Part shown: one piece after another, positions 1 through 64,000 of the stretch
How the letters are laid out: each line of letters opens with the position of its first letter
Position numbering within the stretch: position 1 is the stretch's first letter
DNA from: Candidatus Nomurabacteria bacterium
GTDB lineage: Bacteria; Patescibacteriota; Minisyncoccia; Phycocordibacterales; UBA9973
Reading direction: 5' to 3'
Length of the DNA stretch: 64,000 nt
Assembly: GCA_016199805.1 (NCBI GenBank)
Contig: JACQGC010000005.1
Span: 6,019 to 70,018 of the forward strand
Position numbers and translations under genes: made by a program
The notes under the pieces: model-generated
What the model was told of the DNA's origin: nothing
Seen by the model: the letters and a program-made list of their open reading frames with translations, nothing else
The model's database searches: none

Positions 1-27
1 TCGGTTCGAATCCGAGAGGTGGCTCCA
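1..27 (+). tRNA. Partial tRNA, 3' end only. It shows a T-arm (GGTTCGAATCC), an acceptor 3' strand and an encoded CCA ending at 27. The 5' part lies outside the window.
   Basis: TCGGTTCGAATCCGAG matches a canonical T-stem/loop. It is followed by a 7-nt acceptor strand, a discriminator and CCA at 25-27. Confidence 0.5.
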
Positions 28-35
28 GAATTTAA

Positions 36-1754
36 TTAGTTGGAAATATCCTCCACTTTTTTTTCTACCACATCTTTTGCATCTTCAAGTTCTTCTTCAA
101 ATTCTTCCAGAAAAATAACTTCTTCGGAGGTAAGTTTTCTGGTAATTTGAGCTGTTTTTAACCGCGCGACGTGGGAGCTTATATCTTTTCGCAAAAGATC
201 AAAAGATTTATCGATCAAATGCTCTGTCTCTTTCGTTTTATCACGGAGACGGCGGATTAATCTTGAAAATTTATACCACGTAAAGATTCCCACGCCGATA
301 ACACCTCCGATGACCAATAGTATTAAAATGACTCCAGAAAAATAGTCCATAATAAAAGCAGCAACATCGGCTAGGAATTTTGATTTAACCACGATGGTCA
401 ATGGGTTTGTTTCTTTGCTTTTAGCTCCCCGCCCGTCAGTGACTTGAGCGGTAAAATTATATGCTCCCGGAGCAAACCTTTTTGTCACAATAATACTAAA
501 ATCTCCCAGAGAATTGGAGCGCGAAGATTCTTGGTGAATAATTTTTTTGTCTTGATAAAAGAAAACTTCTAGGTCTGAATCTGGATAGGTTGTCCCGCGA
601 ATTTTTACAATATCGTCAAAATTAATTTCTTCGGGGTAAGATGTTATTACAGGCACATCAATGGCTTCTATTGTAAAATCAGACGAGGCGGTGGTAGTGT
701 TGCCGACACGGTCAAATGCTGTCACCGTGACTACGTGCGACCCTGGGTTTTGTGGAGGCAGAGGATATGGGTTTGACAGAGCAATTGGTGCAGTCCGTTC
801 TGGTCCACCATCTCCTATTTTTACTTCGTAGTGACTTATACCCGACAAAGTATCCGTAGTGTCAAACAAAATTACCGGTTGCGGTTCAAGGCTATTTTTC
901 CCGTGAGGAAATGTGACAGAAAACGCTTTTGGAGGCGTCGTATCAATATTTACACGATAACGCGCAATTGCTCCCCAGCCGGAAGCGGTGTGTATCTGCA
1001 GACTAAAATAAGAAACACCATCGGCGACTTTATTAAATTTTTTATTGGAAATTGCCGGCATGCTGATGATAGCAGGTTTACTTGCCGGATTTTTACTGAT
1101 TCCCGTACGTATTTCGATAGATCCTTTCGGTAAAATCCAGAAAAATTCCGGATTATTATTCGCATACCACATTGATTGGTCTGAATGAGTCAGAGAGGTT
1201 ACAACAGGAGCATTCTTTTCTGAAGCTCCCAGAGTAGTATCTTTTTGTTCATTTAACGTAGAAGAATTTGAGGTTTGATTGCCAACATTAACAACGGCAA
1301 TTCCGAGATTGTTTAAAATATTCGTTCCGGTTCCATCATTTGCCAAAACCGATCCGGAAGAGAAACTCAAATTGGCCTGACCTATATTTTTTGTTTTGAA
1401 AGTTATGGAAAGAACCTTACCTTGCGCTCCGCTAAACCCTGGATTTAACACTATCCCTTCAAAGTTCACGGTTCCAAGACTGTTTGAAAAAGAAGGTTCT
1501 TCGGCCCAAAGAGATAAAACTGAACCTGTTTTTGAAATGGAAATTACCTGAAGCTTATCCCACGGGAAAGAAATAACACCTGAAACTGCATTCATGGATT
1601 GATCAGAACTCCCTACATATATATTTACAGAAAAAGTACTGCCGATAGCATAAGAATCTAATACCGGAGAAAAAGAAAGAGTCGCTGCCTTTGCAGAAAA
1701 AGGAATAAATGCCAAAAATAAAAAGAACAGAATTATTTTATATATTTTAGCCAT
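36..1754 (-). CDS. Secreted, membrane-anchored surface protein with an N-terminal cohesin-like domain. It has a C-terminal TM helix and a charged cytoplasmic tail.
   Basis: The N-terminal signal peptide is MAKIYKIILFFLFLAFIPFSAKA. A beta-rich segment (LSFSPVLDSYAIGSTFSVNIYVGSSDQSMNAVSGVISF...KLQVISISK) matches the cohesin pattern. A hydrophobic helix near the C-terminus is followed by an RR/K/E-rich tail. Confidence 0.55.
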   Translation of the reverse strand: MAKIYKIILFFLFLAFIPFSAKAATLSFSPVLDSYAIGSTFSVNIYVGSSDQSMNAVSGVISFPWDKLQVISISKTGSVLSLWAEEPSFSNSLGTVNFEGIVLNPGFSGAQGKVLSITFKTKNIGQANLSFSSGSVLANDGTGTNILNNLGIAVVNVGNQTSNSSTLNEQKDTTLGASEKNAPVVTSLTHSDQSMWYANNNPEFFWILPKGSIEIRTGISKNPASKPAIISMPAISNKKFNKVADGVSYFSLQIHTASGWGAIARYRVNIDTTPPKAFSVTFPHGKNSLEPQPVILFDTTDTLSGISHYEVKIGDGGPERTAPIALSNPYPLPPQNPGSHVVTVTAFDRVGNTTTASSDFTIEAIDVPVITSYPEEINFDDIVKIRGTTYPDSDLEVFFYQDKKIIHQESSRSNSLGDFSIIVTKRFAPGAYNFTAQVTDGRGAKSKETNPLTIVVKSKFLADVAAFIMDYFSGVILILLVIGGVIGVGIFTWYKFSRLIRRLRDKTKETEHLIDKSFDLLRKDISSHVARLKTAQITRKLTSEEVIFLEEFEEELEDAKDVVEKKVEDISN

Positions 1755-2608
1755 ATTTTTTTTATAAAAAGAATAAATATTATTACAGTAAGTATTATAG
1801 CAAAGATTACATAATTTTGATACAGAGTTTGCTTGTTTTGAGGTTCTAGGGTTTCAACTTTTTCGTTCCCGTTTTTGTCGACGGCTTTCACATAAATCTT
1901 TTGACTTAAGCTTTGATTCCGAAGTAAATACGGGCTTTTTGCCTCAACAAAAAATCCAAACCGCCCTTCCCTTACTTTGTAATAATTTACACCCGAAGAT
2001 TTGTCTTGGGTGGAAAAAACAAGAAAATATTTTCCGTTAAAAATTCCAGGGTCACTTGTGATTATCGGTGTAAAATCCTCCGGCATTTCTGTGTCCGGAA
2101 AAATAAACTTTGGCTTAAAACCATCGAGAGTGCCTTTGGAGGAAACAACAATCGGCAAAGATTCATTTTTGATTGGTGTACTGGTGCCCATGCCGTCACT
2201 TAAAAGAGATTGAAGGTCCGTCCCATAAATTATGCCGTTCCCTTCTCCCGTAGCTCTTAAAACGATTGAAAATAGAGCATTACGGGCTCCAGAAAATCCT
2301 CCAGGTGTAATACCTGCAAACCTTATAACGCCAGGTTTTGAGATATCTGGCTTTTCAAGCCAAAAATTTACAACAGAATTCCCGTCTCTTACTTCTTTTA
2401 TATCCACCAAGTCAATCGGAAAATTAATACTGCCTTCTATTGCGTTTATGGATTGCCCTTGTGTATCTACCTGCATAGAAATAATGAATTCTTCTCCCAA
2501 GGTAAACTGATTTCCTTTTGAGTCAAAAGATATTTCTGAAGCATAACTAGCAACAGGAATACACAACAGAATTACAGAGAGAATAAGTGTTTTTAAAAAA
2601 ATATTCAT
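1733..2608 (-). CDS. Second cohesin-like secreted protein with a C-terminal TM anchor. It is a paralogue of the upstream gene.
   Basis: It has a signal peptide. The motif ISFDSKGNQFTLGEEFIISMQVDTQGQSINAIEGSINFP...DIKEVRDGNSV parallels the cohesin-like block of the 36..1754 protein. A C-terminal hydrophobic helix is present. Confidence 0.55.
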   Translation of the reverse strand: MNIFLKTLILSVILLCIPVASYASEISFDSKGNQFTLGEEFIISMQVDTQGQSINAIEGSINFPIDLVDIKEVRDGNSVVNFWLEKPDISKPGVIRFAGITPGGFSGARNALFSIVLRATGEGNGIIYGTDLQSLLSDGMGTSTPIKNESLPIVVSSKGTLDGFKPKFIFPDTEMPEDFTPIITSDPGIFNGKYFLVFSTQDKSSGVNYYKVREGRFGFFVEAKSPYLLRNQSLSQKIYVKAVDKNGNEKVETLEPQNKQTLYQNYVIFAIILTVIIFILFIKKIWLKYIK

Positions 2609-2612
2609 TAAA

Positions 2613-3659
2613 TTATCCGGTCCAATTAAATGCCATAATGCTAAAATCTACCAAATCAACCTTTCCATCCCCGTTGATATCGGCCGACTTAGGTGGATTC
2701 GGACGTTTATACCAATATGCGGTAATAGAAAAATCAACCAAGTTAACTTTGTTGTCATTATTTATATCCGCTTTTGATACTACCTTTTCTGTTAATTCTT
2801 TAATAACGTTCTTTGCACCAACTGTAAAGCCAACCACCTTACCAAAAGAACTGATGTCTCCGCCCAGGGCGGCTTTTGATTTTGCACTATGCTGTCCCAT
2901 TTCAAGTTGAGAAGTGTCAAAATTAATTAAATATGTTCCGTTTGCATCGGTTGTTTTTTTTACAAAAAGTTCATTCTCGGAGTTTATGCTCACAGTAACT
3001 TCCGAAGAAGGAGTGCTTTGTCCAAAAATAGCAAGATTATCTCCTTGTTTTACTTCACTTTTATCAGTGGTAATGGTTGGTGCAATAAAAATCCCGCCCA
3101 CTTTTGTGGTTACACCCTCAGTAACACTCAAAGGAAAAGTAAGGAAGGAAGACCGAATACCTTTACTGTCTTCGGAATAGACGCTAAAAATATAACTTCC
3201 GCTGGAAAGGCCGGAAATCGTAACTTGAAAATTGGCATCTGTATCGGCGACCGTCATCGCCACGACTTGCGCATCTTTTAATAGAGTCACAGTACTTTTA
3301 GGATACGCCCTTCCCGTGAACACGACATTTGTATTTGGAATTGAAGATGGAGCATTATTGTTACCTCCGCCACCACCCCCTCCGCCGCCATTATTGATGA
3401 CAGGCGGAAAAATATTACAAATAGATGTGTTGAAAGTGCAAATAGAGGTACAAGAAAGCGACCCGCTTGCAAACCCACGAGAGAGACAAGAAGAACCCCC
3501 TAAGTTTATCCCGTCGCATTGTTCCCCTGCGTCAATAACATTATTGCCGCACCCTGGAACATTAGCTGTCACGGTGATAGTAAGAGCCGAAACCTTCGTT
3601 ATTTCCTTAAGAAAGAAAACGCTAAACGCAATTATAATAATTAAAATTATTGATCTCAT
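2613..3659 (-). CDS. Secreted dockerin-containing protein with a Cys-rich module, a poly-Gly linker and a C-terminal double dockerin repeat.
   Basis: It has a signal peptide. A Cys-rich segment reads CGNNVIDAGEQCDG...SC...C. A G9 run is present. The C-terminus carries two F-hand repeats, DINNDNKVNLVDFSITAYWY and DINGDGKVDLVDFSIMAFNW, which is a canonical dockerin. Confidence 0.65.
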   Translation of the reverse strand: MRSIILIIIIAFSVFFLKEITKVSALTITVTANVPGCGNNVIDAGEQCDGINLGGSSCLSRGFASGSLSCTSICTFNTSICNIFPPVINNGGGGGGGGGNNNAPSSIPNTNVVFTGRAYPKSTVTLLKDAQVVAMTVADTDANFQVTISGLSSGSYIFSVYSEDSKGIRSSFLTFPLSVTEGVTTKVGGIFIAPTITTDKSEVKQGDNLAIFGQSTPSSEVTVSINSENELFVKKTTDANGTYLINFDTSQLEMGQHSAKSKAALGGDISSFGKVVGFTVGAKNVIKELTEKVVSKADINNDNKVNLVDFSITAYWYKRPNPPKSADINGDGKVDLVDFSIMAFNWTG

Positions 3660-3665
3660 TCATTT

Positions 3666-4652
3666 TCATTGATGTTTTTTTGTTGCACTAGATACTATAA
3701 ATTTATTATATCGCTTTACAGACATAAAGATAAGTAACAAGGCAACAACAATCAGAATCAGGAGTTGCCATGGAATAATAAAAAAATTATAACTTGCGCT
3801 CCCTGTTTGATTTGTATTTCCCCATGTCAAATTAAGAACAGCGGTATACCAACCGAAACGAAAATTTTGCAATTGCTTCCAAGCTATTGTGAAAAATCCC
3901 GCAGTATCTTCTCCGTTTTGTGGAATTAATGACTCTCCCCAAATGACATCAAATTTCCTTATGCTATTTGGCAAGACGCTTCCCTCTTTTTTGTTTGCCG
4001 AAATTTTATCGGCGGTGAGTCTGATCATATTTTTGAAACTGATTTCACCCAAGGGAACAATACGGTCTCCGCCTGTATTGTTTAGGCGGTAAAAAAACGA
4101 AACAGGCAAACTGCTAAAAAATCTCTGTCCTCCATTGGTCATAAATTCATTCAATCCTCCCCCTTCTTTTATATCACCATTCACCCGAAGTAATACCAGA
4201 GCTCCGATTCTACCCCCGATTGATACTTCCCCGCCACTTTGTGTGTTTACAGGAGTAGTGCCAAAAAATATCGCGGCAAAATATCCTCCCGGTTCGGTAT
4301 TTTTTGGTATGGTAATAGAATATGGTATCAATTTATTTTCCCCTTTGCCAATCTGAACACTGGAAATAGATTTTATCCAAGTAGCCAAACCGTCTTTGGC
4401 ACCGACGAAATATGGCGCGCCGGAATCCCCCCTAGGTTCAAAATTTTCAAAAGAAGTAAAAAAGGTTTTATTGGAAGATTCCTCGTTGATGATTTCTATT
4501 TCCCCGGATAAGGTTTGCCCCGGGTCACCACTTAATTCTATTCTCGCCGGGGCTATGGTCAAAGCTCGCGCGTAATTTGAAACACCAAATAAAACAATCA
4601 GCACAGGAATAAAAAACAAAAGTGGATATTTTAATTTTATTTGTTTCTTCAT
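3666..4652 (-). CDS. Hypothetical secreted protein with an N-terminal signal/TM and a C-terminal TM helix.
   Basis: It is a long ORF with coherent coding statistics. It shows hydrophobic N- and C-terminal segments only. Confidence 0.5.
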   Translation of the reverse strand: MKKQIKLKYPLLFFIPVLIVLFGVSNYARALTIAPARIELSGDPGQTLSGEIEIINEESSNKTFFTSFENFEPRGDSGAPYFVGAKDGLATWIKSISSVQIGKGENKLIPYSITIPKNTEPGGYFAAIFFGTTPVNTQSGGEVSIGGRIGALVLLRVNGDIKEGGGLNEFMTNGGQRFFSSLPVSFFYRLNNTGGDRIVPLGEISFKNMIRLTADKISANKKEGSVLPNSIRKFDVIWGESLIPQNGEDTAGFFTIAWKQLQNFRFGWYTAVLNLTWGNTNQTGSASYNFFIIPWQLLILIVVALLLIFMSVKRYNKFIVSSATKKHQ

Positions 4653-4657
4653 ACTTA

Positions 4658-5689
4658 TTAGAAGTTTGCGACAGCAGTATAATTAAGCGCTGTGGCATAA
4701 GATCCGGCTTTTGTTAAAGCAGCCACACTTCCGAGATAGTGAGCAGAATAGGTAGTCGTAGCAGAAGGTGCAGAAGCTGAAGCAATCTGATTTGGAGAAC
4801 CGGCAACAAAAGCAAAACCACTGGCTGAGTATGGAGCGCTAACTGTCGCCGTACCACCTGCCGCATCATATCTGACACCAAATTGTTCTGTGCCTGTGGC
4901 GTAAGCAGTATTTGTAGCTCCGATAGCAGCTATTGTATTCGCACCATCCGTCAAAGTACTTCCATTCAATAAAAGAGTATAACCGCTGGTAGCATTTGTA
5001 CCGACTGCCAAAGTATGCGCCACCGTATCAGACCCGGAACCAAGTGTGTCTGATGTTGCGTATCTGGCAACCGTCGGAGAAAGCGAACCAAAGCCGATAC
5101 TGTTACCTGAAATACTGAAAGTGATGGATTGATCCACCGTCGCGCTAACTGCTACTTGGTCGTTGGACAGGATAGTGACAGATGTACTACCTGTGTCTCC
5201 AAAAGTGCCGGCAATGTTAATTGCGTATAAAGCAGGCGAAGCCGGGTTAATCATATTGGCAGAGGTAAGAGTAAGAATTACTTTGTTTCCCGCAACAATC
5301 AAACCTGTACCGCTCGATGGTGCAGTAAGAGTGAGAACTTGCGCTGCCACCGCTGCGCCCCAAGTGTTTGCTGCGTTTGTAGCGGCAATCGTAGCCGTAC
5401 TTTCTGTACCCAAAGTAGCACCGAATGTCATAAATATCGTTGAAAATGTCTTTCCTGTAAGGTTAAAACCAGCCGGAAAAGTTACGGTGATGGTATTACC
5501 AAAAGCAGTACCTGTGGGAGTGGTAAATTTTATAATGTGACTTGCGGCCGTACTAATTTTCAACGAAGACATTGTGTCCGACTTACTGGTAAGCGAGGCG
5601 GCATTAGCAACACGTGCTCCGCTGAATGAAACAACAACCAAGGCAATCATTAAAACGAGGCTCGCAATTCTTTTTACAAATAATTTCAT
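4658..5689 (-). CDS. Secreted Ala/Thr/Ser-rich beta-repeat protein, paralogue A. Its C-terminus ends with YTAVANF.
   Basis: The signal peptide is MKLFVKRIASLVLMIALVVVSFSGARVANA. The start was moved to the internal Met at 5689. The protein is homologous to the 5830..6861 protein, sharing an ISFSIS..GFG block and a YTA.ANF C-terminus. Confidence 0.55.
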   Translation of the reverse strand: MKLFVKRIASLVLMIALVVVSFSGARVANAASLTSKSDTMSSLKISTAASHIIKFTTPTGTAFGNTITVTFPAGFNLTGKTFSTIFMTFGATLGTESTATIAATNAANTWGAAVAAQVLTLTAPSSGTGLIVAGNKVILTLTSANMINPASPALYAINIAGTFGDTGSTSVTILSNDQVAVSATVDQSITFSISGNSIGFGSLSPTVARYATSDTLGSGSDTVAHTLAVGTNATSGYTLLLNGSTLTDGANTIAAIGATNTAYATGTEQFGVRYDAAGGTATVSAPYSASGFAFVAGSPNQIASASAPSATTTYSAHYLGSVAALTKAGSYATALNYTAVANF

Positions 5690-5745
5690 ATTATTTTCAC
5701 AAGTTATTAATAATAAACTAAGTTCATACAAAACGATATACCTAT

Positions 5746-5775
5746 ATTATACACGACTATTCTAAAATATCGTAA
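5746..5775 (-). promoter_or_regulatory. Candidate sigma70-type promoter (TTACGA-N18-TATAAT) for the 4658..5689 gene.
   Basis: On the minus strand, TATAAT sits at 5746-5751 and TTACGA at 5770-5775. They are 18 nt apart and about 55 nt upstream of the start codon. Confidence 0.3.
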
Positions 5776-5829
5776 TTTCCCGGGCACAACTGTGGATAAC
5801 TGTTTTTCATAAATATTTAATATTTCCAA

Positions 5830-6861
5830 CTAAAAATTAGCGGTAGCGGTATAGGTAATCACTCCTCCATAATTGCCGGCCGAAGTCATCGCGGCTATGT
5901 TTGCAAGATAATAAGCGTTGATGGTTTCAAGAGGTGTGGGATTGCTCTTGGTCACGATAAGCTGATTGGAACCAGTGGTGAATTTCCAATTTCTATTTGC
6001 GGGAACTACGTTATGGTCATAAGAGCTTGTAATGGTGGCACCGTTGTCGGCAGAAAAAGCCAGAGCAAATTGTTTAGTACTTGGTAATCCGTCCGGGTCA
6101 TTTGTAATAGTCGCTTCGGTAAGAACTTCTGGCCCCGCAAAAGCGGTACCATTGTATGAGATAGAATAGCCTGATGTTGCATTAGTAGAAACTTGTAAGC
6201 TGTTTCCACTCGCATCTGTGCTACTACCCGAAGTATCATTGGTTGCAAAACGGGCCCCCGATGGAGTGACGACACCAAAGCCGACAGTATTAGTGGAAAT
6301 GGAAAAAGAAATGACTTGAGGTATGGTAACCGTTTGTTCACTTGAAAGGGTAAGTAAATTGCTGTTATTATCCAATGTTCCAACTACAAAAAAATAATCT
6401 CCGGCACTCAAATTTGTATAAGTATAATTTAAACTAAGGCCAACCGGAGTATAAGCATAAGGACCACCTGAAACCGTAGCGATGCCAACCTTATAACTGG
6501 CTACATTGTAGCCGAGGCCCGCTGTCGTCGGCGTCCAAGTTAAATCTACATTGGAACCATTCAATATAGCCGAGAGTGTCCCCTTTGTAACATATGGATA
6601 ATACAAAAGACCGGACCGCTCTATAAAACTGGTCGAGGATGACTGTCCTGCGCCAAACAGATTTTCACTTGAATACAATTTGAAACTGCCGGAACTTTCA
6701 TATCCACCACCACCACTTACCACCGGATCCCTGATGATAAAACTGGGACTGGTCAAATCAGAAGCATGAATAAAATACATCGGCAAAAGAACACCCAGGG
6801 TTATAGAAAATATTATTTTTAATTTTTTATTTTTTATTTGCGGCATTGTATTTTTATTCAA
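5830..6861 (-). CDS. Secreted beta-repeat protein, paralogue B. Its C-terminus ends with YTATANF.
   Basis: It has a signal/TM segment. It is homologous to the 4658..5689 product throughout the C-terminal 200 aa. Confidence 0.55.
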   Translation of the reverse strand: MNKNTMPQIKNKKLKIIFSITLGVLLPMYFIHASDLTSPSFIIRDPVVSGGGGYESSGSFKLYSSENLFGAGQSSSTSFIERSGLLYYPYVTKGTLSAILNGSNVDLTWTPTTAGLGYNVASYKVGIATVSGGPYAYTPVGLSLNYTYTNLSAGDYFFVVGTLDNNSNLLTLSSEQTVTIPQVISFSISTNTVGFGVVTPSGARFATNDTSGSSTDASGNSLQVSTNATSGYSISYNGTAFAGPEVLTEATITNDPDGLPSTKQFALAFSADNGATITSSYDHNVVPANRNWKFTTGSNQLIVTKSNPTPLETINAYYLANIAAMTSAGNYGGVITYTATANF

Positions 6862-7882
6862 TCTTTCGTGAATCTACTTCTGCATAAACCATCTCGGAAA
6901 CATGGGCGATAATTTTTGCAAGCACGTTGAAATCTTGGCCCTTAGTCATCACACATAACAAATAAGGGTTGTTTGGATAATAAATGACTCCACAATCATG
7001 CAGTTCGTTTTCATGTCCCGTGGACTTGCCGTTTGAAACAAAATCCAACTCGCGCTCACCAAACTTGCCGGCCACTTTTATACCCTGCGGAACTCCGGCT
7101 TCCAATCCTTCCTTGAAAGAAGCCCTGCCTAAAAGGGTTAGAATCTTTTCAGAATTTTCTTTGGACAAAAATGAAGCGTTGTAGAGCAAACGAAACAACG
7201 ACGAATAAGATTGAGTAGAGAGGTCCCCTTTTGTTACATCCCCCGGAACAACCAAACCTAAGTCGCGAAAAGTATCAAAAATCAAATCTTCTTTGGGGTT
7301 TATTTTATATAGTTCGTTCACCAAAAGTTCATTAGCTGCATTGTCAGAGTATTCCAAAGTCCTAGCCACCAAATCATCTATAGTGTACGACTGCCCTACT
7401 ACTAGTTTCTTCGCTGGCGCAAAATCTTGGTTGCCAGACGGAATTTCTTGCGAATACAATATCTTACGCTGTAGCAAACTATCGTCTTGGTCAGCTAAAC
7501 GCAGAACCGTCATCACGGTCGGCAATTTAATCAAGCTTGCTGAAATAAAAAGTTTGTTGGAGTTGATTCCAAAAATCGGACCATTCTCCAAATCTCTAAA
7601 ATACACGCTGGCGTCTGATAAATTGCCTTTACTACTCTCCTCGTTTAGATATGTACCGACACTGTTTTGCAGACTTAAATAAGCAACCTTTCTGATGACC
7701 GGTTTATCTTGGCAAGCCAGGCGAGGGTTAAGATAGTGATAATAATTGCTGTAACAATTGAAATTTTGATTATTAAGATAAAAAGAAATAAAATAACCGA
7801 TGACTAAACCGGTAATTAAAAAAAATGCCATTAGCCTGGAATTAGAAATATTTTTAATTTTATTCAACATTAAATTCTTCAT
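6854..7882 (-). CDS. Membrane-anchored serine hydrolase of the class A beta-lactamase / PBP-like family.
   Basis: It has an N-terminal TM. It carries an SxxK motif (SASLIK), an SDN motif (YSDNAAN) and a K(T/S)G-like motif (AGKFG). Confidence 0.5.
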   Translation of the reverse strand: MKNLMLNKIKNISNSRLMAFFLITGLVIGYFISFYLNNQNFNCYSNYYHYLNPRLACQDKPVIRKVAYLSLQNSVGTYLNEESSKGNLSDASVYFRDLENGPIFGINSNKLFISASLIKLPTVMTVLRLADQDDSLLQRKILYSQEIPSGNQDFAPAKKLVVGQSYTIDDLVARTLEYSDNAANELLVNELYKINPKEDLIFDTFRDLGLVVPGDVTKGDLSTQSYSSLFRLLYNASFLSKENSEKILTLLGRASFKEGLEAGVPQGIKVAGKFGERELDFVSNGKSTGHENELHDCGVIYYPNNPYLLCVMTKGQDFNVLAKIIAHVSEMVYAEVDSRKIE

Positions 7883-7895
7883 ATATTATCTAAAA

Positions 7896-10800
7896 TCAAA
7901 AACTGGGTGTCTCCACGGGAACGCTTGCGGGATTGTCGGCTGGAGCGGTATCGTCTGGAACACTACCAGATACAACATTATCTGGAGTTGGAGTTAACGC
8001 AGGGTCTTGGGTTGGTAGAATGGGTTCTGGGGTTGGAAGTGAAAACGGCACCAAAGATGGGCTGGAAATTTTACTGCTAAAAGTCTTGGCGCTCTTTACC
8101 GCCAAAGCAATCCAGCTGAAACTGATGTTTTGTTTTGCTGTGTCTTTCAAAGTGATAGTAAAACCTTTTTCTGATTTATTAGTTACCAGATACTGCACAT
8201 TGTCTGCAAATAAACTATTTGTCGCTTCAGTTTGAGCATTTTTAATTGACTGAATTAGGGAAGCATCAGTTTCAGTATTTAGATTTTCCAACTGTGGGTC
8301 GGCATCGAGAGTAATAGTCGTGTTCACAATGGGTTGTTCTAAATATTCTTTATCAAAAACTATATCTACGGATTGATCTCCTTTATTTATTTTTGCAAAA
8401 CCGGCCGTATCTGTCGTAAAGTATGGTCTGCCAAAAAATACAGTATCACTCATAAACATCACCGCATCCTTGCCGGAGCTGATAGTATCCACCGTCAAAC
8501 CATTGGCAAATATTTGTGGTGTAATTATTTCCATTGAGGCAGCCACTCGGTCGGTAAAAATCTCGGACAAGTTTTGCATATTGGTTTTTTGATTCCGCAC
8601 CTTAATAAGGAAATCCAAGATTCTGGACTCTACTGTTGCGGGAGTATTGGAAAGAGTTGAAGTCAAACCGTCGGAAACAACCGGAGAAAGAGCCAAGGAA
8701 TCTGTGCTACTTCCATCAGCAGTTGATGGAGACGAAAGCCCATTTTGTGCTGTAGCTGTTACAGCATCCAAATCTTCCTGCATCAACATCTCAATAGATG
8801 CTCCGCTGTAATTTGCCAAATTTACAAACACTACCAATGTTCCGCATTTTGTATTTGGCAATTGACCCAAGCCCATAGATGGACAATCTTCCAATTTATT
8901 TGTGTCCATATTTTCCAGAGCCGTGCCTATTACCCTGCCGGCCTGTGTCGCCCGCATAGCATAACCCGGAATGCTGGAAGAAGTCAGATAATCCCCTGCT
9001 TTTATCGGGCCATTTTCCGTACTGAATCTTACCGGCACACGGCCAACGAGCGCTATCGGCACAGAATCCACAGTCTTTGAACCGGCCACAAAACCTGGAG
9101 CGGTGGAAACGACTCCGACTAAAGTATTTTGATATTGTCCCGTGGAACGCAAGACCCCTTGTGAATTGTTTGGGTCTACCATCACCACTTCTCCTTTGGT
9201 CAGACTTTCGGTTGATGTATAATTTTCCGCCAAATCGGCGCCACCGGAAAAGAATCCACCGTTGGTTGACGACATGATATTTCCGTCGGATGTCACACGC
9301 AAAATACTGAGCCCATTATTTTGTAAATTCATAAGGTCCATCCCATTTGTAATCTGGTACGAATTTACAGTCGGTAAAGATATATTACGATAACTATATG
9401 TTAAACCACTAGAAGAATTATAAACACCATTTAAGTTGAGACCGAATGTAGGAAAATCACGACGGAAATTTATTTCCACTTGAGCCCATTGTTCACCTCC
9501 GGCGTTTCCGATAGACCCTCCAGGTGAGCTTATACTATTCCAAGTAGCCACACCGAGAGCGGTCTGGGTCGCAGCCACTCGCGCTTCCATACGCACAAAC
9601 TGGTCCGGAGTTTGTTGCCAATCAAGTGTAGAATTTGAAGCAAGTGCCGGCACATTCATTTCTTCAGAAAGATATTGTCCATCAGCATACCAACCAGCAT
9701 CGTAAATATTGATAGCCTTGGACCCAGATGATCCTCCGAAAAGAGTAATAAATTTTCCATCTGGCCTTTGAAAAGAAAGGGCACCGTCACCCACGCCACC
9801 ACCGAGATACTGACCAGTGGTTGGGTCTGTCACCGAATCAGCAAAAGTTGTAATAACATTGTCAGCAATAGTTCCAACTAAGAAATATGGAGAGGTGTTA
9901 TTTACTCCACCAGCTATTGTTGTTCTATAAATATTACGTGCTGTTGTTCCGGTAGGACCAATAGTAACAGCAGTAAGACTTTCTTGTCCAAGCGTTGTAA
10001 GAGTACATGACTGTGTAGCAGATGGAGCAGAAAGTGGTGATTCAACACCGCCAATAACGTAAGTATATCTCCAGAAGTGTACACCGGTATTACATAAGTT
10101 AGATCCACCAGAAGCTGGAGCAGAAGAAGTAGGAGCTGGTGGCGCAGTATTAAACATTGTAGGTCCTACAGCCACAGTACCGACAGGAGCACCAACAGCA
10201 GAAGTTGCGCCACCCCAAGGGAAATAAATCTCAGTGAGCACATCATTGTTTAGAGCCAAGTTTCCTCCAACAATTAAAAACGTACCATCAGCTCTCGGAA
10301 TAACATGAGAGCCTCTTCCTAGCATTGCAGGAAAAGTTACACCCGCTGCTTCTGTACCGTTGTAAGGATTGACTATACCTGACAGAGTACCACGAGCATT
10401 TGCTGTAGCTTCTCCTCTTATTATTATCCAATACCCGTCTTGTCTTTGAAATGCGAATCCTCCAGATCCATTAGCTCCGCCAAGAACAGCTCCAAGAAAA
10501 AATGTTTTGGTGTTTGCATTATAAGTCATAGTAGCAGTAGATACAGTTCCAACAGCAGACCCTGCTATAACTTTATACATGTTGTTCATAGAACCCTGAA
10601 GCGGTATAGCAAACCCTCCTAAATTTGTAGCTGCTGTCTGTAAAGGACCCGCTGTCATAGTATTGCGAACTGGATCATAAAGAGATGTAGAAGTAGCGCC
10701 AGCACCAGGTAAAATAGTATAAGTGCCATCAACATTAAGAATCGTAAATGCACCACCAGATGGAGCAGTACCAACTATGGATGGACCGAGAGTAAAACGT

Positions 10801-13800
10801 GAACCAGAGGGGGCATATTGATCATAAATATTTGTCACAGCTGACCCTCCACCAAGCACTACTAAATATTTACCGTTGGGACGTCTAATAGCAAAACCTC
10901 CTGCACCTACTGTAGCAGTAGGCTTATCTCCAGTGGCTGTCTGGTTTATAAATGTTGATGTTGTAGAATCATATAGCTCAGCAGATCCTCCCGCTACTCC
11001 ACCATTTACCACCAAGAATGTTTTATCGTCACGAGCAATAACAAAAGTACCATAACCAGCAAGATTATTTAGAAACTGATGATCATTACCAAATGATCCC
11101 ATATAAAATCCTAAACCTGTGGCACCTCCAACTTGAGTCGTTGGCGTAATACGACCATAAGGAAGTGTGAGTTGATTATTGATTGATTCAACACGAGCAG
11201 ATTCACCGCGAGAAAGCATCGGACCGGAAGGCGTGAGCTGCGCAAATGCCGCACCGAGCGAAACATCCGTCGCTCCGTCAACATAAGAAGTTGTAGAGTT
11301 ATCGTTTAAAGTTGTAACTAAAAATGGAGTATCGGTGACAGCAAGCGCCGCGGCTGTACGATAAATTTTTCTGGCAGTTGTACCGGACGGACCAATTGGA
11401 ATATTTGTCAGAGTAACTTTATCTGTGCCACCAGCGCAAGAGGCAGTAGCACTAGCTCCTAGTTGCGACTCTGCTCCGTTGATAATAAAAGTAACAAACC
11501 AAAAATGGGCTCCAATAGTACAAGTACCTCCGCCCGCTGACTCTGTGGCTGTGGGCGCCACAGGCACTGTCGCCGCTACTGCGGTGTAGCTATCCGGAGT
11601 GCTAAAATCAAATCCTAATTTTTTAAATACGGCAGAATTGTCAATAGAATAATCAAACAAGGTTGGCGTCGTAAAATCATAACGAAGTACTGTCGTATTG
11701 TTCCCCGTCCATGTGCCACGATCATCTGCCAGCTTTTTCGGCATAGCGCGATTGAAGTGTACGGCAACCTTCACGCAATTTGCTCCGGACACAGCACGAA
11801 TATTATCTCCAGGGTTTTGAATTTCTTGCCACGAAGCGGCGGCGAGGGGTCCCGAACAACCGGAAGAATTCACGGCAGTTTTTACAAAAAATTGCATAGC
11901 TTTAAATGCGGTATTGGTGACTCCATTTCTGGCCGCCGCATACACAGCTTCCAGCTGAGCCGTCCAACGCAAAGTAGAACCAGTGCTAATATATGAATTT
12001 GAAATATCTTCCGACGTATACCAAGTCGTAGCCGGAGTGATAGAATATGTGGCACCAAGTGATGCATCAACTGTTGCATCGGAACAAGATGTCGTGGTGT
12101 TATCAGCAATACTACAAGAACCTGAACTTATTAATTTTGGCAATCCTGTATCCCCTGCTGTTGTGCGATAAATCTTGCGCGCTGTTGTAGCCGTACCACC
12201 TGGGCCAATTGGAATACCGGAGAGTGCTACCGTTCCGTTAGCTGCCGTACATGCGACGATGTTTGATTTCTGGCTCAATTCGGATTCCACTCCATTTGTT
12301 ACAAATGTCGTGTAATAAGAATGCAGTCCAGCATCACAGCCCGCACCAGATGAAGGAGTACCAGCAACCGGTGCCACAGGAAATGGATCATACATAGGCA
12401 TATTTGTACTGAAATTATTTGTGGCTTGGCTCGCATTACCGGTGATAATCTGCCATGTTCCATCTGTGCGCATTATTGAATGAGCACCAGCACCAATCGT
12501 AGACGGAGCAGTGCCACCAGTGGAAGTATAGGTCGCAAATGAGTCCGTGTCTTGACTATAAATCCACGCATTGGCCGTAGCCCCTCCACCTAAAATTAAA
12601 AACTTTCCATTTTGAAGCGGGATAGCGTGAGCCCCATCTCCCAAGGCAACCGTCGGGCCGTTGTTGGGACGGCAAGTCATAGTATTGGCTGACGGATCAT
12701 AAACAGCCGAAGAATTTATTCTTGAAAGAATGACATATTTACCATCTTGACGTTTAAGAGCCACCGAACCAAGACTATTTATTCCGCAAGTATTTGTAGC
12801 TTGGTTTCCATCAAGACTTGGCCCAGCGGAAGTAAATGCTCCTATTGTGGCATTTCCTGAATATGGATTATAAATATTTGTATTTGAAGTAGAACCTCCA
12901 TTTACTATGAGCGCACGTCCATCGGGCATGGGAAGTACGAGTGCTCCTGCTGCCCAAACACCTGCCGAAGCAGGTGGACCAAGTCCAAAAGTATTTGCCA
13001 CAGGATCAAATATTTGTGTGGTACCTACAGAAGTAGATGCGCCAATAGTCACGAGATATTTCCCATCTGGACGTTTATATGCTACAGTACCCGCCCCAGT
13101 GATGGCAATAGTCGTTCCAGGCCCAAGAGAACTTGGAACAGTACCCATCGTATCAATGTTAGTTGTAGTAGTTGTTGCACCAGTAGCTGTTCCACAGATA
13201 AGAGTATATTTACCGTCTGGTCTTGGAAGAGCTATTGATCCTACACCAACACCAGCAGTAGTTGCAGTATTACAAATAATTGATTGTGATGCAGTCATTG
13301 CACCTGTAACCGAATCATAAAGAGTGGTTGATGTCGCCCCTCCACCATGTACTATCAAGTATCTACCATTCGGACGCGTAAGAGCCAAGGCACCTGCACC
13401 CACGGCGACTGATGTCGTGGGTTGAGATGATGTCGTTATCGTACCCGTACCAGAGTTTGCCGGAATACCATCCGCCAGCTGTAAGCGTCCGCCAGTATTT
13501 AAAAGATTTGAACCTATTGTTCCCAAAGAAAAATCCGTAGCAGCAGTACGAACGATAGAAGAATCCGAACCATTGACGGTAAGTCCCCCATTTGAACCAA
13601 CGGTGAATCTGTCGGTACCGTTTTGATTTATATCAATAGCGTTGCCGGTGCCGGTGCTGTTGATGGACAGCCCAGCTCCGGTGCCAGCATTGGAGATAGT
13701 CAGTGCGTCAACAGCCCCGGCAGAAAGTTGGTCAACCTTCAGTGCATAGTTGGCAGTGGTTCCACCCGATACCGGATTTTGAAAAATCACCGAACCATCG

Positions 13801-14687
13801 GTGGAGCTTAAGGCAATCGTCACATTACCCCCATCAGTATCATTGTTGTAAGTTGTTTGTAAATCCGAACTGCCGCCGCCTGCCCCGCAACCGGCATCAG
13901 TCGTATTACATAAAACTTTTGTCGTACCGTTTTCATTCACTTTGTATTTATTGGCGCTGGAATCATACCAGATATCTCCAGCCGCTGCGCCGGAGGTGCC
14001 CGCCACGCCAGTCTTTAAGAAATCTCCGGTAGCAATTGTGGTTCTTCCAGAAGCGGAATCTAAGGTCAAACCACCAACGCCACCAGAAGAAACAGTCACT
14101 GCGCCGACTCCAGTGTAGGACAAAGCCGAAAGAAGTCCTGGAATAGTCAAAGCTCCTGAACTAAGAACTGGAATTTGATTACCGGTAGCGGATTGAGATG
14201 GAGTAAACCCCCCCACGGTGCCGGAATTGATAGAATACCCTGAAGAAACCACTTGTGGACGCGGAGTGAGAGATTCAAATGTAACACCGACGCAAGAACT
14301 GGCCACTTGAGCTGCCACTTGCACATCTACATATATAGTATTATTACTTTGAAAATCATAATCAAGCGTGTCTCCCCCGGTTGACACATCCCCAATCCCC
14401 GCGTTAAAAACTCCTTCACGAGTGAGGATGGTCATCGTTGACGGAGCACCCGTGGGCCAAACTTTGGACCCTGCCGTTGATGCATCATATAAAGAAAACT
14501 TATAACAATAGTTTGTGCCACTCGTGCCTCCGAGCAAAGCCCCGCTGGAATTTAAAAGTCTGCCTTGAAAACTAATAATTTTGGGTACCCCTGGCGCAGC
14601 ATAGGCAAAATTTATAAAAAAAGATACGACAAAAAAGCACGTTAAAATCCGTAAAATATTTTTATGTTTAGGATTGTTTTTTCCCAT
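7896..14687 (-). CDS. Giant (2263 aa) secreted surface protein. It has many Kelch/beta-propeller-like blades and a domain repeated four times.
   Basis: It has a signal peptide. It has at least 11 blade-like repeats of the form (R/K)PDGKY...GG. An internal roughly 60-aa domain containing TARKIYRT is repeated four times. It is a single uninterrupted 6.8-kb ORF. Confidence 0.7.
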
Positions 14688-14760
14688 TGGACTGCCTCTA
14701 AATTTTACCTTTTTTAGGCAAAAAACAAAAGGGGATAAACATAAATCGACAAGAAACGAG

Positions 14761-15192
14761 TTACTTTTTCTTTTTTATTGAAGTGCTAGGGATTGAAGTC
14801 GGATTTATAGTCTGAGCTGGGGCAATGGTAGTGGCTTTGTCTCCGACATTTAGAGGCGCAACATTTAAAATTTTATTCAGAGAAACACTGTACAAGATAG
14901 CTTTCTTGGCTTGCGCGTATATCAGCACCTTATCTCCTTTCTCGGCTTGCAAAAAAAATGGCTGATCTTTCAATACTTCAGGGTCGGACACAGTGGCGAC
15001 AGTCGGAGTCTCCCCTTGTGGAAGAACGATTATTTTTGAAACTTTCTCCACGAGGCTAGCTGTCTCTTTTTGAGCCACTGCTTGAGGATTTTGTTTTGCG
15101 ACATAAAGCTGATAAGAAAAATATCCGGCGAGAAACAAAGCCACCACTGCCACAGTGGAAATTATGAGAAATACTTTTTGTATTCTTAGCAT
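14761..15192 (-). CDS. Small membrane-anchored hypothetical protein.
   Basis: The ORF has an N-terminal TM helix and a Lys-rich C-terminus. Confidence 0.45.
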
Positions 15193-15255
15193 ATCTAGAT
15201 TATAAAACAGTTATTTTTTTAATGCAATGTGTATAAACAAAACTTAAGGAAAAAC

Positions 15256-15283
15256 TTGACAGAAATATAAAAAGTGTTATACT
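15256..15283 (+). promoter_or_regulatory. Near-consensus sigma70-like promoter motif (TTGACA-N16-TATACT). It points antisense into the 3' end of the reverse transcriptase gene.
   Basis: TTGACA sits at 15256-15261 and TATACT at 15278-15283. No plus-strand gene follows for about 1 kb. Confidence 0.25.
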
Positions 15284-15302
15284 TTAGCTAACCAATTGGC
15301 TT

Positions 15303-16352
15303 TTATTCACTAACCCACAAATAAAAATAATTTTTTATTTTTATAGAAAATTTGTAAGCATCTGTGTGTGAAAGCACTCCTAGGTATGATGCTAAGGTCG
15401 CTTTGATTTTGTCTTTGCCAACTTCCCCTCTTCGGTATGCTTCAATTTTATCTTCAAATTTTCTGATAATCCTCTTTTTCGTTCTTTTACGAATGAGAGT
15501 ATGGGTAGAAAAGATAATATTCCCCAAAAAATCTATGCCCTTGATATAACTTAATATCTCAACTTTTTCCGGATGTAAATGTAAAAATAAAGAATCTCGT
15601 AAAAATATATTTACGGAGTCTAAAATATGGAGTAAATAATCTCTATCTCTTGAAACAATCACAAAATCGTCAGTGTAGCGCGCATAATAACGAACTTTGA
15701 GTTTGTGTTTAATAAATTGGTCAAATTCATTCATATAGATATTCGCAAAAATCTGCGAGGTGAGATTGCCTATAGGCACACCCTTTCTTCCCAATAAATC
15801 TGACGCAGAACTTGTATAACTCTCGATTATGTTTTCCAGAAGCCAAATTATATTCGGATCTTTAATCTTCTTATTTAAGATTGCCAACAAAATATCGTGG
15901 TCAATTGAATCAAAAAACTTACGCACGTCACACTTGAGCACATAGCATGTCTTTGTATTGTTTCTGCTTTCTTTTCGCAACATACCTCGCAAAGTTTCGA
16001 TCCCCTTATGAGTCCCCTTGCCTATTCGGCAAGAAAACGAGTTGGAAATAAATGTTGGTTCAAATATTGGGTTGAGTATATTAAAAATTGCATGGTGGAG
16101 GACTCGGTCTCTGACGGTGGCTTTATGTATATGCCTCAATTTCGGATCTGATATATAAAATCCTTCGTACTCGCCGTGTTTATAGCTTTTGTTTTTTAAA
16201 TCTCGAGATAGTTTGAAAATATTACTCTCAAGCTCACTCTCAAACATCAATACATCTATTTTCGATCCCTTTCCGTGTTTAAATTCTTTCCACGCTAAAA
16301 ACAAAGCCTCGGGTTGAACAATCTTATTAAATAAATCTTTGTGAATAATCAT
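15303..16352 (-). CDS. Reverse transcriptase of the diversity-generating retroelement (DGR) type.
   Basis: RT motifs are present: the LFxxIxxxxAxxAWKEFKHGKGSK N-terminus, the IGNLTSQIFANIYMNEFDQF motif 4 with the DGR-specific SQ, and the YARYTDDFVI YxDD box. It is about 350 aa and has no maturase or endonuclease domain. The start was chosen at the internal Met (16352). Confidence 0.85.
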   Translation of the reverse strand: MIIHKDLFNKIVQPEALFLAWKEFKHGKGSKIDVLMFESELESNIFKLSRDLKNKSYKHGEYEGFYISDPKLRHIHKATVRDRVLHHAIFNILNPIFEPTFISNSFSCRIGKGTHKGIETLRGMLRKESRNNTKTCYVLKCDVRKFFDSIDHDILLAILNKKIKDPNIIWLLENIIESYTSSASDLLGRKGVPIGNLTSQIFANIYMNEFDQFIKHKLKVRYYARYTDDFVIVSRDRDYLLHILDSVNIFLRDSLFLHLHPEKVEILSYIKGIDFLGNIIFSTHTLIRKRTKKRIIRKFEDKIEAYRRGEVGKDKIKATLASYLGVLSHTDAYKFSIKIKNYFYLWVSE

Positions 16353-16706
16353 ATGAATCAAAATGATGTGCCAGTACTTAATAAATCGTATGAATTGTAT
16401 AAGTTGTTTCACGAATATCGCAAGGTTGTTCCAAAGCAAGACAGATTTACCATATATGAACGAAGTGAGCATGTAATGCTGGGGATTATAGAACTTCTGC
16501 TTGAAGCGAGTTACGGCGGCAAAGAAAGAAAGCTAGTCACCCTAGAAAAAGCCAGCGTCAAACTCAATGTGCTCCGATTCCTGATTCGCATAATGAAAGA
16601 AACAAAAACATTTGATATGAAAAAATACATTTCACTGGAACTACTTGTTGATGAAATCGGACGAATGATTGGAGGATGGATACGTTCGCTCAATCTCAAT
16701 AAATAG
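16353..16706 (+). CDS. avd: Avd-like accessory variability determinant, a four-helix-bundle protein of the 23S rRNA IVS protein family.
   Basis: It is about 118 aa. The helical pattern YELYKLFHEY...PKQDRFTIYERSEHVMLGIIE...LEKASVKLNVLRFLIRIMKE...ISLELLVDEIGRMIGGWIRSL is typical of the Avd/IVS family. It is divergent from the RT gene, and the two start codons are back-to-back (CAT|ATG). Confidence 0.7.
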   Translation: MNQNDVPVLNKSYELYKLFHEYRKVVPKQDRFTIYERSEHVMLGIIELLLEASYGGKERKLVTLEKASVKLNVLRFLIRIMKETKTFDMKKYISLELLVDEIGRMIGGWIRSLNLNK

Positions 16707-16710
16707 CTTC

Positions 16711-16750
16711 ACACAAAAGGTATCCAAAAAGGATACCTTTTGTGTTTTAC
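16711..16750 (+). terminator. Strong hairpin (15-bp stem, AAAAA loop) followed by TTTT. It is the likely avd terminator. It also lies in the spacer between TR and RT on the other strand.
   Basis: ACACAAAAGGTATCC-AAAAA-GGATACCTTTTGTGT is followed by TTTAC, directly after the avd stop codon. Confidence 0.55.
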
Positions 16751-16762
16751 AAAAAGAGACTT

Positions 16763-16891
16763 CGGGAGGAAGCCGGACGCCGAGCCAAAGTTGTCGTTGG
16801 CATTGTCGACCGTGTTCGTGTCAAACTTGAGCTTGCCGTCGTTCCAGTTGAGGTACGGAGCGTGATCGAAGCGAACAGAGGAATCCGGATT
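16763..16891 (-). repeat. DGR template repeat (TR).
   Basis: This 129-bp segment is near-identical to 17300..17428. The two differ at 18 positions, and all 18 are adenines in this copy (read on the minus strand). In the target frame this copy contains multiple AAC/AAT codons. Confidence 0.85.
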
Positions 16892-17186
16892 CTGCCTTTA
16901 TCCATCTATGGCACCGGAACTTGAAAGCTTTGCAAAGCAAAATGCAATCTTGCTCCTGAATTTAACTTCACAACACTTATTTTTTAAGTAAGTTTGTGTT
17001 GGGTAAAGACAAGCAGTATCTCTTCATAGTAACGCTCTTTTTGCAACCGTAGTCGCAAAAATTCTGGCTAGTTTCTTTGTGAAAAGAAAGAGTTCGGCGA
17101 TGGCAATCCATAAACTGCCATACATGAGCTTAGACTCAAGGTTAAGTATATTAAAAGTAAATTTAAAAATCAATATGAAATGAAAT

Positions 17187-17225
17187 CAGGGCTACCCACA
17201 TTGTGTTGTGGATAACCCTGATATT
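17187..17225 (-). terminator. Hairpin about 70 nt downstream of the DGR target gene stop. It has T-rich flanks on both sides. It is a candidate terminator or homing-associated structure.
   Basis: CAGGGCTACCCACATTGTGTTGTGGATAACCCTG is an imperfect palindrome. It has a T-run on the plus side and a T-rich tail on the minus side. Confidence 0.35.
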
Positions 17226-17290
17226 TTTTGCCGCGAACTCAAGAATCAAATGAAAGAGTTCAAAAAATTCAAGTATTCGAAGCGATAGAA

Positions 17291-18184
17291 TCACTTCTGC
17301 GGGAGGAAGCCGGACGCCGAGCCAAAGTAGCCGAAGGCACCGCCGACCGCGCCCGTGCCAAACTTGAGCATGCCGTCGAGCCAGTGGAGGTACGGAGCGA
17401 GACCGAAGCGAACAGAGGAAGCCGGATTATCAAACTCTTCGCCGGGCAAGTCCATGTGAAGTTGCTCCCAGCGAACGAAACGCTCCGGATGAGTGAGTAT
17501 GATAGCACCTCCAATAACGGAAGTGGCGCCGAACTCATTGCGTACGAAGACTTCGTGTGCGCGCCGAGTGGAACGTCCGCGGTGACGCATTCCGAGCTGG
17601 AGAGCCGCGACGAGGATATCGCCATTGCCCTGTTGTTCGGAGAGCGTTTCGATTGCCATTGCCGTCCGCGAATGAACGCGTAAACGGTCCATTTGACTCG
17701 CGCGGTAATTGTAGAACGAGCGCGACGCGGCAATTTTCGAGAGAACGGCGCCAGTTGCAATGGCGCGCGGAAAAGCGAACCAACCCACAAACGGCAACGC
17801 GTCTTCCGGAACGAACGACTTCAGCTCTGGTCGGATTTGTGCATACGCCAGCGCAGAGTCTGGATTGAGGTTAAAAACCTCCGCCAGGTATAAAATCTGG
17901 TCACAGATGGACTTCGGACCCTTGTACTCTGGCGGGTACGTGTAGGAGGATGCGACCTCCTCGCTTGCGTACTGGTTCGGGCTGCCGTATTTACGCACGA
18001 GATCTCGGACGAAGTCGCGAACGTCGTTCATGGCTCCCGTGCCGTTGTCGATGAACCGAACGCCACCCTCGTACGAGTCGAGATATTTTTCGACCACGAG
18101 AGGAACCTGCGCTTGAATCATTCCTGTAATATGCTCACGCTGTTCCGGCGACGCCGGGGCGGCTTCTGACAACATCGTTTTCAT
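17291..18184 (-). CDS. DGR target protein (297 aa). It has no signal peptide. The variable repeat encodes its C-terminal about 43 residues, a probable C-type-lectin / FGE-like variable fold.
   Basis: An AAGGAG RBS sits 6 nt before the ATG. The gene is GC-rich (about 58%), in contrast to the genome. The C-terminus ...NPASSVRFGLAPYLHWLDGMLKFGTGAVGGAFGYFGSASGFLPQK is encoded by the VR. The stop codon lies 7 nt past the VR. Confidence 0.75.
   Translation of the reverse strand: MKTMLSEAAPASPEQREHITGMIQAQVPLVVEKYLDSYEGGVRFIDNGTGAMNDVRDFVRDLVRKYGSPNQYASEEVASSYTYPPEYKGPKSICDQILYLAEVFNLNPDSALAYAQIRPELKSFVPEDALPFVGWFAFPRAIATGAVLSKIAASRSFYNYRASQMDRLRVHSRTAMAIETLSEQQGNGDILVAALQLGMRHRGRSTRRAHEVFVRNEFGATSVIGGAIILTHPERFVRWEQLHMDLPGEEFDNPASSVRFGLAPYLHWLDGMLKFGTGAVGGAFGYFGSASGFLPQK
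17300..17428 (-). repeat. DGR variable repeat (VR) at the 3' end of the target gene.
   Basis: It is the 129-bp cognate of the TR. All 18 mismatches correspond to A in the TR. The last 27 nt (minus sense) contain no adenine and are identical between the two copies, making this an IMH-like GC-rich end. Confidence 0.85.
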
Positions 18185-18245
18185 AGTAGTCTCCTTGACC
18201 TTTTCCCCGATTCGCCCGGGTACTGTTTTGCGGCTTATCTTTATG

Positions 18246-18295
18246 AGACGAGCTTTTTAGGGCTTATTTTTAAGCACCAAAAAGCTCGTCTCTAA
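18246..18295 (-). terminator. Perfect 14-bp inverted repeat (GAGACGAGCTTTTT...AAAAAGCTCGTCTC) between the thioredoxin-like gene and the DGR target gene. It is a probable bidirectional terminator.
   Basis: Seen directly in the sequence. The stem includes the U-tracts. Confidence 0.4.
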
Positions 18296-18387
18296 GTGAA
18301 TTCTTGTTAAAGAACCTTAAAAATACTGTTGTATAGTATAACATAAAAAACAGCCACGTGTCAATGTTTTTTGGATATTGTGGCCAA

Positions 18388-19098
18388 TTATTGTTTTTTT
18401 GTATTCCCTGCTGGAGTTTTAACTGCCGGAGTTGGATTTGCCGCACTTTGGAGCTTGAAGGAATCTTTGATACGGGTTTCTAGACCCTCCACGCTTTGAA
18501 AACCGGTCAAGACTTCGTCGTCTATGACCATGGCCGGCAGAGCCGTGTCTTTGATTTTGTATATTTGGAGCATAGATTTGACAGCTGAAAGTTCGGTGCT
18601 GTAATCAAAAGAGTATACCCGCAGTTCCGGATATTCTGTGCGCAAAGTGGAAAGCACCAGGCTCTCTTGCTCACACATGCTGCAATTTGCCGCTGTGGTA
18701 TAGAAATACAGAATAAAGGCGGATTTTATTCCGCAACGCACAGAAATCTGCTTCGCCAAGAGATAATCTTTAATCTGTAGTAAAGAGTAATATTTTTGCA
18801 AATAAGCCACTTCATCGGTCGAGCCCAGGTTTTTTTGGCTCCACTCCAGCTTACTGCCAAGTTCCCCCAACTCCGGAGAATATATCGAGTTTGAAATATT
18901 TTTACAAGAAAGTTCTGAAAGCAAAGAAAACTGGGTTTCTGAAGACAAAATATCGATTGATATTTTGTCTTGAATACTTTTCAGCTGATTGATTTTTTGA
19001 TTGCCGAAATAGTTACTCAAATAAATGGCCGTAAAAAAAAGACCCATCGTAATCAACAAAACAATTAAATATTTTTTCCAATCAAAAGTGTCACTCAT
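18388..19098 (-). CDS. Membrane-anchored thioredoxin-like protein with a CxxC motif.
   Basis: It has an N-terminal TM (LIVLLITMGLFFTAIYL). The C-terminal domain carries CSMC in a thioredoxin-like context (YFYTTAANCSMCEQE). Confidence 0.5.
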   Translation of the reverse strand: MSDTFDWKKYLIVLLITMGLFFTAIYLSNYFGNQKINQLKSIQDKISIDILSSETQFSLLSELSCKNISNSIYSPELGELGSKLEWSQKNLGSTDEVAYLQKYYSLLQIKDYLLAKQISVRCGIKSAFILYFYTTAANCSMCEQESLVLSTLRTEYPELRVYSFDYSTELSAVKSMLQIYKIKDTALPAMVIDDEVLTGFQSVEGLETRIKDSFKLQSAANPTPAVKTPAGNTKKQ

Positions 19099-19128
19099 GA
19101 ATTTTATTTATAACTTTATAACTAATAA

Positions 19129-20451
19129 TTATCTCCAAGCCGGCTTCCTGTTTATAATGGTGTTGTACATGGCTTGCATGAGCCAAAACGGGGCAACCAA
19201 ACTGAAAATGGGGAAATAATAAAGCATATCCATGGAAAGACCCCATTTCCCTTCAGCCATCCTTCTGCCAAAAATCATCGAAAAGAAGATTAGAGTATAA
19301 GTAAGAATGACCAAGAAAAAGAAAGTTTGGATATTGATAAAAAATGGATCAAAGACAAAATTCTTGACACCCGGGTGAAAACCGACTGCTTCATACATAA
19401 TAATTTTCGAATACACAAAACTGCTGAAATTGTATACAATTCGCACAAAAAGATAAAAAACAGCTGTCACCGAGGCGATACGAACAGGCAGGGTAAAGAC
19501 AGAAAAATTACCGTATTTCTTTTTAAACAATACTCCCCTGTAATCAATGGTATTGTTGATAAAACCAAAAATCCAGCGCAGACGTTGGCGATAAAGCTTC
19601 GGAATAGTTTTAGGTGTATTAGTATAAACATAGGCATCATTGCAGTGTTCTATTTTATAACGATGTTGTTGCATCCTGTAGGCGATTTCCATATCTTCCG
19701 TATTGTGTCCCAGGCGATAACCACCCAAATCATCAAATACTTTTTTTCTGAAAACCGTCAGAGGTCCGGGTGTGACATCGATAGCCCCCAAAAACGAAAG
19801 CATTTTCTTAAAGTAAACACCCATATAATACTCGGCTTTTTGAGCACCTTGAACAAAGTTTTTGGAATTATGCACTATGACAGAAGGAACCACAGCCATC
19901 AGGCCCGGGTCTTTTTCAAAATAGCTCATGATGCGCACAAGCGATTCTGGGTCTGCAAATGAATCGGCATCTAGGCACCCGAAAAAATCAGTTTCCAAAT
20001 TTTTGAGTCCCAGGTTTAGTGCAGTAAATTTCCCTCCGTTTTCTTTATGAAAAATTTTTATATTAGGGTAAGAAGTGAATTTATTTATGATACTCAGAGT
20101 ATTGTCCGTAGACCCGTCGTCAATCAGGAAAATCTTGAGCTTGTCTTTCGGATAATTCATGGAGAGAAGCGACTGGATTGTATTATGAATAGTAGTCTCT
20201 TCATTCCAGCAAGGTACGGCGATGGTAACTGGCGAATAAAATTTCAATTCTATTTTGCCCTTTCGGGTTATTATTTTATTTCTGTTTTCCAGAAAGGTAA
20301 CGAAGAAAAACACCTGCACGTAAACAGATAAAAAAATGAATATATCAAGAATTATGGTTCCGATTGAAGTCATATATGTGCTATTAACATAGCATTTTTG
20401 GTGAAAAAAGCAAACCCCGCACCAGAGCAAAGCTCGGTACGGGGCAAGCAA
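19129..20451 (-). CDS. Processive family-2 glycosyltransferase (cellulose/chitin-synthase-like), integral membrane.
   Basis: It has the DDGSTDNT (DxD) motif, the CLDADS motif and the QRLRWIFG (QxxRW) motif. Multiple TM helices flank the catalytic domain. The true start may be the internal Met near 20373. Confidence 0.7.
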   Translation of the reverse strand: MLAPYRALLWCGVCFFHQKCYVNSTYMTSIGTIILDIFIFLSVYVQVFFFVTFLENRNKIITRKGKIELKFYSPVTIAVPCWNEETTIHNTIQSLLSMNYPKDKLKIFLIDDGSTDNTLSIINKFTSYPNIKIFHKENGGKFTALNLGLKNLETDFFGCLDADSFADPESLVRIMSYFEKDPGLMAVVPSVIVHNSKNFVQGAQKAEYYMGVYFKKMLSFLGAIDVTPGPLTVFRKKVFDDLGGYRLGHNTEDMEIAYRMQQHRYKIEHCNDAYVYTNTPKTIPKLYRQRLRWIFGFINNTIDYRGVLFKKKYGNFSVFTLPVRIASVTAVFYLFVRIVYNFSSFVYSKIIMYEAVGFHPGVKNFVFDPFFINIQTFFFLVILTYTLIFFSMIFGRRMAEGKWGLSMDMLYYFPIFSLVAPFWLMQAMYNTIINRKPAWR

Positions 20452-20466
20452 AAAGCTACTAAAATA

Positions 20467-20793
20467 TTACATTCCCTTGTCCATCCCCTCCGCACTGCAG
20501 GATGCGCAGGCCTCCATGCATTTCTTGCACTTGCAACCGAACATCTGAGCAATCGCCGCGACACCCACCAAGAGGTAAATTATTGCCTCCAGGGTTGGCA
20601 TAGATCCGAAAATCAAATTAATGACATTTAGATTGTTGCCCATCAACATTCCCAAACCTACCAAACCCCAATTTAAACCTCCGATCATTATCAAAACCAT
20701 ACAAATCTTGTGCACCATGCAACCTCCGCATTTTCCATTACACATATATTTTTTATATGTTAAATAATAATACACAAAGTATACCATGTTCAT
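20467..20793 (-). CDS. DUF378-family small membrane protein with a Cys-rich C-terminal tail.
   Basis: The GGLNWGLVGLGMLMGN and IYLLVGVAAIAQMFG helices match the DUF378 signature. A CKCKKCMEACASC tail follows. The real start is probably an internal Met (about 20718). Confidence 0.5.
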   Translation of the reverse strand: MNMVYFVYYYLTYKKYMCNGKCGGCMVHKICMVLIMIGGLNWGLVGLGMLMGNNLNVINLIFGSMPTLEAIIYLLVGVAAIAQMFGCKCKKCMEACASCSAEGMDKGM

Positions 20794-20838
20794 AAAATAT
20801 GCTACAATGGTTTATTAACAGTTTAATTAAATAAACAA

Positions 20839-21630
20839 ATGGAGGAAAATAATATCGAGTTTACAAACAAAGAAACAGTGGTGGGGAGCAACAAAAACAA
20901 CGGTCCACAACAAATAGCCGGGGCCATCATTTTAGCAGGCATAATAATAGCTGGCGCGGTTTTATTGAAAAGTAATGGGACTCCTTCTACTCCAAACGGA
21001 GCGAATAACGGAGCCCCGGTAATATCCAAAATATCCCCGGTGAACCCAAGCGACAGAGTTCAAGGAAATCCCCAAGCAAAAGTTACCTTGGTTTTGTATG
21101 AGGACTTTCAATGTCCTTTCTGTGGCGCGGTGTCGGGATTGGAACCAAATAGCTTGGTAATACAGTCCTTAAAACAACGAGACCCGAGCTGGTCACCTTT
21201 TATGCTGGGTCTCAAGGACTATATCACGAACGGCAGTGTGCAGTTTGTCTATCGGGACTGGGCCTTTCTCGGAGCAGAGTCTACCCAATCAGCCGAAGCC
21301 GCAAGATGCGCCGGAGACCAGGGAAAATTCTGGGAATTTCATGATTATCTTTATGTCCACCAAAATGGAGAAAATAAAGGAGCCTTTTCCGATGTTCATC
21401 TGAAAGCTTTCGCTAAAACATTGGGACTGGACACCACGGCCTTTGGCCAATGCTTAGACAGCAACAAGTACGCGCAAGCCGTAGCGGACTCCAAAACCGA
21501 GGGAATGGTGGATGGAATCACCGGCACGCCAAAAGGATTTATTTTGGTAAAAGGCAAAATAGTATCGACAATCGATGGAGCTGAATCGTGGACAACGGTA
21601 AAACCAAAAATTGACGCTGCGCTGAAGTAA
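20839..21630 (+). CDS. DsbA-family thiol:disulfide oxidoreductase, membrane-anchored.
   Basis: A GGAGG RBS sits upstream. It has an N-terminal TM. The FQCPFCGAV CxxC active site lies in a thioredoxin fold. The DsbA-like alpha-helical insert contains ARCAGDQGKFWEFHDYLY. Confidence 0.7.
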   Translation: MEENNIEFTNKETVVGSNKNNGPQQIAGAIILAGIIIAGAVLLKSNGTPSTPNGANNGAPVISKISPVNPSDRVQGNPQAKVTLVLYEDFQCPFCGAVSGLEPNSLVIQSLKQRDPSWSPFMLGLKDYITNGSVQFVYRDWAFLGAESTQSAEAARCAGDQGKFWEFHDYLYVHQNGENKGAFSDVHLKAFAKTLGLDTTAFGQCLDSNKYAQAVADSKTEGMVDGITGTPKGFILVKGKIVSTIDGAESWTTVKPKIDAALK

Positions 21631-21644
21631 AAACAAAAACAAAG

Positions 21645-21677
21645 TAAAAAAATTCCCCAATATGGGGAATTTTTTTA
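21645..21677. terminator. Bidirectional rho-independent terminator between the convergent dsbA-like gene and rpoD.
   Basis: AAAAAATTCCCCAATATGGGGAATTTTTTT has a 9-bp stem, a 3-nt loop, an A-run 5' and a T-run 3'. Confidence 0.7.
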
Positions 21678-21682
21678 CTTTG

Positions 21683-22918
21683 TTAGTCGAAGTAATTTTT
21701 TAAACGAGAAATTTTCTCGTGCTGTCGGAGCTTTTCATGCACCTTGGCTTCAATCTGGCGGATGCGCTCACGGGTCACGCCGAATTCTTCCCCCACTCTC
21801 TCCAGAGTGTGCTGTATACCGTCTATGAGCCCGTAACGCATTTCCAGAATTTTGCGTTCTTTCGGGTTGAGCTCGTCTAAGACTTCGCGGATTTGATCGG
21901 AAAGAATTCGACGGGAAGATTCCTGGTCTGGACGCAAGATTTTGTCGTCCGGAATAAAGTTTTCCAGAGTGGATTTATCATCATCGTCCCCGACTGGCTG
22001 CTCGAGCGACACTGTCTCTTGGGAAATGTTTTCGATGACATGAATCTTTTCGACAGGTATACCCATCTCGGTGGCTATCTCTTCAGCTAACGGTTCACGG
22101 CCCAAGTCTTGCGAGAGGCGGCGGTGAGTCTGTTTGTATTTGGAAATTGTCTCCACCATATGTACCGGAATACGAATAGTGCGGGATTGGTCGGCCAAGG
22201 CGCGGGTAATGGATTGGCGAATCCACCAGGTGGCATAAGTGGAAAATTTATAACCCTTAGTCCAGTCGAACTTCTCTACAGCCTTGAACAGTCCAAGATT
22301 TCCTTCTTGAATCAAATCAAGTAAAGTCAGGTTCGCACTTCGCCCCACATATTTTTTGGCGATAGAAACCACCAAGCGCAGGTTGGCTCGGGCCAGCAGA
22401 TTTTTAGCCTCTTCGTCACCGTGTTCGATACGTTTAGCCAAGTCCTTCTCGTCACTCGCATGAATGAGCGGGTACTGCCCTATTTCCTTCAGGTACATCT
22501 GGATGGAATCATGCATGGACCCTTTATTCAAATCCTTATCGTTCAAATCAATATCCAAGTTAAGCAAGTTTCCGCCTTCGAGTACGTCGATACCGGCCAC
22601 GGCAAACTTTTCATAAAGCTCGTCCAAAAAGAGAATGTTGTTTTCTATGTCTGGGAAAGTTTTCAATATCTCGTCGTAAGTGATAAACCCGCGCTTTCTG
22701 CCTTTTTCTATTATTCCGTTTGCCAAAACGTCCAAGGCCTCGGCTTTTTTCTCAACAGAAGATAGTTTTTTTGCTTTTGTTCCCGACCCATGTCGGGATC
22801 CCGACTTTGGTCGGGACTTTTTGACTTTTTTTGCGGGTTTCTTGACCTTTTTAACTGGTTTTTTAGTTTTTTTGACGGCTTTATTTTTTTTATTTATTTT
22901 TTTGTTTTTCTTTTTCAT
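21683..22918 (-). CDS. rpoD: RNA polymerase sigma-70 factor RpoD with a Lys-rich N-terminal extension.
   Basis: Region 2 reads [39 protein letters not shown]. Regions 3 and 4 include [20 protein letters not shown]. Confidence 0.92.
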
Positions 22919-22943
22919 TTTTTTGCTAATGCTTAAGGCCTAG

Positions 22944-24680
22944 TTACCTAGCGCCTGTGTTAAAACGACCGTTTTTAATGTTTTCTTTTTTCTTGTTTAA
23001 TTCACTTATTTCTTTTAAAATTCTTTTTCCTGTTTCTTCTTCTTTGGTTTGCCTTAATTCCATCATTTTTTTATTTAATTCTTCGTTTATATTTTCCTCT
23101 TCGAGATTTAGAAACATTTCGTTGACACTTTTTTTTAAATCTTCGTTGTTTGAGTAAAACACTTCCGCTTCAAATATCAGGTCTTCTTTTATGTTTTCAA
23201 ACTTTTTGTCAATTTCTCCCAGTTTTTCCAGAATCTTTTTAAAATCTACAATTGGTTCAGCAACCGATTGCTGCCAAAGAGCTATCCCTAAAAGCTTTCG
23301 CTCAATGTAATCTTTTCTGTACAACTTATTTAAGGCCTCCCCGGCTACTTTTATCTCATCTTTCTCGTATTTTTGTTCTTGCTCAATATTTTTTAAATCA
23401 TCCTGAAGGGCACTTTCTTTAATTCCGGACAAATCGCTTATTTTTTTCACAAAGTACGCTTTCTCTATGGAGCTCTCTAGCGCGTTGACGAACGGAAGTA
23501 TCACAACTTTTATTTCCCTGCCCGCCTTGCGCATATCTCCTTTGCAGTTTTTTAAAACTTTTTTCAAAAGAAATTCTATAATGTGTTTTGAATTTTTTAT
23601 TGCTTCTTTCCATGCTTCTACTCCATTCTTTGAAATCAAATCTGCCGGGTCCACACCTTCCGGCATTTCCACCACTTTTACATCCATGCCGAGCGAAAGA
23701 GCAATTTTACCAGCCCGAATGGTAGCATTGGCCCCTGCCTTGTCGGCATCGAAACTGAGCACAATATTACCGGAGAGCCTGCGGATAAGTCCCAAATTGG
23801 AAACGACATGTTCTTTGGATACGGTAGAGTCTGCCAAAGCGGTGCCGGATGTGGACACTGTGTTTTTATACCCTGCCTGGTGCGACAATATCAAATCCAT
23901 TTGGCCCTCGACCAAGATGGAAAAATTATTTTTGCGAATGGAATCTTTGGCTTTGTCTATCCCAAATAGCACTGCGTTTTTACTGAAAATTGGCGTCTCG
24001 GGGCTGTTTAGATATTTGGCCGATTTGCCATCATCTACAAAAATTCTACCGGAGAAAGCTATCACCCGCCCGCTCGAATCAGAAATCGGAAACATTATAC
24101 GTCCGCGAAATCTGTCGTACCATGCTTTCATGGCATTATCTTTGACTAGACCGGCACGTTCCATAATTTTATCGCTAAAATTCTTAGACTTTAGGTGTTC
24201 AAAGAGCTTGTGCCAGTCAAGCAATGCAAACCCGATTCTAAAATCTTTTATAGATTTATCGTTCAGTCCTCTGTTTTTCAAATACTCCAGAACTTCCTGA
24301 TTATTTACCAAATTATTTTCAAAAAATTTAGTAGCTTCTTCCATTACCCTATACAACTTCTCTTTCTCACTTTCCGCTTCCTTCATCTCCAGGCTGTAAA
24401 CCTCAAGTTGCACTCCGGCCCGGTCTGCGAGTAGCCGGAGCGCGCCCTTGAAATCCAAACCTTCAAATTCTTCCACGAAAGTAAATATGTCTCCCGAAGC
24501 TCCGCAGCCGAAGCAATAGTATGTCCCCCGGTCTACAGACACAAAGAAAGACGGAGTCTTTTCGTTGTGAAAAGGACATCGGGCTTTCAGGTTTGATCCT
24601 GCCCGCTCCAGCTTTATATAAGAAGAGACCACTTCTTCAATTGACAGTCTTTCCTTTATTTTTGCAACGGGAGAATTCAT
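22944..24680 (-). CDS. dnaG: DNA primase DnaG.
   Basis: It has a CHC2 zinc finger (CPFHNEKTPSFFVS...YYCFGCGASGD) and a Toprim domain (EGQMDLILS, SFDADKAG). Confidence 0.92.
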   Translation of the reverse strand: MNSPVAKIKERLSIEEVVSSYIKLERAGSNLKARCPFHNEKTPSFFVSVDRGTYYCFGCGASGDIFTFVEEFEGLDFKGALRLLADRAGVQLEVYSLEMKEAESEKEKLYRVMEEATKFFENNLVNNQEVLEYLKNRGLNDKSIKDFRIGFALLDWHKLFEHLKSKNFSDKIMERAGLVKDNAMKAWYDRFRGRIMFPISDSSGRVIAFSGRIFVDDGKSAKYLNSPETPIFSKNAVLFGIDKAKDSIRKNNFSILVEGQMDLILSHQAGYKNTVSTSGTALADSTVSKEHVVSNLGLIRRLSGNIVLSFDADKAGANATIRAGKIALSLGMDVKVVEMPEGVDPADLISKNGVEAWKEAIKNSKHIIEFLLKKVLKNCKGDMRKAGREIKVVILPFVNALESSIEKAYFVKKISDLSGIKESALQDDLKNIEQEQKYEKDEIKVAGEALNKLYRKDYIERKLLGIALWQQSVAEPIVDFKKILEKLGEIDKKFENIKEDLIFEAEVFYSNNEDLKKSVNEMFLNLEEENINEELNKKMMELRQTKEEETGKRILKEISELNKKKENIKNGRFNTGAR

Positions 24681-24683
24681 AAT

Positions 24684-25208
24684 TTATTTTGTAAACTTAA
24701 AGGTGGAAAGAATTTGGTCGAATAATTTAACATCTAGCTTGTTATTTATTGCTATATAATCTTGTTTGTTATTCTGGCTAAAAGAATAAGAGATCTCACC
24801 ACAATCGTCTTCCCGATTCATACTAATACCATTAATAATTTTTGTTGTTGTTTGAGTGTCATAACACCCCTCGCCAAAACTAAATCCTGGATTATTTATT
24901 ATTAAAGAAAATCCTTTTTCTGTATTAGTTGAATCAGTCACAGCCAAAGTGTTAACCACACCACCAGTTTTATTCTCTGAATAGGAAAAATTTGCTGGAT
25001 ACTGAAATTCGAAACCATACTTATTGCTTGTATAAGTTTTCCAATTTGCTGTTTCGTACGCAGTAGTTACTGGAACTTGCTGGACAGCCGGCTCCGAGCT
25101 TTTCTCCAACATTCTTGTGAAAGCAAAATATCCGCCAATTAACACAAGCAGAACTGCAGCCACTCCAACCACAAACCCACCTACAAAACCTTTTTGACTA
25201 TTTTTCAT
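24684..25208 (-). CDS. Membrane-anchored hypothetical protein.
   Basis: It has an N-terminal TM (FVGGFVVGVAAVLLVLIGGYFAF). It shows no recognisable catalytic motif. Confidence 0.45.
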   Translation of the reverse strand: MKNSQKGFVGGFVVGVAAVLLVLIGGYFAFTRMLEKSSEPAVQQVPVTTAYETANWKTYTSNKYGFEFQYPANFSYSENKTGGVVNTLAVTDSTNTEKGFSLIINNPGFSFGEGCYDTQTTTKIINGISMNREDDCGEISYSFSQNNKQDYIAINNKLDVKLFDQILSTFKFTK

Positions 25209-25319
25209 ACTATTTTGTTAAATTGTTAATAATTTTGCTTGACATTTTGTTTGTATTTGCTATACTATGGGTATTCCTTCGAAAAAGTCGCGCTTCGCGG
25301 CTTTTTCTTTTTGTCTCAA

Positions 25320-25922
25320 TTATACTGCTTTTTGAATAATTTTCTTTATATTCTGTAATTCTATCAATTGAACAGGGCTGCCTTCTTGATTTGTAAGTTT
25401 TTTCAACTTTTTTGAAAGGCGTTTATATCCGCTATTTTCTACAGGAAGCGCGCTTGAGAAAATACGAACTTTTGTTTCTCTTTTAATGATTTCTTCTATC
25501 AAGAAAGCAAAATCTCCATCACCTGTAAACAACAAAACCTCTGTATCTGCTTCAGAATTTTTTAGGACATCGAGCGTCATTTCTACGTCACAATTACATT
25601 TCCAAGAATACCCCATATCAACTTTATGAACCACATCTATTTTACAATTCGGGCAAATAACGCTGCTTACCTTGTCCTGATTTTTATAAACACGATATTC
25701 TTTTGCGCGAACAATAACTTCAGATTTATTGCTAGTTAAATTAAGAAATAGATTTTTTCTAATTTCATCGTTTTCTTGTATTCCAGGATAAAAGAAGATT
25801 TTTTCACAATTCCAACGTGTCTCCAGATAATTAATTAGTTTTTGCCAATCAAAAATAAAGTTTAACACTTTTAATGCTGTTGTTTCTGTATTTTGAACAT
25901 CTATAAAGGCAAATGTTTTCAT
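25320..25922 (-). CDS. NYN-domain (LabA/PIN-like) predicted ribonuclease with a small zinc-ribbon insert.
   Basis: It carries FIDVQN and GDGDF motifs. It has a CPNC...CNC insert. Confidence 0.5.
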   Translation of the reverse strand: MKTFAFIDVQNTETTALKVLNFIFDWQKLINYLETRWNCEKIFFYPGIQENDEIRKNLFLNLTSNKSEVIVRAKEYRVYKNQDKVSSVICPNCKIDVVHKVDMGYSWKCNCDVEMTLDVLKNSEADTEVLLFTGDGDFAFLIEEIIKRETKVRIFSSALPVENSGYKRLSKKLKKLTNQEGSPVQLIELQNIKKIIQKAV

Positions 25923-25973
25923 ATTAGATTTAACACAAAAACTATTACAAACCTCGTTCTCTTTATTTATGGA

Positions 25974-28900
25974 TTATTTTTCAAGAACAACCTTACTCTT
26001 GAATCCGGTTCCGGCTGGAATGAGTCTTCCTATTATCACATTTTCCTTCAAACCTCGGAGATTGTCCACTCCCCCTTTGATGGCGTTTTCGATGAGGACT
26101 CGGTTGGTGTTTTGGAATGATGCCGCTGAGAGCCAGGATTTGGTTCGGAGTGATACTTCGGTAATACCTAGAACCACTATTTCCGCGGTGGCTTTTTTAC
26201 CATTTGTGTCTTCCACTCTGAAATTCTCTTCAATGAAAGCGGTATTTTCCACTATGTCTCCGGTAGAGAAATTGGTTTCTCCGGCATCTTTTATCTTTCG
26301 GCGGGAGAACATCTGGCGAATAATTATTTCGGTGTGCTTCCTTGAAATAGAGGCGCTTTGCAATTCGTAGACTTTGTTTATTTCCTGAATGATATATTCT
26401 TCAACCAATTCTTTGCTTCCAAGCTTGAACATCTCGGCAATGTCGGCGGAACCATCGGTCAGAAGCTGGCCTTTTTTGACGGAATCCCCGGCTTTGACTA
26501 CCGGTGTTCGGCGGAAAGCAACGAGATATTCCATTTCATTTTTCTTGCCATCTTCTTTGCTGTCAGAAAGAACTTTGATTATTTTTTCTTTACCATCTTT
26601 GGCGGTAATAGAAATCACTTCTCCGTCAGTCTCGGAAATAATAGCCGGATTTTTAGGAATTCTTCTTTCGAAGATTTCTTCGACACGAGGCAGACCGGTG
26701 GTGATATCCGTTCCCGCCACACCTCCGGCATGGAATGTTCGGAGCGTGAGCTGGGTACCCGGTTCGCCGATAGCTTGCGCGGCGATGATACCGACAGCTT
26801 CACCTTCTTTTACCAAATGGTTTCTACCAAGGTCGAGTCCGTAACATTGAACACACAGACCGTGCACTGTTTTACAGGTGAGTGGTGAGCGGACGAATAC
26901 TTCTTTGAATCCTGCTCCTTCAATATTGTAAGCTTCTTCTTTGGTTACCAAGAATCCTCTCTTGTAAACCACTTTACCGCTTTCATCTTTCAAATCTGCG
27001 GCAAGCACGCGTCCGCGAATGTTTTTCGAAAGCGGAATTTCCATTCCGGAAATATTTTCCTTGGAAACCATTTTACCTTCTTTGGTTCCGCAGTCTTCTT
27101 CGGTGATGACGACATCTTGCGCCACATCCACCAATCTTCGGGTCAGATACCCGGCCTTGGCGGTGTTTAGCGCGGTGTCAGAGGCTCCCTTCCTAGCTCC
27201 GTGAGTAATGACGAAATATTCAATCGGGGAAAGACCTTCCTGATAACAAGGAATAATCGGGAATTCCAATGTCTTGCCTTGGTTGTTTTGGATAAGTCCA
27301 ATCATACCGGTCATCTGCATCAAGCTGGACATCGTGCCTCTGGCTTTGGAAGTAAACAAGTCATAAGTTGAACCGGTTTTATCCAAAGTTTTTGGTAAAA
27401 CTTTTTCCAACTCTTTCTTGGTATGAGTCCAGATTTCAATAATCTTTTGATATTTTTCTTCTTCCGAAAGCAAACCTTCGCTCCATTCCGAGATTATTTG
27501 TTCCTCGAGTTTTTTACCTTCGGCAATAATTTTTGGCTTCTCGGCAGATACGGAGACATTGTCCAGTCCCCAAGTCGTGCCAGAAACAGTGGAATATTTA
27601 AAACCGAATGCTTTAATCTTGTCGAGAATAGCCGGAGTACTGTCCACGCCGCAATGCACTATAAGTTCATCGAGGAGTGCTATCAGCCTGTCCTGGGTCA
27701 TTTCATCATTTAGGTAAGCGAAGTCGGACGGGAGAATACTGTTGAAAAGAAGTTTTCCGACAGATGTTTCAAAAATTCCTCCATCAAATTTTCTGTACTT
27801 GTGCGAATCGGTCGCCAAAACTTTTATTTTGGCGCGGAAAGAAATGATACCGTAATCATAGGCAGTGATGGCGGTGTTTGGGCTTGCAAAATATTTACCT
27901 TCCCCAAGTTCGCCTTCCACCGATTTGGTCATCCAATAACTTCCAAGCACCATATCCATGCGAGGGTTCACTATAGGTTCGCCGTTTTGAGGCTTGAGTA
28001 AATTTTTATTTGAGGCCATCAATTCTTTCGCTTCTCTCTGCGCTTCTTCCAAGAGCGGAACATATACGGCCATCTGGTCTCCGTCGAAGTCGGCATTGAA
28101 AGCCTGACAAACGAGAGGGTGCACCTGCACGGCGTTTCCTTCTATTAGAATAGGATTGAACGCTTGAATACCGAGGCGGTGTAAAGTAGGCGCGCGGTTT
28201 AGGAGCACGTACTTACCTTTAATCACTTCTTCCAACATTTCCCAGACGACACTGTCGCGCTCTTCTATCAGCTTGTTGGCTCCACGAATGTTGAAGGCCA
28301 ATTCGGCTTGCAAAATTTTTGAAATAACGAATGGTCGGAATAGCTCAAGAGCCATGTGTTTCGGCAATCCACATTGGTTCAATTTTAGGTCCGGACCGAC
28401 GACGATAACGCTGCGACCGGAATAGTCTACACGCTTGCCTAGCAGGTTCTGTCGGAAAAGACCTTGCTTGGATTTCAAGTTGTCAGAAAGAGATTTAAGA
28501 GGGCGCTTTTGGGACTGGCTCATTGCTGCAGAGTCATTCTGCTTGGCGATGGAGTTGTCTATGAGCGCATCCACAGCTTCCTGAATGATTCTTTTTTCGT
28601 TTCGGAGGATTACGTCCGGGGCATTGATTTCTTTCAGTTTTTTTAGACGATTGTTTCTGTTGATAACCCGGCGGTACAAATCGTTCAAGTCACTCGTCGC
28701 ATGTCTGCCTCCATCGAGAGCCACCATCGGGCGGAGCACCGGTGGAATGACTGGAATAACCGTCAAAAACATCCACTCCGGCCTGATGTTGGCGTAAGTC
28801 ATGGCGCGAATGAGCGAGAGTCTTTTTTGTAGTTTTTCTTTTTCAACCGCACTGGCTTTTTCCAACATCTTTTCCGTCAAATGTTTCAGCTTGTTCAAAT

Positions 28901-29576
28901 CAAGATTCTTGAAGATAGTGTAAATGGCTTCCGCGCCGATGTTGGCTTCAAAACAAGTACCGTATTTCAAGGAATAATGATGGAAGGATATTTCATTTAA
29001 AACTTTTCCTTCATAAATTTCTCCGATTTCTTTTTTGGTAATCGAGAGCAAAGTTTTCAACTTCTCCCGGGTATCGTTATCGGCTGAATTTTTTGATTTG
29101 GTCTTGAATTCTCTGTCCAAGTTCGAAAGGATAGTTTCCTTTTCGTCTTCGTGAACCTTGGTGATGATGTATCCGGCGAAATATATAACCTTTTCCAAAT
29201 CGGAAACGGAAATATTTAAGAGAATACTCATTCGGGAAGGCACGCCACGCAAGAACCAGATATGGGAAACCGGAGTGGAAAGTTCGATGTGGCCCATGCG
29301 TTCTCGGCGAACGATAGAACGGGTGACTTCGACTCCGCATTTCTCGCAGATGATATCTTTGTAACGAATTCGGCGGTATTTTCCGCAGTAACATTCATAG
29401 TCCTTCTCCGGTCCGAAAATTTTCTCGTCGAAAAGACCTCCGCGCTCACTTCGGCCGGTTCGGTAATTTATGGTTTCCGGTTTGGTCACTTCTCCGAAAG
29501 ACCATTCTTTTATTTGCTCGGGCGACGCAAGTCGGAGAGCAATGGAATCAAATTCTGTTGTATTTAGTGTTTTCAT
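25974..29576 (-). CDS. rpoC: DNA-directed RNA polymerase beta' subunit.
   Basis: The [14 protein letters not shown] catalytic motif is present. It is collinear with RpoC throughout 1200 aa. Confidence 0.97.
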
Positions 29577-29594
29577 ATTATTTATTTGATTTGA

Positions 29595-32500
29595 TTACTC
29601 TTTCGACTTTTTTAAATCTACATCCAGCGCCAACCCACGCAGATAGTTTAGGAGCACGTTGAATGATGCGGGAGAATTTGGCGGTCTGATTGTTTCGTTT
29701 TTGATAATGGAATCAAAAGTAGCCGAACGGCCCAGTATGTCGTCGGACTTGATGGTCAACATTTCACGCAAGGTATAAGCGGCACCGTAACCTTCGAGCG
29801 CCCAGACTTCCATTTCTCCGAATCTCTGTCCCCCGCCTTGAGCCTTTCCGCCGAGCGGTTGCTGGGTGATGAGCGAGTAGGGACCAATCGAACGCATGTG
29901 AATCTTGTCTTCCACCATGTGGTGCAGCTTGAGCATGTACATATAACCCACGGCTACGTCTTGCTGGAAGGGCTCTCCGGTGCGTCCGTCAAAAAGTTTC
30001 AATTTACCATTTTCCGGAAGTCCCGCTTTCTTCAACTCTTCTTTTATTTCTTCATGTTTGGCTCCCAAGAATGGAGGAACTATCGCCTGATAACCGAGAG
30101 AGTTTGCGGCCATACCAAGGTGCATTTCCAAAATCTGTCCTAGGTTCATACGAGAAGGCACGCCGAGTGGTGACAATATAATATCTACCGGTGTACCGTC
30201 GGCCATGTAAGGCATATCTTCTTCGGGCAAAATCGTGGAGATGACTCCTTTGTTTCCGTGTCTGCCGGAAAGTTTGTCGCCGACGGAAATATTTCTGATT
30301 TGCGCCACCTCAATGACTATCTTTTTGATGATTCCGGCTTCCAGCATGTGTCCCAAATCTCGAGAAAATACTTTTACACCGATGATACGTCCACGCTTGC
30401 CGTGCTCCATGCGCAGGGATGTGTCTTTCACGTCTCGGGCTTTTTCAGCAAAGATGGAACGGAGGAGTCTTTCTTCCGGAGTGAGTTCCGTCTCTCCTTT
30501 CGGTGTAATCTTGCCGACCAAGATATCATTTTCTCGGACTTCGGCTCCTATGCGCACCACTCCGTCTTCATCCAAATCTTTTAGCTTCAGTTCTCCGACG
30601 TTTGGAATATCGCGGGTAGTGATTTCGGGTCCGAGCTTGGTGTCGCGGACTATGCAGGTAAACTCTTCAACATAGACGGAAGTAAATTTACTCTTCTTTA
30701 CCAACCTCTCGGAAATAATAATCGCGTCTTCGTAAGTAGAACCGGACCATGACAAAAAGGCCACAAAAATATTCTGGCCGATTGAAATCTGTCCGTTTAC
30801 TGTGCTGGTTGTATCCGCCAAAACATCCCCTTTCTTTATTTTGTCGCCGACGTTTACAAGCGGACGCTGATGAAAGATGGAAAAGTTGTTGTTTCGTAGG
30901 AAATTAACCAAAGTGTAAGTAGTTTCTTTTTTGCCTTTGACGATTATCTTTTTACCGTCCAAATATGAAACCACTCCTTCTTCGGTGGCGATGACCAATC
31001 TGCCTCCATCTCGTGAGGCCAGTTCTTCGATACCGGTGGCAACCAGTGGCATCTCCGGCAACACGCAAGGCACTGCCTGCTTCTGCATGTTACTTCCCAT
31101 GAGGGCTCGGTTTGCGTTGTTGTGTTCCAAAAATGGAACCATGGAAGTAGCTATGGAAAAGGCCTGGTTTGTAGCCACATCTATAAAATCCACCTCTTCA
31201 CGGGCAATTCGGCCCGGTTCTGTCTTGATTCTGGCTTCAACTTTTTCTTCGGTGATTTTTCCATTCTCGTCATAAGGAATACCGGCATGGGCTATGTTGT
31301 ATTTTTCTTCTTCGAGCGCGTTTAGGTAAACCATCTCTCCTGTGATGACACCTTTTTTGACCTTGATGTACGGAGTCTCGATAATTCCGAAATCATTTAT
31401 TTTTGCATAAGTTGCCAAGTGCAAAATGAGTCCGATGTTTGGACCTTCCGGGGTGTGAATCGGGCAAACTCGGCCATAGTGTGAAGGGTGCACATCGCGC
31501 ACTTCCAGTCCGGCTCGTTCACGGGTAAGACCTCCGGGTCCTAGAGCCGAGAGCAAGCGCATGTTTTCCATTTCCGACAGCACGTTTTCCTGCCCCATAA
31601 ATTGTGACAGCTGGTTGGTGGTGAAAAATTCTTTGATGCGGGCTTGCAATGGGCGCTGGTTGATGATGGCAATCGGCATGGCCGTGTCGACATCGATGAT
31701 AGACATTCTGTCTTGAATGTTTCTCTTTATCTGCATCATACCGGTGCGGACTTTTTGCTGGAGAATTTCTCCGACAAAACGCACGCGTCTTTGGCCCAAG
31801 TGGTCTATGTCGTCGGCCTTGGCTGTCGGAGTGTTGTTCAAACTGATGATGTGTGCTATCACCGTCACCAAGTCTTCTCTGGAGATGGTTCGGCGGGCCA
31901 TTTCTACTTCACCCATATCTTTGCCGAATCTTTGGTTAAACCTGAATCGTCCAACCGGAGAAAGGTCGTAACGCTCCGCGGTAAACAAGGAATTGATGAA
32001 TTCTTTGGCATTGTCGGCTGTAGCCATATCGCCGTCTCGGAGACGTTTATAAATCTCAATATACGCTTCGCTTAAAGTCTTTATTCCGTCTTTAGCCAGA
32101 GTTGCCTTGATGATTCCTTCCGCAACGGTGTCTTTATTGAAAGCCTTTATTATTTCGCCGTCATTTTCATAGCCCATGGCCCGCAGAAGCGCGGTAGCCG
32201 GGAATTTTCTTTTTTTGTCTATTCTGATGTAAATTCCCCCGTCCGATTCGGATTCTATTTCAATCCAGACTCCTCGGGCCGGAATAATTTTCGCGCCGAA
32301 ATATCTGTTGCCCTTGCTTTCGGATTCGGTAAAGAAAACTCCGAAGCTTCGCGCGAGCTGTGGCACGATCACCCGCTCCACACCGTTGATGATGAAAGTT
32401 CCATGGTCGGTCATGAGTGGAAGCTCCGACATAAAAATCTCCTGTTCCTTGACAGTGCCCAAAATTTTGTTCGTCAGCTTTACCCGCGCTTTTAGAAGCC

Positions 32501-32759
32501 CGTGATAGGAAAGCTTATTTATTTTGGAATCGTTCTCGTTGGTTTTGGATTCACTCAAAGAGAAAGAAGTGAATTCCAATTGGAATTTTTTCGTGGAGTA
32601 ATCGACAATCGGAGAAAATTCTTTGAAGACTTCTCCGATACCGGTTTCCACCAGCCATTTGAAACTCTTTTGTTGAGCCTCGATTAGATTTGGAAAAGCC
32701 ACGAGCGGCTTTTTGTACCGGCTAAAATACTTCTTCGGACGAGCTGTGCTTTTTTGCAT
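29595..32759 (-). CDS. rpoB: DNA-directed RNA polymerase beta subunit.
   Basis: Conserved RpoB blocks are present ([41 protein letters not shown]). It is directly upstream of rpoC. Confidence 0.97.
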   Translation of the reverse strand: [1054 protein letters not shown]

Positions 32760-32974
32760 AGTTTTTTGCTCTAAACAAAAAAACAGACGCAGAGATGACA
32801 GGGAAAAACAGACGAAAAATGCTTTTCTCTAGCTTCTCTTGAATCTTTCCTTATTTAGATGATTAAGTTAAAAACCCTATTAATATACGCTAATAATATA
32901 AACAGGATTGCATCCGATACTCAATCAATGAATCTCGAATAGCCTACTCTTTTTTTGCTTTTTTGTCAAGCAAA

Positions 32975-33235
32975 TTATCCGTACAGTTCCGGATGTGTGC
33001 CGATGTCGTAAAAAACTACTTTATCTTCAGCAATATATTTGAAAATCGCCCGAAAGTTGCCGGTTATGTTTATACTACTATACCCTGCATATTCTCCGTG
33101 CAATTCATGATTTTTTAGAATTGGGTGATATAAATTTACTTTAAATAGTTCTAATCTTTCAAAAAATTTATCTACTACCCTTTTAGGAATTTTTTTGATT
33201 TTTTTATTAAAATCGTGAGAATAAGAAATTTGCAT
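32975..33235 (-). CDS. Type II toxin of the RelE/ParE (YafQ-like) family.
   Basis: It is 86 aa. It shows the RelE-like pattern (KKIPKRVVDKFFERLELF...GNFRAIFKYIAEDKVVFYDIGTH). It lies immediately downstream of a DinJ-like antitoxin. Confidence 0.6.
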   Translation of the reverse strand: MQISYSHDFNKKIKKIPKRVVDKFFERLELFKVNLYHPILKNHELHGEYAGYSSINITGNFRAIFKYIAEDKVVFYDIGTHPELYG

Positions 33236-33238
33236 AAA

Positions 33239-33511
33239 TTATACATCCATGGCTTTTCTCATTTCCTTCATGTCAGTATAGAATTTCAACTTACCGCTTT
33301 TTAATTCTTTTTCTCCATTTCTAATAGACCTTCTCAATCTAGCATTTGGTATTTCGGGAGTGGTAAATTCTATTCTTTTTTCGGCTATGATTTTTCTGAC
33401 CGCATGATTTAAGGCAATAGAAAGAGTCAGCCCCATTTCGTCTAGGGTTTTTATAAGTTCTTTCTTTACCTTTGGGTCCGTATTAAAATTTATTACTGCA
33501 TTGTTACTCAT
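33239..33511 (-). CDS. RelB/DinJ-family antitoxin.
   Basis: INFNTDPKVKKELIKTLDEMGLTLSIALNHAVRKII matches the DinJ ribbon-helix pattern. The start was placed at the internal Met. There is a 4-nt gap to the toxin gene. Confidence 0.55.
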   Translation of the reverse strand: MSNNAVINFNTDPKVKKELIKTLDEMGLTLSIALNHAVRKIIAEKRIEFTTPEIPNARLRRSIRNGEKELKSGKLKFYTDMKEMRKAMDV

Positions 33512-33551
33512 GTATACAGTATATAGTATTGTATATATAAAAGTCAAGTCT

Positions 33552-34238
33552 TTATTTGTCTCTCTTCTTCCACTCTTCTATAAGTTTATGGTTCCCGGAG
33601 AGTAAAACTTTGGGCACTCTGTAGGTTTTTATTTTTGCTTGTCCTTTCGAAGCTTTATGCAAAGAAGGATATTTCAAGATTTCTGGGCGAGTGTAAACTT
33701 CACTGCTGGACACTCTTTCTTCTTCCAAGGATTCGTATTTGCCGAGCACGCCCTTGATTTGGCGAGAGATGGAATCTATGAGCACCATCGCCGGCAGCTC
33801 GCCGCCGGTTAAGATGTAGTCCCCTATTGAAAACTTCTTGGTTTTTAAAATTTTATCTATCCTGGCGTCTATGCCCTCATACCGCCCACAGATTAAAATA
33901 ATATCCGTATATTTTTTGGAAAGTGTTTTTGCGGAATCAGTAGTAAATTTAGGCGCGCTTGGAATGAAATTTATAATTAGAGTTTTTTTGCTCTTAATTT
34001 TTTTCACTGCTGCTTCCACTGCTTTTAAAATCGGCTCCGCCCGCATGACCATACCCGGTCCCCCGCCATATGGCTTATCGTCCACGGGACGGTAATTGTT
34101 TTTGGGAGCTTTAATGAAGTCTCTCGGATTATAAAATTTTACCGAGATAAGTTTGTTTTCCGCCGCCCGCCCTAAAATGGACTCTTTTAGATAAGAATCA
34201 AACATTTCCGGAAAAATTGTGATTATATGAAAACGCAT
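33552..34238 (-). CDS. trmD: tRNA (guanine37-N1)-methyltransferase TrmD.
   Basis: MRFHIITIFPEMF...ICGRYEGIDARI is the SPOUT/TrmD signature. It sits in the rpsP-KH-trmD operon context. Confidence 0.9.
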   Translation of the reverse strand: MRFHIITIFPEMFDSYLKESILGRAAENKLISVKFYNPRDFIKAPKNNYRPVDDKPYGGGPGMVMRAEPILKAVEAAVKKIKSKKTLIINFIPSAPKFTTDSAKTLSKKYTDIILICGRYEGIDARIDKILKTKKFSIGDYILTGGELPAMVLIDSISRQIKGVLGKYESLEEERVSSSEVYTRPEILKYPSLHKASKGQAKIKTYRVPKVLLSGNHKLIEEWKKRDK

Positions 34239-34290
34239 AAATACATCATAACAAAAATCCCCTCAGGATTTCTCTTGGGGGGATTTTTCT

Positions 34291-34668
34291 TTAAATTCCT
34301 TTTAGGTCTTCCATCGCCTGGTCTACTGTTTTCATCGTCGGAGCGGCGCTCATTGGTCGGTCAGGTCTGGTATAAGTCTGGCTTCCTTGAGTGCTTTCGG
34401 TTCTCTCTGGTCGGGTGCTTCCTTCTGGTTCATTGATTTTCAAATTAACGCGGGCGTTGTTCTTCATACCGATGATACGCAAGAGAGTGCGGATGGCCTT
34501 GGCGGTGTTGCCCATTCGGCCGATAATCTTACCCATGTCGGCAGGATTTACGGTGAGAGTGATAAGCACGCCCATCTCGTCCACAGTTCTTTCGATTTTT
34601 ACATCATTCGGATTGTCTACTAATGCCTTCACTACGTACTCTAGAAATACTTGATCAGCTTCTTGCAT
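34291..34668 (-). CDS. KH-domain RNA-binding protein (YlqC/UPF0109-like).
   Basis: GKIIGRMGNTAKAIRTLL is a KH GxxG loop. It sits in the conserved position between rpsP and trmD. Confidence 0.75.
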   Translation of the reverse strand: MQEADQVFLEYVVKALVDNPNDVKIERTVDEMGVLITLTVNPADMGKIIGRMGNTAKAIRTLLRIIGMKNNARVNLKINEPEGSTRPERTESTQGSQTYTRPDRPMSAAPTMKTVDQAMEDLKGI

Positions 34669-34758
34669 ATATATAAAACTATTTTAAATTTCTAATTTGC
34701 AGTGTTACGACTTGCTGCATGTCTGTATATTATAACCGACCCGCCAAAGGCGGGCAAG

Positions 34759-35067
34759 TTATTTCTTTGCTTTCAACTCTTTTCTCTTCATTGTCGGCTT
34801 TTTCTTCGGCAATACGTTTATTTTCTTGCCTTCAATTATTTTATCGTGCACTAAAAAGTTGTGCATAGTGTCCGAACATTGCGCGCCCTGGCTCATCCAA
34901 TATTTTATCCTGTCGGCGAGTAAATTTTTCTCTCCGGCCTTGGGATTGTAGGTACCCAATATTTCTAAAAATCTTCCGCTCTTGGTGCTATTCTTGGAAT
35001 CGGTCAAAACCGCCCGAAATGACGGGTCGTTCTTTCTGCCTATTCTCTGAAGTCTTATTTTTAACAT
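34759..35067 (-). CDS. rpsP: 30S ribosomal protein S16.
   Basis: The MLKIRLQRIGRKNDPSFRAVLTDS N-terminus is canonical for S16. Confidence 0.92.
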   Translation of the reverse strand: MLKIRLQRIGRKNDPSFRAVLTDSKNSTKSGRFLEILGTYNPKAGEKNLLADRIKYWMSQGAQCSDTMHNFLVHDKIIEGKKINVLPKKKPTMKRKELKAKK

Positions 35068-35140
35068 CCCAGTACTAAAATTTTATTAATAATGCTTATC
35101 GACATGTCCCCGTAATCAAAAATTTAGTACGGGACAGGTA
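35065..35140 (-). repeat. Copy A of a conserved ~76-nt leader element. It abuts the rpsP start codon. It contains an internal hairpin and a long-range inverted repeat.
   Basis: It shares two identical blocks (21 nt and 33 nt) with 47077..47153. Both copies begin at the ATG of the downstream gene. Confidence 0.6.
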
Positions 35141-35239
35141 AGTGTAGCTTAACATAAATTATTAAAAAGGCAAACTTGCCCGCCTGTGCGCGGGTAAAAC
35201 TAGAAAAGGCGCCGGTGCCTTTCTAGACCCCTGACGCCC

Positions 35240-35593
35240 TCAGATTTTCCCCTCTTTCTCCACCCGCCGAATCACGACGATCGGCGGCTTCTTGAAATTC
35301 TCCCAGAACTTCGTCCTCTCTTCGTCGCACTGCTTGGTGAGACGCTCAAGACGCTTCTCACTAAGACCGAGGACATTGTCTTTCACCCAACAGGAGGAAA
35401 TCGGCACAACTGCCGACTCGGCAATCACCTGTACCGGTGCCGTCTGCGCCTTGGCCCGCGGCAACAGCCACATAGACAGCGCAACGAAAAATGCAATAGC
35501 TAGCAACGGAGCCCAAATCGCCCTAACTACTGCCATGAACCGAGCTACACCAAACAGTTGCATTGAAGCATTTACGACACTCTTTTGTGACAC
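35240..35593 (-). CDS. Hypothetical small membrane protein encoded by a GC-rich (about 55%) segment.
   Basis: The ORF has a TM helix. Its composition departs clearly from the neighbouring rpsP and rnr genes. Confidence 0.4.
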   Translation of the reverse strand: MSQKSVVNASMQLFGVARFMAVVRAIWAPLLAIAFFVALSMWLLPRAKAQTAPVQVIAESAVVPISSCWVKDNVLGLSEKRLERLTKQCDEERTKFWENFKKPPIVVIRRVEKEGKI

Positions 35594-35684
35594 AGAACTC
35601 TCCTCGGGGAAAAATCCCCATTAGTCCGAATTGAGTATAACACATTTTACCCCTATCGTCAATGCATATTTTGTGCTATATTGT

Positions 35685-37637
35685 ATGGAAGTGAAAAATA
35701 AACCTCACAAGCAAATAAATAAAGTTCAGGGCACCATCTCCATTTCTGGAAAAGGCACCGGGTATGTGAAAGTATTGGGCTACGAGGAAGACCCGGAAAT
35801 CGATTTCAAACATTTAAACACTGCCCTGCAAGGTGACACCGTGGAAATAATTTTGCACGGAAAAGGAAAAAGCCGACTCACGGCGGAAGTTTCAAAAATA
35901 ATCACGCGCGCCAAAACCCGATTTGCCGGAGTGCTGGAGGCCGAAGACGGTGTGTTTTTCTTAAAGCCGGACGACACAAAAATGTATACGGATATTTTAA
36001 TCCCCAAAGAAAATTTGCACGGCGCAAAGGTGGGACAAAAAGTTTTCGTGGAAATGATTTCTTGGACCGACGCTTCCAAGGCTCCGCTTGGAAAAATAAT
36101 AAAAATTCTGGGCCGTCCCGGCGACAACAATACCGAGATGTATTCCATCGCTATGGAAAAAGGTTTTGACGCCGAGCTTCCCCAAAAAGTGGAAGCTGAA
36201 GCGAGGAAAATAAAACAGGATGGAATCAAAAGTGAGGATTATATTGGCCGCCGGGATTTCCGTAAAACTCTCACCTTTACGATTGATCCATCGGATGCAA
36301 AAGATTTTGATGATGCATTGTCATTTAGGGAAATAAATAAAGAAGAATATGAAATCGGCATCCACATCGCCGACGTGTCGCATTATGTCAAAATCGGTAG
36401 CGCCTTAGACGTGGAGGCTCGCGGACGCGGAACTTCGGTTTACTTGGTAGACAGAACCATTCCAATGTTGCCGGAGGTATTGTCCAACGATTTGTGTTCT
36501 CTGGTGCCAAACAAAGACCGCTTGACTATGAGCGCCGTTTTTGTGATTGATAAAAATGCTCAGGTGAAGACACAATGGTTTGGCCGCACCGTCATTCATT
36601 CGCAAAAGAGATTCACTTATGAAGGCGCCGAGGAATCTATCCAAAAACCCACCGCCCCACTACACAAAGAACTTTCAATCCTGAATAATTTGGCAAAAAA
36701 ACTAACCAAAGAAAGATTCGCCCGGGGTGCCATATCGCTGGACCAAGAAGAAGTAAAATTCGTGCTGGACGATAAAGGCACACCGATAAAAGTTATAAAA
36801 AAAGAACGGGGTGATTCAAACAGACTGATTGAGGAATTTATGTTGCTGGCAAATAAAAAAGTGGCAGAGATACTTTCTCCTAAAAAAACAAAAGGCAAAA
36901 AAGATAATCAACAAGACGGTAGTGTCTCTATTTACCGCGTGCATGACCTGCCGAGTAAAGAAAAAATGATTGACTTGGCGTTCTTTCTGCGCAGTTTGGG
37001 ACATAAAGTAACTCTCCAAAATGGAGTGATTCCAACTTATGAAATAAATAAATTACTAACAAGCTTGGCTGGCAAGAACGAAGAAGACACAGTGCAAAGA
37101 GCTGTGATACGCTCCATGGCCAAGGCTATTTACTCTACGAAGAATATTGGACACTATGGATTGGCTTTTGAATACTACACTCACTTCACTTCCCCTATCC
37201 GGCGTTACCCGGACATTATGATTCACCGATTGCTCGCGAATTATTTGACCGGAAAAAAAGTAAAACAAGAAAAACTTTGGGAATACGAAAAATTGGCTAT
37301 TATTTCTTCGGAACAAGAAAAGCGCGCCTCCGACGCCGAACGCGCATCCATAAAATACAAGCAAGTAGAATATATGAGCAAACGCTTGGGCAAAAGTTTC
37401 GAAGGAGTGATAAGCGGGGTGACCCAGTGGGGCATGTACGTGGAAGAAATTGAAACCAAATGTGAAGGACTGGTGCGGGTGCGGGATATGAACGACGATT
37501 TTTATGTCTTTAACGAAAAGAAATTGGAGCTGGTGGGACAAAAAAAGAAAAAGAAATATCGCCTGGGTGGCAAGGTTAAAATAAAAGTCGCCACCGTAGA
37601 CTTGGAGAAGAAAACAATTGACTATGTCTTGGTATGA
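35685..37637 (+). CDS. rnr: Ribonuclease R (RNB family 3'-5' exoribonuclease) with a C-terminal S1 domain.
   Basis: It has the RNB catalytic region (DPSDAKDFDDALS...HIADVSHYV...YRVHD) and a C-terminal S1 domain. The start was chosen at the Met of MEVKNKPHK (35685). Confidence 0.85.
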   Translation: MEVKNKPHKQINKVQGTISISGKGTGYVKVLGYEEDPEIDFKHLNTALQGDTVEIILHGKGKSRLTAEVSKIITRAKTRFAGVLEAEDGVFFLKPDDTKMYTDILIPKENLHGAKVGQKVFVEMISWTDASKAPLGKIIKILGRPGDNNTEMYSIAMEKGFDAELPQKVEAEARKIKQDGIKSEDYIGRRDFRKTLTFTIDPSDAKDFDDALSFREINKEEYEIGIHIADVSHYVKIGSALDVEARGRGTSVYLVDRTIPMLPEVLSNDLCSLVPNKDRLTMSAVFVIDKNAQVKTQWFGRTVIHSQKRFTYEGAEESIQKPTAPLHKELSILNNLAKKLTKERFARGAISLDQEEVKFVLDDKGTPIKVIKKERGDSNRLIEEFMLLANKKVAEILSPKKTKGKKDNQQDGSVSIYRVHDLPSKEKMIDLAFFLRSLGHKVTLQNGVIPTYEINKLLTSLAGKNEEDTVQRAVIRSMAKAIYSTKNIGHYGLAFEYYTHFTSPIRRYPDIMIHRLLANYLTGKKVKQEKLWEYEKLAIISSEQEKRASDAERASIKYKQVEYMSKRLGKSFEGVISGVTQWGMYVEEIETKCEGLVRVRDMNDDFYVFNEKKLELVGQKKKKKYRLGGKVKIKVATVDLEKKTIDYVLV

Positions 37638-38623
37638 GTAAAAAGATTTACATATTTATAATTCTTCTCGCTCTACTCTTCCCTATTCCTCTTTTGGTGG
37701 AAGAAAAAATCAAAACAATCGAAACCAAGGCTGAACCAGATTTTATCAACATGGCTTTCGAGGGCGATATCATGCTCGACCGTGGAGTAAGGAATTCTGT
37801 CACCAAAAACTTTGCGGGAGATTACTCGCAGTTATTTAAAAACGCGGATATATTAAAAAAGTTCGATATAGTTTTCGCCAACCTGGAAGGCACCGCCTCG
37901 GACAAAGGTAAAAACGCGGGAAGTATTTATTCTTTTCACATGGACCCGGCCGTCATTCCGGTATTGAAAGGAGCCGGCATAAATATATTATCCGTGGCCA
38001 ATAACCATGTCGCCGACTGGGGTTTAAAAGCATATGTAGATAATCTCGCGCGATTAAAAACAGCTGGGATACCTTATGCTGGAGGCGGACAAAATAAAAC
38101 CGAAGCGGAGACACCGACCATTATTATAAAACATGGTATAAAAATTGGATTCCTGGGTTTCTCAGACGTCGGTCCCGACTATATGCAGGCGAGCGAAACC
38201 AGAGCTGGTATACTTTCCGCCAAAGGCCCAAATTTTGATGAAATAATAAAAAATGCCGCAGCACAAGTGGATTTCCTGATTGTCTCATTTCATTTCGGTA
38301 CGGAATACAAAACCATGCACAACAAGAGGCAAGAATATTTGGCGCACGAAGCGGTGGACGATGGAGCAAAGATAGTCATCGGCGCGCACCCGCACGTGGT
38401 GGAAGATTTTGAGACTTACAAAAATAGTTTCATAGCTTATTCCCTGGGAAATTTTATCTTTGACCAGTCATGGAGCGAGCCGACGATGAAAGGAATGTTG
38501 CTTGAAATAAAATTATATAAAAATGGCGAAATGGCTGTGACCAAAGACCCAACGCAACTGAATTCATTTTTTCAGCTGGAAAAAATAATTGAAGGCGAAG
38601 AAGAAAAAGTGGTTTTTGAATAA
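37634..38623 (+). CDS. CapA/PGA_cap-family metallophosphatase-like protein (poly-gamma-glutamate/capsule biosynthesis type).
   Basis: It has an N-terminal TM. The blocks FEGDIMLDRGV...FANLEGTASDKG...SVANNHVADWG are CapA-family motifs. It overlaps the rnr stop by 4 nt. Confidence 0.65.
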   Translation: MSKKIYIFIILLALLFPIPLLVEEKIKTIETKAEPDFINMAFEGDIMLDRGVRNSVTKNFAGDYSQLFKNADILKKFDIVFANLEGTASDKGKNAGSIYSFHMDPAVIPVLKGAGINILSVANNHVADWGLKAYVDNLARLKTAGIPYAGGGQNKTEAETPTIIIKHGIKIGFLGFSDVGPDYMQASETRAGILSAKGPNFDEIIKNAAAQVDFLIVSFHFGTEYKTMHNKRQEYLAHEAVDDGAKIVIGAHPHVVEDFETYKNSFIAYSLGNFIFDQSWSEPTMKGMLLEIKLYKNGEMAVTKDPTQLNSFFQLEKIIEGEEEKVVFE

Positions 38624-38670
38624 AAACGAGTTTGCTCCCGGCAGGTAGGACCTGTCCGGGCGCGTGATTG

Positions 38671-38997
38671 TTACGACACATTGCTATGGGCAGCCGCGAG
38701 ACCTGGCTCTCCTTCTGAGTAGGACAATCCGTACGTCCCGACCCACACTGCTTCCGCGCCTCCTTTCTCGACAGCTTCCACCGCTCCATCCAACAACATT
38801 GCCGGGAAGTGCCGGGAAATATCTTCCCTTTTAATCACCTCCCACTCGTCGTCGTACTCATGCAGCTCACCACCAGGAGTTTTGAATGAAAACCCCCCAT
38901 TGGTTACGCTAAGGACCGCCTGCAAGTTGACACCCGCGAAGCAGTCCGCTTTGCCCCGCTCCGCGGGGTCTTCAAAAAATAACAGAACAAAAGTCAT
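38671..38997 (-). CDS. Hypothetical protein on a GC-rich (about 55-60%) island.
   Basis: It is a 108-aa ORF. The composition of 38640-38990 is sharply different from the flanks. No motif was recognised. Confidence 0.35.
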   Translation of the reverse strand: MTFVLLFFEDPAERGKADCFAGVNLQAVLSVTNGGFSFKTPGGELHEYDDEWEVIKREDISRHFPAMLLDGAVEAVEKGGAEAVWVGTYGLSYSEGEPGLAAAHSNVS

Positions 38998-39044
38998 AAT
39001 TCACCTAATTATGATATTCTTCCTTTTTAGAATTTTGTCAAACC

Positions 39045-41186
39045 TTATTTTGCAATCTGGGTAGCTTCTTCGAATTTCACAGACAGGAGTTTGGAGGCGC
39101 CGTCGCTGCCTATGGTTACGCCGTAGAGCACACCAGCTCGGGACATCGTTTCCCTGTTGTGGGTAACCACTATCAGCTGAGATTGTTTGGATAGTTTCTC
39201 CAACATGTCTCCGTATTTGCGAGAATTTGATTCATCCAGGGCCGCATCGGTTTCATCCAGCACCAAAAATGGCGGTGGGTTCACTTGAGACATTGCAAAA
39301 AGCAGGGCTATAGATGTGAGTGAACGTTCCCCTCCGGAAAATGCGTGCAGTTCTTTCACTTTTTTGTGCGGCAAAGAAACATTTATTTCTATGCCTTTTT
39401 CCAAAATAATTCCCTCATCATCATCTGACTTTGATATTTCTTTCAGCTCGTCGTCTTCATCAATTTCACTAGCCCTTTTTTTCTTGGTCTCCACCACGAT
39501 AGAAAGCGAGCCATGCCCCCCGCCAAACATCAATGAGAAAAATTCTTGAAATTCTATGTTTATTTTTCGGACGCCCTCTTTGAATTCTATGTCTATCTTT
39601 TCTTTCAGATCGGCGATAAGCTTCTGCAGAGACACAATACTCTTTTCCAAATCTTCCATCTCCCTCGCCAAAAATCCATCCCGGTCGGAGACTTCTTTAA
39701 ATTCTTTCAAGAGTTCCGCTCCGTTGCCGAGACCAATATCTTCCAATTTTATTTTTATTCGTTCAATTTTTCTCTTCAGCTCTTCTTGGGGGGTTTTATT
39801 GTCATTTTCTACGAGCGTATAATTTTTGTAAGAAAGTATTTCCTGCCCAATCAGCACCGCGCCCTCTTTGAGCTCGTTTTCAAAAGATTCCGTCCTGCCC
39901 CTTAGATTCCCCTCTTTTATAGACACCATTCCAAGCTCGGAAGAAAGTTCTTGGTGTTTTACTTTCCAAGTAAATTTCTCACGCTCTAGGTCTCGCATAT
40001 CTTCCATCTCTTTATTGATTGATTGTTTCAGGACTTCCGACAGTTCCGCTTTTTCCTTTTCTTCTTTTTCGAGTTTTTCTATTTCAGAAACTGTCACCGT
40101 TTGAGAATTTTTCAATTCAATCAGCTCGGCTTCTTCGTTGTGCCTTTTTTCTATCTGATCCGCTTCGGCTTCTTTTATTTCGCTGCCACACAAAGGGCAC
40201 TTGCCGGAAATTTTTACCCGGTTGGCTTTGGCTTCAATCATACCTTCAATGCGCCCCAATTTACGCTCGAGTTCGTTTTTGGTTGCCCTAATGGAGTTTA
40301 TCTTTTGTTCAATAATTCTCAGCTCTTCAATTTTTTTATTACTCTCGGGATTGCCACTTTCCGTTTGTGAAATTTTTTCGGAGACGACTTTCAGCTCTTC
40401 TGAAATTTTTTCTTTCTCTCTCGCTAAACTATCTTTTTCTTGGTTTATATAAACGCTTTCTTTTTTTAAATATTCCCGGTAAAGGTCCGCCAGCTCCACC
40501 TGCATTTCTTTCCCCTTTTCAAATTTTTCCACCTGCTTTTTCAAAAAATTAAGATGTGGTGCATTTTCCCTGCGCAACATCGTGACCTCTTTTATATTTT
40601 CGTTTGTCTTTTCCAGTTTCCTTTCGGATTCTTTTATTTTGTATTGATAAATTTTAAGCCCGAGCGCGTCTTCCACCATCTCGCGCCTGTCTCGCGCATT
40701 GGCATTCAAGATTCTGTCCGCCTCGCCCTGGGAGATGATATGGTGCCCGGAAGAGCCGATGTTCACAGAGGCGAGCAAGTTGTGAATATCTTTCAGTCGA
40801 ACTTCGGTGCCGTTTAAAATATACTTGTTCAAACCATCGGAAAAAACCTCGCGGGAAATAGAAACCACGTCGTAGTTTAAATTTATATCGTCACCTCCAT
40901 CACCCATAAGTTTGAAAACTTTGTCAGTATTATTGAAATAGATAGTGACCGCCGCCTTGGAGCCCTGGCTTAGATTTTTTGAACCTTTAAAAATAAGGTC
41001 TGTTCCGCCTTTGCCGCGCATGGACTTCATAGATTGCTCACCCAAGACGAAACGGATGGCCTCCACGACGTTGGATTTACCTGAACCATTCGGGCCGACG
41101 ATGGAAACAACCGGGGTCTCAAATTCCAATACCGTCTTGTGGGCAAAAGATTTGAAACCATTTATTTGAAGGGTCTTCAGGCGCAT
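39045..41186 (-). CDS. smc: Short-form SMC-family ATPase (713 aa) with a central CxxC zinc-hook-like motif.
   Basis: The N-terminus LKTLQINGFKSFAHKTVLEF...GPNGSGKSN is a Walker A. Coiled coils are extensive. The CPLCGSEIKE motif sits mid-protein. The C-terminus carries FSGGERSLTSIALLFAMSQVNPPPFLVLDETDAALD (signature motif plus Walker B) and THNRETM. Confidence 0.75.
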   Translation of the reverse strand: MRLKTLQINGFKSFAHKTVLEFETPVVSIVGPNGSGKSNVVEAIRFVLGEQSMKSMRGKGGTDLIFKGSKNLSQGSKAAVTIYFNNTDKVFKLMGDGGDDINLNYDVVSISREVFSDGLNKYILNGTEVRLKDIHNLLASVNIGSSGHHIISQGEADRILNANARDRREMVEDALGLKIYQYKIKESERKLEKTNENIKEVTMLRRENAPHLNFLKKQVEKFEKGKEMQVELADLYREYLKKESVYINQEKDSLAREKEKISEELKVVSEKISQTESGNPESNKKIEELRIIEQKINSIRATKNELERKLGRIEGMIEAKANRVKISGKCPLCGSEIKEAEADQIEKRHNEEAELIELKNSQTVTVSEIEKLEKEEKEKAELSEVLKQSINKEMEDMRDLEREKFTWKVKHQELSSELGMVSIKEGNLRGRTESFENELKEGAVLIGQEILSYKNYTLVENDNKTPQEELKRKIERIKIKLEDIGLGNGAELLKEFKEVSDRDGFLAREMEDLEKSIVSLQKLIADLKEKIDIEFKEGVRKINIEFQEFFSLMFGGGHGSLSIVVETKKKRASEIDEDDELKEISKSDDDEGIILEKGIEINVSLPHKKVKELHAFSGGERSLTSIALLFAMSQVNPPPFLVLDETDAALDESNSRKYGDMLEKLSKQSQLIVVTHNRETMSRAGVLYGVTIGSDGASKLLSVKFEEATQIAK

Positions 41187-41202
41187 GTCTCTCTAGTATA
41201 CC

Positions 41203-41898
41203 TTAGTCTAGCCAATTTTTCATTTTTAAAGCGGCGAGGGCTGCCGACTGTTCGGCTTCTTGTTTTGATTTTCCTTTGCCTTCAGCCATCAGCTCGGGTC
41301 CGAAATAAATACCGACGGTGAAATGTTTATCATGATCAGGGCCCGTTTGGTTTAAAACCTTATAGGCCGGAGTCACCGAGACAAATTCCTGCGCTTTTTC
41401 CTGCACCAGGGACTTGGCGTCGCGCCAGAGTTTTTTATTCACGATTTCTTCCGTCTGAGGCAAGAGAGTTTTGGTGATAAATTTATTGGTCACTTCATAG
41501 CCGGCATCCAGATACATCGCGCCGACCAATGCCTCATAGGTATTGGCTAAAATATACTGCCGGGCCTTACCATTGTCTTTGGCTTCACCTTTGGATAAAA
41601 GCAAATAGTCATTCATACCGATATCGCTTGCGATTTCGGAAATAATAATCGCGTTCACCAAGGCCGAACGGAGCGCGGTCAATTCCCCTTCCGCATAGTG
41701 CGGATACTTGCGGTATAGAAAGTCGGTCACGATAAGCTCCAGCACGGCATCGCCCAAAAACTCCAAGCGTTCGTTGTGCGATAAAGTTGCCCCCCCATTC
41801 TCATTGATATAGGAACGGTGCGTGAAAGCCTGCTTCAGTAAATTTTTGTCTTCAAAGACCACTTTTATTTTTTTCTCAAAATCTGAAAATTTTACCAT
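41203..41898 (-). CDS. rnc: Ribonuclease III.
   Basis: The NERLEFLGDAVLELIV signature box is present. A dsRBD follows at the C-terminus. Confidence 0.9.
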   Translation of the reverse strand: MVKFSDFEKKIKVVFEDKNLLKQAFTHRSYINENGGATLSHNERLEFLGDAVLELIVTDFLYRKYPHYAEGELTALRSALVNAIIISEIASDIGMNDYLLLSKGEAKDNGKARQYILANTYEALVGAMYLDAGYEVTNKFITKTLLPQTEEIVNKKLWRDAKSLVQEKAQEFVSVTPAYKVLNQTGPDHDKHFTVGIYFGPELMAEGKGKSKQEAEQSAALAALKMKNWLD

Positions 41899-41923
41899 AT
41901 ATTACTTTACAACTTTATGAACT
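41899..41923 (-). promoter_or_regulatory. Intergenic copy of the AAAGTTATAAAGT motif, immediately upstream of rnc.
   Basis: On the minus strand it reads AAAGTTATAAAGTTCATAAAGTTGTAAAGTAATAT-ATG. Confidence 0.35.
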
Positions 41924-42844
41924 TTATAACTTTTTACTACTCAATATCTCAATTGCCTTACTGATTAATGGAATAATATCATTATAAATACGAAGTCCGG
42001 GGATAGCGGAAATTTCAAACCAGCGGGCATTGTCCAGGCCAGTGGATTTTTCCAGGACTAGCTCTTTATATTCGCTTTTCGCTAAAAAGTAAACAACTTT
42101 TTTCAAAATCTTCCCTTTTACCGGGTGAGAAGCCACATACTCGTTCTCGCCCAGTTTTTCTTCAATGAAAATATCCAGCCCGATTTCCTGCTTAATTTCT
42201 CTTTTTGTCGCTTCTTCTTCACTATCCTCCCCGTCAATTCCGCCTTTGGAAATAGTCCAATATCCAAAAACATCGTGCACTAGGGCAAATACTATTTTAT
42301 CTTCGTTCCTGGCATAGACCAATGCCCCGCCCTTTTTTTCCACCGGCAGTTTGGTGATATCCAGAGCCTCTTCGGGTTTTTTCTTCTTACTGATTTGTTC
42401 TTTGCCCGGCTCGCCTATCTCTTTATAGACCGCGCCCAAGACACCGTTTACGAATTTGCCGGAATTTTCCCCACCAAAAGTTTTCGCCAATTCTATGGCT
42501 TCATTGATGGCTACCTTTGGAGGCACTTCCTTGCGGTCGCCAAAGAGAAGTTCGGTCAAGCCGATTCTTAGAATATTTCTGTCTATGATGGAGATTTTGT
42601 CTAGCGGCCAGTCCGGAGCGGCTTTTTCAATAATCTCGTCAATTACTTTATGTTTCTTCAGAACCTGTTCGATGAGAGAAAATACGAAAGCATCGTCCTC
42701 AAAACCGGGAGCAAATTCTTTTAGGTTTCTTTTCAGACTTTCTTTGATATTAGATTCGCTGTTTTCTTTATTATTAGGCAAGGTGAAATCCCACTCAAAA
42801 AGCGTCTGCAGCACTATTGATCTGGAAAGGTGCCTGTTTGCCAT
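41924..42844 (-). CDS. nusB: Fusion of an N-terminal NusB-like antitermination domain with a C-terminal NUDIX hydrolase domain.
   Basis: The N-terminal 150 aa are NusB-like (SRSIVLQTLFEWDF...AINEAIELAKTFGGENSGKFVNGVLG). The C-terminus carries a Nudix box, GGIDGEDSEEEATKREIKQEIG. Confidence 0.65.
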   Translation of the reverse strand: MANRHLSRSIVLQTLFEWDFTLPNNKENSESNIKESLKRNLKEFAPGFEDDAFVFSLIEQVLKKHKVIDEIIEKAAPDWPLDKISIIDRNILRIGLTELLFGDRKEVPPKVAINEAIELAKTFGGENSGKFVNGVLGAVYKEIGEPGKEQISKKKKPEEALDITKLPVEKKGGALVYARNEDKIVFALVHDVFGYWTISKGGIDGEDSEEEATKREIKQEIGLDIFIEEKLGENEYVASHPVKGKILKKVVYFLAKSEYKELVLEKSTGLDNARWFEISAIPGLRIYNDIIPLISKAIEILSSKKL

Positions 42845-42935
42845 GATTAGTTATAAAGTTATCAAGTTCATAAAGTTAAAAGAAAATTCAAAACCTTCCT
42901 AACTTTACAAACTTTATAACTTTCTACTTTATAAA
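42845..42935 (-). promoter_or_regulatory. Intergenic region carrying about three copies of the AAAGTTATAAAGT-like motif, upstream of the nusB-nudix gene.
   Basis: On the minus strand it reads TTTATAAAGTAGAAAGTTATAAAGTTTGTAAAGTTAGGAAGG...AACTTTATGAACTTGATAACTTTATAAC. Confidence 0.35.
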
Positions 42936-43160
42936 CTAGCTCTTCGCAAGAGCTGCTTTCGCTTTCTTTTGTTTCTTTTCGGCTTTCTTTATCAAGTCCA
43001 GAACCTTTTTTCCGCGGTAGAAACCGCAAGAAGAGCAGACGGTGTGACGTCTCTTCAGGGCCTGGCAATTTTCGCACTTGGAAAAACTCGTGCTCTCCAA
43101 AGCATGGTGAGAACGTCGGTTGGCCGTATGCGATTTTGTGTGTCTCATTCGTACTACCAT
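42936..43160 (-). CDS. rpmF: 50S ribosomal protein L32.
   Basis: MVVRMRHTKSHTANRRSHHAL followed by C..C...C..C is the L32 zinc-ribbon pattern. Confidence 0.8.
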   Translation of the reverse strand: MVVRMRHTKSHTANRRSHHALESTSFSKCENCQALKRRHTVCSSCGFYRGKKVLDLIKKAEKKQKKAKAALAKS

Positions 43161-43221
43161 AGTGTACCCATCTTAGCATATTAAAGTTGAAATGCAAAAT
43201 AAAATGTGATATTATAAAAAT

Positions 43222-44979
43222 ATGGAAAAGAAAGAGGAAAAACTGAACAATTTGAGGCACACCCTGGCGCACCTTCTGGCCTCCGCCGTCGGAGAAATAT
43301 ACAAGTTTGATAAAATCAAGCTGACCCTCGGTCCGGCTATAGAAAATGGCTTTTATTACGATATTGATTTCGGCGAAGAGAAAATCAGCGACTCCGCCCT
43401 GCAAAAGATTGAAGACAGAATGCGCAAAATTTTGCCAAAATGGACGGACTGGCAGCATAAAGAAATATCCAAAGAAGAAGCCTTGGCCTTTTTTAAAAAC
43501 GAATACAAGGCGGAATTGATAAATGAAATATCCGACCGTGGAGAAAAGATAACTACTTACACCTGTGGCGGCTTTACCGACCTGTGTCGGGGCGGACACT
43601 TGGAACACCCGGCACAAGAGATAGATCCCCTGTCCTTCAAACTGGACCGTGTGGCCGGAGCCTACTGGCGCGGAGATGAGAAAAATAAAATGCTTACCCG
43701 TATTTACGGTTTGGCTTTTGAGACCAAAAAGGAATTGGAGGCATATCTCACGCAACGCGAAGAGGCGGAGAAAAGAGACCACAAAAAATTAGGAAAAGAA
43801 TTAGATCTCTTTGTTTTTTCTGAACTTGTGGGAAGTGGACTTCCCCTCTGGACACCCAAAGGAACAATTTTAAGAAACCTTTTGGATGATTATATTTGGG
43901 AACTTCGCAAGAAACTTGATTATATGAAAGTTGAAATTCCACATATAACCAAAAAGGAATTATATGAAAAAAGCGGACATTGGGATAAATTTAAGAATGA
44001 ACTGTTTAGAATAACTACCCGAGAAGGACACGAGTTTGCTATGAAGCCAATGAACTGCCCGCACCATATTCAAATTTTTGACCGCAAACAATGGAGCTAC
44101 AAAGAATTACCTCAAAGATACGCTAATTCAACTACTTGCTACCGAGATGAACAGACAGGAGAACTTTCTGGTCTCTCTCGGGTTCGTGCTTTCACACAAG
44201 ACGATGCCCATGTATTTTGCCGAATGATCCAAGTAAAAAAGGAACTGGGGGAAATTTGGGATAAGGTGGTAGAACCATTTTATAAATCTTTTGGATTTAA
44301 TTTAAAGCTTCGTTTGTCTCTGCATGACCCTGCTCACCCTGAAAAATATCTGGGCGACGCAAAAAGCTGGGAACACGCCGAGTCTGTATTGAGAGAGCTT
44401 GCCCAAGAACGTAAAACGGAATTTTTTGAGGGTGTAGGTGAAGCAGCATTTTATGGACCAAAATTGGATTTTATGGCTACAGACTCATTGGGTAGACAAT
44501 GGCAAGTTGCTACAATTCAGTTAGATATGAACCAGCCGGAAAGATTTGATTTAACATGTGTAAATGAAAAAGGAGAAAAGGAAAGAATTGTGATGATTCA
44601 TGCAGCAATTATGGGTTCTATTGATAGATTTTTGTCTATACTCATAGAACATGTCGCCGGCAACTTTCCTCTCTGGCTCGCGCCTGTGCAAGTGAAAGTC
44701 ATCCCCGTGCGCACCAGCCACAACGAATACGCCAAAAAAGTTTTTGAAATGCTCAAGGAAAACAATGTTAGAGCGGAGTTTGACGATGCCGAAGAAAACC
44801 TTGGTACAAAAGTCAGAGACGCGAAAAACAACAAAATCCCTTACTGGATAGTAGTAGGTGATAAAGAAATTGAAGCCGACAAAGTCACCTTGGAATCCCG
44901 TGACAAAGGCCAACTAGGCCAAATCTCCAAAGAAGAAATCTTGTCTAAACTTTTGGAAGAAATTAAAAATAAGAAATAA
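43222..44979 (+). CDS. thrS: Threonine--tRNA ligase (class II). It lacks the N-terminal TGS domain.
   Basis: HTLAHLLA is the second-additional-domain HxxxH motif. MNCPHHIQIF marks the catalytic core. The anticodon-binding C-terminal domain is present. Confidence 0.9.
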   Translation: MEKKEEKLNNLRHTLAHLLASAVGEIYKFDKIKLTLGPAIENGFYYDIDFGEEKISDSALQKIEDRMRKILPKWTDWQHKEISKEEALAFFKNEYKAELINEISDRGEKITTYTCGGFTDLCRGGHLEHPAQEIDPLSFKLDRVAGAYWRGDEKNKMLTRIYGLAFETKKELEAYLTQREEAEKRDHKKLGKELDLFVFSELVGSGLPLWTPKGTILRNLLDDYIWELRKKLDYMKVEIPHITKKELYEKSGHWDKFKNELFRITTREGHEFAMKPMNCPHHIQIFDRKQWSYKELPQRYANSTTCYRDEQTGELSGLSRVRAFTQDDAHVFCRMIQVKKELGEIWDKVVEPFYKSFGFNLKLRLSLHDPAHPEKYLGDAKSWEHAESVLRELAQERKTEFFEGVGEAAFYGPKLDFMATDSLGRQWQVATIQLDMNQPERFDLTCVNEKGEKERIVMIHAAIMGSIDRFLSILIEHVAGNFPLWLAPVQVKVIPVRTSHNEYAKKVFEMLKENNVRAEFDDAEENLGTKVRDAKNNKIPYWIVVGDKEIEADKVTLESRDKGQLGQISKEEILSKLLEEIKNKK

Positions 44980-47153
<2,174 letters not shown>

Positions 47154-47162
47154 TATACCTAT

Positions 47163-47191
47163 ATTATAGCAAAATTTACCTGACTTGCCAA
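47163..47191 (-). promoter_or_regulatory. Candidate gyrB promoter (TTGGCA-N17-TATAAT). It would start transcription at the upstream edge of the leader element.
   Basis: On the minus strand, TATAAT sits at 47163-47168 and TTGGCA at 47186-47191. It lies inside the 3' end of pheT. Confidence 0.4.
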
Positions 47192-49023
47192 TCAGCGTTC
47201 TCCTTGATTTTATTGGTTATTTTAGTCATAATATCGTTCACTTCTGTGTCAGTCAAAGTGCGGTCAAAAGACTGAAAAACCAATCTGAAAGCGTAAGAAA
47301 TTTTTCCATCTTTTTTGAATTCATCAAATAATTCCGGACCGCGGATTACCATATCCCCTGCGTTTTCCTTTATAACTTTATAAACTTTTTCACTTTCAAC
47401 TGTATCTGGCACCCACACGGCAATATCTCGGGCGATGAATGGGAAGAGGGACCAGGGCTTGAATTTATTATTCCCCTCTTGAGGGGTGGCGCTTGTGCCG
47501 GGGTGGATAATTTTTCCACCTCCCCCTAAAGGGTACTCCTCAAGAGGAGAATCAATGCAAAATTCATCCAGTTTCATCTCTTTTATTTCTTTCTTGTTTG
47601 CATAAGCCACATGCATCTCTTCTTTGTCTTTTTTGAAGATTGTTCCAATTTCAAAAATTTTTATCTCGTTCATTCCCAAAAGTGGAGCATTGGCTTGGTT
47701 GAGTTTTAGACTTTCTTTTAATCCATCAGTTAAATTTGTGCGCAGAAACTTTTTGTCCGACGCAGAAGCCAGGACAGACACCTCCCCCATACTCCTAAAG
47801 CTACTATTCATGACTTCAGAATACCCGTCATTCAGTAATTTATTTCTAGTCCAGAGTATTTTAGTATATGTTTGGTTTTGTTTCGGCTGGAAATTTATTT
47901 TGGAAATTTTAACTTTCACCTTATCATAACCGAGAATCCTGCCGATTTCTTCCGCCATATCTTCCTCAATTACCAAGTCTAGGCGCATCGTCGGTACGGT
48001 AATTTCAAATTTTCCGGCATTTTCTGTATATTCAAAATTATACCTCTTTAAGATATCTTTTATTTCTTCCACAGAAACTTCTAAACCCAAAATCTTTGAA
48101 ATTTTATCGGTTGAAAAAGATAATTTTCTTTCTTCTTGTTTTTGAGGGTAAACATCTACCACCTCTTCAAAAATTGCTTCCGGGCACATCTCGGCGATAA
48201 GTGCGGAAAACTCAACCATTGCCTCCCCGCAAAGCTCGGGCGATAAATCGTTCTCGAAACGCTTTTTGGCATCCGTAATTATATTCACGGCTTGAGCTGT
48301 CTTTCGCACAGAAGTCGGGTCAAAATTGGCAACTTCTAAAATTATGTCTTTAGTATTATTATCTACTTCCGCAATTTTCCCTCCCTTCACTCCGGCGATG
48401 GCCAAGGCGTTTTTCGTATCAGCTATTACCATATTTGAATTTTTAAGCTTTATTTCTTTGTTGTCCAAAGTGGTTAAACTTTCGCCTCCTGTGGCCTCAC
48501 GCACGAAAATTACATTTTCCATTTTATCCAAATCAAAACAATGCGTGGGCTGGCCATCGTCAAACATCACGATGTTGGCGGCGTCCACGATATTGTTGAT
48601 ACTTCTCTGCCCCATGGATTCAAGGTGTTTTACCATCCATTCTGGGCTTGGGCCAACTTTTACGCCCCGAATTATCCTGCCCATATACCTGCGGCATTTT
48701 TCTGTTTCAATTTTTATTTGAAGTTTTGTTGGTTTTACTTCGGGAATTTTATATTTCGGCGCCGGGTCAACAAATTTAATATTTAGAAGTGAAGCGAGTT
48801 CGCGAGCCACACCCAGGTGGGACAACAAATCATGCGCGCGGTTTGGTAAAACTTTTATATCAAAAACATAATCACCACCCCCTGCCCCCTCGGGTGAAAG
48901 GAGGGGAGGAAGTCTCTCCATTGATTCCATTTCACAAAGGTGATAGTTGAAAATATCCGTGAGTTTGTCTGCGTAGGGAACTTCCGGTATATACCGTTTG
49001 AGCCAGTTGTAAGAAATTTTCAT
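47176..49023 (-). CDS. pheT: Phenylalanine--tRNA ligase beta subunit (short form).
   Basis: The MKISYNWLKRYIP N-terminus is canonical. B3/4 and B5 regions are present. It is followed by pheS. Confidence 0.85.
   Translation of the reverse strand: MKISYNWLKRYIPEVPYADKLTDIFNYHLCEMESMERLPPLLSPEGAGGGDYVFDIKVLPNRAHDLLSHLGVARELASLLNIKFVDPAPKYKIPEVKPTKLQIKIETEKCRRYMGRIIRGVKVGPSPEWMVKHLESMGQRSINNIVDAANIVMFDDGQPTHCFDLDKMENVIFVREATGGESLTTLDNKEIKLKNSNMVIADTKNALAIAGVKGGKIAEVDNNTKDIILEVANFDPTSVRKTAQAVNIITDAKKRFENDLSPELCGEAMVEFSALIAEMCPEAIFEEVVDVYPQKQEERKLSFSTDKISKILGLEVSVEEIKDILKRYNFEYTENAGKFEITVPTMRLDLVIEEDMAEEIGRILGYDKVKVKISKINFQPKQNQTYTKILWTRNKLLNDGYSEVMNSSFRSMGEVSVLASASDKKFLRTNLTDGLKESLKLNQANAPLLGMNEIKIFEIGTIFKKDKEEMHVAYANKKEIKEMKLDEFCIDSPLEEYPLGGGGKIIHPGTSATPQEGNNKFKPWSLFPFIARDIAVWVPDTVESEKVYKVIKENAGDMVIRGPELFDEFKKDGKISYAFRLVFQSFDRTLTDTEVNDIMTKITNKIKENADWQVR
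48871..48915 (-). repeat. GC-rich palindromic element inserted in-frame in pheT. It encodes PPLLSPEGAGGGD.
   Basis: AATCACCACCCCCTGCCCCCTC...GAAAGGAGGGG shares 22 identical nt plus the GAAAGGAGGGG arm with the ligA copy at 56048. Confidence 0.6.
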
Positions 49024-49035
49024 ATTAAAATTGAT

Positions 49036-49743
49036 TTAAAGTTGATTTAAGCGTAAATCTCCCTGATAAAGAAAACGCACATCGGATATCCCCCACCTGA
49101 CCATGGCTATACGGTCAAAACCGTGCCCGAAGGCAAAACCTTGCACCTTGACTGGATCGAGCCCCAGATTGCGCAACACATTTGGGTGCAACATACCTGA
49201 ACCGCCAAGCTCTAGCCACTTGCCTCTAAACTTTGCGAAAACTTCTATGGATGGCTCGGTAAAAGGAAAAAAGCTCGGCCTGAATTCTATTACTGTATCC
49301 TCACCCAACATTTTTTTATAAAAATGAGTCAGCACCCCTTTCATGTCGGCAATGGAAATATCTTCCCCAACCATCGCGCCATCTATCTGATAAAATTGCA
49401 TTTCGTGCGTAGCATCCGTCGCTTCATTTCTGAAAACCTTGCCAATAGAAACAAAAGCGCAAGGAACTCTGCCTTCCTTACCCGCCTGCTCTATGGCCCG
49501 CCCAGTGACACTAGTGGTATGAGTCCGAAGCACATGGTCTTTTCTGTCTTTAATCCAAAAAGTGTCCTGCATGTCGCGCGCGGGGTGGTCTTTCGGAACA
49601 TTCAATACATCAAAATTGTACCACTCACTTTCCAACTCCGGTCCGGTGGCAATTTCAAAACCCATCTCCGAAAAAACTTGATAAGCCTCTTCGGCTAAAA
49701 GCGAAAGTGGATGCAATGTTCCCTTTTTAGTTTCTTTGTCCAT
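49036..49743 (-). CDS. pheS: Phenylalanine--tRNA ligase alpha subunit. It is a truncated form lacking the N-terminal coiled-coil.
   Basis: It has HPARDMQDTFW (motif 1 region), FRPSFFPFTEPS (motif 2) and LGGSGMLHPNVL (motif 3). Confidence 0.85.
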   Translation of the reverse strand: MDKETKKGTLHPLSLLAEEAYQVFSEMGFEIATGPELESEWYNFDVLNVPKDHPARDMQDTFWIKDRKDHVLRTHTTSVTGRAIEQAGKEGRVPCAFVSIGKVFRNEATDATHEMQFYQIDGAMVGEDISIADMKGVLTHFYKKMLGEDTVIEFRPSFFPFTEPSIEVFAKFRGKWLELGGSGMLHPNVLRNLGLDPVKVQGFAFGHGFDRIAMVRWGISDVRFLYQGDLRLNQL

Positions 49744-49964
49744 TAATGAATTGAATTACTTTTTCTTAAATTATATTTACCGTCTTTTTTTTCAAAAACT
49801 ACATTTCCAATATAAATCTTTTTATTCGGGTCGTGGTCTACGGCGTGACGCATTTCGTCAAAATCAGTTTTGTGGTCCTTCCAACCCTCAACCACCTTTT
49901 TGACGCTTTCGTGCTCGTGATTGTGAATGTTTAAATCAGTGTCATGAATTTTGACTTCTATCAT
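49743..49964 (-). CDS. Small His/Asp-rich hypothetical protein.
   Basis: It is 73 aa. The 3' overlap with the pheS start suggests translational coupling. Confidence 0.35.
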   Translation of the reverse strand: MIEVKIHDTDLNIHNHEHESVKKVVEGWKDHKTDFDEMRHAVDHDPNKKIYIGNVVFEKKDGKYNLRKSNSIH

Positions 49965-50003
49965 ATGGTTAAATTAAGTTAAGTTGCTAATAATGTGATT
50001 ATA

Positions 50004-52925
50004 TCACATCTTTTTATAGATTTCCGCCATTTTGCAATATTCGCATTCTGTGTTTTTGCCATAGGAATTATAATTACAGGGTCTGTTTACCCATTCCCCT
50101 TTCTTTACCAGTTCATCGTAATCTTTTATATCTTTCACTAGTAAATCCAATTGCTCTGAAGTTATGGATTTTTCGTAAAAAATTTCCTTTGGATTTTTTG
50201 CTTCCAGAAATTCCAGCCGGCTTTCTGATACTTCCGCTTTCCATTTTGGACTCTGCTTTATCAGATACGAATACATTGCAAGCTGACGCATATACCCGCT
50301 CATCCTGCCCTCTTCGTCCAACTTTTCTATCTCACTTTTCTTGCGAACGCTGCCAGTTTTGAAATCCGTCACCCGCACATTTTGAGCATCAAGATTTTCA
50401 ATCAAGTCTATTTTGCCGTAAATATTTAGGTGCGGAAATCTGTCGTCTTTCGCCGAAACGCTTTGCTCGCTACCTCTACTGGGCGCTATTTCTGGCAATC
50501 TGTTTTTTGCCCAGCGGGAAATAATTTTAAAAACTTCTTTGTCCCCCTCTGCCATGTCTTCCAGTTCTTTTTGAGTTGGGATTTTTCTCTCTTTTAAAAT
50601 TTTATCCAGAGCTGCATGTATCTTGCTTCCAAATTCCATGGCTTCCACTTGGGGCTCCGGAACTTGAAGCAAATTTCTGAAATACCATTGCCATGGACAA
50701 TCAAAGAAATTGTTTAAGAGTGACACAGAGAGATACCTGTCTTTGTATTTAGCGGCTGCCAGTTTTACAATTTCCGGTAAATTCTTGGGTTTTGATTTTT
50801 GTATATCCTTCTTTTCTAAAGAAAATTTTTCTTTTTTAAAAACTTCTGAAGGTAGCTCGGCTATGACTTTCGCCAGTTCCTGTTCTGTATCTTTTTTGGA
50901 TATATATGAATAAGACAAGGTGCAATATTTTTTGGCGCGAGTTATCGCCACATACAGCTTGCGTTTTATGGCATCAATGTCGTTTCCCTCCAGCCACATG
51001 GCGATAGAGGGTGGCAGAGTAAAGCCCATTCTTTTTCCGCCCACAAGTGACCTTTCGTCCATATGGGCTATCCAGACATATTCAAATTCCAGTCCTTTGG
51101 ACGAATGCATGGTCAGGACCTTCACCCCTTCTTTGGGTTTAGTAATAAGGGGTATGTCTTCATCGTAAGAAGCCAGCTTTTCCAAAAAAAGTACAAATTG
51201 CGACAAGGTGAGCTCTGGGTTCCCGCCTTTCGGACGGGCAAGTTTTTCTTTTTCTTTTTTAAATAAGTCCAAGACTGTATTCGTGATTTCTTCCCCGGAA
51301 ACTAAGCCGCCTTTTTTCGCTTGGTCTGTAAACAGCTCTTTGCCTATTTTTTGTATTACCAATTCTGGACTGTTATTTTTGAAAAAATCTTCCCATTCGC
51401 GAAGCTTGGCAATCCATTTATGCGCATTGTTGCTTTCGGAAAAAAGGTCACGAGGAGCGCTCAGGAGCTTATCAAAAGAAAATTCCCGCATATTTTCGCC
51501 CGCCAAAAACATATGGCCCTCTATGCCGGACAAGCCTGAAGTTTTATCCAAAAAAGATCTCGCCAGAGATACCCTGTCCCCGTCGGTAATGATTTTCAAA
51601 ATACGCAAAAACGTATATGCTTCGTCCTGACCAAAAAGACCCAAGGCGTCGGTAGATACTGGAATGCCGAGACCGTGCAGTATTTGAAGAGCGGGTAACA
51701 CTTGGCGATTTTTGGGCACTAAAAGAGCGCAGTCATCCGGGTTAAGACCAATACTTTTTACTTTATCTTTTATATCCAAACCGAGAGCCATGATTTCTTC
51801 TTCCGTGGTTTCAGTTTCCACCAGTCTCACGGGAACCGCTTTTTGCGTTTCTTTTTGTTGGCTAATCAATTTTGAATCGGACATTACACTTTTGAGGAGC
51901 GCGTGAGAAGCGTCCAAGATAACTTGCGTGGAGCGATAGTTGTCTACCAAGGTGACGAGCTTTGCCCCCGGAAAACTTTTCGCAAAACCCTTAAAATGAT
52001 CAATTGAAGCGCCGCTAAACCCGTAAATGAGCTGGCGGTCATCGCCAACCACGAAAATCTCCGGCTTTTCGAGTGGCGCCCAAACCCTGGACAGGAATTC
52101 ATTTTGTATTCGGGAAGAATCCTGGTGTTCATCCACTAAGACATATAGATATCTTTCGCGGATTGCGGATAGTGCCTCGTCTGACACTTCCACCAGTTTC
52201 ACCAAGCACTCGAGTACATCATCATAGTCCAGCAAGTTTTTTTCTTTTTTTGCCTTTTCGTAAAGATCCAAAAATTTTACTATCTCCTCGCTTCTTTTTA
52301 AACTTTCAATTTCTTTTAACGTTTCTTTCTTCAAACTCCCCTTGCTTTCTCCCCGGCTGGAAATATTATCTTCGTCCCCTTCCAAAGACTCTATGGCTTT
52401 ATTTATTTCTTCCGCAAACTCAATAGAAGAAATTCTTTCGCGTTTTAAAATGGAAGAAAGGGACATCAAATCGTGAAAATATCTCATCCGGTCACTGCGC
52501 GGACGTAGATATTCCCACTCATTTTCGTTTAAAATCTGCTCGAAAAAAATGGCGTGGTCTGTGTCTTCCAGGAGCTTCGGGGCTTCCGGTAAATTTAACG
52601 CTTTAAAATATTCACCGAGAATTTTCATCCCAAAACTGTGAAAAGTGTAGACATTCACCTTTTCGCTAGCCTCGCCGATGTAGCGATGAAGTCGTTTTTT
52701 CATCGCCTCCACTGCCGAGTTTGTAAAAGTCAGGCATAAAATTCCATCGGCTTTGATATCCGTCTTTTGCAAAATGTTGGCGATACGCAAAGCCAATATT
52801 TGTGTCTTCCCAGTACCCGGACCAGCCACTACCATGACTGGTCCATCTATGGAGTCTACCGCTTCCCGTTGCGCGGGATTGAGTTTTTTGTATTCTTCTT
52901 TGAATACTTTTCCCGAATCTTTCAT
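50004..52925 (-). CDS. UvrD/PcrA-type SF1 helicase fused to a C-terminal PD-(D/E)XK (RecB/AddA-like) nuclease with a Cys cluster.
   Basis: The Walker A reads GPGTGKTQ. UvrD motifs are present throughout. The C-terminus has DLIENLDAQNVRVTDFKTG and CPWQWYF...C...C..C. Confidence 0.75.
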   Translation of the reverse strand: MKDSGKVFKEEYKKLNPAQREAVDSIDGPVMVVAGPGTGKTQILALRIANILQKTDIKADGILCLTFTNSAVEAMKKRLHRYIGEASEKVNVYTFHSFGMKILGEYFKALNLPEAPKLLEDTDHAIFFEQILNENEWEYLRPRSDRMRYFHDLMSLSSILKRERISSIEFAEEINKAIESLEGDEDNISSRGESKGSLKKETLKEIESLKRSEEIVKFLDLYEKAKKEKNLLDYDDVLECLVKLVEVSDEALSAIRERYLYVLVDEHQDSSRIQNEFLSRVWAPLEKPEIFVVGDDRQLIYGFSGASIDHFKGFAKSFPGAKLVTLVDNYRSTQVILDASHALLKSVMSDSKLISQQKETQKAVPVRLVETETTEEEIMALGLDIKDKVKSIGLNPDDCALLVPKNRQVLPALQILHGLGIPVSTDALGLFGQDEAYTFLRILKIITDGDRVSLARSFLDKTSGLSGIEGHMFLAGENMREFSFDKLLSAPRDLFSESNNAHKWIAKLREWEDFFKNNSPELVIQKIGKELFTDQAKKGGLVSGEEITNTVLDLFKKEKEKLARPKGGNPELTLSQFVLFLEKLASYDEDIPLITKPKEGVKVLTMHSSKGLEFEYVWIAHMDERSLVGGKRMGFTLPPSIAMWLEGNDIDAIKRKLYVAITRAKKYCTLSYSYISKKDTEQELAKVIAELPSEVFKKEKFSLEKKDIQKSKPKNLPEIVKLAAAKYKDRYLSVSLLNNFFDCPWQWYFRNLLQVPEPQVEAMEFGSKIHAALDKILKERKIPTQKELEDMAEGDKEVFKIISRWAKNRLPEIAPSRGSEQSVSAKDDRFPHLNIYGKIDLIENLDAQNVRVTDFKTGSVRKKSEIEKLDEEGRMSGYMRQLAMYSYLIKQSPKWKAEVSESRLEFLEAKNPKEIFYEKSITSEQLDLLVKDIKDYDELVKKGEWVNRPCNYNSYGKNTECEYCKMAEIYKKM

Positions 52926-52927
52926 GT

Positions 52928-53845
52928 TTATTTTATATTATTTAGATGCATTTTAGATTTCCAAAAGAAAAACCCGATTATGATAAAGGTGCAAAGCGGC
53001 GAGACATATTCGGGTATACTAAAACCAAAACTGTGCAGCAGCATGATTATACCCAAGACCAATATCGAATACATGGCGCCATTTTTCAGGTAAACATATT
53101 TTTTTATTCTTTCAATATTACTGACCGTAAGCTGCCGCACCAAGAGAGCTCCCAGGCCATTGCCGAGTAAAATGAGAGGCACGGAAAGAGTAAAGGCGAA
53201 AGCGCCCAGCACGCCATCTATGGAAAAAGTGGTATCGATAATTTCCAGAAAAAAAAGTTTACTCAAATCGGAACGAGAACTGTCGAGTAGATTTTTTTCT
53301 TCCATTTCCGCATTTTGCTTGAAGCCGTGGGTAATGAAAAATAAACTGGAGCCCACTACCGCGCCGAAAGCCATCAGGCTGTCTTGCTTCAAGGCAAACC
53401 AAGAAATGACCGCGAGCAAAACAGAAACAATCGCGTAAAACCAAACTCCTTGTGACATAAAAAATTTCTCTGTCCTTGGTAAACCCAATTTTTTATCTTC
53501 TAAAAATAACCAATGCAAAAACAAGAAGATTAGAAAAACTCCCCCGGCAATCAGTAAAATTGGGGCTGATTTATAGATAGAATCTTGCACGAGCGGGTCG
53601 CTGGACCAGGCCGCCGATAAAACCTGCAGAATAGTAAGAGAGGGATTAAATCCCCAGATTATAAAGAAAGGCAGAAGCCCCCGCACCACAAACACAGCCA
53701 CCAGCATTCCCCAGGTAAGAAACCACAGACGAGCGCGCTTGCCCATACCGGAGAGCACTTCGGCGTTGATTATAGCGTTGTCTACGGATGAGATAGTCTC
53801 AAAAACAGAGAGACCCAGTATGGTAATTAGGGCTGAAAATATCAT
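52928..53845 (-). CDS. TerC/DUF475-family integral membrane protein.
   Basis: An ISSVDNAII motif sits in the first TM helix. There are multiple TM helices. Confidence 0.5.
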   Translation of the reverse strand: MIFSALITILGLSVFETISSVDNAIINAEVLSGMGKRARLWFLTWGMLVAVFVVRGLLPFFIIWGFNPSLTILQVLSAAWSSDPLVQDSIYKSAPILLIAGGVFLIFLFLHWLFLEDKKLGLPRTEKFFMSQGVWFYAIVSVLLAVISWFALKQDSLMAFGAVVGSSLFFITHGFKQNAEMEEKNLLDSSRSDLSKLFFLEIIDTTFSIDGVLGAFAFTLSVPLILLGNGLGALLVRQLTVSNIERIKKYVYLKNGAMYSILVLGIIMLLHSFGFSIPEYVSPLCTFIIIGFFFWKSKMHLNNIK

Positions 53846-53880
53846 ATCCGTATTCTACCTCTTTTTTTACTTTCTGTCTT

Positions 53881-54279
53881 TTATTCGGTTGTTACCCCGT
53901 CGAATTCCGGACCGTCTTTTTCAGCCTCTTCTTTGGTGGCCCGCACTATGCCGTCTTTGTGGTGTGCTGGAGAATAAATGGTGTAAAGTTTCAAGTCATC
54001 GGTTCCGGATGTATTTATGATATTGTGCTCCGCTCCGGCTGGGACGACAATGACCGAACCGTCAGCAAGCTCATAAGTATTTCCGTCAATGATGCATTTG
54101 CCAACTCCTTTTTCAAAACGGAAAAATTGGTCGTTGTCCAGATGCACTTCCATACCTATCTCCTCTCCCGGCTTCAAGCTCATCAGCACGAGCTGGCTGT
54201 GCTTGCCGGTGTATAAAACTTTGCGAAAATTTGTATTTTCAATGGCGTCTTTTTCTATATTTGCGTTGAATCCTTTCAT
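53881..54279 (-). CDS. Cupin-domain protein.
   Basis: The cupin_2 motifs G(x)5H.H...E and VIVVPAGAEHNIIN are present. Confidence 0.6.
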   Translation of the reverse strand: MKGFNANIEKDAIENTNFRKVLYTGKHSQLVLMSLKPGEEIGMEVHLDNDQFFRFEKGVGKCIIDGNTYELADGSVIVVPAGAEHNIINTSGTDDLKLYTIYSPAHHKDGIVRATKEEAEKDGPEFDGVTTE

Positions 54280-54334
54280 GAAATTTTTTGTTTTATTCTC
54301 TAATAAATCCGACTGTATTAGTATAACATGGTTG

Positions 54335-54419
54335 CGGAGGCGGAGAGATTCGAACTCTCGATACCTTTCGGTATGCTACCTTTCCAAGGTAGTGGAATAA
54401 ACCGCTATCCGACGCCTCC
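54335..54419 (-). tRNA. tRNA-Ser (anticodon GGA). The 3' CCA is not encoded.
   Basis: The acceptor is GGAGGCG/CGCCTCC with a G discriminator. The anticodon stem is CTACC/GGTAG with loop TTGGAAA. The long variable arm is ATACCGAAAGGTAT. The T-arm is GAGAG-TTCGAAT-CTCTC. Confidence 0.8.
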
Positions 54420-54457
54420 GTACTCTTAATTTACATTATTTTCGGAAAAAAGAAAGC

Positions 54458-56599
<2,142 letters not shown>

Positions 56600-58000
56600 T
56601 TAGTAATAAGTAGTATAATACGAAGTATAACTGCAACTACCTGAGCCTGTCCAAAGTTGCGAACCCCAGCCGGGGTAGGAATAACAACCTGAATTGAAAC
56701 CCATGCAACTGGCTCCCATATCTGATTGGGTTCCCGAACAGCCTTGCCCAGAATAATCATACAACTGTATACACCACTGACCCGACTGGCAACCATATAC
56801 AAGATTTGAACCACTGGTGTAATTATCCCAATTTCCGTCGCAATCTTCATCTGTGTTTGGCGTCGACACATTCACGGAACCTGCCAGCCCGGTGCAATTC
56901 AAGGTCGCTCCAAAAGTTCCCATTACCGCCAAATCACTTTTTCTAACCAATCTGACCTGTGTTCCATTCCAATATGCTTTCCAGCCATCCCCGTTTAGAC
57001 TAAACCCAGACGCAGTAGCGGCGTCACAGTTTACATTTATTGCCGAGGCGATATCAATCCATGAGCCATTCAAAAACTGAAGCTTACAACCATTTACTCC
57101 GCCGTTCCCTGCGCCTGCATTCCAAGAAACGCTAAAGTTTCTGCTTCCGTTAGAGTCTGAAAGAGCCAAGCCCGTCGGGTTCAAGGTGCTTACCGTCAGA
57201 TTGGAGCTGGCCGTGAGGCCGTTGCCTCCCTCGGTAGAAGTGACCGCAGTCGTCGTGTTGGTTTTTGAACCCAGGGTAGTACCTAAAACGGTAACCGAGA
57301 AAGTACAAGCAGCGCTGTTTCCGAGTGTTGCTCCGGAGAGAGAAACGACACTGCCACCCGCTGCTGCCGAGATAGTTCCGCCGCCGCAACTTCCGGAGAG
57401 CCCATTTGGCGTGTTGACTATGAGCCCAGATAAAGATGAGGCGGCGTTGGGATTGGTAATGGTGAAAGATAGTGAAGTTGTGGCATTCACATTGATAGAT
57501 CCCGCGCCGAATGATTTGCTGATGATTGGAAGAGTGATTATCGGTTGAGCCACCCCGCCACCTTTATAAGTAATTTTTAGTTCGCGTTCGACATTAGTGG
57601 ATACCGGAGTGCAAGCTCCGGGGATACTTCCTCCGTTGTTGTATCCATCTGTAGTTACACTGGAGAGCAGAGCCGGAGGGCTGGTGTTGTCCTTGGTGAC
57701 TTTTACTTTGGCGCAACCCTTGCCGTCACTACCCAATCCGGAAACAACAAAGTTCCAAGTTTGAGTCGTTCCCAGGGCGGGTAAATAAGAACTACCGGAA
57801 GATTTGTCGTTAAAAAGCGTGTATTCGCTGCCACTGTCTGCGGCAAAAAAAGCGTTGTTGGCATCTCTGGCTGAGGTGCCAAAGTTTACTTCCTTCAGAG
57901 CCACATTGGCGACACCCAAGGCAATGGACAAAAGAATCGCCGCAATGCTGACCGCAAAAAGTAAAACGAAACCTTTATTTTTTTTAATATTTTTTGTCAT
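56600..58000 (-). CDS. Pilus-associated large secreted protein (possible minor pilin or tip adhesin). It has an N-terminal TM and a Cys-rich C-terminus.
   Basis: The N-terminus KGFVLLFAVSIAAILLSIALGV resembles a degenerate prepilin helix. A G/S/T-rich beta region follows. The C-terminal domain has about 12 Cys. It is the first gene of the pilin cluster. Confidence 0.5.
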   Translation of the reverse strand: MTKNIKKNKGFVLLFAVSIAAILLSIALGVANVALKEVNFGTSARDANNAFFAADSGSEYTLFNDKSSGSSYLPALGTTQTWNFVVSGLGSDGKGCAKVKVTKDNTSPPALLSSVTTDGYNNGGSIPGACTPVSTNVERELKITYKGGGVAQPIITLPIISKSFGAGSINVNATTSLSFTITNPNAASSLSGLIVNTPNGLSGSCGGGTISAAAGGSVVSLSGATLGNSAACTFSVTVLGTTLGSKTNTTTAVTSTEGGNGLTASSNLTVSTLNPTGLALSDSNGSRNFSVSWNAGAGNGGVNGCKLQFLNGSWIDIASAINVNCDAATASGFSLNGDGWKAYWNGTQVRLVRKSDLAVMGTFGATLNCTGLAGSVNVSTPNTDEDCDGNWDNYTSGSNLVYGCQSGQWCIQLYDYSGQGCSGTQSDMGASCMGFNSGCYSYPGWGSQLWTGSGSCSYTSYYTTYY

Positions 58001-58006
58001 TTGATT

Positions 58007-58552
58007 TTACTCCACCCAATTAAATAAATCCTCGGAAAAAGATACGTTGGAAGTACCGGAACTCTGCGTCCAAGAAACTTTAGAAAAAATTCTCACATCA
58101 TTTGCATTAATGGTTGTCATCCAAACTTTACGGACAAAACCGGAGTCTGTGCCGCTTGAAACAGTGTCATAACCTCCGTTGTTTATATATAATTTACATT
58201 GGCTGAGGGCAGTACAGAGAGAAACATTAAAAGGTACCACCGGTTTGACAAAACCGCATTCGCTCCCTGGAACGCATGAAGCTAGTTTGGTTTTAAAACT
58301 ATCCCAACCAATCTGTCCGGTAACACTGTAAAGCACAGAAGTATCCCGCATATTTCTGAGATATTCTATTCCTTCTTGAGCTAAATAAGCGCCCACTATT
58401 TTCTGTTTGGCATAAGTAGTACTGCTGATACTGGAAGCCAAAATCGACATCAAGCCGAGGAGCGACATGGAAAAAATAGAAATGGCAACAAGTGTCTCGA
58501 CTAAGGTGAATGCTTTATTTGTTTTATTTGTTTTTTTAAAAATTAGTTTCAT
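58007..58552 (-). CDS. Type IV pilin-like protein (pseudopilin/minor pilin).
   Basis: It has a class III signal, KAFTLVETLVAISIF. Confidence 0.7.
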   Translation of the reverse strand: MKLIFKKTNKTNKAFTLVETLVAISIFSMSLLGLMSILASSISSTTYAKQKIVGAYLAQEGIEYLRNMRDTSVLYSVTGQIGWDSFKTKLASCVPGSECGFVKPVVPFNVSLCTALSQCKLYINNGGYDTVSSGTDSGFVRKVWMTTINANDVRIFSKVSWTQSSGTSNVSFSEDLFNWVE

Positions 58553-58590
58553 CTCTTTATGACTTTATAAACTTTCTACTTTATAACTAA
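58553..58590 (-). promoter_or_regulatory. Intergenic AAAGTTATAAAGT-motif copy upstream of a pseudopilin gene.
   Basis: On the minus strand it reads AGTTATAAAGTAGAAAGTTTATAAAGTCATAAAG, about 5 nt before the ATG. Confidence 0.35.
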
Positions 58591-59166
58591 TTATAAATCT
58601 ATGACTCTTTGCGAAACAGATGTTTGTAAAGAAAACGTTGTCGTCGTGGTAGCGTTTAAAGTGATTGTTCCGACCAGTTTGATTGTCACAAAAGGTTGTT
58701 GGGTGTCGCCGGCCGGAGGTTCGGCTCCCAAAACGGAAAAACCGGAAACCGCGGAGAGAGTAACTTCATCCGGATTCATCTGGACAAAAGTGACTCCTCC
58801 ATCAACCGACTTAAAAATTCCGGGCTTGCCGGCATAGGTGCCTATGTAGTAAACCCATTGTCCGCCAAGCGATGACTTGAAAGAAATTCCACCGCCGCTT
58901 GCGCAACTTAAAGGGGTGGTGAGAGTGAGATTTCCGTCAGCGATGCAATGATAAGCATACCCCGTCCTCAAGTTTCTACCCATATCTTCCACTACATAGC
59001 TCAAGTTGTCCATAATGGAACGCATGCTTTGTGATTTCTTGCTGAGTAAATTGGCGTTGAGTAATGCGCCCATGCCCGCCATCACAATGACAATGAAAAG
59101 AGAGATGGCAATCATTGTTTCCAAAATAGTATAGCCTGATTCTTTTTTTATAATATTCTTCTGCAT
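58591..59166 (-). CDS. Type IV pilin-like protein (pseudopilin/minor pilin).
   Basis: It has a class III signal, SGYTILETMIAISLF. Confidence 0.7.
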   Translation of the reverse strand: MQKNIIKKESGYTILETMIAISLFIVIVMAGMGALLNANLLSKKSQSMRSIMDNLSYVVEDMGRNLRTGYAYHCIADGNLTLTTPLSCASGGGISFKSSLGGQWVYYIGTYAGKPGIFKSVDGGVTFVQMNPDEVTLSAVSGFSVLGAEPPAGDTQQPFVTIKLVGTITLNATTTTTFSLQTSVSQRVIDL

Positions 59167-59184
59167 TTCTTTATAACTTTATAA
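59167..59184 (-). promoter_or_regulatory. Intergenic AAAGTTATAAAG-motif copy upstream of a pseudopilin gene.
   Basis: On the minus strand it reads ATTAGTTATAAAGTTATAAAGAA-ATG. Confidence 0.3.
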
Positions 59185-59817
59185 CTAATTTACCTGTATT
59201 CTGCCCGAAGGATATATTTTTATTAAAGATGTCTTCCCCTTCGGTGAACTGACGGTGATTTGCATATAATCAAAACCGGTTACGGTTGTACCGTCGGAAT
59301 AACTGAAAATTGCGCTCGAATTTGGTCTTTTGAAAGTGACACAAATGGGATTCGTAATTGAAGTAGCCACTGCGCCCACATAACTGTCTATTCTGGATAC
59401 ATAATTACCTTTTGTTATAGCAAAATAATTCACGCACTCTCCAGTGCAATTGCCACCGCTAGCAAAATTGCTATTATCAAGGTCTACAAAATAAACAAAA
59501 CTTTTACTGTTTACTCCACTGGAATTAAAATAAATTCCATAAGCTGGTTTCCAAGGAGACACCGTGGGAATTTGGACCGGCTGCAACCCCGAGAGCGAAG
59601 CTTTTTGCGCAGCCACTACTTGTAAGGCAATATCGCTCGCCAAATTTTTAAGATCAATCCTCGACTGAAAATCTCCATAATTAAATATTACCACCGAAGA
59701 CATAATAGTAAAAATGATGAGAACGACGATGAGCTCTATATAGGTCATGCCCTTGTTTAGCTTATAGCTAATAGCTTTTAGTTTGTAGCTTTTTAGTTTT
59801 CTGAAAAAATAAATCAT
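59185..59817 (-). CDS. Type IV pilin-like protein (pseudopilin/minor pilin).
   Basis: It has a class III signal, KGMTYIELIVVLIIF. Confidence 0.65.
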   Translation of the reverse strand: MIYFFRKLKSYKLKAISYKLNKGMTYIELIVVLIIFTIMSSVVIFNYGDFQSRIDLKNLASDIALQVVAAQKASLSGLQPVQIPTVSPWKPAYGIYFNSSGVNSKSFVYFVDLDNSNFASGGNCTGECVNYFAITKGNYVSRIDSYVGAVATSITNPICVTFKRPNSSAIFSYSDGTTVTGFDYMQITVSSPKGKTSLIKIYPSGRIQVN

Positions 59818-59833
59818 TTTTTTTGAAATTTAT

Positions 59834-60640
59834 TTAAAAAAGACCAAAAAGACTAAGACTAAAAATAAACGCCAGCGCTGTGCCAAGAACCAAATACGGT
59901 GCAAAAGGAATTTCGCTTTTCATGCCATGTTTTGATGAAAAAATAATCAGGATTATGCCGATAACCGCTCCGGCCCAAAAAGCCATGACTACGCCCGATA
60001 GCGCGCCAGATAGCCCGAGCAACCAGCCGATAGAAAGAGCTAGCTTAGCGTCCCCTAGCCCCATCCACCTGCCACCCGAGACCAGCCAGAGCAAAGCAAA
60101 AGGAGCGGCAATCAATGGCCCCGCCAAAAATTCCAGCAGTGAGGGTATGTGAGGGAAAAAACCGAAATAACCCAAAAAATTACTGTTGCCAAAAATAAAC
60201 AGACCGAGAAAAGTCAGAATACCCAGGGTCAGAGAAAGTGAATCTGGAATAATTTTATGCCTGATGTCATAAACCGCGATGACTAACAAAAGCGAAAATA
60301 CCACCGCGTAATAAGCGTAAGTGAAACTAAAAGAAAAAGTATTCAGAAAGAAAATATCTTGAAACTTCAGAAAGATGGCGGCAAAAATTAACCCGGTCAC
60401 CAGCTCCACTAGTGGGTACTGGATGGATATTTTTGTCTTGCAGTTCCGGCACTTCCCCCCGAGCCAAAGAAAACTGAAAACCGGAAAAAGCTCGTACCAA
60501 GACAGAGTGTTCCTACAAGACATGCAAGCCGACCTGCCGCCGAAAGTTTTTTGGGTATTCAGACGCAAAATGACGACATTCAAAAAGCTCCCAATGATAA
60601 GACCGAAAACAAAGAAAATTATTGTCAGTAATAAAATCAC
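59834..60640 (-). CDS. pilD: Prepilin peptidase (A24 family).
   Basis: The N-terminus IIGSFLNVVILR is followed by a CxxC...CxxC Zn motif. There are multiple TM helices and conserved Asp residues. Confidence 0.85.
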   Translation of the reverse strand: MILLLTIIFFVFGLIIGSFLNVVILRLNTQKTFGGRSACMSCRNTLSWYELFPVFSFLWLGGKCRNCKTKISIQYPLVELVTGLIFAAIFLKFQDIFFLNTFSFSFTYAYYAVVFSLLLVIAVYDIRHKIIPDSLSLTLGILTFLGLFIFGNSNFLGYFGFFPHIPSLLEFLAGPLIAAPFALLWLVSGGRWMGLGDAKLALSIGWLLGLSGALSGVVMAFWAGAVIGIILIIFSSKHGMKSEIPFAPYLVLGTALAFIFSLSLFGLF

Positions 60641-60676
60641 AAGCTTATTATAACATATATCATCTTTACCCTAAAG

Positions 60677-61225
60677 TTATGTGCAAGCTAAGTCGTTGGC
60701 AGTAAGATTATCGGTTTCTTGTTTTGATTTTCCCATACTATCTACACACCACATCACCGGCGCTCCGCTGGCGCTAGCCGATAAGGGCACTTCTGCGGCC
60801 CAAGCAGTTCCAGTGGCATCCACGTGGCAAGTGGCAGTGTTATATGTACCGGGAGTGGCAACGGCATTATTCAAAGTTACTCCGCCGGCCGCCTTAGCTG
60901 CAGCCAACATTTGTGCATTAATCCCTAAAGCTCCCTGAGCTGCCATTGTACCAGTACAAACAGTTGTATAAGTATTAGCTGCCGCAGTATTGGAATTGTA
61001 AAAAATTTCTCCCTGCCTTTGAGCGTTTACCAAGTTTGCCTTTACAGCTCCGTCACTTCCCTTACCTCTGGCATTATTTAATGATGCCATAACAACCGAA
61101 GCCAAAATACCAATGATGGCCACAACAACCAAAAGCTCAATCAACGTAAACCCGCCCCCCTTCGGGGTCACACCAAATTTTGGTGTGCGGGTAAACCCCT
61201 TATTTAAACTAGATTTTTTCTCCAT
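60677..61225 (-). CDS. pilA: Type IV major pilin (PilA-like). It has an unusually long 28-aa leader created by a 45-bp in-frame insertion.
   Basis: GGGFTLIELLVVVAIIGILAS is a canonical prepilin helix. The leader reads KGFT-RTPKFGVTPKGGG-FTLIEL. The short mature protein has a disulfide pair. Confidence 0.8.
   Translation of the reverse strand: MEKKSSLNKGFTRTPKFGVTPKGGGFTLIELLVVVAIIGILASVVMASLNNARGKGSDGAVKANLVNAQRQGEIFYNSNTAAANTYTTVCTGTMAAQGALGINAQMLAAAKAAGGVTLNNAVATPGTYNTATCHVDATGTAWAAEVPLSASASGAPVMWCVDSMGKSKQETDNLTANDLACT
61146..61197 (-). mobile_element. Small GC-rich palindromic insertion, a 37-bp core flanked by an 8-bp direct repeat GGGTTTAC, inside the pilA leader-coding region.
   Basis: On the minus strand it reads AAGGGGTTTAC-CCGCACACCAAAATTTGGTGTGACCCCGAAGGGGGGC-GGGTTTAC-GTTG. 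Removing the core plus one repeat copy restores KGFTLIEL. Confidence 0.55.
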
Positions 61226-61334
61226 ATGATTTTCTAAATTAATAATAAGGATCTTTTTGACCTCTACTTTTTATTGTACCACATTGTGAAGATATGCAAA
61301 CCACCCTGTGCATAACTATTTTATGGGGTAAAAT

Positions 61335-61682
61335 CTAGTTAACATACCAATCACCACAACATTTTATAAATACAATTTGAGAAAACAGACCGAACCCAAA
61401 GTAAAGAAATCCAATTATTCCTATCATTTTGAATGTTGACCACAACCATTTATACTTTAATGTTTGTTTTGCATACTTATAGTTTAAATAAATTAACAAG
61501 ACCGAGCCCAGAACCGGAATTACCCATGTTAGAGTTTCTCTTGACCCAACATCGCTGACATAACCATGAATGGTGCTCTGAAAATAAAGTGGTACAACGT
61601 ATGTTGTAATCAATAAAACCAGGTTGAGTATTATCTTTTTATACATAGATTTATTTTTTAAAAAATTATTTACCTGTAACAA
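61335..61682 (-). CDS. Small hypothetical integral membrane protein.
   Basis: It has three predicted TM helices. Confidence 0.4.
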   Translation of the reverse strand: MLQVNNFLKNKSMYKKIILNLVLLITTYVVPLYFQSTIHGYVSDVGSRETLTWVIPVLGSVLLIYLNYKYAKQTLKYKWLWSTFKMIGIIGFLYFGFGLFSQIVFIKCCGDWYVN

Positions 61683-61707
61683 GAACAGCTATTGCTACTT
61701 AAAAGAA

Positions 61708-62037
61708 TTATCCGAGCATAGGAAAATGAAGTGTAGCTGCTCTCAAGCCAAAATAAACTAGCAAGATGAATGGTATGTTGATAACTAATATAGCTATCAA
61801 ATATTTCATTCCTCTTCTATCAGAATAAAAACTAGCAATTGATACTAAAATAGCAACCGGGGAAAAACAAATTCCAACAAGAATACCCCAGGGCATGATG
61901 TCTCCTACAAAGTAATTAATAAAATTACCAATATTTATATTGCCGGGAGTGGGAGCAATAATGATAAGGGCGCTCGCTCCAATTAATATTAACAGGGATA
62001 AATAAAACACAAATCTTACAACCTTATTTGTTTCCAT
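61708..62037 (-). CDS. Small hypothetical integral membrane protein.
   Basis: It has three predicted TM helices. Confidence 0.4.
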   Translation of the reverse strand: METNKVVRFVFYLSLLILIGASALIIIAPTPGNINIGNFINYFVGDIMPWGILVGICFSPVAILVSIASFYSDRRGMKYLIAILVINIPFILLVYFGLRAATLHFPMLG

Positions 62038-62039
62038 TA

Positions 62040-63983
62040 CTAATTTAAGTTATCTAGTAATTTATTTAACATATCTAACAATAATTGCGCATCTATTTTT
62101 GACAGCTTTTTAGGTTTTAGATGTTTTGGGTCCGGTTTAGCTAGTTTATTTTCCAAAACTGACTTGAATTTATCTACCTTCAACTTTGCTTTATCTATCT
62201 TCCCCTTCTGAATTGATTTTATTATATTGTCAATCCTTTTATCAAAAGCTTTGATTTTTGCTTGAGTCAAATCCAAGGAATCTATCGTTGCTTTCATGAT
62301 CTGCAAGTATATAACAGGGTCAAAATTTGCGCTTGGAGCTATGGTAAAATCAGTCACTCCGTCACCCGTAACATCTAATGCCAACTGTGGTGTTCCTGTA
62401 GTTTGGTTAAGGGTTATTTCTGCTTGTGTTTGTGTGGTTACGGGAATGTTCACAAAGGATGATGTCGTTGTCTGACCACTCGGAGCTATTGCCTGAGAAT
62501 TAAATGTAAAAGTTCCAATATCTGTACCCTGAAGTACTGTTTTTTGAATTTTATTCTGGCTGAGATTTACATATTTACCTTCTCCAAATTCAAGGTATGT
62601 GCTACCAGGGATACCTTCCTTAATAACGCAATTGCCTGTTACATCATCACAAACTTTTCCGGTAAAATTACCTTGCGTGTCATACACCCCTAGAGAAACT
62701 GGTGAATGAACACTTTGAACCAGAATAATATCTGACTGAAGTGGTTCCGTGTCTGTGATATTTGAAAGGGTAGATGATTTTTGTTCAACTACATTATCAA
62801 TAAACGACAACAGTTGCGGGTCTTCAAAAATATGGCCATGGTCCAGTGTCGACTGACTCAAGTCAAGCCAATATTTTGTACCTTGACCATATATTGCGCT
62901 TTGACTAACCACTGTTTCATCTCCACGTATACTTGTTATTGGTTGAAGATCATCAGCAATATATGTCATTCCAACTATGGTTGACCTACCCCACCCAGCA
63001 ATGTTTATAACATTGATTGATGACGGGAAAGTCATATTATCTATTGAATTATGAAGATTTTCTGCTTGAGTTAATAATACACTGTTTCCTATCGCAGGAG
63101 AAATTAAATCTGAATCTACTGGTTGTGTTCTACCCTCTTGTCCTAAAAGAAAATTATGTTCTTCTTGATAAGAATCTATACTAGGTCCATAAGCTGTAGT
63201 GTATATTTGCTCTGATGGGTCAAAAACTGCTGGATAATTAATTCCTGGTAAATCAAAATATTTCTGGGAAGGCAAAAGCCCATATGCAGATGCCATATTT
63301 TGCGCTAACTTGCGAGCATGAATTTTATCCATGAATGTAAGAAAATAATATGAAAGATCTTGATTGTACCCATGAAGAAGACCTGATAAGGCTTCTGGTG
63401 TACCCAGTTGTGGTACAGCCACCATGATAAGATTATCTATATGATCCACTAAATCACTTTGTCCAGCGGACTTCATATCTTCCAGTTTTTTTATTAGTGC
63501 TTTTGCTAAGAGTCCACCATTGCTGTGGGTAATTATTGTTACTTTGCCTGTCTTGGACGTGTTAATTAAATGCTGGAGTGTACCAATGAGAGTTAAAATT
63601 TGACCATCATTATATTTAGTACCGTTTTGAACTAAATCATTGACTCCTTGTCGCCAGTCATAAGCGAAAGGTTCCCAATCTGAAATTTTGTTTGTTGATT
63701 TTAAATTGTTTAACTCTGCGATTAGACTCTTGTATACATCCGGACCAGATACTGACAAAACATTAGTAGTTCCAATAATATCCCTGGTATATATATTCGG
63801 ATCAATGGAAGACCCGTTTGTGTTTAAATATAAATTTTCTACGTCACTATTTGAACTGGGTTCCCAAAACTTATATTCTGCCGTCATATCTGCAATAGTT
63901 TCCGATTTATATAATCTGCTTGCTTCAATTCCCGGCAGGAAAAGAACATTTGAGAAACAATCAACAGTGCAAGATGGTGTCAC
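62040..63983 (-). CDS. Secreted alpha/beta-hydrolase (lipase/PGAP1-like) with a long C-terminal beta and coiled region.
   Basis: ITHSNGG is a GxSxG-like nucleophile elbow (G replaced by T). It has a Cys-containing N-terminus and a Lys-rich C-terminal helix. Confidence 0.5.
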   Translation of the reverse strand: MTPSCTVDCFSNVLFLPGIEASRLYKSETIADMTAEYKFWEPSSNSDVENLYLNTNGSSIDPNIYTRDIIGTTNVLSVSGPDVYKSLIAELNNLKSTNKISDWEPFAYDWRQGVNDLVQNGTKYNDGQILTLIGTLQHLINTSKTGKVTIITHSNGGLLAKALIKKLEDMKSAGQSDLVDHIDNLIMVAVPQLGTPEALSGLLHGYNQDLSYYFLTFMDKIHARKLAQNMASAYGLLPSQKYFDLPGINYPAVFDPSEQIYTTAYGPSIDSYQEEHNFLLGQEGRTQPVDSDLISPAIGNSVLLTQAENLHNSIDNMTFPSSINVINIAGWGRSTIVGMTYIADDLQPITSIRGDETVVSQSAIYGQGTKYWLDLSQSTLDHGHIFEDPQLLSFIDNVVEQKSSTLSNITDTEPLQSDIILVQSVHSPVSLGVYDTQGNFTGKVCDDVTGNCVIKEGIPGSTYLEFGEGKYVNLSQNKIQKTVLQGTDIGTFTFNSQAIAPSGQTTTSSFVNIPVTTQTQAEITLNQTTGTPQLALDVTGDGVTDFTIAPSANFDPVIYLQIMKATIDSLDLTQAKIKAFDKRIDNIIKSIQKGKIDKAKLKVDKFKSVLENKLAKPDPKHLKPKKLSKIDAQLLLDMLNKLLDNLN

Positions 63984-64000
63984 GGTAACAATATATTCTT

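Follow-up and report, generated by a model that had tools for sequence, protein, structure and literature searches.

A predicted cohesin–dockerin docking module encoded in pilus-type operons of Patescibacteria

In anchoring scaffoldins, a surface-anchored single cohesin captures a dockerin-bearing partner, and the dockerin-binding face of cohesins is their 8-3-6-5 sheet. Examples with solved structures are the type I cohesins of OlpA and OlpC of C. thermocellum (PDB 3ul4 and 4dh2) and ScaB and ScaE of R. flavefaciens (5aoz and 2zf9). Non-cellulosomal pairs, such as those of the C. perfringens GH84 and GH33 proteins (2w1n, 2jh2, 2vo8 and 2ozn) and of Archaeoglobus fulgidus (2xdh), have a single cohesin per protein and a two-repeat Ca-binding dockerin, and do not serve cellulose degradation. 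Two other surface systems bear on the locus described here. The Pam pilus system of CPR bacteria has been reported from Saccharimonadia and Microgenomatia, where the pam operon encodes PamR as the anchor and where neither 'cohesin' nor 'dockerin' occurs in the description (Troman et al., bioRxiv 10.64898/2026.03.03.709456). The WxL clusters of Firmicutes encode small and large surface proteins with a common C-terminal domain, and a membrane-anchored partner, WxLIP (DUF916-DUF3324-TM), for which strand insertion into these surface proteins has been proposed (Hassan et al. 2023, PMC10599100).

Here we describe three adjacent genes in a 64-kb stretch of DNA (the window) from a 118.8-kb contig of Candidatus Nomurabacteria, encoding a dockerin protein (DocP) and a short and a long cohesin protein (CohS and CohL; Table 1). 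We consider it probable, at roughly two chances in three, that this trio serves the cell envelope of Patescibacteria (CPR) as a non-cellulosomal cohesin–dockerin docking module. What would be new is a membrane-anchored variant of the non-cellulosomal systems, residing in a CPR pilus-type operon.

Table 1. Positions in the window of the trio, its domains and the neighbouring genes
Feature	Position	Strand	Basis
DocP, 348 aa	2613..3659	-	ORF; Pfam Big_6 and Dockerin_1
CohS, 291 aa	1733..2608	-	ORF; cohesin fold by AlphaFold2 and Foldseek
CohL, 572 aa	36..1754	-	ORF; CohS paralogue
Dockerin module of DocP, residues 296-348	2616..2774	-	Pfam match
CohS cohesin domain, residues 24-156	2141..2539	-	Beta-sandwich strands of the model; superposes on solved cohesins
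CohL cohesin domain	1275..1682	-	hhalign against the CohS cohesin; cohesin HMMs
PapD-like protein, TM-anchored, 328 aa	3666..4652	-	Directly upstream of the DocP gene
Pam-type pilin-like protein, 357 aa	4658..5731	-	NCBIfam NF058581 CPR_Pam_pilin_C
Second pilin-like protein, 343 aa	5830..6861	-	N-terminal head and sub-threshold NF058581
Class A beta-lactamase-fold (penicillin-binding-like) protein	6854..7882	-	Pfam Beta-lactamase2; 5' side of the cluster

The first-pass annotation had proposed two cohesin genes followed by a dockerin gene. All three ORFs were found, but they are read from the minus strand, so that the order of transcription is the reverse: DocP, CohS, CohL. The DocP and CohS genes are 4 nt apart and the CohS and CohL genes overlap by 22 nt; together they close, on its 3' side, an operon that also encodes two Pam-type pilin-like proteins and a PapD/WxLIP-like membrane protein. 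As had been claimed, the products of all three genes carry an N-terminal hydrophobic signal-like segment, and both cohesin proteins end in a hydrophobic TM helix (residues 266–290 of a hydrophobic stretch at about 261–290 in CohS, within residues 460–496 in CohL, followed there by a further tail), which DocP lacks.

This arrangement was widely conserved. Relatives are encoded by 541 GTDB species representatives, including Kaiser-, Taylor-, Wolfe-, Falkow- and Magasanikbacteria and Ca. Microsyncoccus archaeolyticus, and the order and strand of the trio were kept in about 80 Patescibacteria genomes. In 63 of 74 loci the gene after the dockerin gene was that of CohS, and in 58 of 63 the CohL gene held the second place; the median intergenic gap was 1 nt, and the cohesin genes overlapped in 52 of 58 loci. 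The window contains a single dockerin ORF beside two cohesin ORFs, and the related loci likewise contain one dockerin ORF (83/83) and mostly two cohesin ORFs (66/80). With a Dockerin_1 match above the cut-off and an identical gene order in dozens of genomes, the trio is not a chance pattern.

DocP, which is identical to NCBI HY311_01500 of Candidatus Nomurabacteria and has >2744 homologues (55–85% identity among the 120 matches listed), consists of a signal peptide, a six-Cys head (residues 37–81; Cys37, 48, 58, 70, 74 and 81), a poly-Gly linker (residues 91–99), two Ig-like domains that match complete Big_6 domains (Pfam E 2.2e-10) and a C-terminal dockerin, in agreement with the earlier description of a secreted Cys-rich protein. 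The double dockerin repeat that had been noticed at its end, DINNDNKVNLVD... and DINGDGKVDLVD..., was borne out by the proposed HMM search: Dockerin_1 (PF00404) matched residues 297–342 at 31.9 bits against a cut-off of 22.9 (E 1.6e-7), covering both repeats and positions 2–52 of the 57 in the profile. The two 22-residue repeats, DINNDNKVNLVDFSITAYWYKR and DINGDGKVDLVDFSIMAFNWTG, start 29 residues apart, are identical at 13 of 22 positions and both have L-V at loop positions 10–11. Absence of the Ca-binding residue pattern had been named as a ground for rejecting the assignment; loop positions 1, 3, 5, 9 and 12 are D-N-D-N-D in the first repeat and D-N-D-D-D in the second. In 40 relatives, D298, N300, N306, D309, N329, D331 and D338 were invariant, D302 and D327 were conserved at >=90%, and position 9 of the second repeat was D or N throughout. 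The six head cysteines were also invariant or nearly so in these relatives, and the dockerin always lay at the extreme C-terminus, with a terminal WTG.

Regarding the two cohesin proteins, CohS (identical to HY311_01495) is composed of a signal peptide, the cohesin, an FnIII/Ig-like domain (residues 182–254) and the TM helix. CohL has a signal peptide, a cohesin (about residues 25–160), an inserted domain (about 185–270), an Ig-like domain common to both proteins (271–360), a Big_13 domain (about 365–455) and the TM helix, giving three spacer domains as compared with one, Ig-like, in CohS. The tail after the CohL helix was rightly called highly charged, having 15 K/R and 19 D/E in 72 residues; it is predicted to be cytoplasmic, and L541 and E545 within it are conserved at >=90%. 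The first-pass annotation had also described the two genes as adjacent paralogues, and CohS and CohL indeed share 30% identity over their first 145 residues (BLASTP E 7e-18) as well as the second common domain, while their profiles align with 100% probability (hhalign E 1.8e-41), the cohesins column for column. A cohesin HMM built from either family matched exactly these two among the ORFs of the window.

The suggested check against PF00963 (Cohesin) gave a divided result: CohS and CohL themselves had no match at E<0.1, but matches did occur among their orthologues, in 8 of 55 for CohS (best 1e-7) and in 24 of 48 for CohL (best 4.1e-8). All 48 CohL orthologues matched Big_13, and the CohL profile also matched Bap-like Ig domains (PDB 7dm0, 1.5e-6). 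Lack of support from profile or structure comparison had been the other ground for rejection; the cohesin-like blocks were substantiated by structure. The AlphaFold2 model of CohS (pLDDT 92) found in Foldseek, as its top match, the cohesin–FnIII construct 2w1n of C. perfringens (E 2e-11), with a like two-domain layout; 2jh2 and 2vo8 superposed with TM scores of 0.77–0.80 normalised to the target, and about 30 cohesin chains of several cohesin types reached a probability of 1.00. The CohS family profile, in turn, matched the R. flavefaciens ScaB cohesin 5aoz in the PDB (E 0.005). This superposition applies to CohS only, CohL being assigned through its homology to CohS. Residues near-invariant in both paralogues (N55, A56, G59, W83 and P87, among others) fall on predicted strands 3, 5 and 6 of the CohS model.

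Binding between the dockerin and the cohesins would follow from these domain identities and the synteny. Without any docking, the DocP repeats would be generic Ca loops of the FG-GAP/VCBS or EF-hand-like kind stabilising DocP, and the cohesin-like sandwiches would be Ig/CBM-like domains that serve two unrelated surface proteins as stalks or in carbohydrate binding. We regard this as improbable. The best PDB sequence matches of the 59-residue DocP tail were indeed FG-GAP-like fungal propeller lectins (4tqj, 1.1e-7), along with EF-hand proteins, one DocP homologue has a precomputed PF13517 match, and CohS and CohL stay under the Pfam Cohesin thresholds. On the other hand, solved dockerins were among the matches of the tail (5nrm_B, 5.5e-4; 2y3n_B, 5.8e-4), and the Pfam search of DocP returned no FG-GAP match at E<0.1. 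There are just two repeats, placed at the extreme C-terminus and covering nearly the whole Dockerin_1 profile above threshold, as they also do in variants of DocP. The residues after the loops (DFSIxAYWY and DFSIMAFxW) have a spacing of hydrophobics that appears helix-like, as in dockerin F-hands. In addition, the strict 1:2 co-occurrence of dockerin and cohesin genes, together with the gene overlaps, points to a partnership and is hard to explain otherwise.

As a docking module, the trio resembles the C. perfringens and A. fulgidus pairs, whose cohesins were the best structural matches to CohS, in having one cohesin per protein, a two-repeat Ca-binding dockerin and no evident part in cellulose degradation. 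Unlike in those pairs, a TM helix is predicted to tail-anchor CohS and CohL in the cytoplasmic membrane, the genes form a fixed, often overlapping unit in a pilus-type operon, and the dockerin is carried not by a glycoside hydrolase or toxin but by DocP, a small non-enzymatic protein with a Cys-rich head and Ig-like domains. Anchoring scaffoldins are similar in fold and in presenting a surface-anchored single cohesin, but are held by SLH domains or sortase, for which CohS and CohL use the TM helix. Cohesins and dockerins being best known from cellulosomes, one could still imagine a cellulosome-like scaffold, in which the anchored cohesins would recruit dockerin-bearing hydrolases encoded elsewhere for digestion of a host envelope or polysaccharide, the more so as our dockerin census of this genome spans 64 kb of the 118.8-kb contig. 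This seems very improbable to us. With a single cohesin in each protein there is no multi-cohesin scaffoldin, the Pfam search found no catalytic or other enzyme domain in DocP, and the dockerin partner is fixed beside the cohesin genes. No second dockerin ORF and no dockerin-bearing enzyme was found in the window or in about 80 related loci of about 20 kb each. The first-pass annotation had likewise stated that this is not a classical cellulosome, and we know of no cellulolysis in the Nomurabacteria organism.

The genes upstream of the trio suggest a link to fibre formation. The 357-aa pilin-like protein matched the Pam pilin C domain above its cut-off (E 1.8e-17, 63.8 bits against 55) and PamT weakly, and the 343-aa protein matched the same domain below the cut-off (E 3.1e-11, 43.6 bits). 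PamT itself (NF058579 equivalog) was not found, its best score being 25.1 bits against a cut-off of 240. The 328-aa protein has a signal peptide, two PapD-like beta-sandwich domains and a C-terminal TM helix, a two-domain PapD/RbmA-like architecture shared with PamC, PamD and PamR. Its best structural match was WxLIP (PDB 9i1y and 9i25), which also has two Ig-like domains and a TM helix, making it a candidate membrane-anchored chaperone or tether of the PamC/D/R-like or WxLIP-like kind. Such a protein was encoded in the operon at 63 of 72 loci. Upstream of the trio, only 29 of 62 loci had Pam-type pilins that could be detected, the remainder having a different, unannotated protein pair, and the fibre-type proteins of these operons have a common C-terminal domain.

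The neighbourhood is Pam-like in its pilin C domains and in the signal peptides present on all components. The organism belongs to a Nomurabacteria (Paceibacteria-type) lineage, unlike the described hosts. Since the Pam description contains no cohesin or dockerin, the trio is an addition to the described system and not a component of it. The cluster logic is also similar to that of WxL clusters, which differ in having WxL domains, show no sequence similarity and contain neither cohesin nor dockerin.

Under the docking reading that we favour, both cohesins would stand, after Sec export, outside the cytoplasmic membrane on its surface, at two different heights. DocP, having no membrane anchor of its own, would be kept on the cell by its dockerin, which would bind one or both of them in a Ca-dependent manner. 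Because the dockerin repeats are near-symmetric, either binding orientation would be allowed. The trio is encoded beside the PapD/WxLIP-like protein and, in this genome, two Pam-type donor-strand pilin-like proteins, and therefore docked DocP most likely works with the fibre in cell-surface architecture or host attachment, and its small swappable head would then be displayed beside the pilus. This link to the pilus is drawn from the gene neighbourhood. Conservation of the trio at the end of a pilus-like operon in hundreds of related species suggests that the attachment surface of these bacteria is built by docking in the cellulosome style.

The swappable nature of the head is indicated by DocP variants that keep the linker, the two Ig domains and the dockerin but differ in the head. 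One variant of 1473 aa carries CarboxypepD_reg and fn3 domains, some others are about 480 aa long, and the Dockerin_1 threshold was also passed by the variants at loci L077, L071, L061 and L055. At L077, the head of the dockerin protein was 42% identical to the N-terminal 160 residues of the 343-aa pilin-like protein (E 6e-30).

This interchange of pilin and DocP heads brings in a closer role, in which the cohesin–dockerin pair itself would fix a donor-strand-exchange fibre to the cytoplasmic membrane as pilus anchor or assembly platform, replacing usher, sortase or PamR-type anchors. DocP could then be a subunit at the base of the fibre or an adaptor within it; alternatively, the cohesin proteins could organise the PapD-like chaperone and the pilins. 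Besides the head swap, it fits such a role that the trio invariably comes last, on the 3' side, in an operon that encodes a PapD/WxLIP-like protein and fibre-type proteins, and no usher or sortase gene is present in the cluster (36–7882). Conservation, as mean column identity, is highest in DocP (59%) and the PapD-like protein (55%) and reaches 37% in the cohesin proteins. However, DocP has no domain of the Pam pilin C type and its Ig domains match complete Big_6 domains, PamR is the anchor in the Pam system as described, and heads were seen to be swapped in one case, on a contig of 2.9 kb; we consider this role possible but clearly less probable than docking beside the fibre. Equally tentative is the broader idea that in much of Patescibacteria a cohesin–dockerin pair anchors or assembles such fibres, combining docking as in cellulosomes with assembly of the chaperone-usher type. 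If so, interchangeable heads would either sit on a pilin C domain, within the fibre, or top an Ig–Ig–dockerin stalk plugged into one of the two membrane-anchored cohesins of different height, which would explain how wall-poor cells having neither usher nor sortase fix and organise their host-attachment apparatus.

Finally, the beta-lactamase-fold protein encoded on the 5' flank of the cluster (Pfam E 2.4e-32) is an uncertain member of the system; a relative was found in 11 of 83 loci, in most cases encoded on the same strand as the pilin genes and upstream of them.

The three genes that the first-pass annotation had placed at 36–3659 were recovered as ORFs with exactly these outer limits, lying in a stretch in which every gene of the first 15 kb of the window is on the minus strand. 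Their order, described there as two cohesin genes followed by a dockerin gene, is therefore reversed: the gene for the 348-aa dockerin protein (DocP) is transcribed first, followed by those for the 291-aa small cohesin protein (CohS) and the 572-aa large cohesin protein (CohL). The spacing is tight, with 6 nt between the gene for the preceding 328-aa protein and that for DocP, 4 nt between DocP and CohS, and a 22-nt overlap of CohS and CohL. Three proteins of the window were compared with database entries and matched exactly, CohS being HY311_01495, DocP HY311_01500 and the third protein HY311_01505, each annotated as 'hypothetical protein'. A promoter and terminator scan of positions 1–15400 gave counts equal to the shuffled expectation and was uninformative.

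Coordinates of genes and other features in the window, with the order of transcription in the first 15 kb
Feature	Positions	Strand	Order
2263-aa surface protein	7896-14687	minus	first
class-A beta-lactamase-fold protein	6854-7882	minus	second
pilin-like protein, 343 aa	5830-6861	minus	third
pilin-like protein, 357 aa	4658-5731	minus	fourth
328-aa protein	3666-4652	minus	fifth
dockerin protein DocP	2613-3659	minus	sixth
small cohesin protein CohS	1733-2608	minus	seventh
large cohesin protein CohL	36-1754	minus	last
cytoplasmic tail of CohL (residues 501-572)	39-254	minus
candidate accessory protein, 143 aa	14761-15192
diversity-generating retroelement	15303-18184
reverse transcriptase	15303-16472	minus
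TR (intergenic)	16760-16891
ORF, 297 aa	17291-18184
VR	17297-17428
type IV pilus gene set	58007-61225	minus

In the Pfam search, DocP matched Dockerin_1 over nearly the full profile (31.9 bits against a gathering score of 22.9, E 1.6e-7), and Big_6 Ig-like domains were also matched. The two repeats, DINNDNKVNLVD and DINGDGKVDLVD, carry D or N at loop positions 1, 3, 5, 9 and 12, and across 40 aligned relatives each of them was either invariant, conserved to at least 90% or always D/N; in the same alignment each loop was followed by DFS, WTG formed the constant end of the protein, and six cysteines of the N-terminal head and a poly-Gly linker were conserved as well. The double dockerin repeat originally described was thus borne out by both the profile score and the conservation of the Ca-binding positions. 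When the tail was compared with the PDB by plain sequence search, solved dockerins (5nrm_B, 2y3n_B, 4fl4 and CelS) were matched, and FG-GAP-like propeller lectins ranked first, above them. For this reason we keep, as a minor alternative, the reading that the C-terminal repeats are generic Ca loops, against which stand the number of repeats (two only), their placement at the extreme C-terminus and the full-length Dockerin_1 match.

Direct scans of CohS and CohL themselves gave no match to the Pfam or NCBIfam cohesin families, and single-sequence searches against the PDB returned nothing meaningful for either. The initial cohesin-like assignment consequently found no Pfam Cohesin score in the window proteins, but was supported by their orthologues, family profile and structure. 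PF00963 was matched by 8/55 CohS orthologues (best 1e-7) and 24/48 CohL orthologues (best 4e-8), several orthologues bear the NCBI name 'cohesin domain-containing protein', and the CohS family profile matched Ruminococcus flavefaciens ScaB cohesins in the PDB (E 0.005). AlphaFold2 produced a model of CohS (pLDDT 92) with a signal helix, a beta-sandwich at residues 24–156, a second beta domain at 182–254 and a TM helix at 266–290. Its top Foldseek matches in the PDB were almost all cohesins (2w1n, a cohesin+FnIII construct, E 2e-11), with 2jh2 and 2vo8 superposing at TM 0.77–0.80 and further matches to type I, II and III cellulosomal cohesins and to the A. fulgidus cohesin. On these four lines of evidence the cohesin assignment of CohS and CohL holds, and we regard the domain identities of the trio as highly secure.

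That the two cohesin genes are paralogous, as had been noticed from the sequence, was confirmed by comparing CohL with CohS (cohesin, BLASTP E 7e-18; cohesin plus second domain, hhalign E 1.8e-41). Relative to CohS, CohL has in addition an inserted segment of some 100 residues, a domain of the Big_13/Bap-like type and, following the TM helix, a conserved 72-residue tail. This tail is as highly charged as first reported (34/72 residues), and two of its residues, L541 and E545, reach at least 90% conservation among 48 orthologues; weak PDB matches between the tail and ATP synthase subunit b (E 0.3) probably reflect only the composition of a TM helix joined to a charged helix. All three proteins have hydrophobic N-terminal signal-like segments, and C-terminal TM segments were confined to CohS and CohL, in agreement with the signal peptides and TM anchors described earlier for the cohesin proteins.

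To see how this unit is distributed, one genome per GTDB species was scanned, and DocP relatives were found in 541 genomes, that is, in hundreds of species; 80 loci were fetched and three more were added by contig look-ups, giving 83. Their titles name Nomura-, Kaiser-, Taylor-, Wolfe-, Campbell-, Azam-, Jorgensen-, Portnoy-, Falkow-, Magasanik-, Veblen- and Torokbacteria and Ca. Microsyncoccus archaeolyticus; the Patescibacteria (CPR) with DocP relatives include a methanogen-parasitising lineage. The trio is carried by Ca. Microsyncoccus archaeolyticus, a cultivated organism (locus L080), and also by a complete genome (OY970181.1, locus L078). The titles 'Saccharibacteria' and 'Gammaproteobacteria' of some loci are suspected to be generic or mis-binned labels. 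The order DocP, CohS, CohL on one strand was essentially invariant among the fetched loci. Under strict criteria, CohS was the next gene after DocP in 63/74 loci with enough sequence (median gap 1 nt), CohL was the second gene in 58/63, and the CohS and CohL genes overlapped in 52/58. A single dockerin ORF was present in 83/83 loci and exactly two cohesin ORFs in 66/80; likewise, when the 64-kb window was searched with HMMs built from the family alignments, one dockerin ORF and two cohesin ORFs were detected, and no others. A dedicated partnership predicts such a fixed 1:2 stoichiometry and overlapping genes, which indirectly suggests that DocP may bind the cohesins as their dedicated partner. 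Among the matches listed, DocP and its PapD-like neighbour, the 328-aa protein, showed 55–85% identity across the named lineages, which is unusually high for CPR surface proteins and argues for a putative core envelope role of both.

We propose that, once exported by Sec, CohS and CohL would sit tail-anchored in the cytoplasmic membrane and carry their cohesins distally, on one spacer domain in CohS and three in CohL. DocP, which has no anchor, would be kept in place through Ca-dependent docking to either cohesin or to both, and the near-symmetry of its repeats (13/22 positions identical, the same L-V at loop positions 10–11) would be compatible with a dual binding mode. Docked in this way, it could present its small disulfide-rich head beside a Pam-type fibre. 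We put the probability of this docking-and-display model as a whole at roughly 65%; that the fibre itself has the cohesin-dockerin pair as its anchor or platform seems to us doubtful. Cellulosomes, together with a small number of toxin complexes, are the main setting in which cohesin-dockerin docking is known. A cellulosome-like scaffold for enzymes is unlikely here because no multi-cohesin scaffoldin, no enzyme domain and no second dockerin (in the 64-kb window and the 83 related loci) was found, in line with the first-pass judgement that this is not a classical cellulosome. Overall, the first-pass interpretation is supported once its gene order is corrected and the surrounding operon is taken into account.

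The head of DocP appears exchangeable in a few relatives, in which the Cys-rich head is replaced and the poly-Gly linker, two Ig domains and dockerin are kept. One variant (L071, 1473 aa) has five CarboxypepD_reg domains, SdrD_B and fn3, and four others (L055, L060, L061 and L074, about 480 aa) have an extra beta domain. In the 439-aa variant of locus L077 (positions 1546–2865), residues 1–165 share 42% identity (E 6e-30) with the N-terminal half, or head, of the 343-aa pilin-like protein of the window, so that the same head might be mounted on either a pilin C domain or a dockerin stalk. As a single case on a 2.9-kb contig it has to be treated with caution, and so has the functional link between the two operon halves that this head sharing may reflect. 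In L077 a beta-lactamase-like gene sits directly upstream of the dockerin-protein gene, so the arrangement may be a deletion or fusion.

The genes preceding DocP relate the trio to a recently described fibre. The Pam pilin C-terminal domain of NCBIfam was matched by the 357-aa pilin-like protein with 63.8 bits (cut-off 55) and by the 343-aa protein with 43.6 bits, under that cut-off. Cryo-EM of Ca. Mycosynbacter amalyticus filaments led in 2026 to the description of the Pam system, in which pilins assemble by donor-strand exchange with membrane-anchored PapD/FimC-like chaperones (PamC and PamD) and an RbmA-like, TM-anchored terminator (PamR), without an usher (Troman et al., bioRxiv 10.64898/2026.03.03.709456). 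The words cohesin and dockerin are absent from that paper and no such component was described, whereas the window operon has the trio beside Pam-type pilin genes. For the 328-aa protein neither Pfam nor NCBIfam gave a family match, and its family profile found nothing in the PDB. Its model (pLDDT 85.7) showed two beta-sandwich domains and a C-terminal TM helix, and its best structural matches were E. faecium WxLIP (5e-12; 12.0), RbmA (2.6e-11; 10.6) and the chaperone-usher chaperones CfaA, EcpB, SafB, FimC, CsuC and PapD (about 1e-7 for CsuC, CfaA and Caf1M; 9.1–11.4). WxLIP is likewise TM-anchored with two Ig domains, and strand insertion into partners has been proposed for it (Hassan et al. 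2023, PMC10599100).

A relative of the 328-aa protein precedes DocP in 63/72 loci, and Pam-type pilins were detectable upstream of it in 29/62, the remaining loci carrying a different gene pair, for proteins of about 700–940 aa and about 175 aa with a common C-terminal domain, plus a shorter form of the TM-anchored protein. Hence the invariant core is the TM-anchored PapD-like protein, DocP, CohS and CohL, and the fibre-type genes ahead of it vary. In the alternative front half (loci L001, L017, L024, L080 and L082), a protein of 490–940 aa and, in most of these loci, a second of about 175 aa share the C-terminal motif '...FRLTxPSxSTDYxQKSITITVQAVAP'; the next protein (about 200–260 aa) combines a conserved '(I)GVGVGxGK' motif in its N-terminal part with a TM segment at the C-terminus. 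None of these proteins received a Pfam or NCBIfam assignment, and the layout resembles that of small and large WxL proteins plus WxLIP (PMC10599100). An ATP synthase neighbourhood has been reported for pam operons (bioRxiv 10.64898/2026.03.03.709456); among the ORFs scanned in part of the window no ATP synthase genes were seen, candidates at 53–61 kb being DNA ligase, type IV pilus genes and others.

Two further genes precede the pilin-like genes in the window. The beta-lactamase-fold protein (Pfam Beta-lactamase2, 2.4e-32) lies far under all NCBIfam beta-lactamase cut-offs, and its gene shares 8 nt with the first pilin-like gene; a relative was detected in 11/83 loci, mostly on the same strand and upstream of the pilin genes. 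The protein may act together with the fibre, in wall remodelling or in a transpeptidase-like role. The secreted 2263-aa protein, directly upstream of the cluster, had no Pfam match; it contains six copies of a 41-nt unit (61–71% identity) and a 90-nt pair, which encode recurring '...RPDGKYL...' motifs, and is a possible counterpart of the 'tail fibre-like protein' that has been reported in the vicinity of pam operons.

Domains of these kinds are known, and NCBI has already named some of the orthologues accordingly. The searchable literature yielded no paper that associates cohesin or dockerin with this operon, nor one connecting either with Patescibacteria except a passing note on an unrelated Southlakia protein. 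This essential 'dockerin' protein, SEML1_0315 (Wang et al. 2023), was rejected as an orthologue (about 927 aa; with a hydrolase and a tRNA as neighbours); the tables of that paper make no mention of 'cohesin', and the metatranscriptome paper of Kuroda et al. 2024 held nothing specific on the operon. The arrangement, in which TM-anchored paralogous cohesins and one non-enzymatic dockerin protein form a fixed unit of a CPR fibre operon, thus appears to be undescribed: one plug and two TM-anchored sockets, attached to an operon of a fibre type first described in 2026. If docking is true, it would offer a defined interaction between proteins that is easy to test, in organisms that can hardly be grown, a means of labelling or pulling down the attachment apparatus, and a possible explanation of usher-less, sortase-less anchoring of CPR surface structures.

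Beyond the cluster lies a diversity-generating retroelement, whose reverse transcriptase (RVT_1 1.6e-26) adjoins a 132-nt repeat pair with mismatches exclusively at adenines of the TR copy. VR lies at the 3' end of the 297-aa ORF, which had no family match, and the 143-aa ORF may encode an accessory protein. The type IV pilus gene set consists of a prepilin peptidase (A24_N_bact 4.4e-32) and two N_methyl prepilin-like proteins, indicating that the genome encodes a second filament system unrelated to the Pam-type fibre.

Follow-up and report, generated by a model that had tools for sequence, protein, structure and literature searches.

A CPR-type diversity-generating retroelement in a Candidatus Nomurabacteria genome with its template repeat inside a conserved structured non-coding RNA

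The 64-kb stretch of DNA considered here (the window), from a Candidatus Nomurabacteria MAG, carries a complete diversity-generating retroelement (DGR) in which all defining components tested are present, bearing out the original prediction of a reverse transcriptase (RT), Avd, template repeat (TR) and a target gene with a variable repeat (VR). The locus as a whole is very probably a chromosomal CPR-type DGR (architecture B3), with its TR housed in a structured non-coding RNA of its own and with mutagenic homing into a lectin-like target. DGRs are RT systems that recode adenine-coded positions in the tip of a single protein, and those of the present type are already known to be common among ultra-small CPR bacteria. 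The DGR itself adds another member to the known CPR B3 elements; less ordinary is the location of its template inside a conserved, folded non-coding RNA. Features are listed in Table 1.

Table 1. Features of the DGR locus, in window coordinates
Feature	Position	Strand	Remarks
DGR reverse transcriptase, 349 aa	15303..16352	-	RVT_1 1.2e-26; IGNLTSQ at residue 194, YTDD at 226
avd, 117 aa	16353..16706	+	Pfam bAvd 63.7 bits, 2.6e-17 (cut-off 40); opposite strand to RT
15-bp stem-loop between F and avd stop codon	16711..16745	.	Shape of a bidirectional terminator
Element F, conserved TR 3' flank	16746..16762	-	AAG-UCUCUUUUUGUAAA; consensus GAAGUCUCUCCUCAA
Template repeat (TR)	16763..16891	-	28 adenines spread over 19 codons; codon position 3 has none
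IMH*-like A-free end of TR	16763-16789	-	
Structured 5' domain of RNA	16892..17138	-	RNAalifold and covariance model R1
Helix L, 3' strand (12 bp)	16892..16903	-	GGAUAAAGGCAG; pairs with 17001-17012, directly after S
Element S	17010..17027	-	AUGAAGAGAUACUGCUUG; near-invariant core GAUACUGCUUG
Helix P4	17061-17052/17047-17038	-	
Helix P3	17070-17067/17033-17030	-	
Helix P1	17123-17113/17108-17099	-	
Helix H1	17130-17128/17098-17096	-	
Promoter-like site of DGR RNA	17145..17173	-	TTGATT-17 nt-TATACT; consensus match
Terminator-like 16-bp hairpin, then T-run	17185..17222	-	About 70 nt past target stop codon; 7/16 GC pairs; terminator scan
Target gene, 297 aa	17291..18184	-	GenBank MBI3888457.1, 'hypothetical protein HY311_01545', Ca. 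Nomurabacteria
Variable repeat (VR)	17300..17428	-	Last ~43 codons of target; 18 differences from TR
IMH-like end of VR	17300..17326	-	27 nt without adenine, identical to TR end
Promoter-like site 5' of target gene	18335..18364	-	TTGACA-18 nt-TATACT, TG before -10; 11/12 consensus matches

Genes, target and repeats

On the plus strand, the components follow one another as RT(-), avd(+), TR(-), non-coding RNA domain(-) and VR/target(-). The TR had been predicted to lie between the RT and avd genes, which is wrong, as avd is inverted (plus strand) and is itself placed between the RT and the TR. The core thus runs TR (16891-16763, -), avd (16353-16706, +), RT (16352-15303, -), the order of architecture B3, TR-(avd)-RT, the arrangement that Wu et al. 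2018 (NAR 46:11, PMC5758913) report in 90% of CPR DGRs and that corresponds to clade 2 of the DGRs in Roux et al. 2021 (PMC8144416). The ATG of avd adjoins that of the RT (16353 versus 16352), placing the two genes head-to-head with zero intergenic bases, and this divergent head-to-head arrangement, with its inverted avd, is kept in every related locus. Comparison with the CPR B3 DGRs of Wu et al. revealed no difference in protein-coding anatomy: order and orientations (C-terminal VR target, same-strand TR, inverted avd, RT) are the same, TR adenines are restricted to codon positions 1 and 2, and the targets are likewise without a recognisable domain, signal peptide or transmembrane segment. 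The Patescibacteria/CPR host is also shared, the source being a Candidatus Nomurabacteria MAG and the identical target protein MBI3888457.1 being assigned to the same group. Related loci were found in Parcubacteria/Patescibacteria MAGs and in a few MAGs labelled Gammaproteobacteria or Saccharibacteria. The same layout with A-biased TR/VR pairs occurs in the related loci L001, L003 and L004 and in about 38 of 80 GTDB loci.

The RT carries the predicted DGR-specific motif 4 ([I/V/L]GxxxSQ) and YxDD box (Table 1), and these motifs, together with its similarity to the Bordetella phage RT (bRT), assign it by sequence to the DGR clade. Its best PDB match is bRT itself (8ub7_A, E 6.9e-45, residues 4-331), far closer than any other solved RT: the best group II intron RT among solved structures reached E 2.5e-21, and retron or defence RT structures gave E-values of ~1e-5 or weaker (retron range about 1e-5 to 1e-19). 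Among NCBIfam models, the top match was a group II intron RT/maturase at 160 bits, far under its cut-off of 300, and matches to Drt and retron models were weak and sub-threshold. The neighbouring gene, predicted to be Avd-like, is identified as avd by its Pfam bAvd score; its product also scored 77.4 bits against NCBIfam DivGenRetAVD, just under the cut-off of 80, and gave weak matches to the structures 4dwl (Bbp7) and 8ub7_B (Avd). Avd is not universal among DGRs.

VRs usually lie at the C-terminus of the target, in a C-type-lectin or Ig fold. Here, as predicted, the VR supplies the C-terminal ~43 residues of a 297-aa ORF on the same strand as the RT, and falls in the C-type-lectin-like fold that follows a helical N-terminal part in the AlphaFold model (pLDDT 92.9). 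This C-terminal domain matches C-type-lectin folds that include the DGR targets TvpA and Mtd, and no signal peptide, Pfam domain or transmembrane segment was recognised in the protein. The promoter-like site upstream of the gene is a candidate target-gene promoter judged by its consensus match. Downstream, the arm GGGTTATCC(ACA) of the terminator-like hairpin is conserved in sequence among relatives (block GGGtTaTCC...agCcct, 30 loci).

Exact alignment confirmed TR and VR as 129-nt direct repeats (offset 537 nt) with 18 mismatches, and reproduced the predicted plus-strand substitution classes from TR to VR (nine T>C, six T>A and three T>G). At all 18 mismatches, the copy at 16763 has T on the plus strand, that is, a minus-strand A of the TR. 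The gapless alignment continues for another 3 nt, as far as 16760/17297, and adds a 19th mismatch (16762), also at a TR adenine; over these 132 nt the minus-strand TR has 30 adenines and all 19 mismatches fall on them (hypergeometric p = 1.3e-15), upholding the claim that mismatches are confined to TR adenines. In all related loci showing that junction, the TR has CCGAAG and the VR has CCGCAG at this boundary site, and the mismatch at 16762 is therefore read as a fixed TR/VR boundary difference and not a product of mutagenesis. TR adenines at codon positions 1 and 2 (AAC/AAT-rich) maximise recoding. In the 132-nt TR, 12 adenines are at position 1, 18 at position 2 and none at position 3, and seven codons are AAC or AAT; the predicted reading N-W-N-D-G-K...D-T-N-T-V-D-N-A-N-D-N is correct on translation. 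All 15 altered codons are non-synonymous, and the 19 adenine-bearing codons give the TR a coding capacity of about 3e16 possible protein variants.

Both repeats end in the predicted adenine-free, identical 27-mer TTTGGCTCGGCGTCCGGCTTCCTCCCG, a mutagenesis-free conserved 3' end of the IMH/IMH* kind, which occurs exactly twice in the window (0 expected), each time at a repeat end. Directly after it the repeats split, into CAG and a stop codon in the VR and AAGUCUCU in the TR. The GC-rich inverted repeat that follows the IMH in the Bordetella phage is not present directly downstream of the IMH at this locus, where the nearest hairpin lies ~70 nt downstream; such repeats occur in 34% of DGRs and are not defining (Wu et al., PMC5758913).

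The NCBIfam matches described above could suggest that the RT belongs to another class (group II intron, retron or Abi/UG/DRT defence) and that the repeats are an ordinary partial gene duplication. The likelihood of this is negligible: the RT is 24 orders of magnitude nearer to bRT than to group II RTs, Avd is present, Rfam found no group II intron or retron RNA in the window, and the same cassette with A-biased repeats recurs in dozens of loci. The restriction of every mismatch to adenines of one copy, together with the bRT match, refutes it.

The RNA gene around the template repeat

The 400-nt "spacer" separating VR and TR is a conserved gene for a non-coding RNA. Its parts are a promoter-like site of its own, a 5' domain of ~250 nt that shows covariation and adjoins the TR, the conserved flank on the 3' side, and a stem-loop at the end. 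Conserved sequence blocks are present across 30 related loci, and a -10-like hexamer (TATACT, TATAAT, TACAAT or TAGAAT) is found at the aligned position in 29 of them (the exception being L014), 6-8 nt before the conserved RNA start. Transcription of the DGR RNA probably begins from this site, and its promoter and terminator are candidates by consensus match.

Evidence for the fold comes from covariation. RNAalifold predicted 49 pairs from 25 loci, 36 of them with compensatory double changes; the helices are 97-99.6% paired, and the observed level of covariation was reached by none of 500 shuffles. Paired cells amounted to 94%, compared with 80% in shuffles and 40-55% when partners were slid. 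Inner hairpins and the long-range helix L are also found in the 5' domain. Helix L shows compensatory double changes in 10 of its 12 pairs (columns 235-246 with 501-512) and ends 1 nt before the start of TR/VR homology. Element S is complementary both to the TR 3' flank, F, and to B1 (17081-17097), an internal copy of F. F itself is missing after the VR, where the CAG and stop codon stand instead. The S:F pairing, read from the sequence, is 11/12 in the window; across loci it is 80.6% paired, with double changes in 6 of 10 pairs, and independent, unrelated S/F sequence variants keep complementarity at the same position. In a sister subgroup (12 loci), S:F and helix L were predicted de novo. 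Because S is also complementary to B1 (S:B1 82% paired), S:F is not the sole possible pairing.

The covariance model R1 has a single match in the window (16998-17138, minus strand), at 133 bits, a score to be read with the window sequence being part of the training alignment. R1 also matches 41 of the 54 RT-anchored metagenome loci with enough upstream flank, always 650-800 nt upstream of the RT and including loci with unrelated targets, and gave zero matches in 0.89 Mb of control viral contigs. The RNA family occurs together with RT-Avd at loci whose targets belong to at least five unrelated families. In L004, the RT lies on the strand opposite to the unit formed by RNA and TR, a point in favour of the RNA as a separate transcription unit.

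Only ~15 nt and one stem-loop separate the TR from the stop codon of antisense avd. A hairpin of variable sequence stands at this position in relatives (median fold z-score -4.4, 28 loci), and stem-loops just 3' of the TR have been reported in 207 of 278 DGRs (Handa et al.); we regard the one at 16711-16745 as a candidate Avd-binding stem-loop.

The conserved RNA might have a role outside the RT machinery, as a regulatory leader or an independent small RNA (e.g., one in which S:B1 and S:F act as a terminator/antiterminator), with primer and RT-binding elements located elsewhere, such as in RNA antisense to avd. S:B1 and S:F are mutually exclusive, which is the logic of a switch, and F directly precedes the terminator-like stem-loop; conservation also continues downstream of the stem-loop, although this is explained by avd coding. 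Against such a role, the RNA holds a constant position with respect to TR and RT even where the targets are unrelated, the end of helix L coincides with the start of TR/VR homology, and the strand carrying S and helix L matches the polarity and adjacency of both functional duplexes in the Bordetella DGR RNA (see below). Moreover, with the RT of L004 on the other strand, read-through into antisense avd cannot be general. We therefore consider a role outside the RT machinery doubtful and favour a DGR RNA that carries the template.

Rfam 15 has no entry for this RNA family, and in searches of the window and of 16 related loci none of its families attained gathering score. The only RT-motif match, to RT-16 (RF03019) at 16894-17011, scored 17.9 bits against a gathering score of 50 (E 5.6), and was treated as chance because it was absent from eight relatives searched at E-value threshold. 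Wu et al. 2018 (PMC5758913) contains nothing on the spacer, the flanking region or RNA structure, and the published CPR DGR descriptions consulted report no ~250-nt RNA domain, promoter or conserved TR 3' flank, although Paul et al. 2017 (Nat Microbiol), the principal paper on CPR DGRs, may mention this RNA.

Proposed mechanism and comparison with other systems

By the proposed mechanism, the TR would be transcribed inside a ~430-nt non-coding RNA from its own promoter (about 17145-17173), ending at the stem-loop 16711-16745. The RT-Avd complex would bind this RNA, reverse-transcribe the TR and misincorporate opposite template adenines, and the cDNA would take the place of the VR, its homologue at the target's 3' end, with the A-free identical 27-nt end anchoring homing. 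The predicted outcome is a soluble 297-aa protein with up to 19 codons (~3e16 variants) recoded on the ligand-binding face of its C-type-lectin-like domain.

The element may be active at present. Alternatively, the DGR may be decayed or silent, with VR differences that are fossils of past homing and a target that is not diversified now. The one other assembly of this population (L086, SRR12113408) shows 100% identity across 9 kb that include the VR, and clearly decayed relatives stand beside target-family genes, such as an RNA 5' domain fused to an RT fragment in L011 and partial RTs in L027 and L083. The target family, too, is often found without a DGR (about half of its genes in GTDB species representatives have none within 4 kb). 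On the other hand, the RT, avd and target ORFs are intact, with the catalytic YTDD and IGNLTSQ in place, and the RNA keeps every helix, elements S and F, and the A-free end intact (the RNA scoring 133 bits to R1, which was trained on this sequence too). There are also zero non-A mismatches between TR and VR, of which drift after inactivation should have added some. On this evidence, decay or silencing is unlikely and an element that may still be functional is the preferred reading.

The DGR of Bordetella phage BPP-1 (mtd-avd-TR-brt) resembles the present element in several respects: the RTs are homologous over their full length, Avd is common to both, mutagenesis is A-specific, the VR is in a C-terminal fold of the C-type-lectin kind, the repeats have A-free identical 3' ends (IMH/IMH*), and a stem-loop lies just 3' of the TR. 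In contrast to BPP-1, the element here belongs to the chromosome of a CPR bacterium and not to a phage, and its target is a small soluble protein and not a tail fibre.

In the Bordetella DGR RNA, base pairing joins Sp 53-56 to TR 118-121 and Sp 59-70 to the segment that lies upstream of the TR (Handa et al. 2018, PMC6182149; bioRxiv 10.1101/2023.10.23.563531). The Bordetella-type layout (avd 3' end, TR and a 140-nt Sp, with primer, stop, thumb-ring and RT-binding elements 3' of the TR) was not found at this locus, where the duplex-forming strand and ~200 nt of further structure are upstream of the TR, in permuted order. The pairing itself is similar, as in both RNAs a single strand forms a first duplex with the 3' end of the TR and a second with the segment on the upstream side of the TR. 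One continuous strand would here do both jobs, with S pairing with F and the 5' strand of helix L pairing just upstream of the TR; as the two duplexes are adjacent, the TR would be looped out between them. S:F and helix L would then be the counterparts of the template:primer and 'cPRT stop' duplexes of the Bordetella phage, on a strand that lies 5' rather than 3' of the TR because antisense avd occupies the 3' side. Despite its different layout, the RNA may thus work like the Bordetella DGR RNA. By analogy with that RNA, priming may occur in cis from S, whose near-invariant GAUAC, where a U-C mismatch facing F is conserved, would contain the priming nucleotide. We consider the chances evenly balanced that CPR-type (B3) DGRs use a circularly permuted DGR RNA, encoded by a stand-alone gene with its own promoter and terminator and with the S:F/L strand 5' of the TR. 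If true, this would contrast with the Bordetella paradigm, in which the primer and stop elements sit in the 3' spacer.

Retron msr-msd RNAs are likewise stand-alone structured RNA genes beside an RT, with the template looped out between paired flanks, and carry the template and, in retrons, the priming nucleotide. Retrons differ in having no VR/TR pair, no Avd and no target-gene homing, and their RTs are far more distant. Structured RNAs beside bacterial RT genes are also represented by the Rfam RT motifs RT-1 to RT-19 (Weinberg et al. 2017), of which RT-10 is the BPP-1 Sp region and RT-16 is RF03019; the same study speculates about additional RT motifs being parts of DGRs.

Repeats, proteins and gene order of the DGR

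The window carries a direct repeat of 132 nt (16760-16891 and 17297-17428, offset by 537 nt) with 19 mismatches, and at each of these the plus-strand base of the 16760 copy is T (A on the minus strand). The minus-strand template repeat (TR) has 30 adenines in 132 nt, and the probability of all 19 mismatches falling on adenines by chance is 1.3e-15 (hypergeometric test), which rules out chance or plain duplication as the origin of the repeats and bears out the adenine-specific divergence of TR and the variable repeat (VR) claimed in the original prediction. Realignment also reproduced exactly the tally claimed over 129 nt (nine T>C, six T>A, and three T>G), and the limits first proposed (16763 and 17300) are the better ones, as the 19th mismatch, at 16762, marks the homology boundary. 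The junction there reads CCGAAG in TR and CCGCAG in VR and is constant in all related loci where it is shown (A in every TR, C in every VR). Hence, it is read as a fixed homology end, and mutagenesis was rejected as its source. Both repeat copies close with the predicted identical, A-free 27 nt, which has no further copy in the window.

In the frame of the 297-aa target open reading frame (ORF; 17291-18184, minus strand), whose 3' end bears VR, TR adenines occur at codon positions 1 and 2 but never at 3, the 15 codons that differ are all non-synonymous, and TR has the capacity for 19 variable codons, or about 3e16 protein variants. Searches of the window for further VRs or remote targets (27-mer with up to three mismatches, blastn-short, and tblastn with the target) returned none beyond TR and VR. 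No independent VR variation was found among members of the target's cluster, of which the sole other member is the same sequence. The Logan contig (L086) is 100% identical in DNA over 9 kb and is therefore not an independent sample.

The reverse transcriptase (RT) gene (15303-16352, minus strand; 349 aa from MIIHKDLF) matches Pfam RVT_1 (1.2e-26), and among solved structures the closest is the Bordetella phage bRT from the bRT-Avd-RNA cryo-EM entries (8ub7_A, E 6.9e-45, residues 4-331). Matches to group II intron RTs were at about 1e-21, and those to retron and defence RTs were far weaker. Together with the IGNLTSQ and YTDD motifs, both of which were found, this supports an RT of DGR type. The gene described as Avd-like (16353-16706, plus strand) was likewise recognized by Pfam bAvd (63.7 bits, cut-off 40), with an NCBIfam DivGenRetAVD score of 77.4 bits, below the cut-off of 80, and weak matches to Bbp7 and Avd structures. 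TR had been placed between RT and avd, which was incorrect: avd sits between RT and TR, on the plus strand, opposite to RT, TR, VR, and the target. With the gene order corrected, the DGR interpretation of the locus can be held with high confidence.

The avd start codon (16353) abuts that of RT (16352; CATATG at 16350-16355) with zero intergenic bases, and each promoter must therefore be inside the other gene or further away. In all relatives, too, the two genes are head-to-head and separated by 0-50 nt. For RT, a weak promoter-like site occurs inside avd (16394-16423, minus strand). A strong promoter-like site (15256-15283, plus strand; TTGACA-16 nt-TATACT, 11/12, with TG) lies just past the RT stop codon; it is antisense to RT and faces avd across the cassette. 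The promoter-like site of the target (18335-18364, minus strand) is its mirror image and likewise ends in GTTATACT. The site past RT could be the avd promoter, implying a 1-kb antisense-RT leader, or a chance match.

At the loci of the closest homologues (L001, L003, and L004), avd and RT are divergent and each locus has a TR/VR pair of its own, again with A-biased differences. Of 80 loci taken from GTDB species representatives, about 38 carry RT and avd no more than 4 kb away, in every case head-to-head. TR is usually located between target and avd, and a few loci have the complete TR-(avd)-RT module upstream of the target in inverted orientation. This organization corresponds to architecture B3, TR-(avd)-RT, which accounts for 90% of CPR DGRs and occurs almost nowhere else (Wu et al. 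2018, PMC5758913). CPR DGRs belong to clade 2 and have targets without recognizable domains (Roux et al. 2021, PMC8144416). The window element is therefore a DGR of an already well-described kind, with the CPR architecture B3.

The RNA between VR and TR

Members of the DGR class are already counted in thousands. The window DGR is a clean, complete reference locus, with intact RT, Avd, and TR, and a VR with A-site changes only, and it is lifted above a routine DGR call by a conserved, apparently permuted template RNA. The roughly 400-nt VR-TR spacer is not filler. In an alignment of 30 spacers, a conserved post-stop block is followed by a terminator-like hairpin, a -10-like hexamer, and about 250 nt of strongly conserved sequence extending right to TR. 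RNAalifold predicted 49 base pairs across 25 loci, 36 of them with compensatory double changes. When the first 141 nt were aligned separately, pairing in the four main helices was 97-99.6%, the observed covariation was reached by none of 500 shuffles, and sliding the partners lowered pairing to 40-55%. The full 439-nt window RNA folds 5 standard deviations better than shuffles. No Rfam 15 family reached its gathering score over this RNA in the window or 16 relatives; RT-16 was dismissed, being sub-threshold in the window (17.9 bits, E 5.6) and absent from eight relatives.

A covariance model of the RNA (R1) has a single match in the window (16998-17138), which is its training sequence, and scored 100-146 bits in 17 GTDB loci outside the training set. 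It had no match in 0.89 Mb of unrelated viral contigs. An exact 14-mer scan of viral contigs for GGAGATACTGCTTG yielded 120 loci, all attributed to chance; the 100 tested with R1 gave no match and thus served only as a negative control. Among 80 metagenome loci retrieved by RT alone, 45 matched R1 (41 of the 54 whose upstream flank is 900 nt or longer), with the match in nearly all cases on the RT strand and 650-800 nt upstream of the RT start. Several R1-positive loci have no homologue of the 297-aa target family; at these, A-biased VR/TR pairs occur in unrelated proteins (99-649 aa), including a P-loop NTPase. Hence, the RNA travels with RT-Avd and TR, not with the target. R1 would also serve to find TRs and DGRs in short CPR contigs where no VR/TR pair is detected first.

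Elements of the spacer, TR, and the flank between TR and avd
Feature	Position	Strand	Source
Terminator-like hairpin	17185-17222	-	alignment of 30 spacers and terminator scan
Conserved -10-like hexamer TATACT, TTGATT 17 nt upstream	17145-17150	-	alignment of 30 spacers
Helix H1	17130-17128 / 17098-17096	-	
Hairpin P1	17123-17113 / 17108-17099	-	
B1 (CCGAACUCUUUCUUUUC)	17097-17081	-	
P3	17070-17067 / 17033-17030	-	
P4	17061-17052 / 17047-17038	-	
S (AUGAAGAGAUACUGCUUG, core GAUACUGCUUG nearly invariant)	17027-17010	-	
Helix L, 5' strand	17012-17001	-	
Helix L, 3' strand	16903-16892	-	
TR	16891-16763	-	
F (AAG-UCUCUUUUUGUAAA; consensus GAAGUCUCUCCUCAA)	16762-16746	-	
15-bp stem-loop	16745-16711	-	
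avd stop codon	16706	opposite strand	

The strands of helix L enclose about 100 nt, which comprise inner hairpins plus a conserved, single-stranded A-rich segment (AAUAAAAUUCAG). The helix ends 1 nt before the start of TR/VR homology, and compensatory double changes occur at 10 of the 12 base pairs. Strand S is complementary to F, at the other side of TR, at 11 of 12 positions in the window (17016-17027 with 16749-16760); over 25 loci, the ten S:F pairs were 80.6% paired, six of them with double changes. Stronger evidence than this covariation comes from distant loci, in which quite different S sequences keep a complement in the unchanged position immediately ahead of the terminal stem-loop. 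Examples are L247 (S AGAAAGACAAGAC, complement GUCUUGUCUUUCU, -19.1 kcal/mol), L224 (S GAUUUUAGAUGCUA, complement GUAGCCUCUAAAAUC), four further loci (L262, L214, L230, and L208), and a whole subgroup with S AAAUGAAGA and complement UCUUCAUUU. For 12 loci of this subgroup, unguided RNAalifold returned 79 pairs (46 compensatory), including the TR-spanning S:F helix and the 12-bp helix L. In both groups, the U of GAUAC is opposite C, and the S:F duplex reaches into the 3' end of TR by a few pairs.

A second partner for S is B1, which nearly repeats F inside the RNA and is 82% paired with S. The near-copies of CCGAA(C/G)UCU(C/U)UC, one internal (B1, 17081-17097) and one at the TR 3' end (F, 16746-16766), are thus both complementary to S, which suggests mutually exclusive S:B1 and S:F pairings, possibly a conformational switch. 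S:B1 and S:F are both about 80% paired, which favours neither; S:B1 is a possible alternative pairing, and the RNA may act as such a switch or adopt a fixed structure.

The non-coding sequence directly after the VR stop codon (17223-17290, minus strand) is conserved though targets are only ~45% identical, and contains repeated CTTGA/TTTTGA motifs (CTTGAA..TCTTTTGA..TTGATTCTTGA). The terminator-like hairpin that follows has a sequence-conserved arm, GGGTTATCC(ACA), with a perfect DnaA-box-like TTATCCACA in the window, and two-target loci have a GC-rich GNRA-type hairpin ~85 nt after each VR. These conserved post-VR motifs and hairpins may be recipient-site signals (IMH-like) for homing.

Comparison with the Bordetella phage DGR RNA

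To our knowledge, the biochemistry and structure of DGR reverse transcription all come from one phage element, in which the essential RNA is downstream of TR. The inverted avd fills this space in the CPR-dominant architecture, and the site for a priming and RT-binding RNA had therefore been unclear. In Bordetella, cDNA synthesis requires 20 nt upstream of TR and the 140-nt Sp downstream, where Sp 3-33 forms an Avd-binding stem-loop directly after TR, Sp 53-56 and TR 118-121 make up the template:primer duplex, primed at A56, a segment upstream of TR is paired with Sp 59-70 (the "cPRT stop"), and Sp 82-139 binds RT (PMC6182149; bioRxiv 10.1101/2023.10.23.563531). Handa et al. sought such elements in other DGRs, including those of CPR, in flanks limited to 40 nt before and 100 nt after TR (same sources).

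Unlike in Bordetella, the side downstream of TR in B3 holds a single stem-loop and then antisense avd. S and the 5' strand of helix L match Sp 53-70 in polarity and adjacency, S pairing at the 3' end of TR and the helix L strand, next in order, with the flank upstream of TR. If the ends of the Bordetella RNA were joined and the RNA cut between the Avd-binding stem-loop and the primer strand, the CPR order would result: primer strand, stop strand, further structure, stop partner, TR, stem-loop. Given the matching pairing order and the outcome of this permutation, we infer that the B3 DGR RNA may be circularly permuted and transcribed as its own gene. By covariation and analogy, the putative transcript would be a discrete minus-strand RNA of ~430 nt from about 17138 to about 16711 that binds RT-Avd, with priming predicted in or next to GAUAC (about 17013-17017) and the cDNA of ~130 nt predicted to stop at helix L (about 16892). 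Separate transcription is suggested by the conserved -10 element and by L004, one of the closest relatives, in which the RNA+TR unit and RT are on opposite strands. No account of such an RNA was found in the DGR papers searched, Wu et al. 2018 among them. The covarying domain makes the question of priming and RT binding directly testable, as it has helices of defined position, one strand that may be the primer, and a putative stop helix whose end falls at the TR boundary.

The target family and variation among loci

The reference value of the locus also derives from its confidently modelled target, which has 732 homologues of about 300 aa; all those with an organism name are CPR bacteria. The 297-aa protein, identical to GenBank MBI3888457.1 from a Candidatus Nomurabacteria MAG, had no sequence match in Pfam, NCBIfam, or PDB. 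The family has a conserved core and a hypervariable C-terminus. The target lacks a signal peptide, and no hydrophobic N-terminal stretch was seen in its sequence, in agreement with CPR targets in Roux et al. 2021 (PMC8144416). The target is much GC-richer than its own retroelement and genome (57% in the window, vs 34% for RT and 37% for avd; means over 17 loci, L001-L078, of 59% for target, 37% for RT, and 43% for locus). This excess extends to synonymous sites outside VR (GC3 0.63 vs 0.32-0.47 in neighbouring genes).

About half of the target-family genes in GTDB species representatives (L006-L085) lack RT, avd, and TR in the surrounding 4 kb and must thus be either remote targets or paralogues that are not diversified. 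Several copies occur in some genomes, e.g., Spechtbacteria SB0662_bin_43 (L022, L037, L051, and L060), and a few MAG titles read "Gammaproteobacteria" or "Saccharibacteria", which are probably mislabelled bins. Five loci (L009, L038, L043, L046, and L054) are multi-target DGRs within the family, with two tandem paralogues that each carry a terminal VR matching the same TR. Three others are decayed DGRs adjoining target-family genes. In L011 (5040-5350), TR, avd, and the first 200 residues of RT have been lost, which joins the RNA 5' domain (120 bits) straight onto an RT remnant of 33 residues. L027 (3540-3770) and L083 (2879-3673) retain the RNA domain and partial RTs.

The DGR cassette of L004 is bracketed by a promoter-like 46-nt direct repeat (5814-5859 and 9155-9200, 96% identical; CTTGACACTATCTAAATAATATGATAGG.TTTGGCAT.ATCTATAT), which may reflect either duplication of a promoter or insertion of the cassette. 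In a further relative (L066), a LOOT RNA (RF03000, 83 bits; 8459-8580, plus strand) ~1.5 kb downstream of the DGR is unrelated to the DGR finding. In the window, a 2263-aa ORF two genes downstream of RT (7896-14687, minus strand) is Gly/Thr/Ser-rich, with an N-terminal hydrophobic segment and repeated "PDGKY/RPDGK" and "ARKIYRT" motifs, and probably encodes a giant surface protein.

Follow-up and report, generated by a model that had tools for sequence, protein, structure and literature searches.

The window, i.e. the whole 64-kb stretch of Candidatus Nomurabacteria DNA that was analyzed, carries an intact diversity-generating retroelement (DGR) of the published B3 architecture, in which the target gene with its variable repeat (VR) is followed by the template repeat (TR), by an avd gene on the reverse strand and by the reverse transcriptase (RT) gene. 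All four DGR components are present and intact, and RT, Avd, TR and VR were each found exactly once within the window. The features tested to recognize a DGR were all observed, namely a TR/VR pair whose differences are confined to adenines, an adjacent RT gene and a VR located at the 3′ end of the target gene. The cassette is probably expressed from separate transcription units: TR would be transcribed as a discrete RNA ending at a hairpin situated just downstream of it, and RT and avd would be transcribed divergently from the junction of their start codons. From the sequence comparisons described below, a probability of roughly 55-60% can be given to this reading.

The arrangement of the components (Table 1) is the one put forward in the original prediction, with the target gene, VR, TR and RT on the minus strand and avd on the plus strand between TR and RT. 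This layout had been described as unusual, which is wrong for the lineage. In the nomenclature of Wu et al. 2018 (Nucleic Acids Res 46:11, PMC5758913), B3 designates the order TR-(avd)-RT, the parentheses indicating the reverse strand, and B3 elements make up 90% of the CPR DGR set (Wu et al. 2018, PMC5758913). The comparison with catalogued architectures of Patescibacteria DGRs that had been called for identifies the locus as B3: TR and RT occupy the minus strand, avd lies between them on the plus strand, and further accessory genes are lacking. The layout is the standard one for Patescibacteria/CPR and was already known, the reversed avd being ordinary; as the published default for CPR DGRs it needs no new explanation. 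What is added here is a leader RNA upstream of TR and the reading of the hairpin downstream of TR as a terminator, and both additions are modest.

Table 1. Position of the DGR components and of the associated RNA elements in the window.
Feature	Position	Strand	Description
DGR reverse transcriptase, 349 aa	15303-16352	-	Pfam RVT_1 1.2e-26; YTDD and IGNLTSQ motifs
CATATG junction	16350-16355	both	RT ATG (minus) abutting avd ATG (plus)
avd, 117 aa	16353-16706	+	Pfam bAvd PF22296; convergent with TR, divergent from RT
Perfect 15-bp hairpin	16711-16745	both	Arms 16711-16725 and 16731-16745, 5-nt loop, no bulges
Short trailer with conserved motif CCCGAAGTCTCT	16746-16765	-	From alignments of relatives
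Template repeat (TR)	16760-16891	-	132-nt direct repeat with VR
Conserved structured RNA leader, ~90 nt	16886-16978	-	Immediately 5′ of TR; covariation
Leader helix	C16958/G16914 and 16956-16952/16920-16916	-	
Leader helix	16949-16946/16926-16923	-	Just 2 of the 4 pairs form in this window
Leader helix	16941-16937/16933-16929	-	
Last leader helix	16904-16901/16889-16886	-	UGGA with UCCG, inside the first TR bases
16-bp hairpin with T-rich tail	17185-17222	-	~70 nt downstream of VR; flagged by terminator scan
Variable repeat (VR)	17297-17428	-	3′ end of target gene; 132 nt, 86% identical to TR
DGR target gene, 297 aa	17291-18184	-	ORF; AAGGAG ribosome-binding site before ATG

TR, VR and target gene

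TR and VR could be aligned without any gap, and 19 of the 19 mismatches lie opposite TR adenines as read on the minus strand. Since all the differences correspond to an A in the first copy, this copy is the TR and the second one the VR. Such purely adenine-directed differences indicate that the element is probably active. VR ends 3 nt ahead of the TGA stop codon of the target gene, for which no Pfam match was obtained. Upstream of the target gene, at 18364-18335, a promoter-like site agrees with TTGACA/TATACT at 11 of 12 positions. The hairpin with a T-rich tail found downstream of VR is likely the terminator of the target gene and, by analogy, is possibly the counterpart of the post-IMH inverted repeat of BPP-1.

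Conservation among relatives

Relatives of the locus were collected with the RT as a query against one genome per species. This yielded 80 loci, all of them in MAGs and nearly all labelled Patescibacteria/CPR. The RTs of these relatives are 47-68% identical, and the great majority carry adenine-biased TR/VR pairs. An Avd homologue is encoded directly upstream of RT, on the opposite strand, in 78 of the 80 loci, and the remaining two loci are truncated by the end of their contig. The avd homologues found at the same place and in the same orientation in these 78 loci are 27-82% identical; avd of a sister clade contains a poly-C tract. A TR, called by its adenine-biased differences to VR, was located on the RT strand in 58 loci, with its end at a distance of 4-71 nt from the stop codon of avd. 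Judged from these loci, the head-to-head position of a reversed avd is conserved throughout the clade.

RT, avd and their head-to-head junction

The YTDD and IGNLTSQ motifs were read off the RT translation. Initiation of RT at an upstream Met (16472), envisaged in the original prediction as a possible objection, is ruled out by the relatives, which support the start at 16352. The homologous start codon is ATG in all 42 relatives that align from RT residue 1, and in 32 of these 42 an in-frame stop is reached before any alternative upstream start. Met 16472 therefore belongs to an accidental extension of the ORF, the ATG homologous to 16352 being conserved in the relatives, mostly with no earlier start.

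The plus-strand ORF proposed to be Avd-like is a real avd gene, as established by its match to bAvd PF22296, the profile of the small, basic Avd proteins with a four-helix bundle (2.6e-17, 63.7 bits for a cut-off of 40). The protein is basic, with a pI of 9.55, and the mean pI of Avd proteins is 9.5 (Wu et al. 2018, PMC5758913). A second avd on the minus strand, which had been raised as an alternative, was searched for and none was found within the 64-kb window. The RT and avd start codons abut with zero spacing, and the CATATG that had been pointed out is read at their junction. Any two ATG start codons that abut on opposite strands give CATATG. The spacing between the RT and avd starts ranges from -2 (overlapping CATG) to +15 nt in 44 of the 48 closest loci. 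Across these loci, CATATG is one value of a conserved and very tight head-to-head junction.

The hairpin downstream of TR

The perfect 15-bp-stem hairpin that was expected just after avd is present as placed and begins 4 nt past the avd TAG stop codon. Its distance from TR, initially given as about 18 nt, is corrected to 14-17 nt from the end of the TR/VR homology. On both strands, the hairpin is made of an A/T-rich base, a GGTATCC/GGATACC core and then TTTTGTGT; as RNA, the core reads GGUAUCC/GGAUACC and then UUUUGUGU on either strand. The 111-nt piece 16690-16800 folds at z = -4.4 (minus) and z = -4.1 (plus) in comparison with shuffles. In close relatives, the motif of the adjoining trailer reads CCGAAGTC(T/A)CTCC.

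The hairpin is conserved in position among relatives, with stem sequences that differ between loci and loops of 3-8 nt, so that the structure is what is kept. In the 37 loci where TR and the avd stop are separated by at least 30 nt, an uninterrupted stem of at least 9 bp was found in 35 and one of at least 11 bp in 30, compared with 8% and 1.7%, respectively, in random windows of the same loci. Nine of the distant loci, with only 6-9 nt between the end of TR and the avd stop, have no predicted stable hairpin. RNAalifold applied to the post-TR region of the relatives returned zero consensus pairs because these hairpins are not alignable by sequence, and per-locus folds were used in place of the consensus.

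A hairpin associated with a T-tract was observed in the TR sense in 42 of the 58 loci, in the avd sense in 22 of the 58 and in 3% of background windows, according to a sub-stem rule that allows the A/T-rich lower stem to count as U-tract; some of the T-richness in the TR sense arises from the avd stop codon and from the Lys-rich C-terminal codons on the opposite strand. In a standard terminator scan, the 15-bp hairpin of the window was flagged on neither strand, the tails past the full stem holding only 3 T, whereas the sub-stem rule flags it on both. Overall, the resemblance to a terminator is seen chiefly in the TR sense. The original prediction assigned the hairpin a dual role, as a terminator and as a structured element of the TR RNA. 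This is reasonable and the second role is already in print in the form of putative Avd-binding stem-loops: of 278 avd-containing DGRs, among them CPR elements, 207 were reported to have one just after TR (Handa et al. 2024, bioRxiv 10.1101/2023.10.23.563531). Long hairpins of CPR DGRs are listed in Table S3 of the same work, where their overlap with avd is noted. The hairpin as a part of the DGR RNA thus has a published precedent.

A structured leader upstream of TR

Alignment of the 110 nt upstream of TR revealed a conserved block with compensatory changes. RNAalifold predicted 16 pairs in this leader, 11 of which display double-sided changes. For a 20-pair structure evaluated on 20 sequences, 92.5% of the cells are paired, compared with 26-55% when the partners are slid; 14 pairs show double-sided changes in this set, and the observed covariation score was reached by 0 of 500 shuffles. 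In a 60-sequence model alignment, which is fitted to the covariance model and therefore favors the structure, 18 of 19 pairs have double-sided changes; such cells number 229, and slid controls did not exceed 62. The share of paired cells is 91-92% over the two sets. G-U pairs are common, in keeping with an RNA of the RT strand. In view of this strong covariation, the leader is regarded as real.

Each locus contains exactly one match to the leader covariance model. Without exception, this match is on the RT strand and shortly precedes TR, and more than 20 loci outside the seed match the model at E < 1e-6. The leader of the window (16978-16886, minus strand) scores 82.7 bits. The window has a second match (54677-54750; 14.7 bits, E = 0.12), which falls within a 712-aa ORF and was attributed to chance. 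No Rfam 15 family was found for the leader or the hairpin in the window and 10 relatives; matches to Rfam CRISPR-DR63 and to miRNA families were discarded as chance hairpin matches. No description of the leader was found in the literature covered.

Transcription of the cassette

A DGR whose components are distributed over both strands requires two or more transcription units (Wu et al. 2018, PMC5758913). Three kinds of transcript are proposed to arise from the cassette. The target gene would be expressed from its own promoter, with its own SD and terminator. The TR RNA would be a discrete non-coding RNA made of the leader, TR, a trailer of ~15 nt and the hairpin. As an intrinsic terminator, the latter would stop the TR-sense transcript and, with less effect, the oncoming avd transcript, and the same stem-loop probably doubles as an Avd docking site, as proposed in other DGRs. 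RT and avd would be expressed divergently from the CATATG junction. RT-Avd would copy TR with adenine-specific errors and the cDNA would replace VR, as in the Bordetella phage. From the conserved position of the hairpin and its terminator-like form, seen mainly in the TR sense, TR is suggested to be carried by its own short RNA and not by a transcript running antisense through avd.

Both RT and avd lack an SD like that of the target gene, so that each would have its promoter within the coding sequence of the other or else be expressed from a leaderless mRNA. A search for embedded sigma-70-type promoters of RT and avd gave no position common to more than 5 of 40 loci, and no conserved sigma-70-type promoter was found for the TR RNA either. 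Single weak sites of the window, e.g. 16423-16394 (9 of 12 matches), occur at chance level (7 found versus 6.0 expected). The geometry of a leaderless mRNA, judged by eye, is a poor fit to the window. A TR RNA ending at the hairpin would comprise only ~50 nt after TR, versus the 140 nt needed for priming in Bordetella, and the discrete-RNA model consequently leaves the priming site without account. A speculative extension of the model, which we hold to be rather improbable, is that B3 (CPR) DGRs use a template RNA organized unlike that of Bordetella, composed of leader, TR, ~15-nt trailer and terminator hairpin, whose docking and positioning elements would have moved 5′ and which might be primed from the hairpin end.

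Alternative explanations

TR and RT could instead be carried by one minus-strand transcript as in BPP-1, in which case the hairpin would only bind Avd and the rest of the spacer (primer strand, cPRT-stop strand and RT-binding stem) would be encoded in antisense avd; transcription of TR-RT, being antisense to avd, might then regulate it. This reading is the main rival, with a probability well below that of separate units. It would accommodate the essential role of the 140 nt located downstream of TR in BPP-1, as well as the cPRT-stop duplexes predicted for CPR DGRs, whose downstream strand overlaps avd (Table S3, Handa et al. 2024). In the window, the leader segment GAUGGAUA can pair with UAUCCAUC of antisense avd, a GAUGGA/UUCAUC pairing between the leader and antisense avd forms in ~91% of the loci, and an independent RT promoter was not found. 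However, the complementarity of the leader or TR to antisense avd does not exceed that of shuffled or permuted controls. The 60 nt at the TR 5′ boundary (50 upstream and 10 of TR) gave a mean z of -0.11 against the 130 nt past the hairpin (n = 37, shuffled control) and the TR 3′ end stayed at the shuffled level against the same region (mean z +0.07, n = 37). The best matches of the individual loci scatter in position. When the leader was compared column-wise with a codon-based alignment of antisense avd, a region constrained by avd coding, the best 6-bp match was GAUGGA/UUCAUC with 0.909, versus 0.900 for permuted loci; since permutation gives nearly the same level, the match reflects two conserved motifs and not covariation. 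No covariation was detected for pairing between leader and trailer. The fold of the minus-strand RNA suggested in the original prediction (16920-16300, 621 nt) has no excess stability (z = -1.6) and the hairpin alone stands out; nor was a BPP-1-type spacer arrangement, with a primer strand and a cPRT-stop duplex placed downstream of TR, found. With TR-sense terminator features on the hairpin in 72% of the loci and no signal of a functional RNA beyond it, the originally proposed TR-RT transcript running antisense through avd is not supported and probably moot. These null results, which are of limited power, and the terminator-like hairpin together favor a TR RNA ending at the hairpin.

The hairpin could also be only an ordinary terminator, shared by two convergent units and devoid of any role in the DGR RNP, the leader then being a promoter or 5′-UTR element or a regulatory RNA. 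In favor of this, the stems are long, perfect and bulge-free with variable loops, unlike the Avd-binding stem of BPP-1, which is an 11-bp stem with flipped-out bases and a UNCG loop, and the nine distant loci with a TR close to avd have no predicted stable hairpin. We nevertheless consider this explanation unlikely, given the presence of a stem-loop just after TR in 207 of the 278 avd-containing DGRs and the leader helix that pairs with the first TR bases and so ties the leader to the template. It would be far less credible still to view the reversed avd as a lineage-specific inversion, a misassembly or the mark of a decayed element, the layout being aberrant and possibly non-functional. The layout does depart from that of the Bordetella, Legionella and most non-CPR DGRs, all co-directional, but the same arrangement occurs on 78 independent MAG contigs from many candidate phyla, the ORFs are all intact, the TR/VR differences are purely adenine-directed and the junction geometry is conserved. 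The comparative data already refute this last explanation. Separate transcription units, with TR on a discrete RNA, are the reading that we retain.

Comparison with known systems

CPR bacteria hold a large share of all known DGRs. The hairpin and the covarying leader are testable candidates for RNP assembly in this most abundant DGR class, and to specialists of DGRs the leader RNA offers a modest starting point. The locus matches the B3 elements of Wu et al. 2018 in order, orientation and lineage, with no difference in layout. The near-zero spacing of the start codons, the terminator-like hairpin after TR and the structured leader are absent from that description (PMC5758913). The CPR stem-loops reported by Handa et al. 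2024 belong to the same class of long hairpins, located 1-20 nt after TR, and the sequence GAGAAAUAUCCUCCCGAGUGGAGGAUAUUUCUU of their Table S3 is the hairpin of one of the relatives (locus L039). Terminator function is not discussed in that work, which covers only 40 nt upstream of TR. The stem-loops listed there are putative, Avd binding being shown for BPP-1 only. The Avd-binding stem of BPP-1 has flipped-out bases and a tetraloop that the Avd pentamer contacts, whereas the stem described here is perfect with a 5-nt loop. Bidirectional intrinsic terminators between convergent genes have the same form, i.e. an A-tract, a GC-containing stem and a T-tract, identical on either strand and here placed between the converging TR and avd. 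The present case differs from them in that one of the converging units is the template RNA for reverse transcription, and its terminator is a putative one.

The DGR of BPP-1 (mtd-avd-TR-brt, type B1) shares with the present locus the RT and Avd pair, the adenine-specific signature of transfer from TR to VR, a VR that closes the target gene on its 3′ side, a GC-rich 3′ segment common to both repeats and a stem-loop at a short distance past TR. The avd gene of BPP-1 is co-directional and located upstream of TR, whereas it is reversed here and lies between TR and RT. A 140-nt non-coding spacer separates TR from brt in BPP-1 and contains the Avd-binding stem-loop, the primer strand, a strand of the cPRT-stop duplex, the thumb ring and the RT-binding stem. 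Here, only ~55 nt extend from TR to the convergent avd stop codon, and a conserved structure of ~90 nt is found upstream of TR instead. The 3′ side of TR being occupied by the convergent avd, RNA elements for priming and processivity of the Bordetella type have no obvious home. From the adenine-specific pattern and the RT-Avd pair, we infer a chemistry like that of BPP-1, in combination with an organization of the template RNA that probably differs from it.

Conserved RNA elements bordering the template repeat

The template repeat (TR) of the diversity-generating retroelement (DGR) is bordered on both sides by conserved elements. On the 5' side, a structured leader RNA is kept across the clade with one copy per DGR locus, and the first bases of the TR form the partner strand of its last helix. 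No family in Rfam 15 corresponds to this leader. The 3' side carries a trailer motif that is non-coding yet conserved; close relatives carry it as CCGAAGTC(T/A)CTCC, distant relatives as CGCAACTCTCTTC. In the window, the GAAGUC of the trailer is able to pair with the GGCUUC of the TR 3' end.

Features in the window and examples of poly-C runs in relatives
Feature	Position	Strand	Description
Leader RNA	16886-16978	-	Structure of ~90 nt, strong covariation, directly upstream of TR
Trailer motif CCCGAAGTCTCT	16746-16765	-	Directly after TR
Promoter-like site	15256-15283	+	TTGACA-16 nt-TATACT, upstream TG, 11/12 consensus matches
Long hairpin	17185-17222	-	16-bp stem, T-rich tail, ~70 nt past the variable repeat (VR)
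Long hairpin	18245-18292		22-nt arms, between target promoter and gene upstream
2263-aa ORF	7896-14687	-	Gly/Thr/Ser/Ala-rich repeats, hydrophobic segment at N-terminus
Poly-C run, locus L050	4954-4963	avd sense
Poly-C run, locus L066	4953-4963	avd sense
Poly-C run, locus L076	4572-4582	avd sense

Genomic surroundings of the cassette

The G+C content of the window is 35-37% in the RT and avd genes (15303-16706) and 56% in the body of the target gene (17291-18184). This excess of the target gene over RT/avd averages 14 points across relatives, and 47 of the 54 loci compared show one larger than 5 points. Target-gene G+C was measured over the 600 nt upstream of the VR, which should be untouched by DGR mutagenesis. 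The target gene is also flanked by two further long hairpins. Just beyond the RT stop codon, the promoter-like site is directed into the antisense strand of the RT gene, with avd lying ~1 kb ahead; it may be a chance occurrence in AT-rich DNA.

The 2263-aa ORF is located ~600 nt past the RT, with a 143-aa ORF (14761-15192) intervening, and probably encodes a large surface protein. It was rejected as a DGR target because the TR has no match in it.

Poly-C runs near the avd start of distant relatives

A run of 7-11 C, read in the avd sense, is found a few codons past the RT-adjacent ATG in 27 of the more distant relatives (within loci L047-L080, RT ~47-52% identical), a set that excludes the window. 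In 24 of these 27 assemblies, the ATG preceding the run is in a different frame from the conserved avd body. The mismatch could stem from homopolymer errors in assembly. Alternatively, avd could start at a TTG directly past the run, a codon present in nine loci. Shortening the run of L050 by a single C would bring its ATG back into frame with the avd body. Such runs could provide slipped-strand or transcriptional-slippage control of Avd, hence of DGR activity.

Follow-up and report, generated by a model that had tools for sequence, protein, structure and literature searches.

The question raised by this locus is why a single gene, a minus-strand ORF of 297 aa (17291-18184), is GC-rich among AT-rich neighbours and, in particular, whether it came from a foreign source or is held at an unusual composition, the two possibilities offered by the first-pass annotation. 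In the window (i.e., the whole 64-kb stretch of DNA analysed here, which is 42.0% GC), the ORF reaches 57.4% GC, with 62, 45 and 65% at the first, second and third codon positions (GC1, GC2 and GC3), respectively. No 894-nt segment of the 64 kb is richer; such segments average 42.1% (sd 4.1), which the ORF exceeds by ~3.7 sd. The part of the gene outside the variable repeat (VR) is 56.1% GC, the VR itself 65.9% and the template repeat (TR) 56.1%, close to the ~58% initially given for target and TR. A 300-nt GC profile rises at ~17250 and falls at ~18200, i.e., at the ends of the CDS. The reverse transcriptase (RT) gene is 33.8% GC (GC3 35%), the accessory gene avd 36.9% and the 399-nt spacer between VR and TR 35.8%; that is, RT and avd are AT-rich as first described, but the remaining neighbours spread more widely (38-47%) than the 35-42% initially reported, with the gene for a 2263-aa surface protein, the sigma factor gene and the ORF at 20839-21630 at 45-46.5%. 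The GC-type codons noted at the outset were also recovered: CGC, CTC, GAG and NCG are over-represented, GAG exceeds GAA, AGA is absent altogether, ACC is not used whereas ACG is, and the R/K balance is inverted (0.079/0.028 vs. 0.037/0.080). This codon use is alien even to the RNA polymerase (RNAP) and ribosomal-protein genes of the host.

The ORF is the variable-protein (target) gene of a complete CPR-type diversity-generating retroelement (DGR), with its parts in the order target, ~400-nt spacer, TR, avd on the opposite strand, and RT. The RT is encoded at 15303-16352 on the minus strand (349 aa from an internal ATG; the mechanically called ORF extends to 16472) and matches Pfam RVT_1 (E=1.6e-26), while its best NCBIfam match is a group II intron RT-like model (E=6.9e-47, under that model's cut-off). 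Reading of the sequence gives IGNLTSQ and YTDD motifs, and relatives of this RT adjoin A-biased TR/VR pairs in at least 33 loci. The avd gene (16341-16706, plus strand) is divergent from the RT, the 5' ends of the two overlapping, and its product scores 63.5 bits against Pfam bAvd (PF22296, cut-off 40) and 77.2 bits, just below the cut-off of 80, against NCBIfam DivGenRetAVD (NF033474). The TR (16760-16891, minus strand) is a 132-nt direct repeat of the VR (17297-17428, minus strand) at 86% identity, and all 19 mismatches fall at TR adenines, which number 30, of which 12 occupy first and 18 second codon positions, third positions having none. The VR, the only one in the window, encodes residues ~253-296, with variable residues 255-286 and 296, and its 27-nt GC-rich, IMH-like 3' segment shows no TR/VR differences, the two sequences diverging thereafter. 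The same architecture, with A-only mismatches, was found in at least 27 homologous loci.

Several candidate signals accompany these parts. Between the avd stop codon and the 3' end of the TR there is a hairpin, CACAAAAGGTATCC-aaaaa-GGATACCTTTTGTG (16712-16744, no strand assigned), identified by eye in the letters, and a small terminator-like hairpin (16774-16758) sits at the TR 3' end. The AT-rich VR-TR spacer (16892-17290, minus strand) comprises an 8-bp hairpin that spans the target stop codon (17297-17279) and is not kept in all family loci, a terminator-like hairpin of 16 bp (17222-17185) and, at 17173-17145, a promoter-like site (a consensus match only) that could drive a separate TR transcript. 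The segment 17300-17080 has a fold z of -7.1, and the trailer hairpin and CTTGA repeats are kept in other loci. Upstream of the target (18185-18364, minus strand), a consensus scan placed a promoter-like site at 18364-18335 (TTGACA-18-TATACT, likewise a consensus match only) ahead of a structured leader with a 22-bp hairpin (18292-18245), a small GC hairpin and a GGAG RBS; this two-hairpin layout recurs in other family members, and nucleotide homology with the two closest cassettes, L081 and L083, begins at 18323 and 18350, respectively. A further promoter-like site, again at the level of consensus only, precedes the RT (16423-16394). No known RNA family was found in the cassette within the window, no integrase or tRNA adjoins the cassette (the sole tRNA of the window is at 54334), and no repeats flanking it were found. 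By the established DGR mechanism, RT and Avd would copy TR RNA into cDNA with errors opposite adenines, and this cDNA would replace the VR, recoding ~16 residues within the last 45 aa of a small, probably soluble protein; the recoded residues would lie on the C-terminal beta-strands of a putative, distant C-type-lectin-like (CLec-like) domain.

The target protein has no Pfam match at E<=0.1, no NCBIfam or PHROG family and no relative in sequence or profile searches of the PDB, and neither FGE-sulfatase (PF03781), DUF1566 nor other described VR domains match it; the early remark that its N-terminal part resembles nothing recognisable thus holds for Pfam, NCBIfam, PHROGs and PDB sequences. More than 732 homologues exist, each of ~300 aa and, where named, all from Parcubacteria/Patescibacteria, and the protein represents a new, large, unannotated DGR target family. 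The JGI name 'ribosomal protein S16' carried by some members is backed by no model. An AF2 model based on 54 homologues (pLDDT 93.4, pTM 0.85) places three N-terminal helices (residues 13-67) before a mixed alpha/beta domain, with the variable residues on the final strands (262-269, 272-279 and 287-293); the two tail peptides quoted in the first-pass annotation are located at residues 264-271 and 284-293. Foldseek comparison of the model with the PDB and BFVD gave no significant match, and a distant CLec-like scaffold for the VR is plausible on the model. Kyte-Doolittle means of 8-aa segments peak at 1.24 within the first 35 residues, compared to at least 3.0 in three neighbouring genes with obvious N-terminal hydrophobic segments, and the best 19-aa hydropathy window anywhere in the protein is 1.37. 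A classical signal peptide or transmembrane (TM) segment is, therefore, unlikely as judged by hydropathy, in agreement with the earlier claim that the target lacks both. Across homologous loci, no conserved partner gene other than RT and avd was found; a DsbA-like ORF is present in 10 of the loci.

The composition of the target is not peculiar to this genome. We assembled 80 loci from 80 CPR species, each encoding a relative of the target, and took host GC from the flanking ORFs within ±10 kb, called mechanically. The target was GC-richer than the rest of the locus in all 80 (58.6 ± 5.7% vs. 43.2 ± 6.5%, a mean difference of +15.4 points). With reading frames taken from the protein match and the VR left out, GC3 was 0.70 vs. 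0.45 in neighbouring ORFs and higher in 73 of 77 copies, and the GC3 excess was equal with or without a TR within 10 kb; among 1000 other ORFs of the same loci, used as a control, GC3 deviations had an sd of 0.074 and reached +0.20 or more in 1.3%. The excess amounts to +24 points at GC3, +12 at GC1 and +4 at GC2, being largest at third positions, which rules out amino-acid composition alone as its source. GC3 is flat along the family genes (deciles 2-9), and beyond their ends composition has dropped to that of the host by 100 nt. The anomaly is kept family-wide in hosts of 29-58% GC, and target GC3 follows that of the host only partly (logit slope 0.55), unlike RT GC3, which correlates with the host value (r=0.76) at a mean difference of -0.01. 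The same split is seen in the closest cassettes, L081 and L083, which are collinear with the window over target-TR-avd-RT and encode targets 74-83% identical to its own; their targets are at 59-60% GC and their RTs at 37%. Hence, the GC island is a standing property of the family, confined to the CDS and strongest at synonymous sites, while RT and avd carry host composition. An assembly or binning artefact was also considered and rejected, since more than 160 independent assemblies, complete chromosomes among them (OZ244961.1, OZ246408.1 and OY970175.1), carry island and flanks on a single contig.

The targets of this family also have a history of their own. Across 25 cassettes, RT and target protein distances were uncorrelated (r=0.06; 655 of 2000 Mantel permutations did as well), and nearest neighbours on RT and on target agreed in only 6 of the 25. 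For example, L008 and L011 share 93% identity in their targets and 57% in their RTs; the nucleotide block that the two have in common (89% over 853 nt) starts at -10 relative to the start codon and extends as far as the VR, and their cassettes have opposite layouts. Conversely, L011 shares RT-avd-TR-leader with L075 at 80% nucleotide identity over 2 kb, and this similarity ends 13 nt before the target ATG. In 16 close pairs (82-91% nucleotide identity), the common part consists of the CDS plus a leader of at most 100-180 nt and a trailer of ~125 nt, the rest of the 20-kb contexts being unrelated. Pairs at 85-92% nucleotide identity, some of them from genomes assigned to different candidate phyla, lose their homology within tens of nt of the CDS. 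The hosts of the exchanged modules span 33-54% genomic GC and bear labels such as Vogelbacteria and Uhrbacteria, two separate candidate phyla in the NCBI ranking. Together, these comparisons show that the target CDS, accompanied by short stretches of leader and trailer, passes from one CPR lineage or DGR cassette to another independently of the RT. Orphan copies compared with the TRs of other genomes differ almost only at adenines (e.g., at 22 of 30 A vs. 3 of 101 non-A positions), which indicates that orphan copies are DGR-diversified too. The VRs of related copies likewise differ from foreign TRs almost only at adenines.

The excess is not restricted to one protein family either. Among 80 RT-centred metagenome loci we identified 41 A-biased TR/VR pairs, of which 26 have targets without BLAST or HMM similarity to the window family; these fall into at least 8 sequence clusters. 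Non-VR GC3 exceeded RT GC3 in 24 of these 26 unrelated targets (mean +0.24), and a frame-independent comparison gave the same picture, the 600 nt upstream of the VR being GC-richer than the RT in 24 of 25 cases (mean +14.5 points, Wilcoxon p=2e-7). The clear exceptions, with GC3 host-like up to the VR, are L142 (649 aa), its relative L138, and L143 (958 aa). GC-richness thus goes with small, compact targets, and since L142 and L143 are host-like outside the VR, being a DGR target is not sufficient for it. Further, because the excess recurs both across the family and in the majority of the small targets that related DGRs carry, it is better viewed as a standing property than as the trace of one import, and the compositional constraint that had been proposed as an alternative to horizontal origin is the better fit to the family-wide and cross-family pattern.

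The direction of substitution at third positions was assessed with Fitch counts on NJ trees, which replaced singleton-based counts discarded because of ascertainment bias. In figures that are indicative only, because parsimony inflates the S>W count where sequence is GC-rich and because recombination can mimic substitution, the per-site W>S rate was 2.6-5 times the S>W rate within two clusters of the family (A and B), including on branches leading to low-GC hosts, for an implied equilibrium GC3 of 0.72 and 0.84, respectively, while the small clade of the window copy showed 60 S>W vs. 20 W>S changes and its terminal branch 27 vs. 5. That is, the window copy shows a net GC-to-AT drift and, by this measure, appears to be relaxing towards host composition.

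We favour a reading that joins these observations, namely that the ORF is a CPR DGR target belonging to a family-wide GC island, that its family is exchanged independently of the RT, and that a GC-favouring fixation bias acts on the exchanged unit, and we assign it a probability of roughly 0.6 as a whole. The bias would keep the GC content of the module high, while individual copies, such as the window's, would relax towards host composition; it might stem from biased gene conversion as alleles are frequently replaced, or from selection acting on base composition. The effects of biased gene conversion reported in bacteria are much below +25 GC3 points. A gradient of GC decaying from the VR, as conversion linked to homing might leave, was considered and discarded given the flat GC3 profile over deciles 2-9. 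It is tempting to go further and to regard the small CPR DGR targets as a compositional compartment, made of transcription-unit-sized modules whose composition is set by exchange-driven GC-biased conversion or by selection rather than by host mutation bias, i.e., as a mobile layer of 'target cassettes' apart from RT, avd and TR; we put this broader proposal forward tentatively and regard it as doubtful in its full form.

Alternatively, a GC-rich CPR lineage, mobile element or virus outside our sample might keep re-seeding AT-rich genomes with copies that then decay and vanish. The frequent transfer documented above agrees with such a source, as do the partial dependence of target GC3 on the host, the apparent amelioration of the window copy, and the unrelated contexts in which the DGR is the sole conserved partner. 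Yet in none of ~160 loci do the flanks attain the GC3 of clusters A and B (0.74-0.91), W>S changes prevail within these clusters even in low-GC hosts, and the pattern spans several non-homologous target families, and we consider continual re-seeding unlikely. A phage reservoir, specifically, was rejected: relatives occur on only 4 of 2.9 million viral contigs, where the gene is again richer than its flanks, and there is no PHROG match.

A second alternative holds that selection at the nucleotide level is tied to DGR function, e.g., to the stability of the duplex or hybrid at the homing site or to the avoidance of AT-rich signals in the target transcript. It would account for an excess that is limited to the CDS and common to non-homologous small targets of related DGRs, and the flanks of TR and VR are known to be GC-rich (Wu 2018, PMC5758913). 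On the other hand, L142 and L143 stay host-like up to the VR, and no known mechanism engages the 750 nt upstream of it. Selection for structure in the target mRNA was tried as a variant and dropped, the CDS folding about as its composition-matched shuffles do (z=-0.5). In our assessment, selection linked to DGR function is, on balance, improbable as the main cause.

More improbable still is a one-off, recent acquisition of the target and TR module from a GC-rich donor, with amelioration yet to catch up. Codon and amino-acid use alien to the host, the 27 to 5 ratio on the terminal branch of the window copy (the direction that amelioration predicts) and the horizontal mobility of the family's targets would all fit it. 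However, finding the contrast in every one of the 80 homologous loci largely refutes a single import, the collinear L081 and L083 carry the same split between target and RT, the spacer that travels with the target is at 36% GC, and no sampled host has the GC3 of the richest clusters (0.83-0.91). Accordingly, the horizontal origin suggested in the first-pass annotation survives in part: the family's targets do travel separately from RT and avd, but the composition does not stem from one acquisition by this genome, given its recurrence throughout the family, including the two closest cassettes, and the failure to find a GC-rich donor.

Translational selection, whereby very high expression of the target would make its GC3 reflect optimal codons, has very little to recommend it. 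The RNAP and ribosomal-protein genes of the window do stand above other genes in GC3 (0.48-0.55), and the S20, ClpP and CSD genes of L081 are at 0.47-0.57. Their shift in the window, however, is from T to C at third positions only and favours AGA, GAA and ACC, whereas the target additionally has G in place of A (GAG over GAA), lacks both AGA, the favourite Arg codon of the RNAP and ribosomal-protein genes, and ACC, for which it has ACG, and inverts R/K. Finally, that collateral DGR mutagenesis, by long cDNAs or retro-copies of whole transcripts, has depleted adenines gene-wide is scarcely credible, for although the homology units approximate transcription units in size (promoter/leader to terminator), A and T are depleted about equally, change rates outside the VR are alike for all bases (A 0.044, C 0.048, G 0.043 and T 0.040, against 0.18 for A within the VR), and the VR-TR spacer is AT-rich.

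The sharp, conserved split in composition between target and RT/avd recurs in 80 species and in several unrelated target families. If it reflects frequent exchange of target modules, the reconstruction of CPR DGRs changes, since RT trees would miss the history of the targets; composition would serve as a simple flag by which to spot DGR targets that are orphan or trans-acting when the CPR genome is AT-rich; and the family would offer a natural setting in which to test GC-biased fixation in bacteria whose repair systems are minimal. The absent export signal, for its part, represents another case of intracellular or unconventionally exported DGR targets in episymbiotic bacteria.

A catalogue of CPR DGRs was reportedly compiled by Paul et al. 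in 2017. These elements correspond to the 'CPR set', mostly of architecture B3, of Wu 2018 (PMC5758913) and to clade 2 of Roux 2021 (PMC8144416), where CPR targets are described as typically without TM or other recognisable domains. In Wu 2018 (PMC5758913), GC was compared only between the whole DGR and its host, and low resolution was given as the reason why the VR classes of CPR cluster poorly on the RT tree; a paper in IJMS (2023) dealt with the codon bias of DGR neighbourhoods vs. distant regions. We found no account, in the searchable DGR literature, of a GC-rich target CDS inside a host-like cassette or of decoupled target and RT histories. The lack of an export signal was already known for CPR targets, while the split in GC within the cassette is undescribed in the searchable literature.

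Comparison with known systems places the locus as follows. GC-biased gene conversion in bacteria is reportedly the subject of Lassalle et al. (2015), and genes subject to it, like atypical genomic islands, are said to share with our locus an atypical GC content and codon use in an exchanged segment and a higher GC3 in a gene that recombines often. In contrast to atypical islands, the anomaly here is limited to one CDS and comes without integrase, tRNA or flanking repeats, and the excess is far above reported conversion effects. The CLec proteins of other DGRs (Mtd of a Bordetella phage, 1yu0, and TvpA of Treponema, 2y3c) show no sequence similarity to the window target, which has three additional helices near its N-terminus (residues 13-67) and is not a phage fibre or a lipoprotein. 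The intracellular DGR targets of multicellular bacteria, putative antigen sensors, provide a precedent for diversified proteins without export signals (PMC10907252); they are reportedly large conflict-system proteins, as opposed to a window target of 297 aa with no NTPase or effector domain. The closest match is with the CPR DGRs themselves, which share with the window the combination of RT, Avd, TR and C-terminal VR, adenine-specific differences, a CPR host, a target without domain, TM or signal peptide, and Avd on the other strand of a compact cassette. The element is thus a standard DGR in the compact CPR layout, and its mechanism is no different from that of other CPR DGRs.

The target gene of the DGR is flanked on its 5' side by a leader with two hairpins (window 18185-18364), the first of them long and the second a short GC hairpin that lies about 20 nt upstream of the ribosome-binding site, and a near-consensus promoter-like site lies upstream of this leader. 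Two-hairpin leaders were also found in other fetched loci, namely L011 (at 9761), L015 (9760), L030 (2333), L035 (9760), L067 (4477), L075 (9779), and L084 (2512); the window's leader shares their layout but differs from them in sequence. Among the loci other than the window, the short hairpin carries compensatory changes (GCCGGAGCGACTCCGGC / GCCAGAGCGACTCTGGC / GTCCCGCACGTTGCGGGAC). The two-hairpin leader may act as a cis-regulatory RNA.

A conserved trailer is found on the 3' side of the gene (window 17080-17290), and its first ~130 nt past the stop codon are conserved in loci L003, L015, L016, L030, L032, L035, L040, L066, L067, and L075, which encode relatives of the target. The trailer contains several CTTGA motifs spaced by about 10 nt, followed by a strong hairpin (loop CCACAACA) and a T-run, with the hairpin and T-run located at 17222-17185 in the window, and it is also kept in target copies that have no DGR within 10 kb. 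About 180 nt 3' of the target gene, two loci, L067 (5639-5762) and L075 (10936-11060), both with the inverted cassette layout, matched the Rfam LOOT RNA (RF03000) with 78-80 bits; this RNA had no match in the window.

The inverted layout, i.e., the RT-avd-TR block inverted relative to the target (L011, L024, L067, and L075), is one of two kinds of cassette variants among the target-family loci, the other being a single DGR that serves two tandem target genes (L004, L029, L033, L036, L044, and L077). In the window, avd and the RT gene are divergent and their 5' ends overlap (16341-16352); therefore, the avd promoter must lie inside the RT coding sequence and the RT promoter inside that of avd. 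A promoter-like site for the RT gene is present at 16423-16394.

Long alternative-frame and antisense ORFs run across the target gene (window 17269-17790 and 17228-17683), and antisense ORFs over the gene were seen in 16 loci, with a median of 331 aa (e.g., L078, 7124-8119). These ORFs are most likely a by-product of the few stop codons in GC-rich sequence. The window's next most GC-rich spots are two short stretches of 53-54% GC (35240-35593 and 38671-38997), which hold weak ORFs only (GC3 0.60-0.62) and gave no Rfam match at E<=0.1. Some target-family members (P0044, P0086, and P0095) carry the JGI name "ribosomal protein S16", an identity that finds no support in any Pfam or NCBIfam model; the genuine S16 gene of the window is at 34759-35067.

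Exceptions to the rule that targets of related CPR DGRs are GC-rich are the large targets of L142 (649 aa) and L143 (958 aa), as well as that of L138, a 224-aa relative of the L142 target. Their GC3 is host-like (0.2-0.3) over the length of the gene, with the rise confined to the VR.

Directly downstream of the DGR, eight genes are encoded on one strand (window 36-14687), all eight with hydrophobic N-termini, and the last of them encodes a 2263-aa, repeat-rich, surface-type protein. Together with the Type IV pilin-like genes at 58-61 kb, this gene run fits the cell surface of an episymbiotic CPR bacterium.
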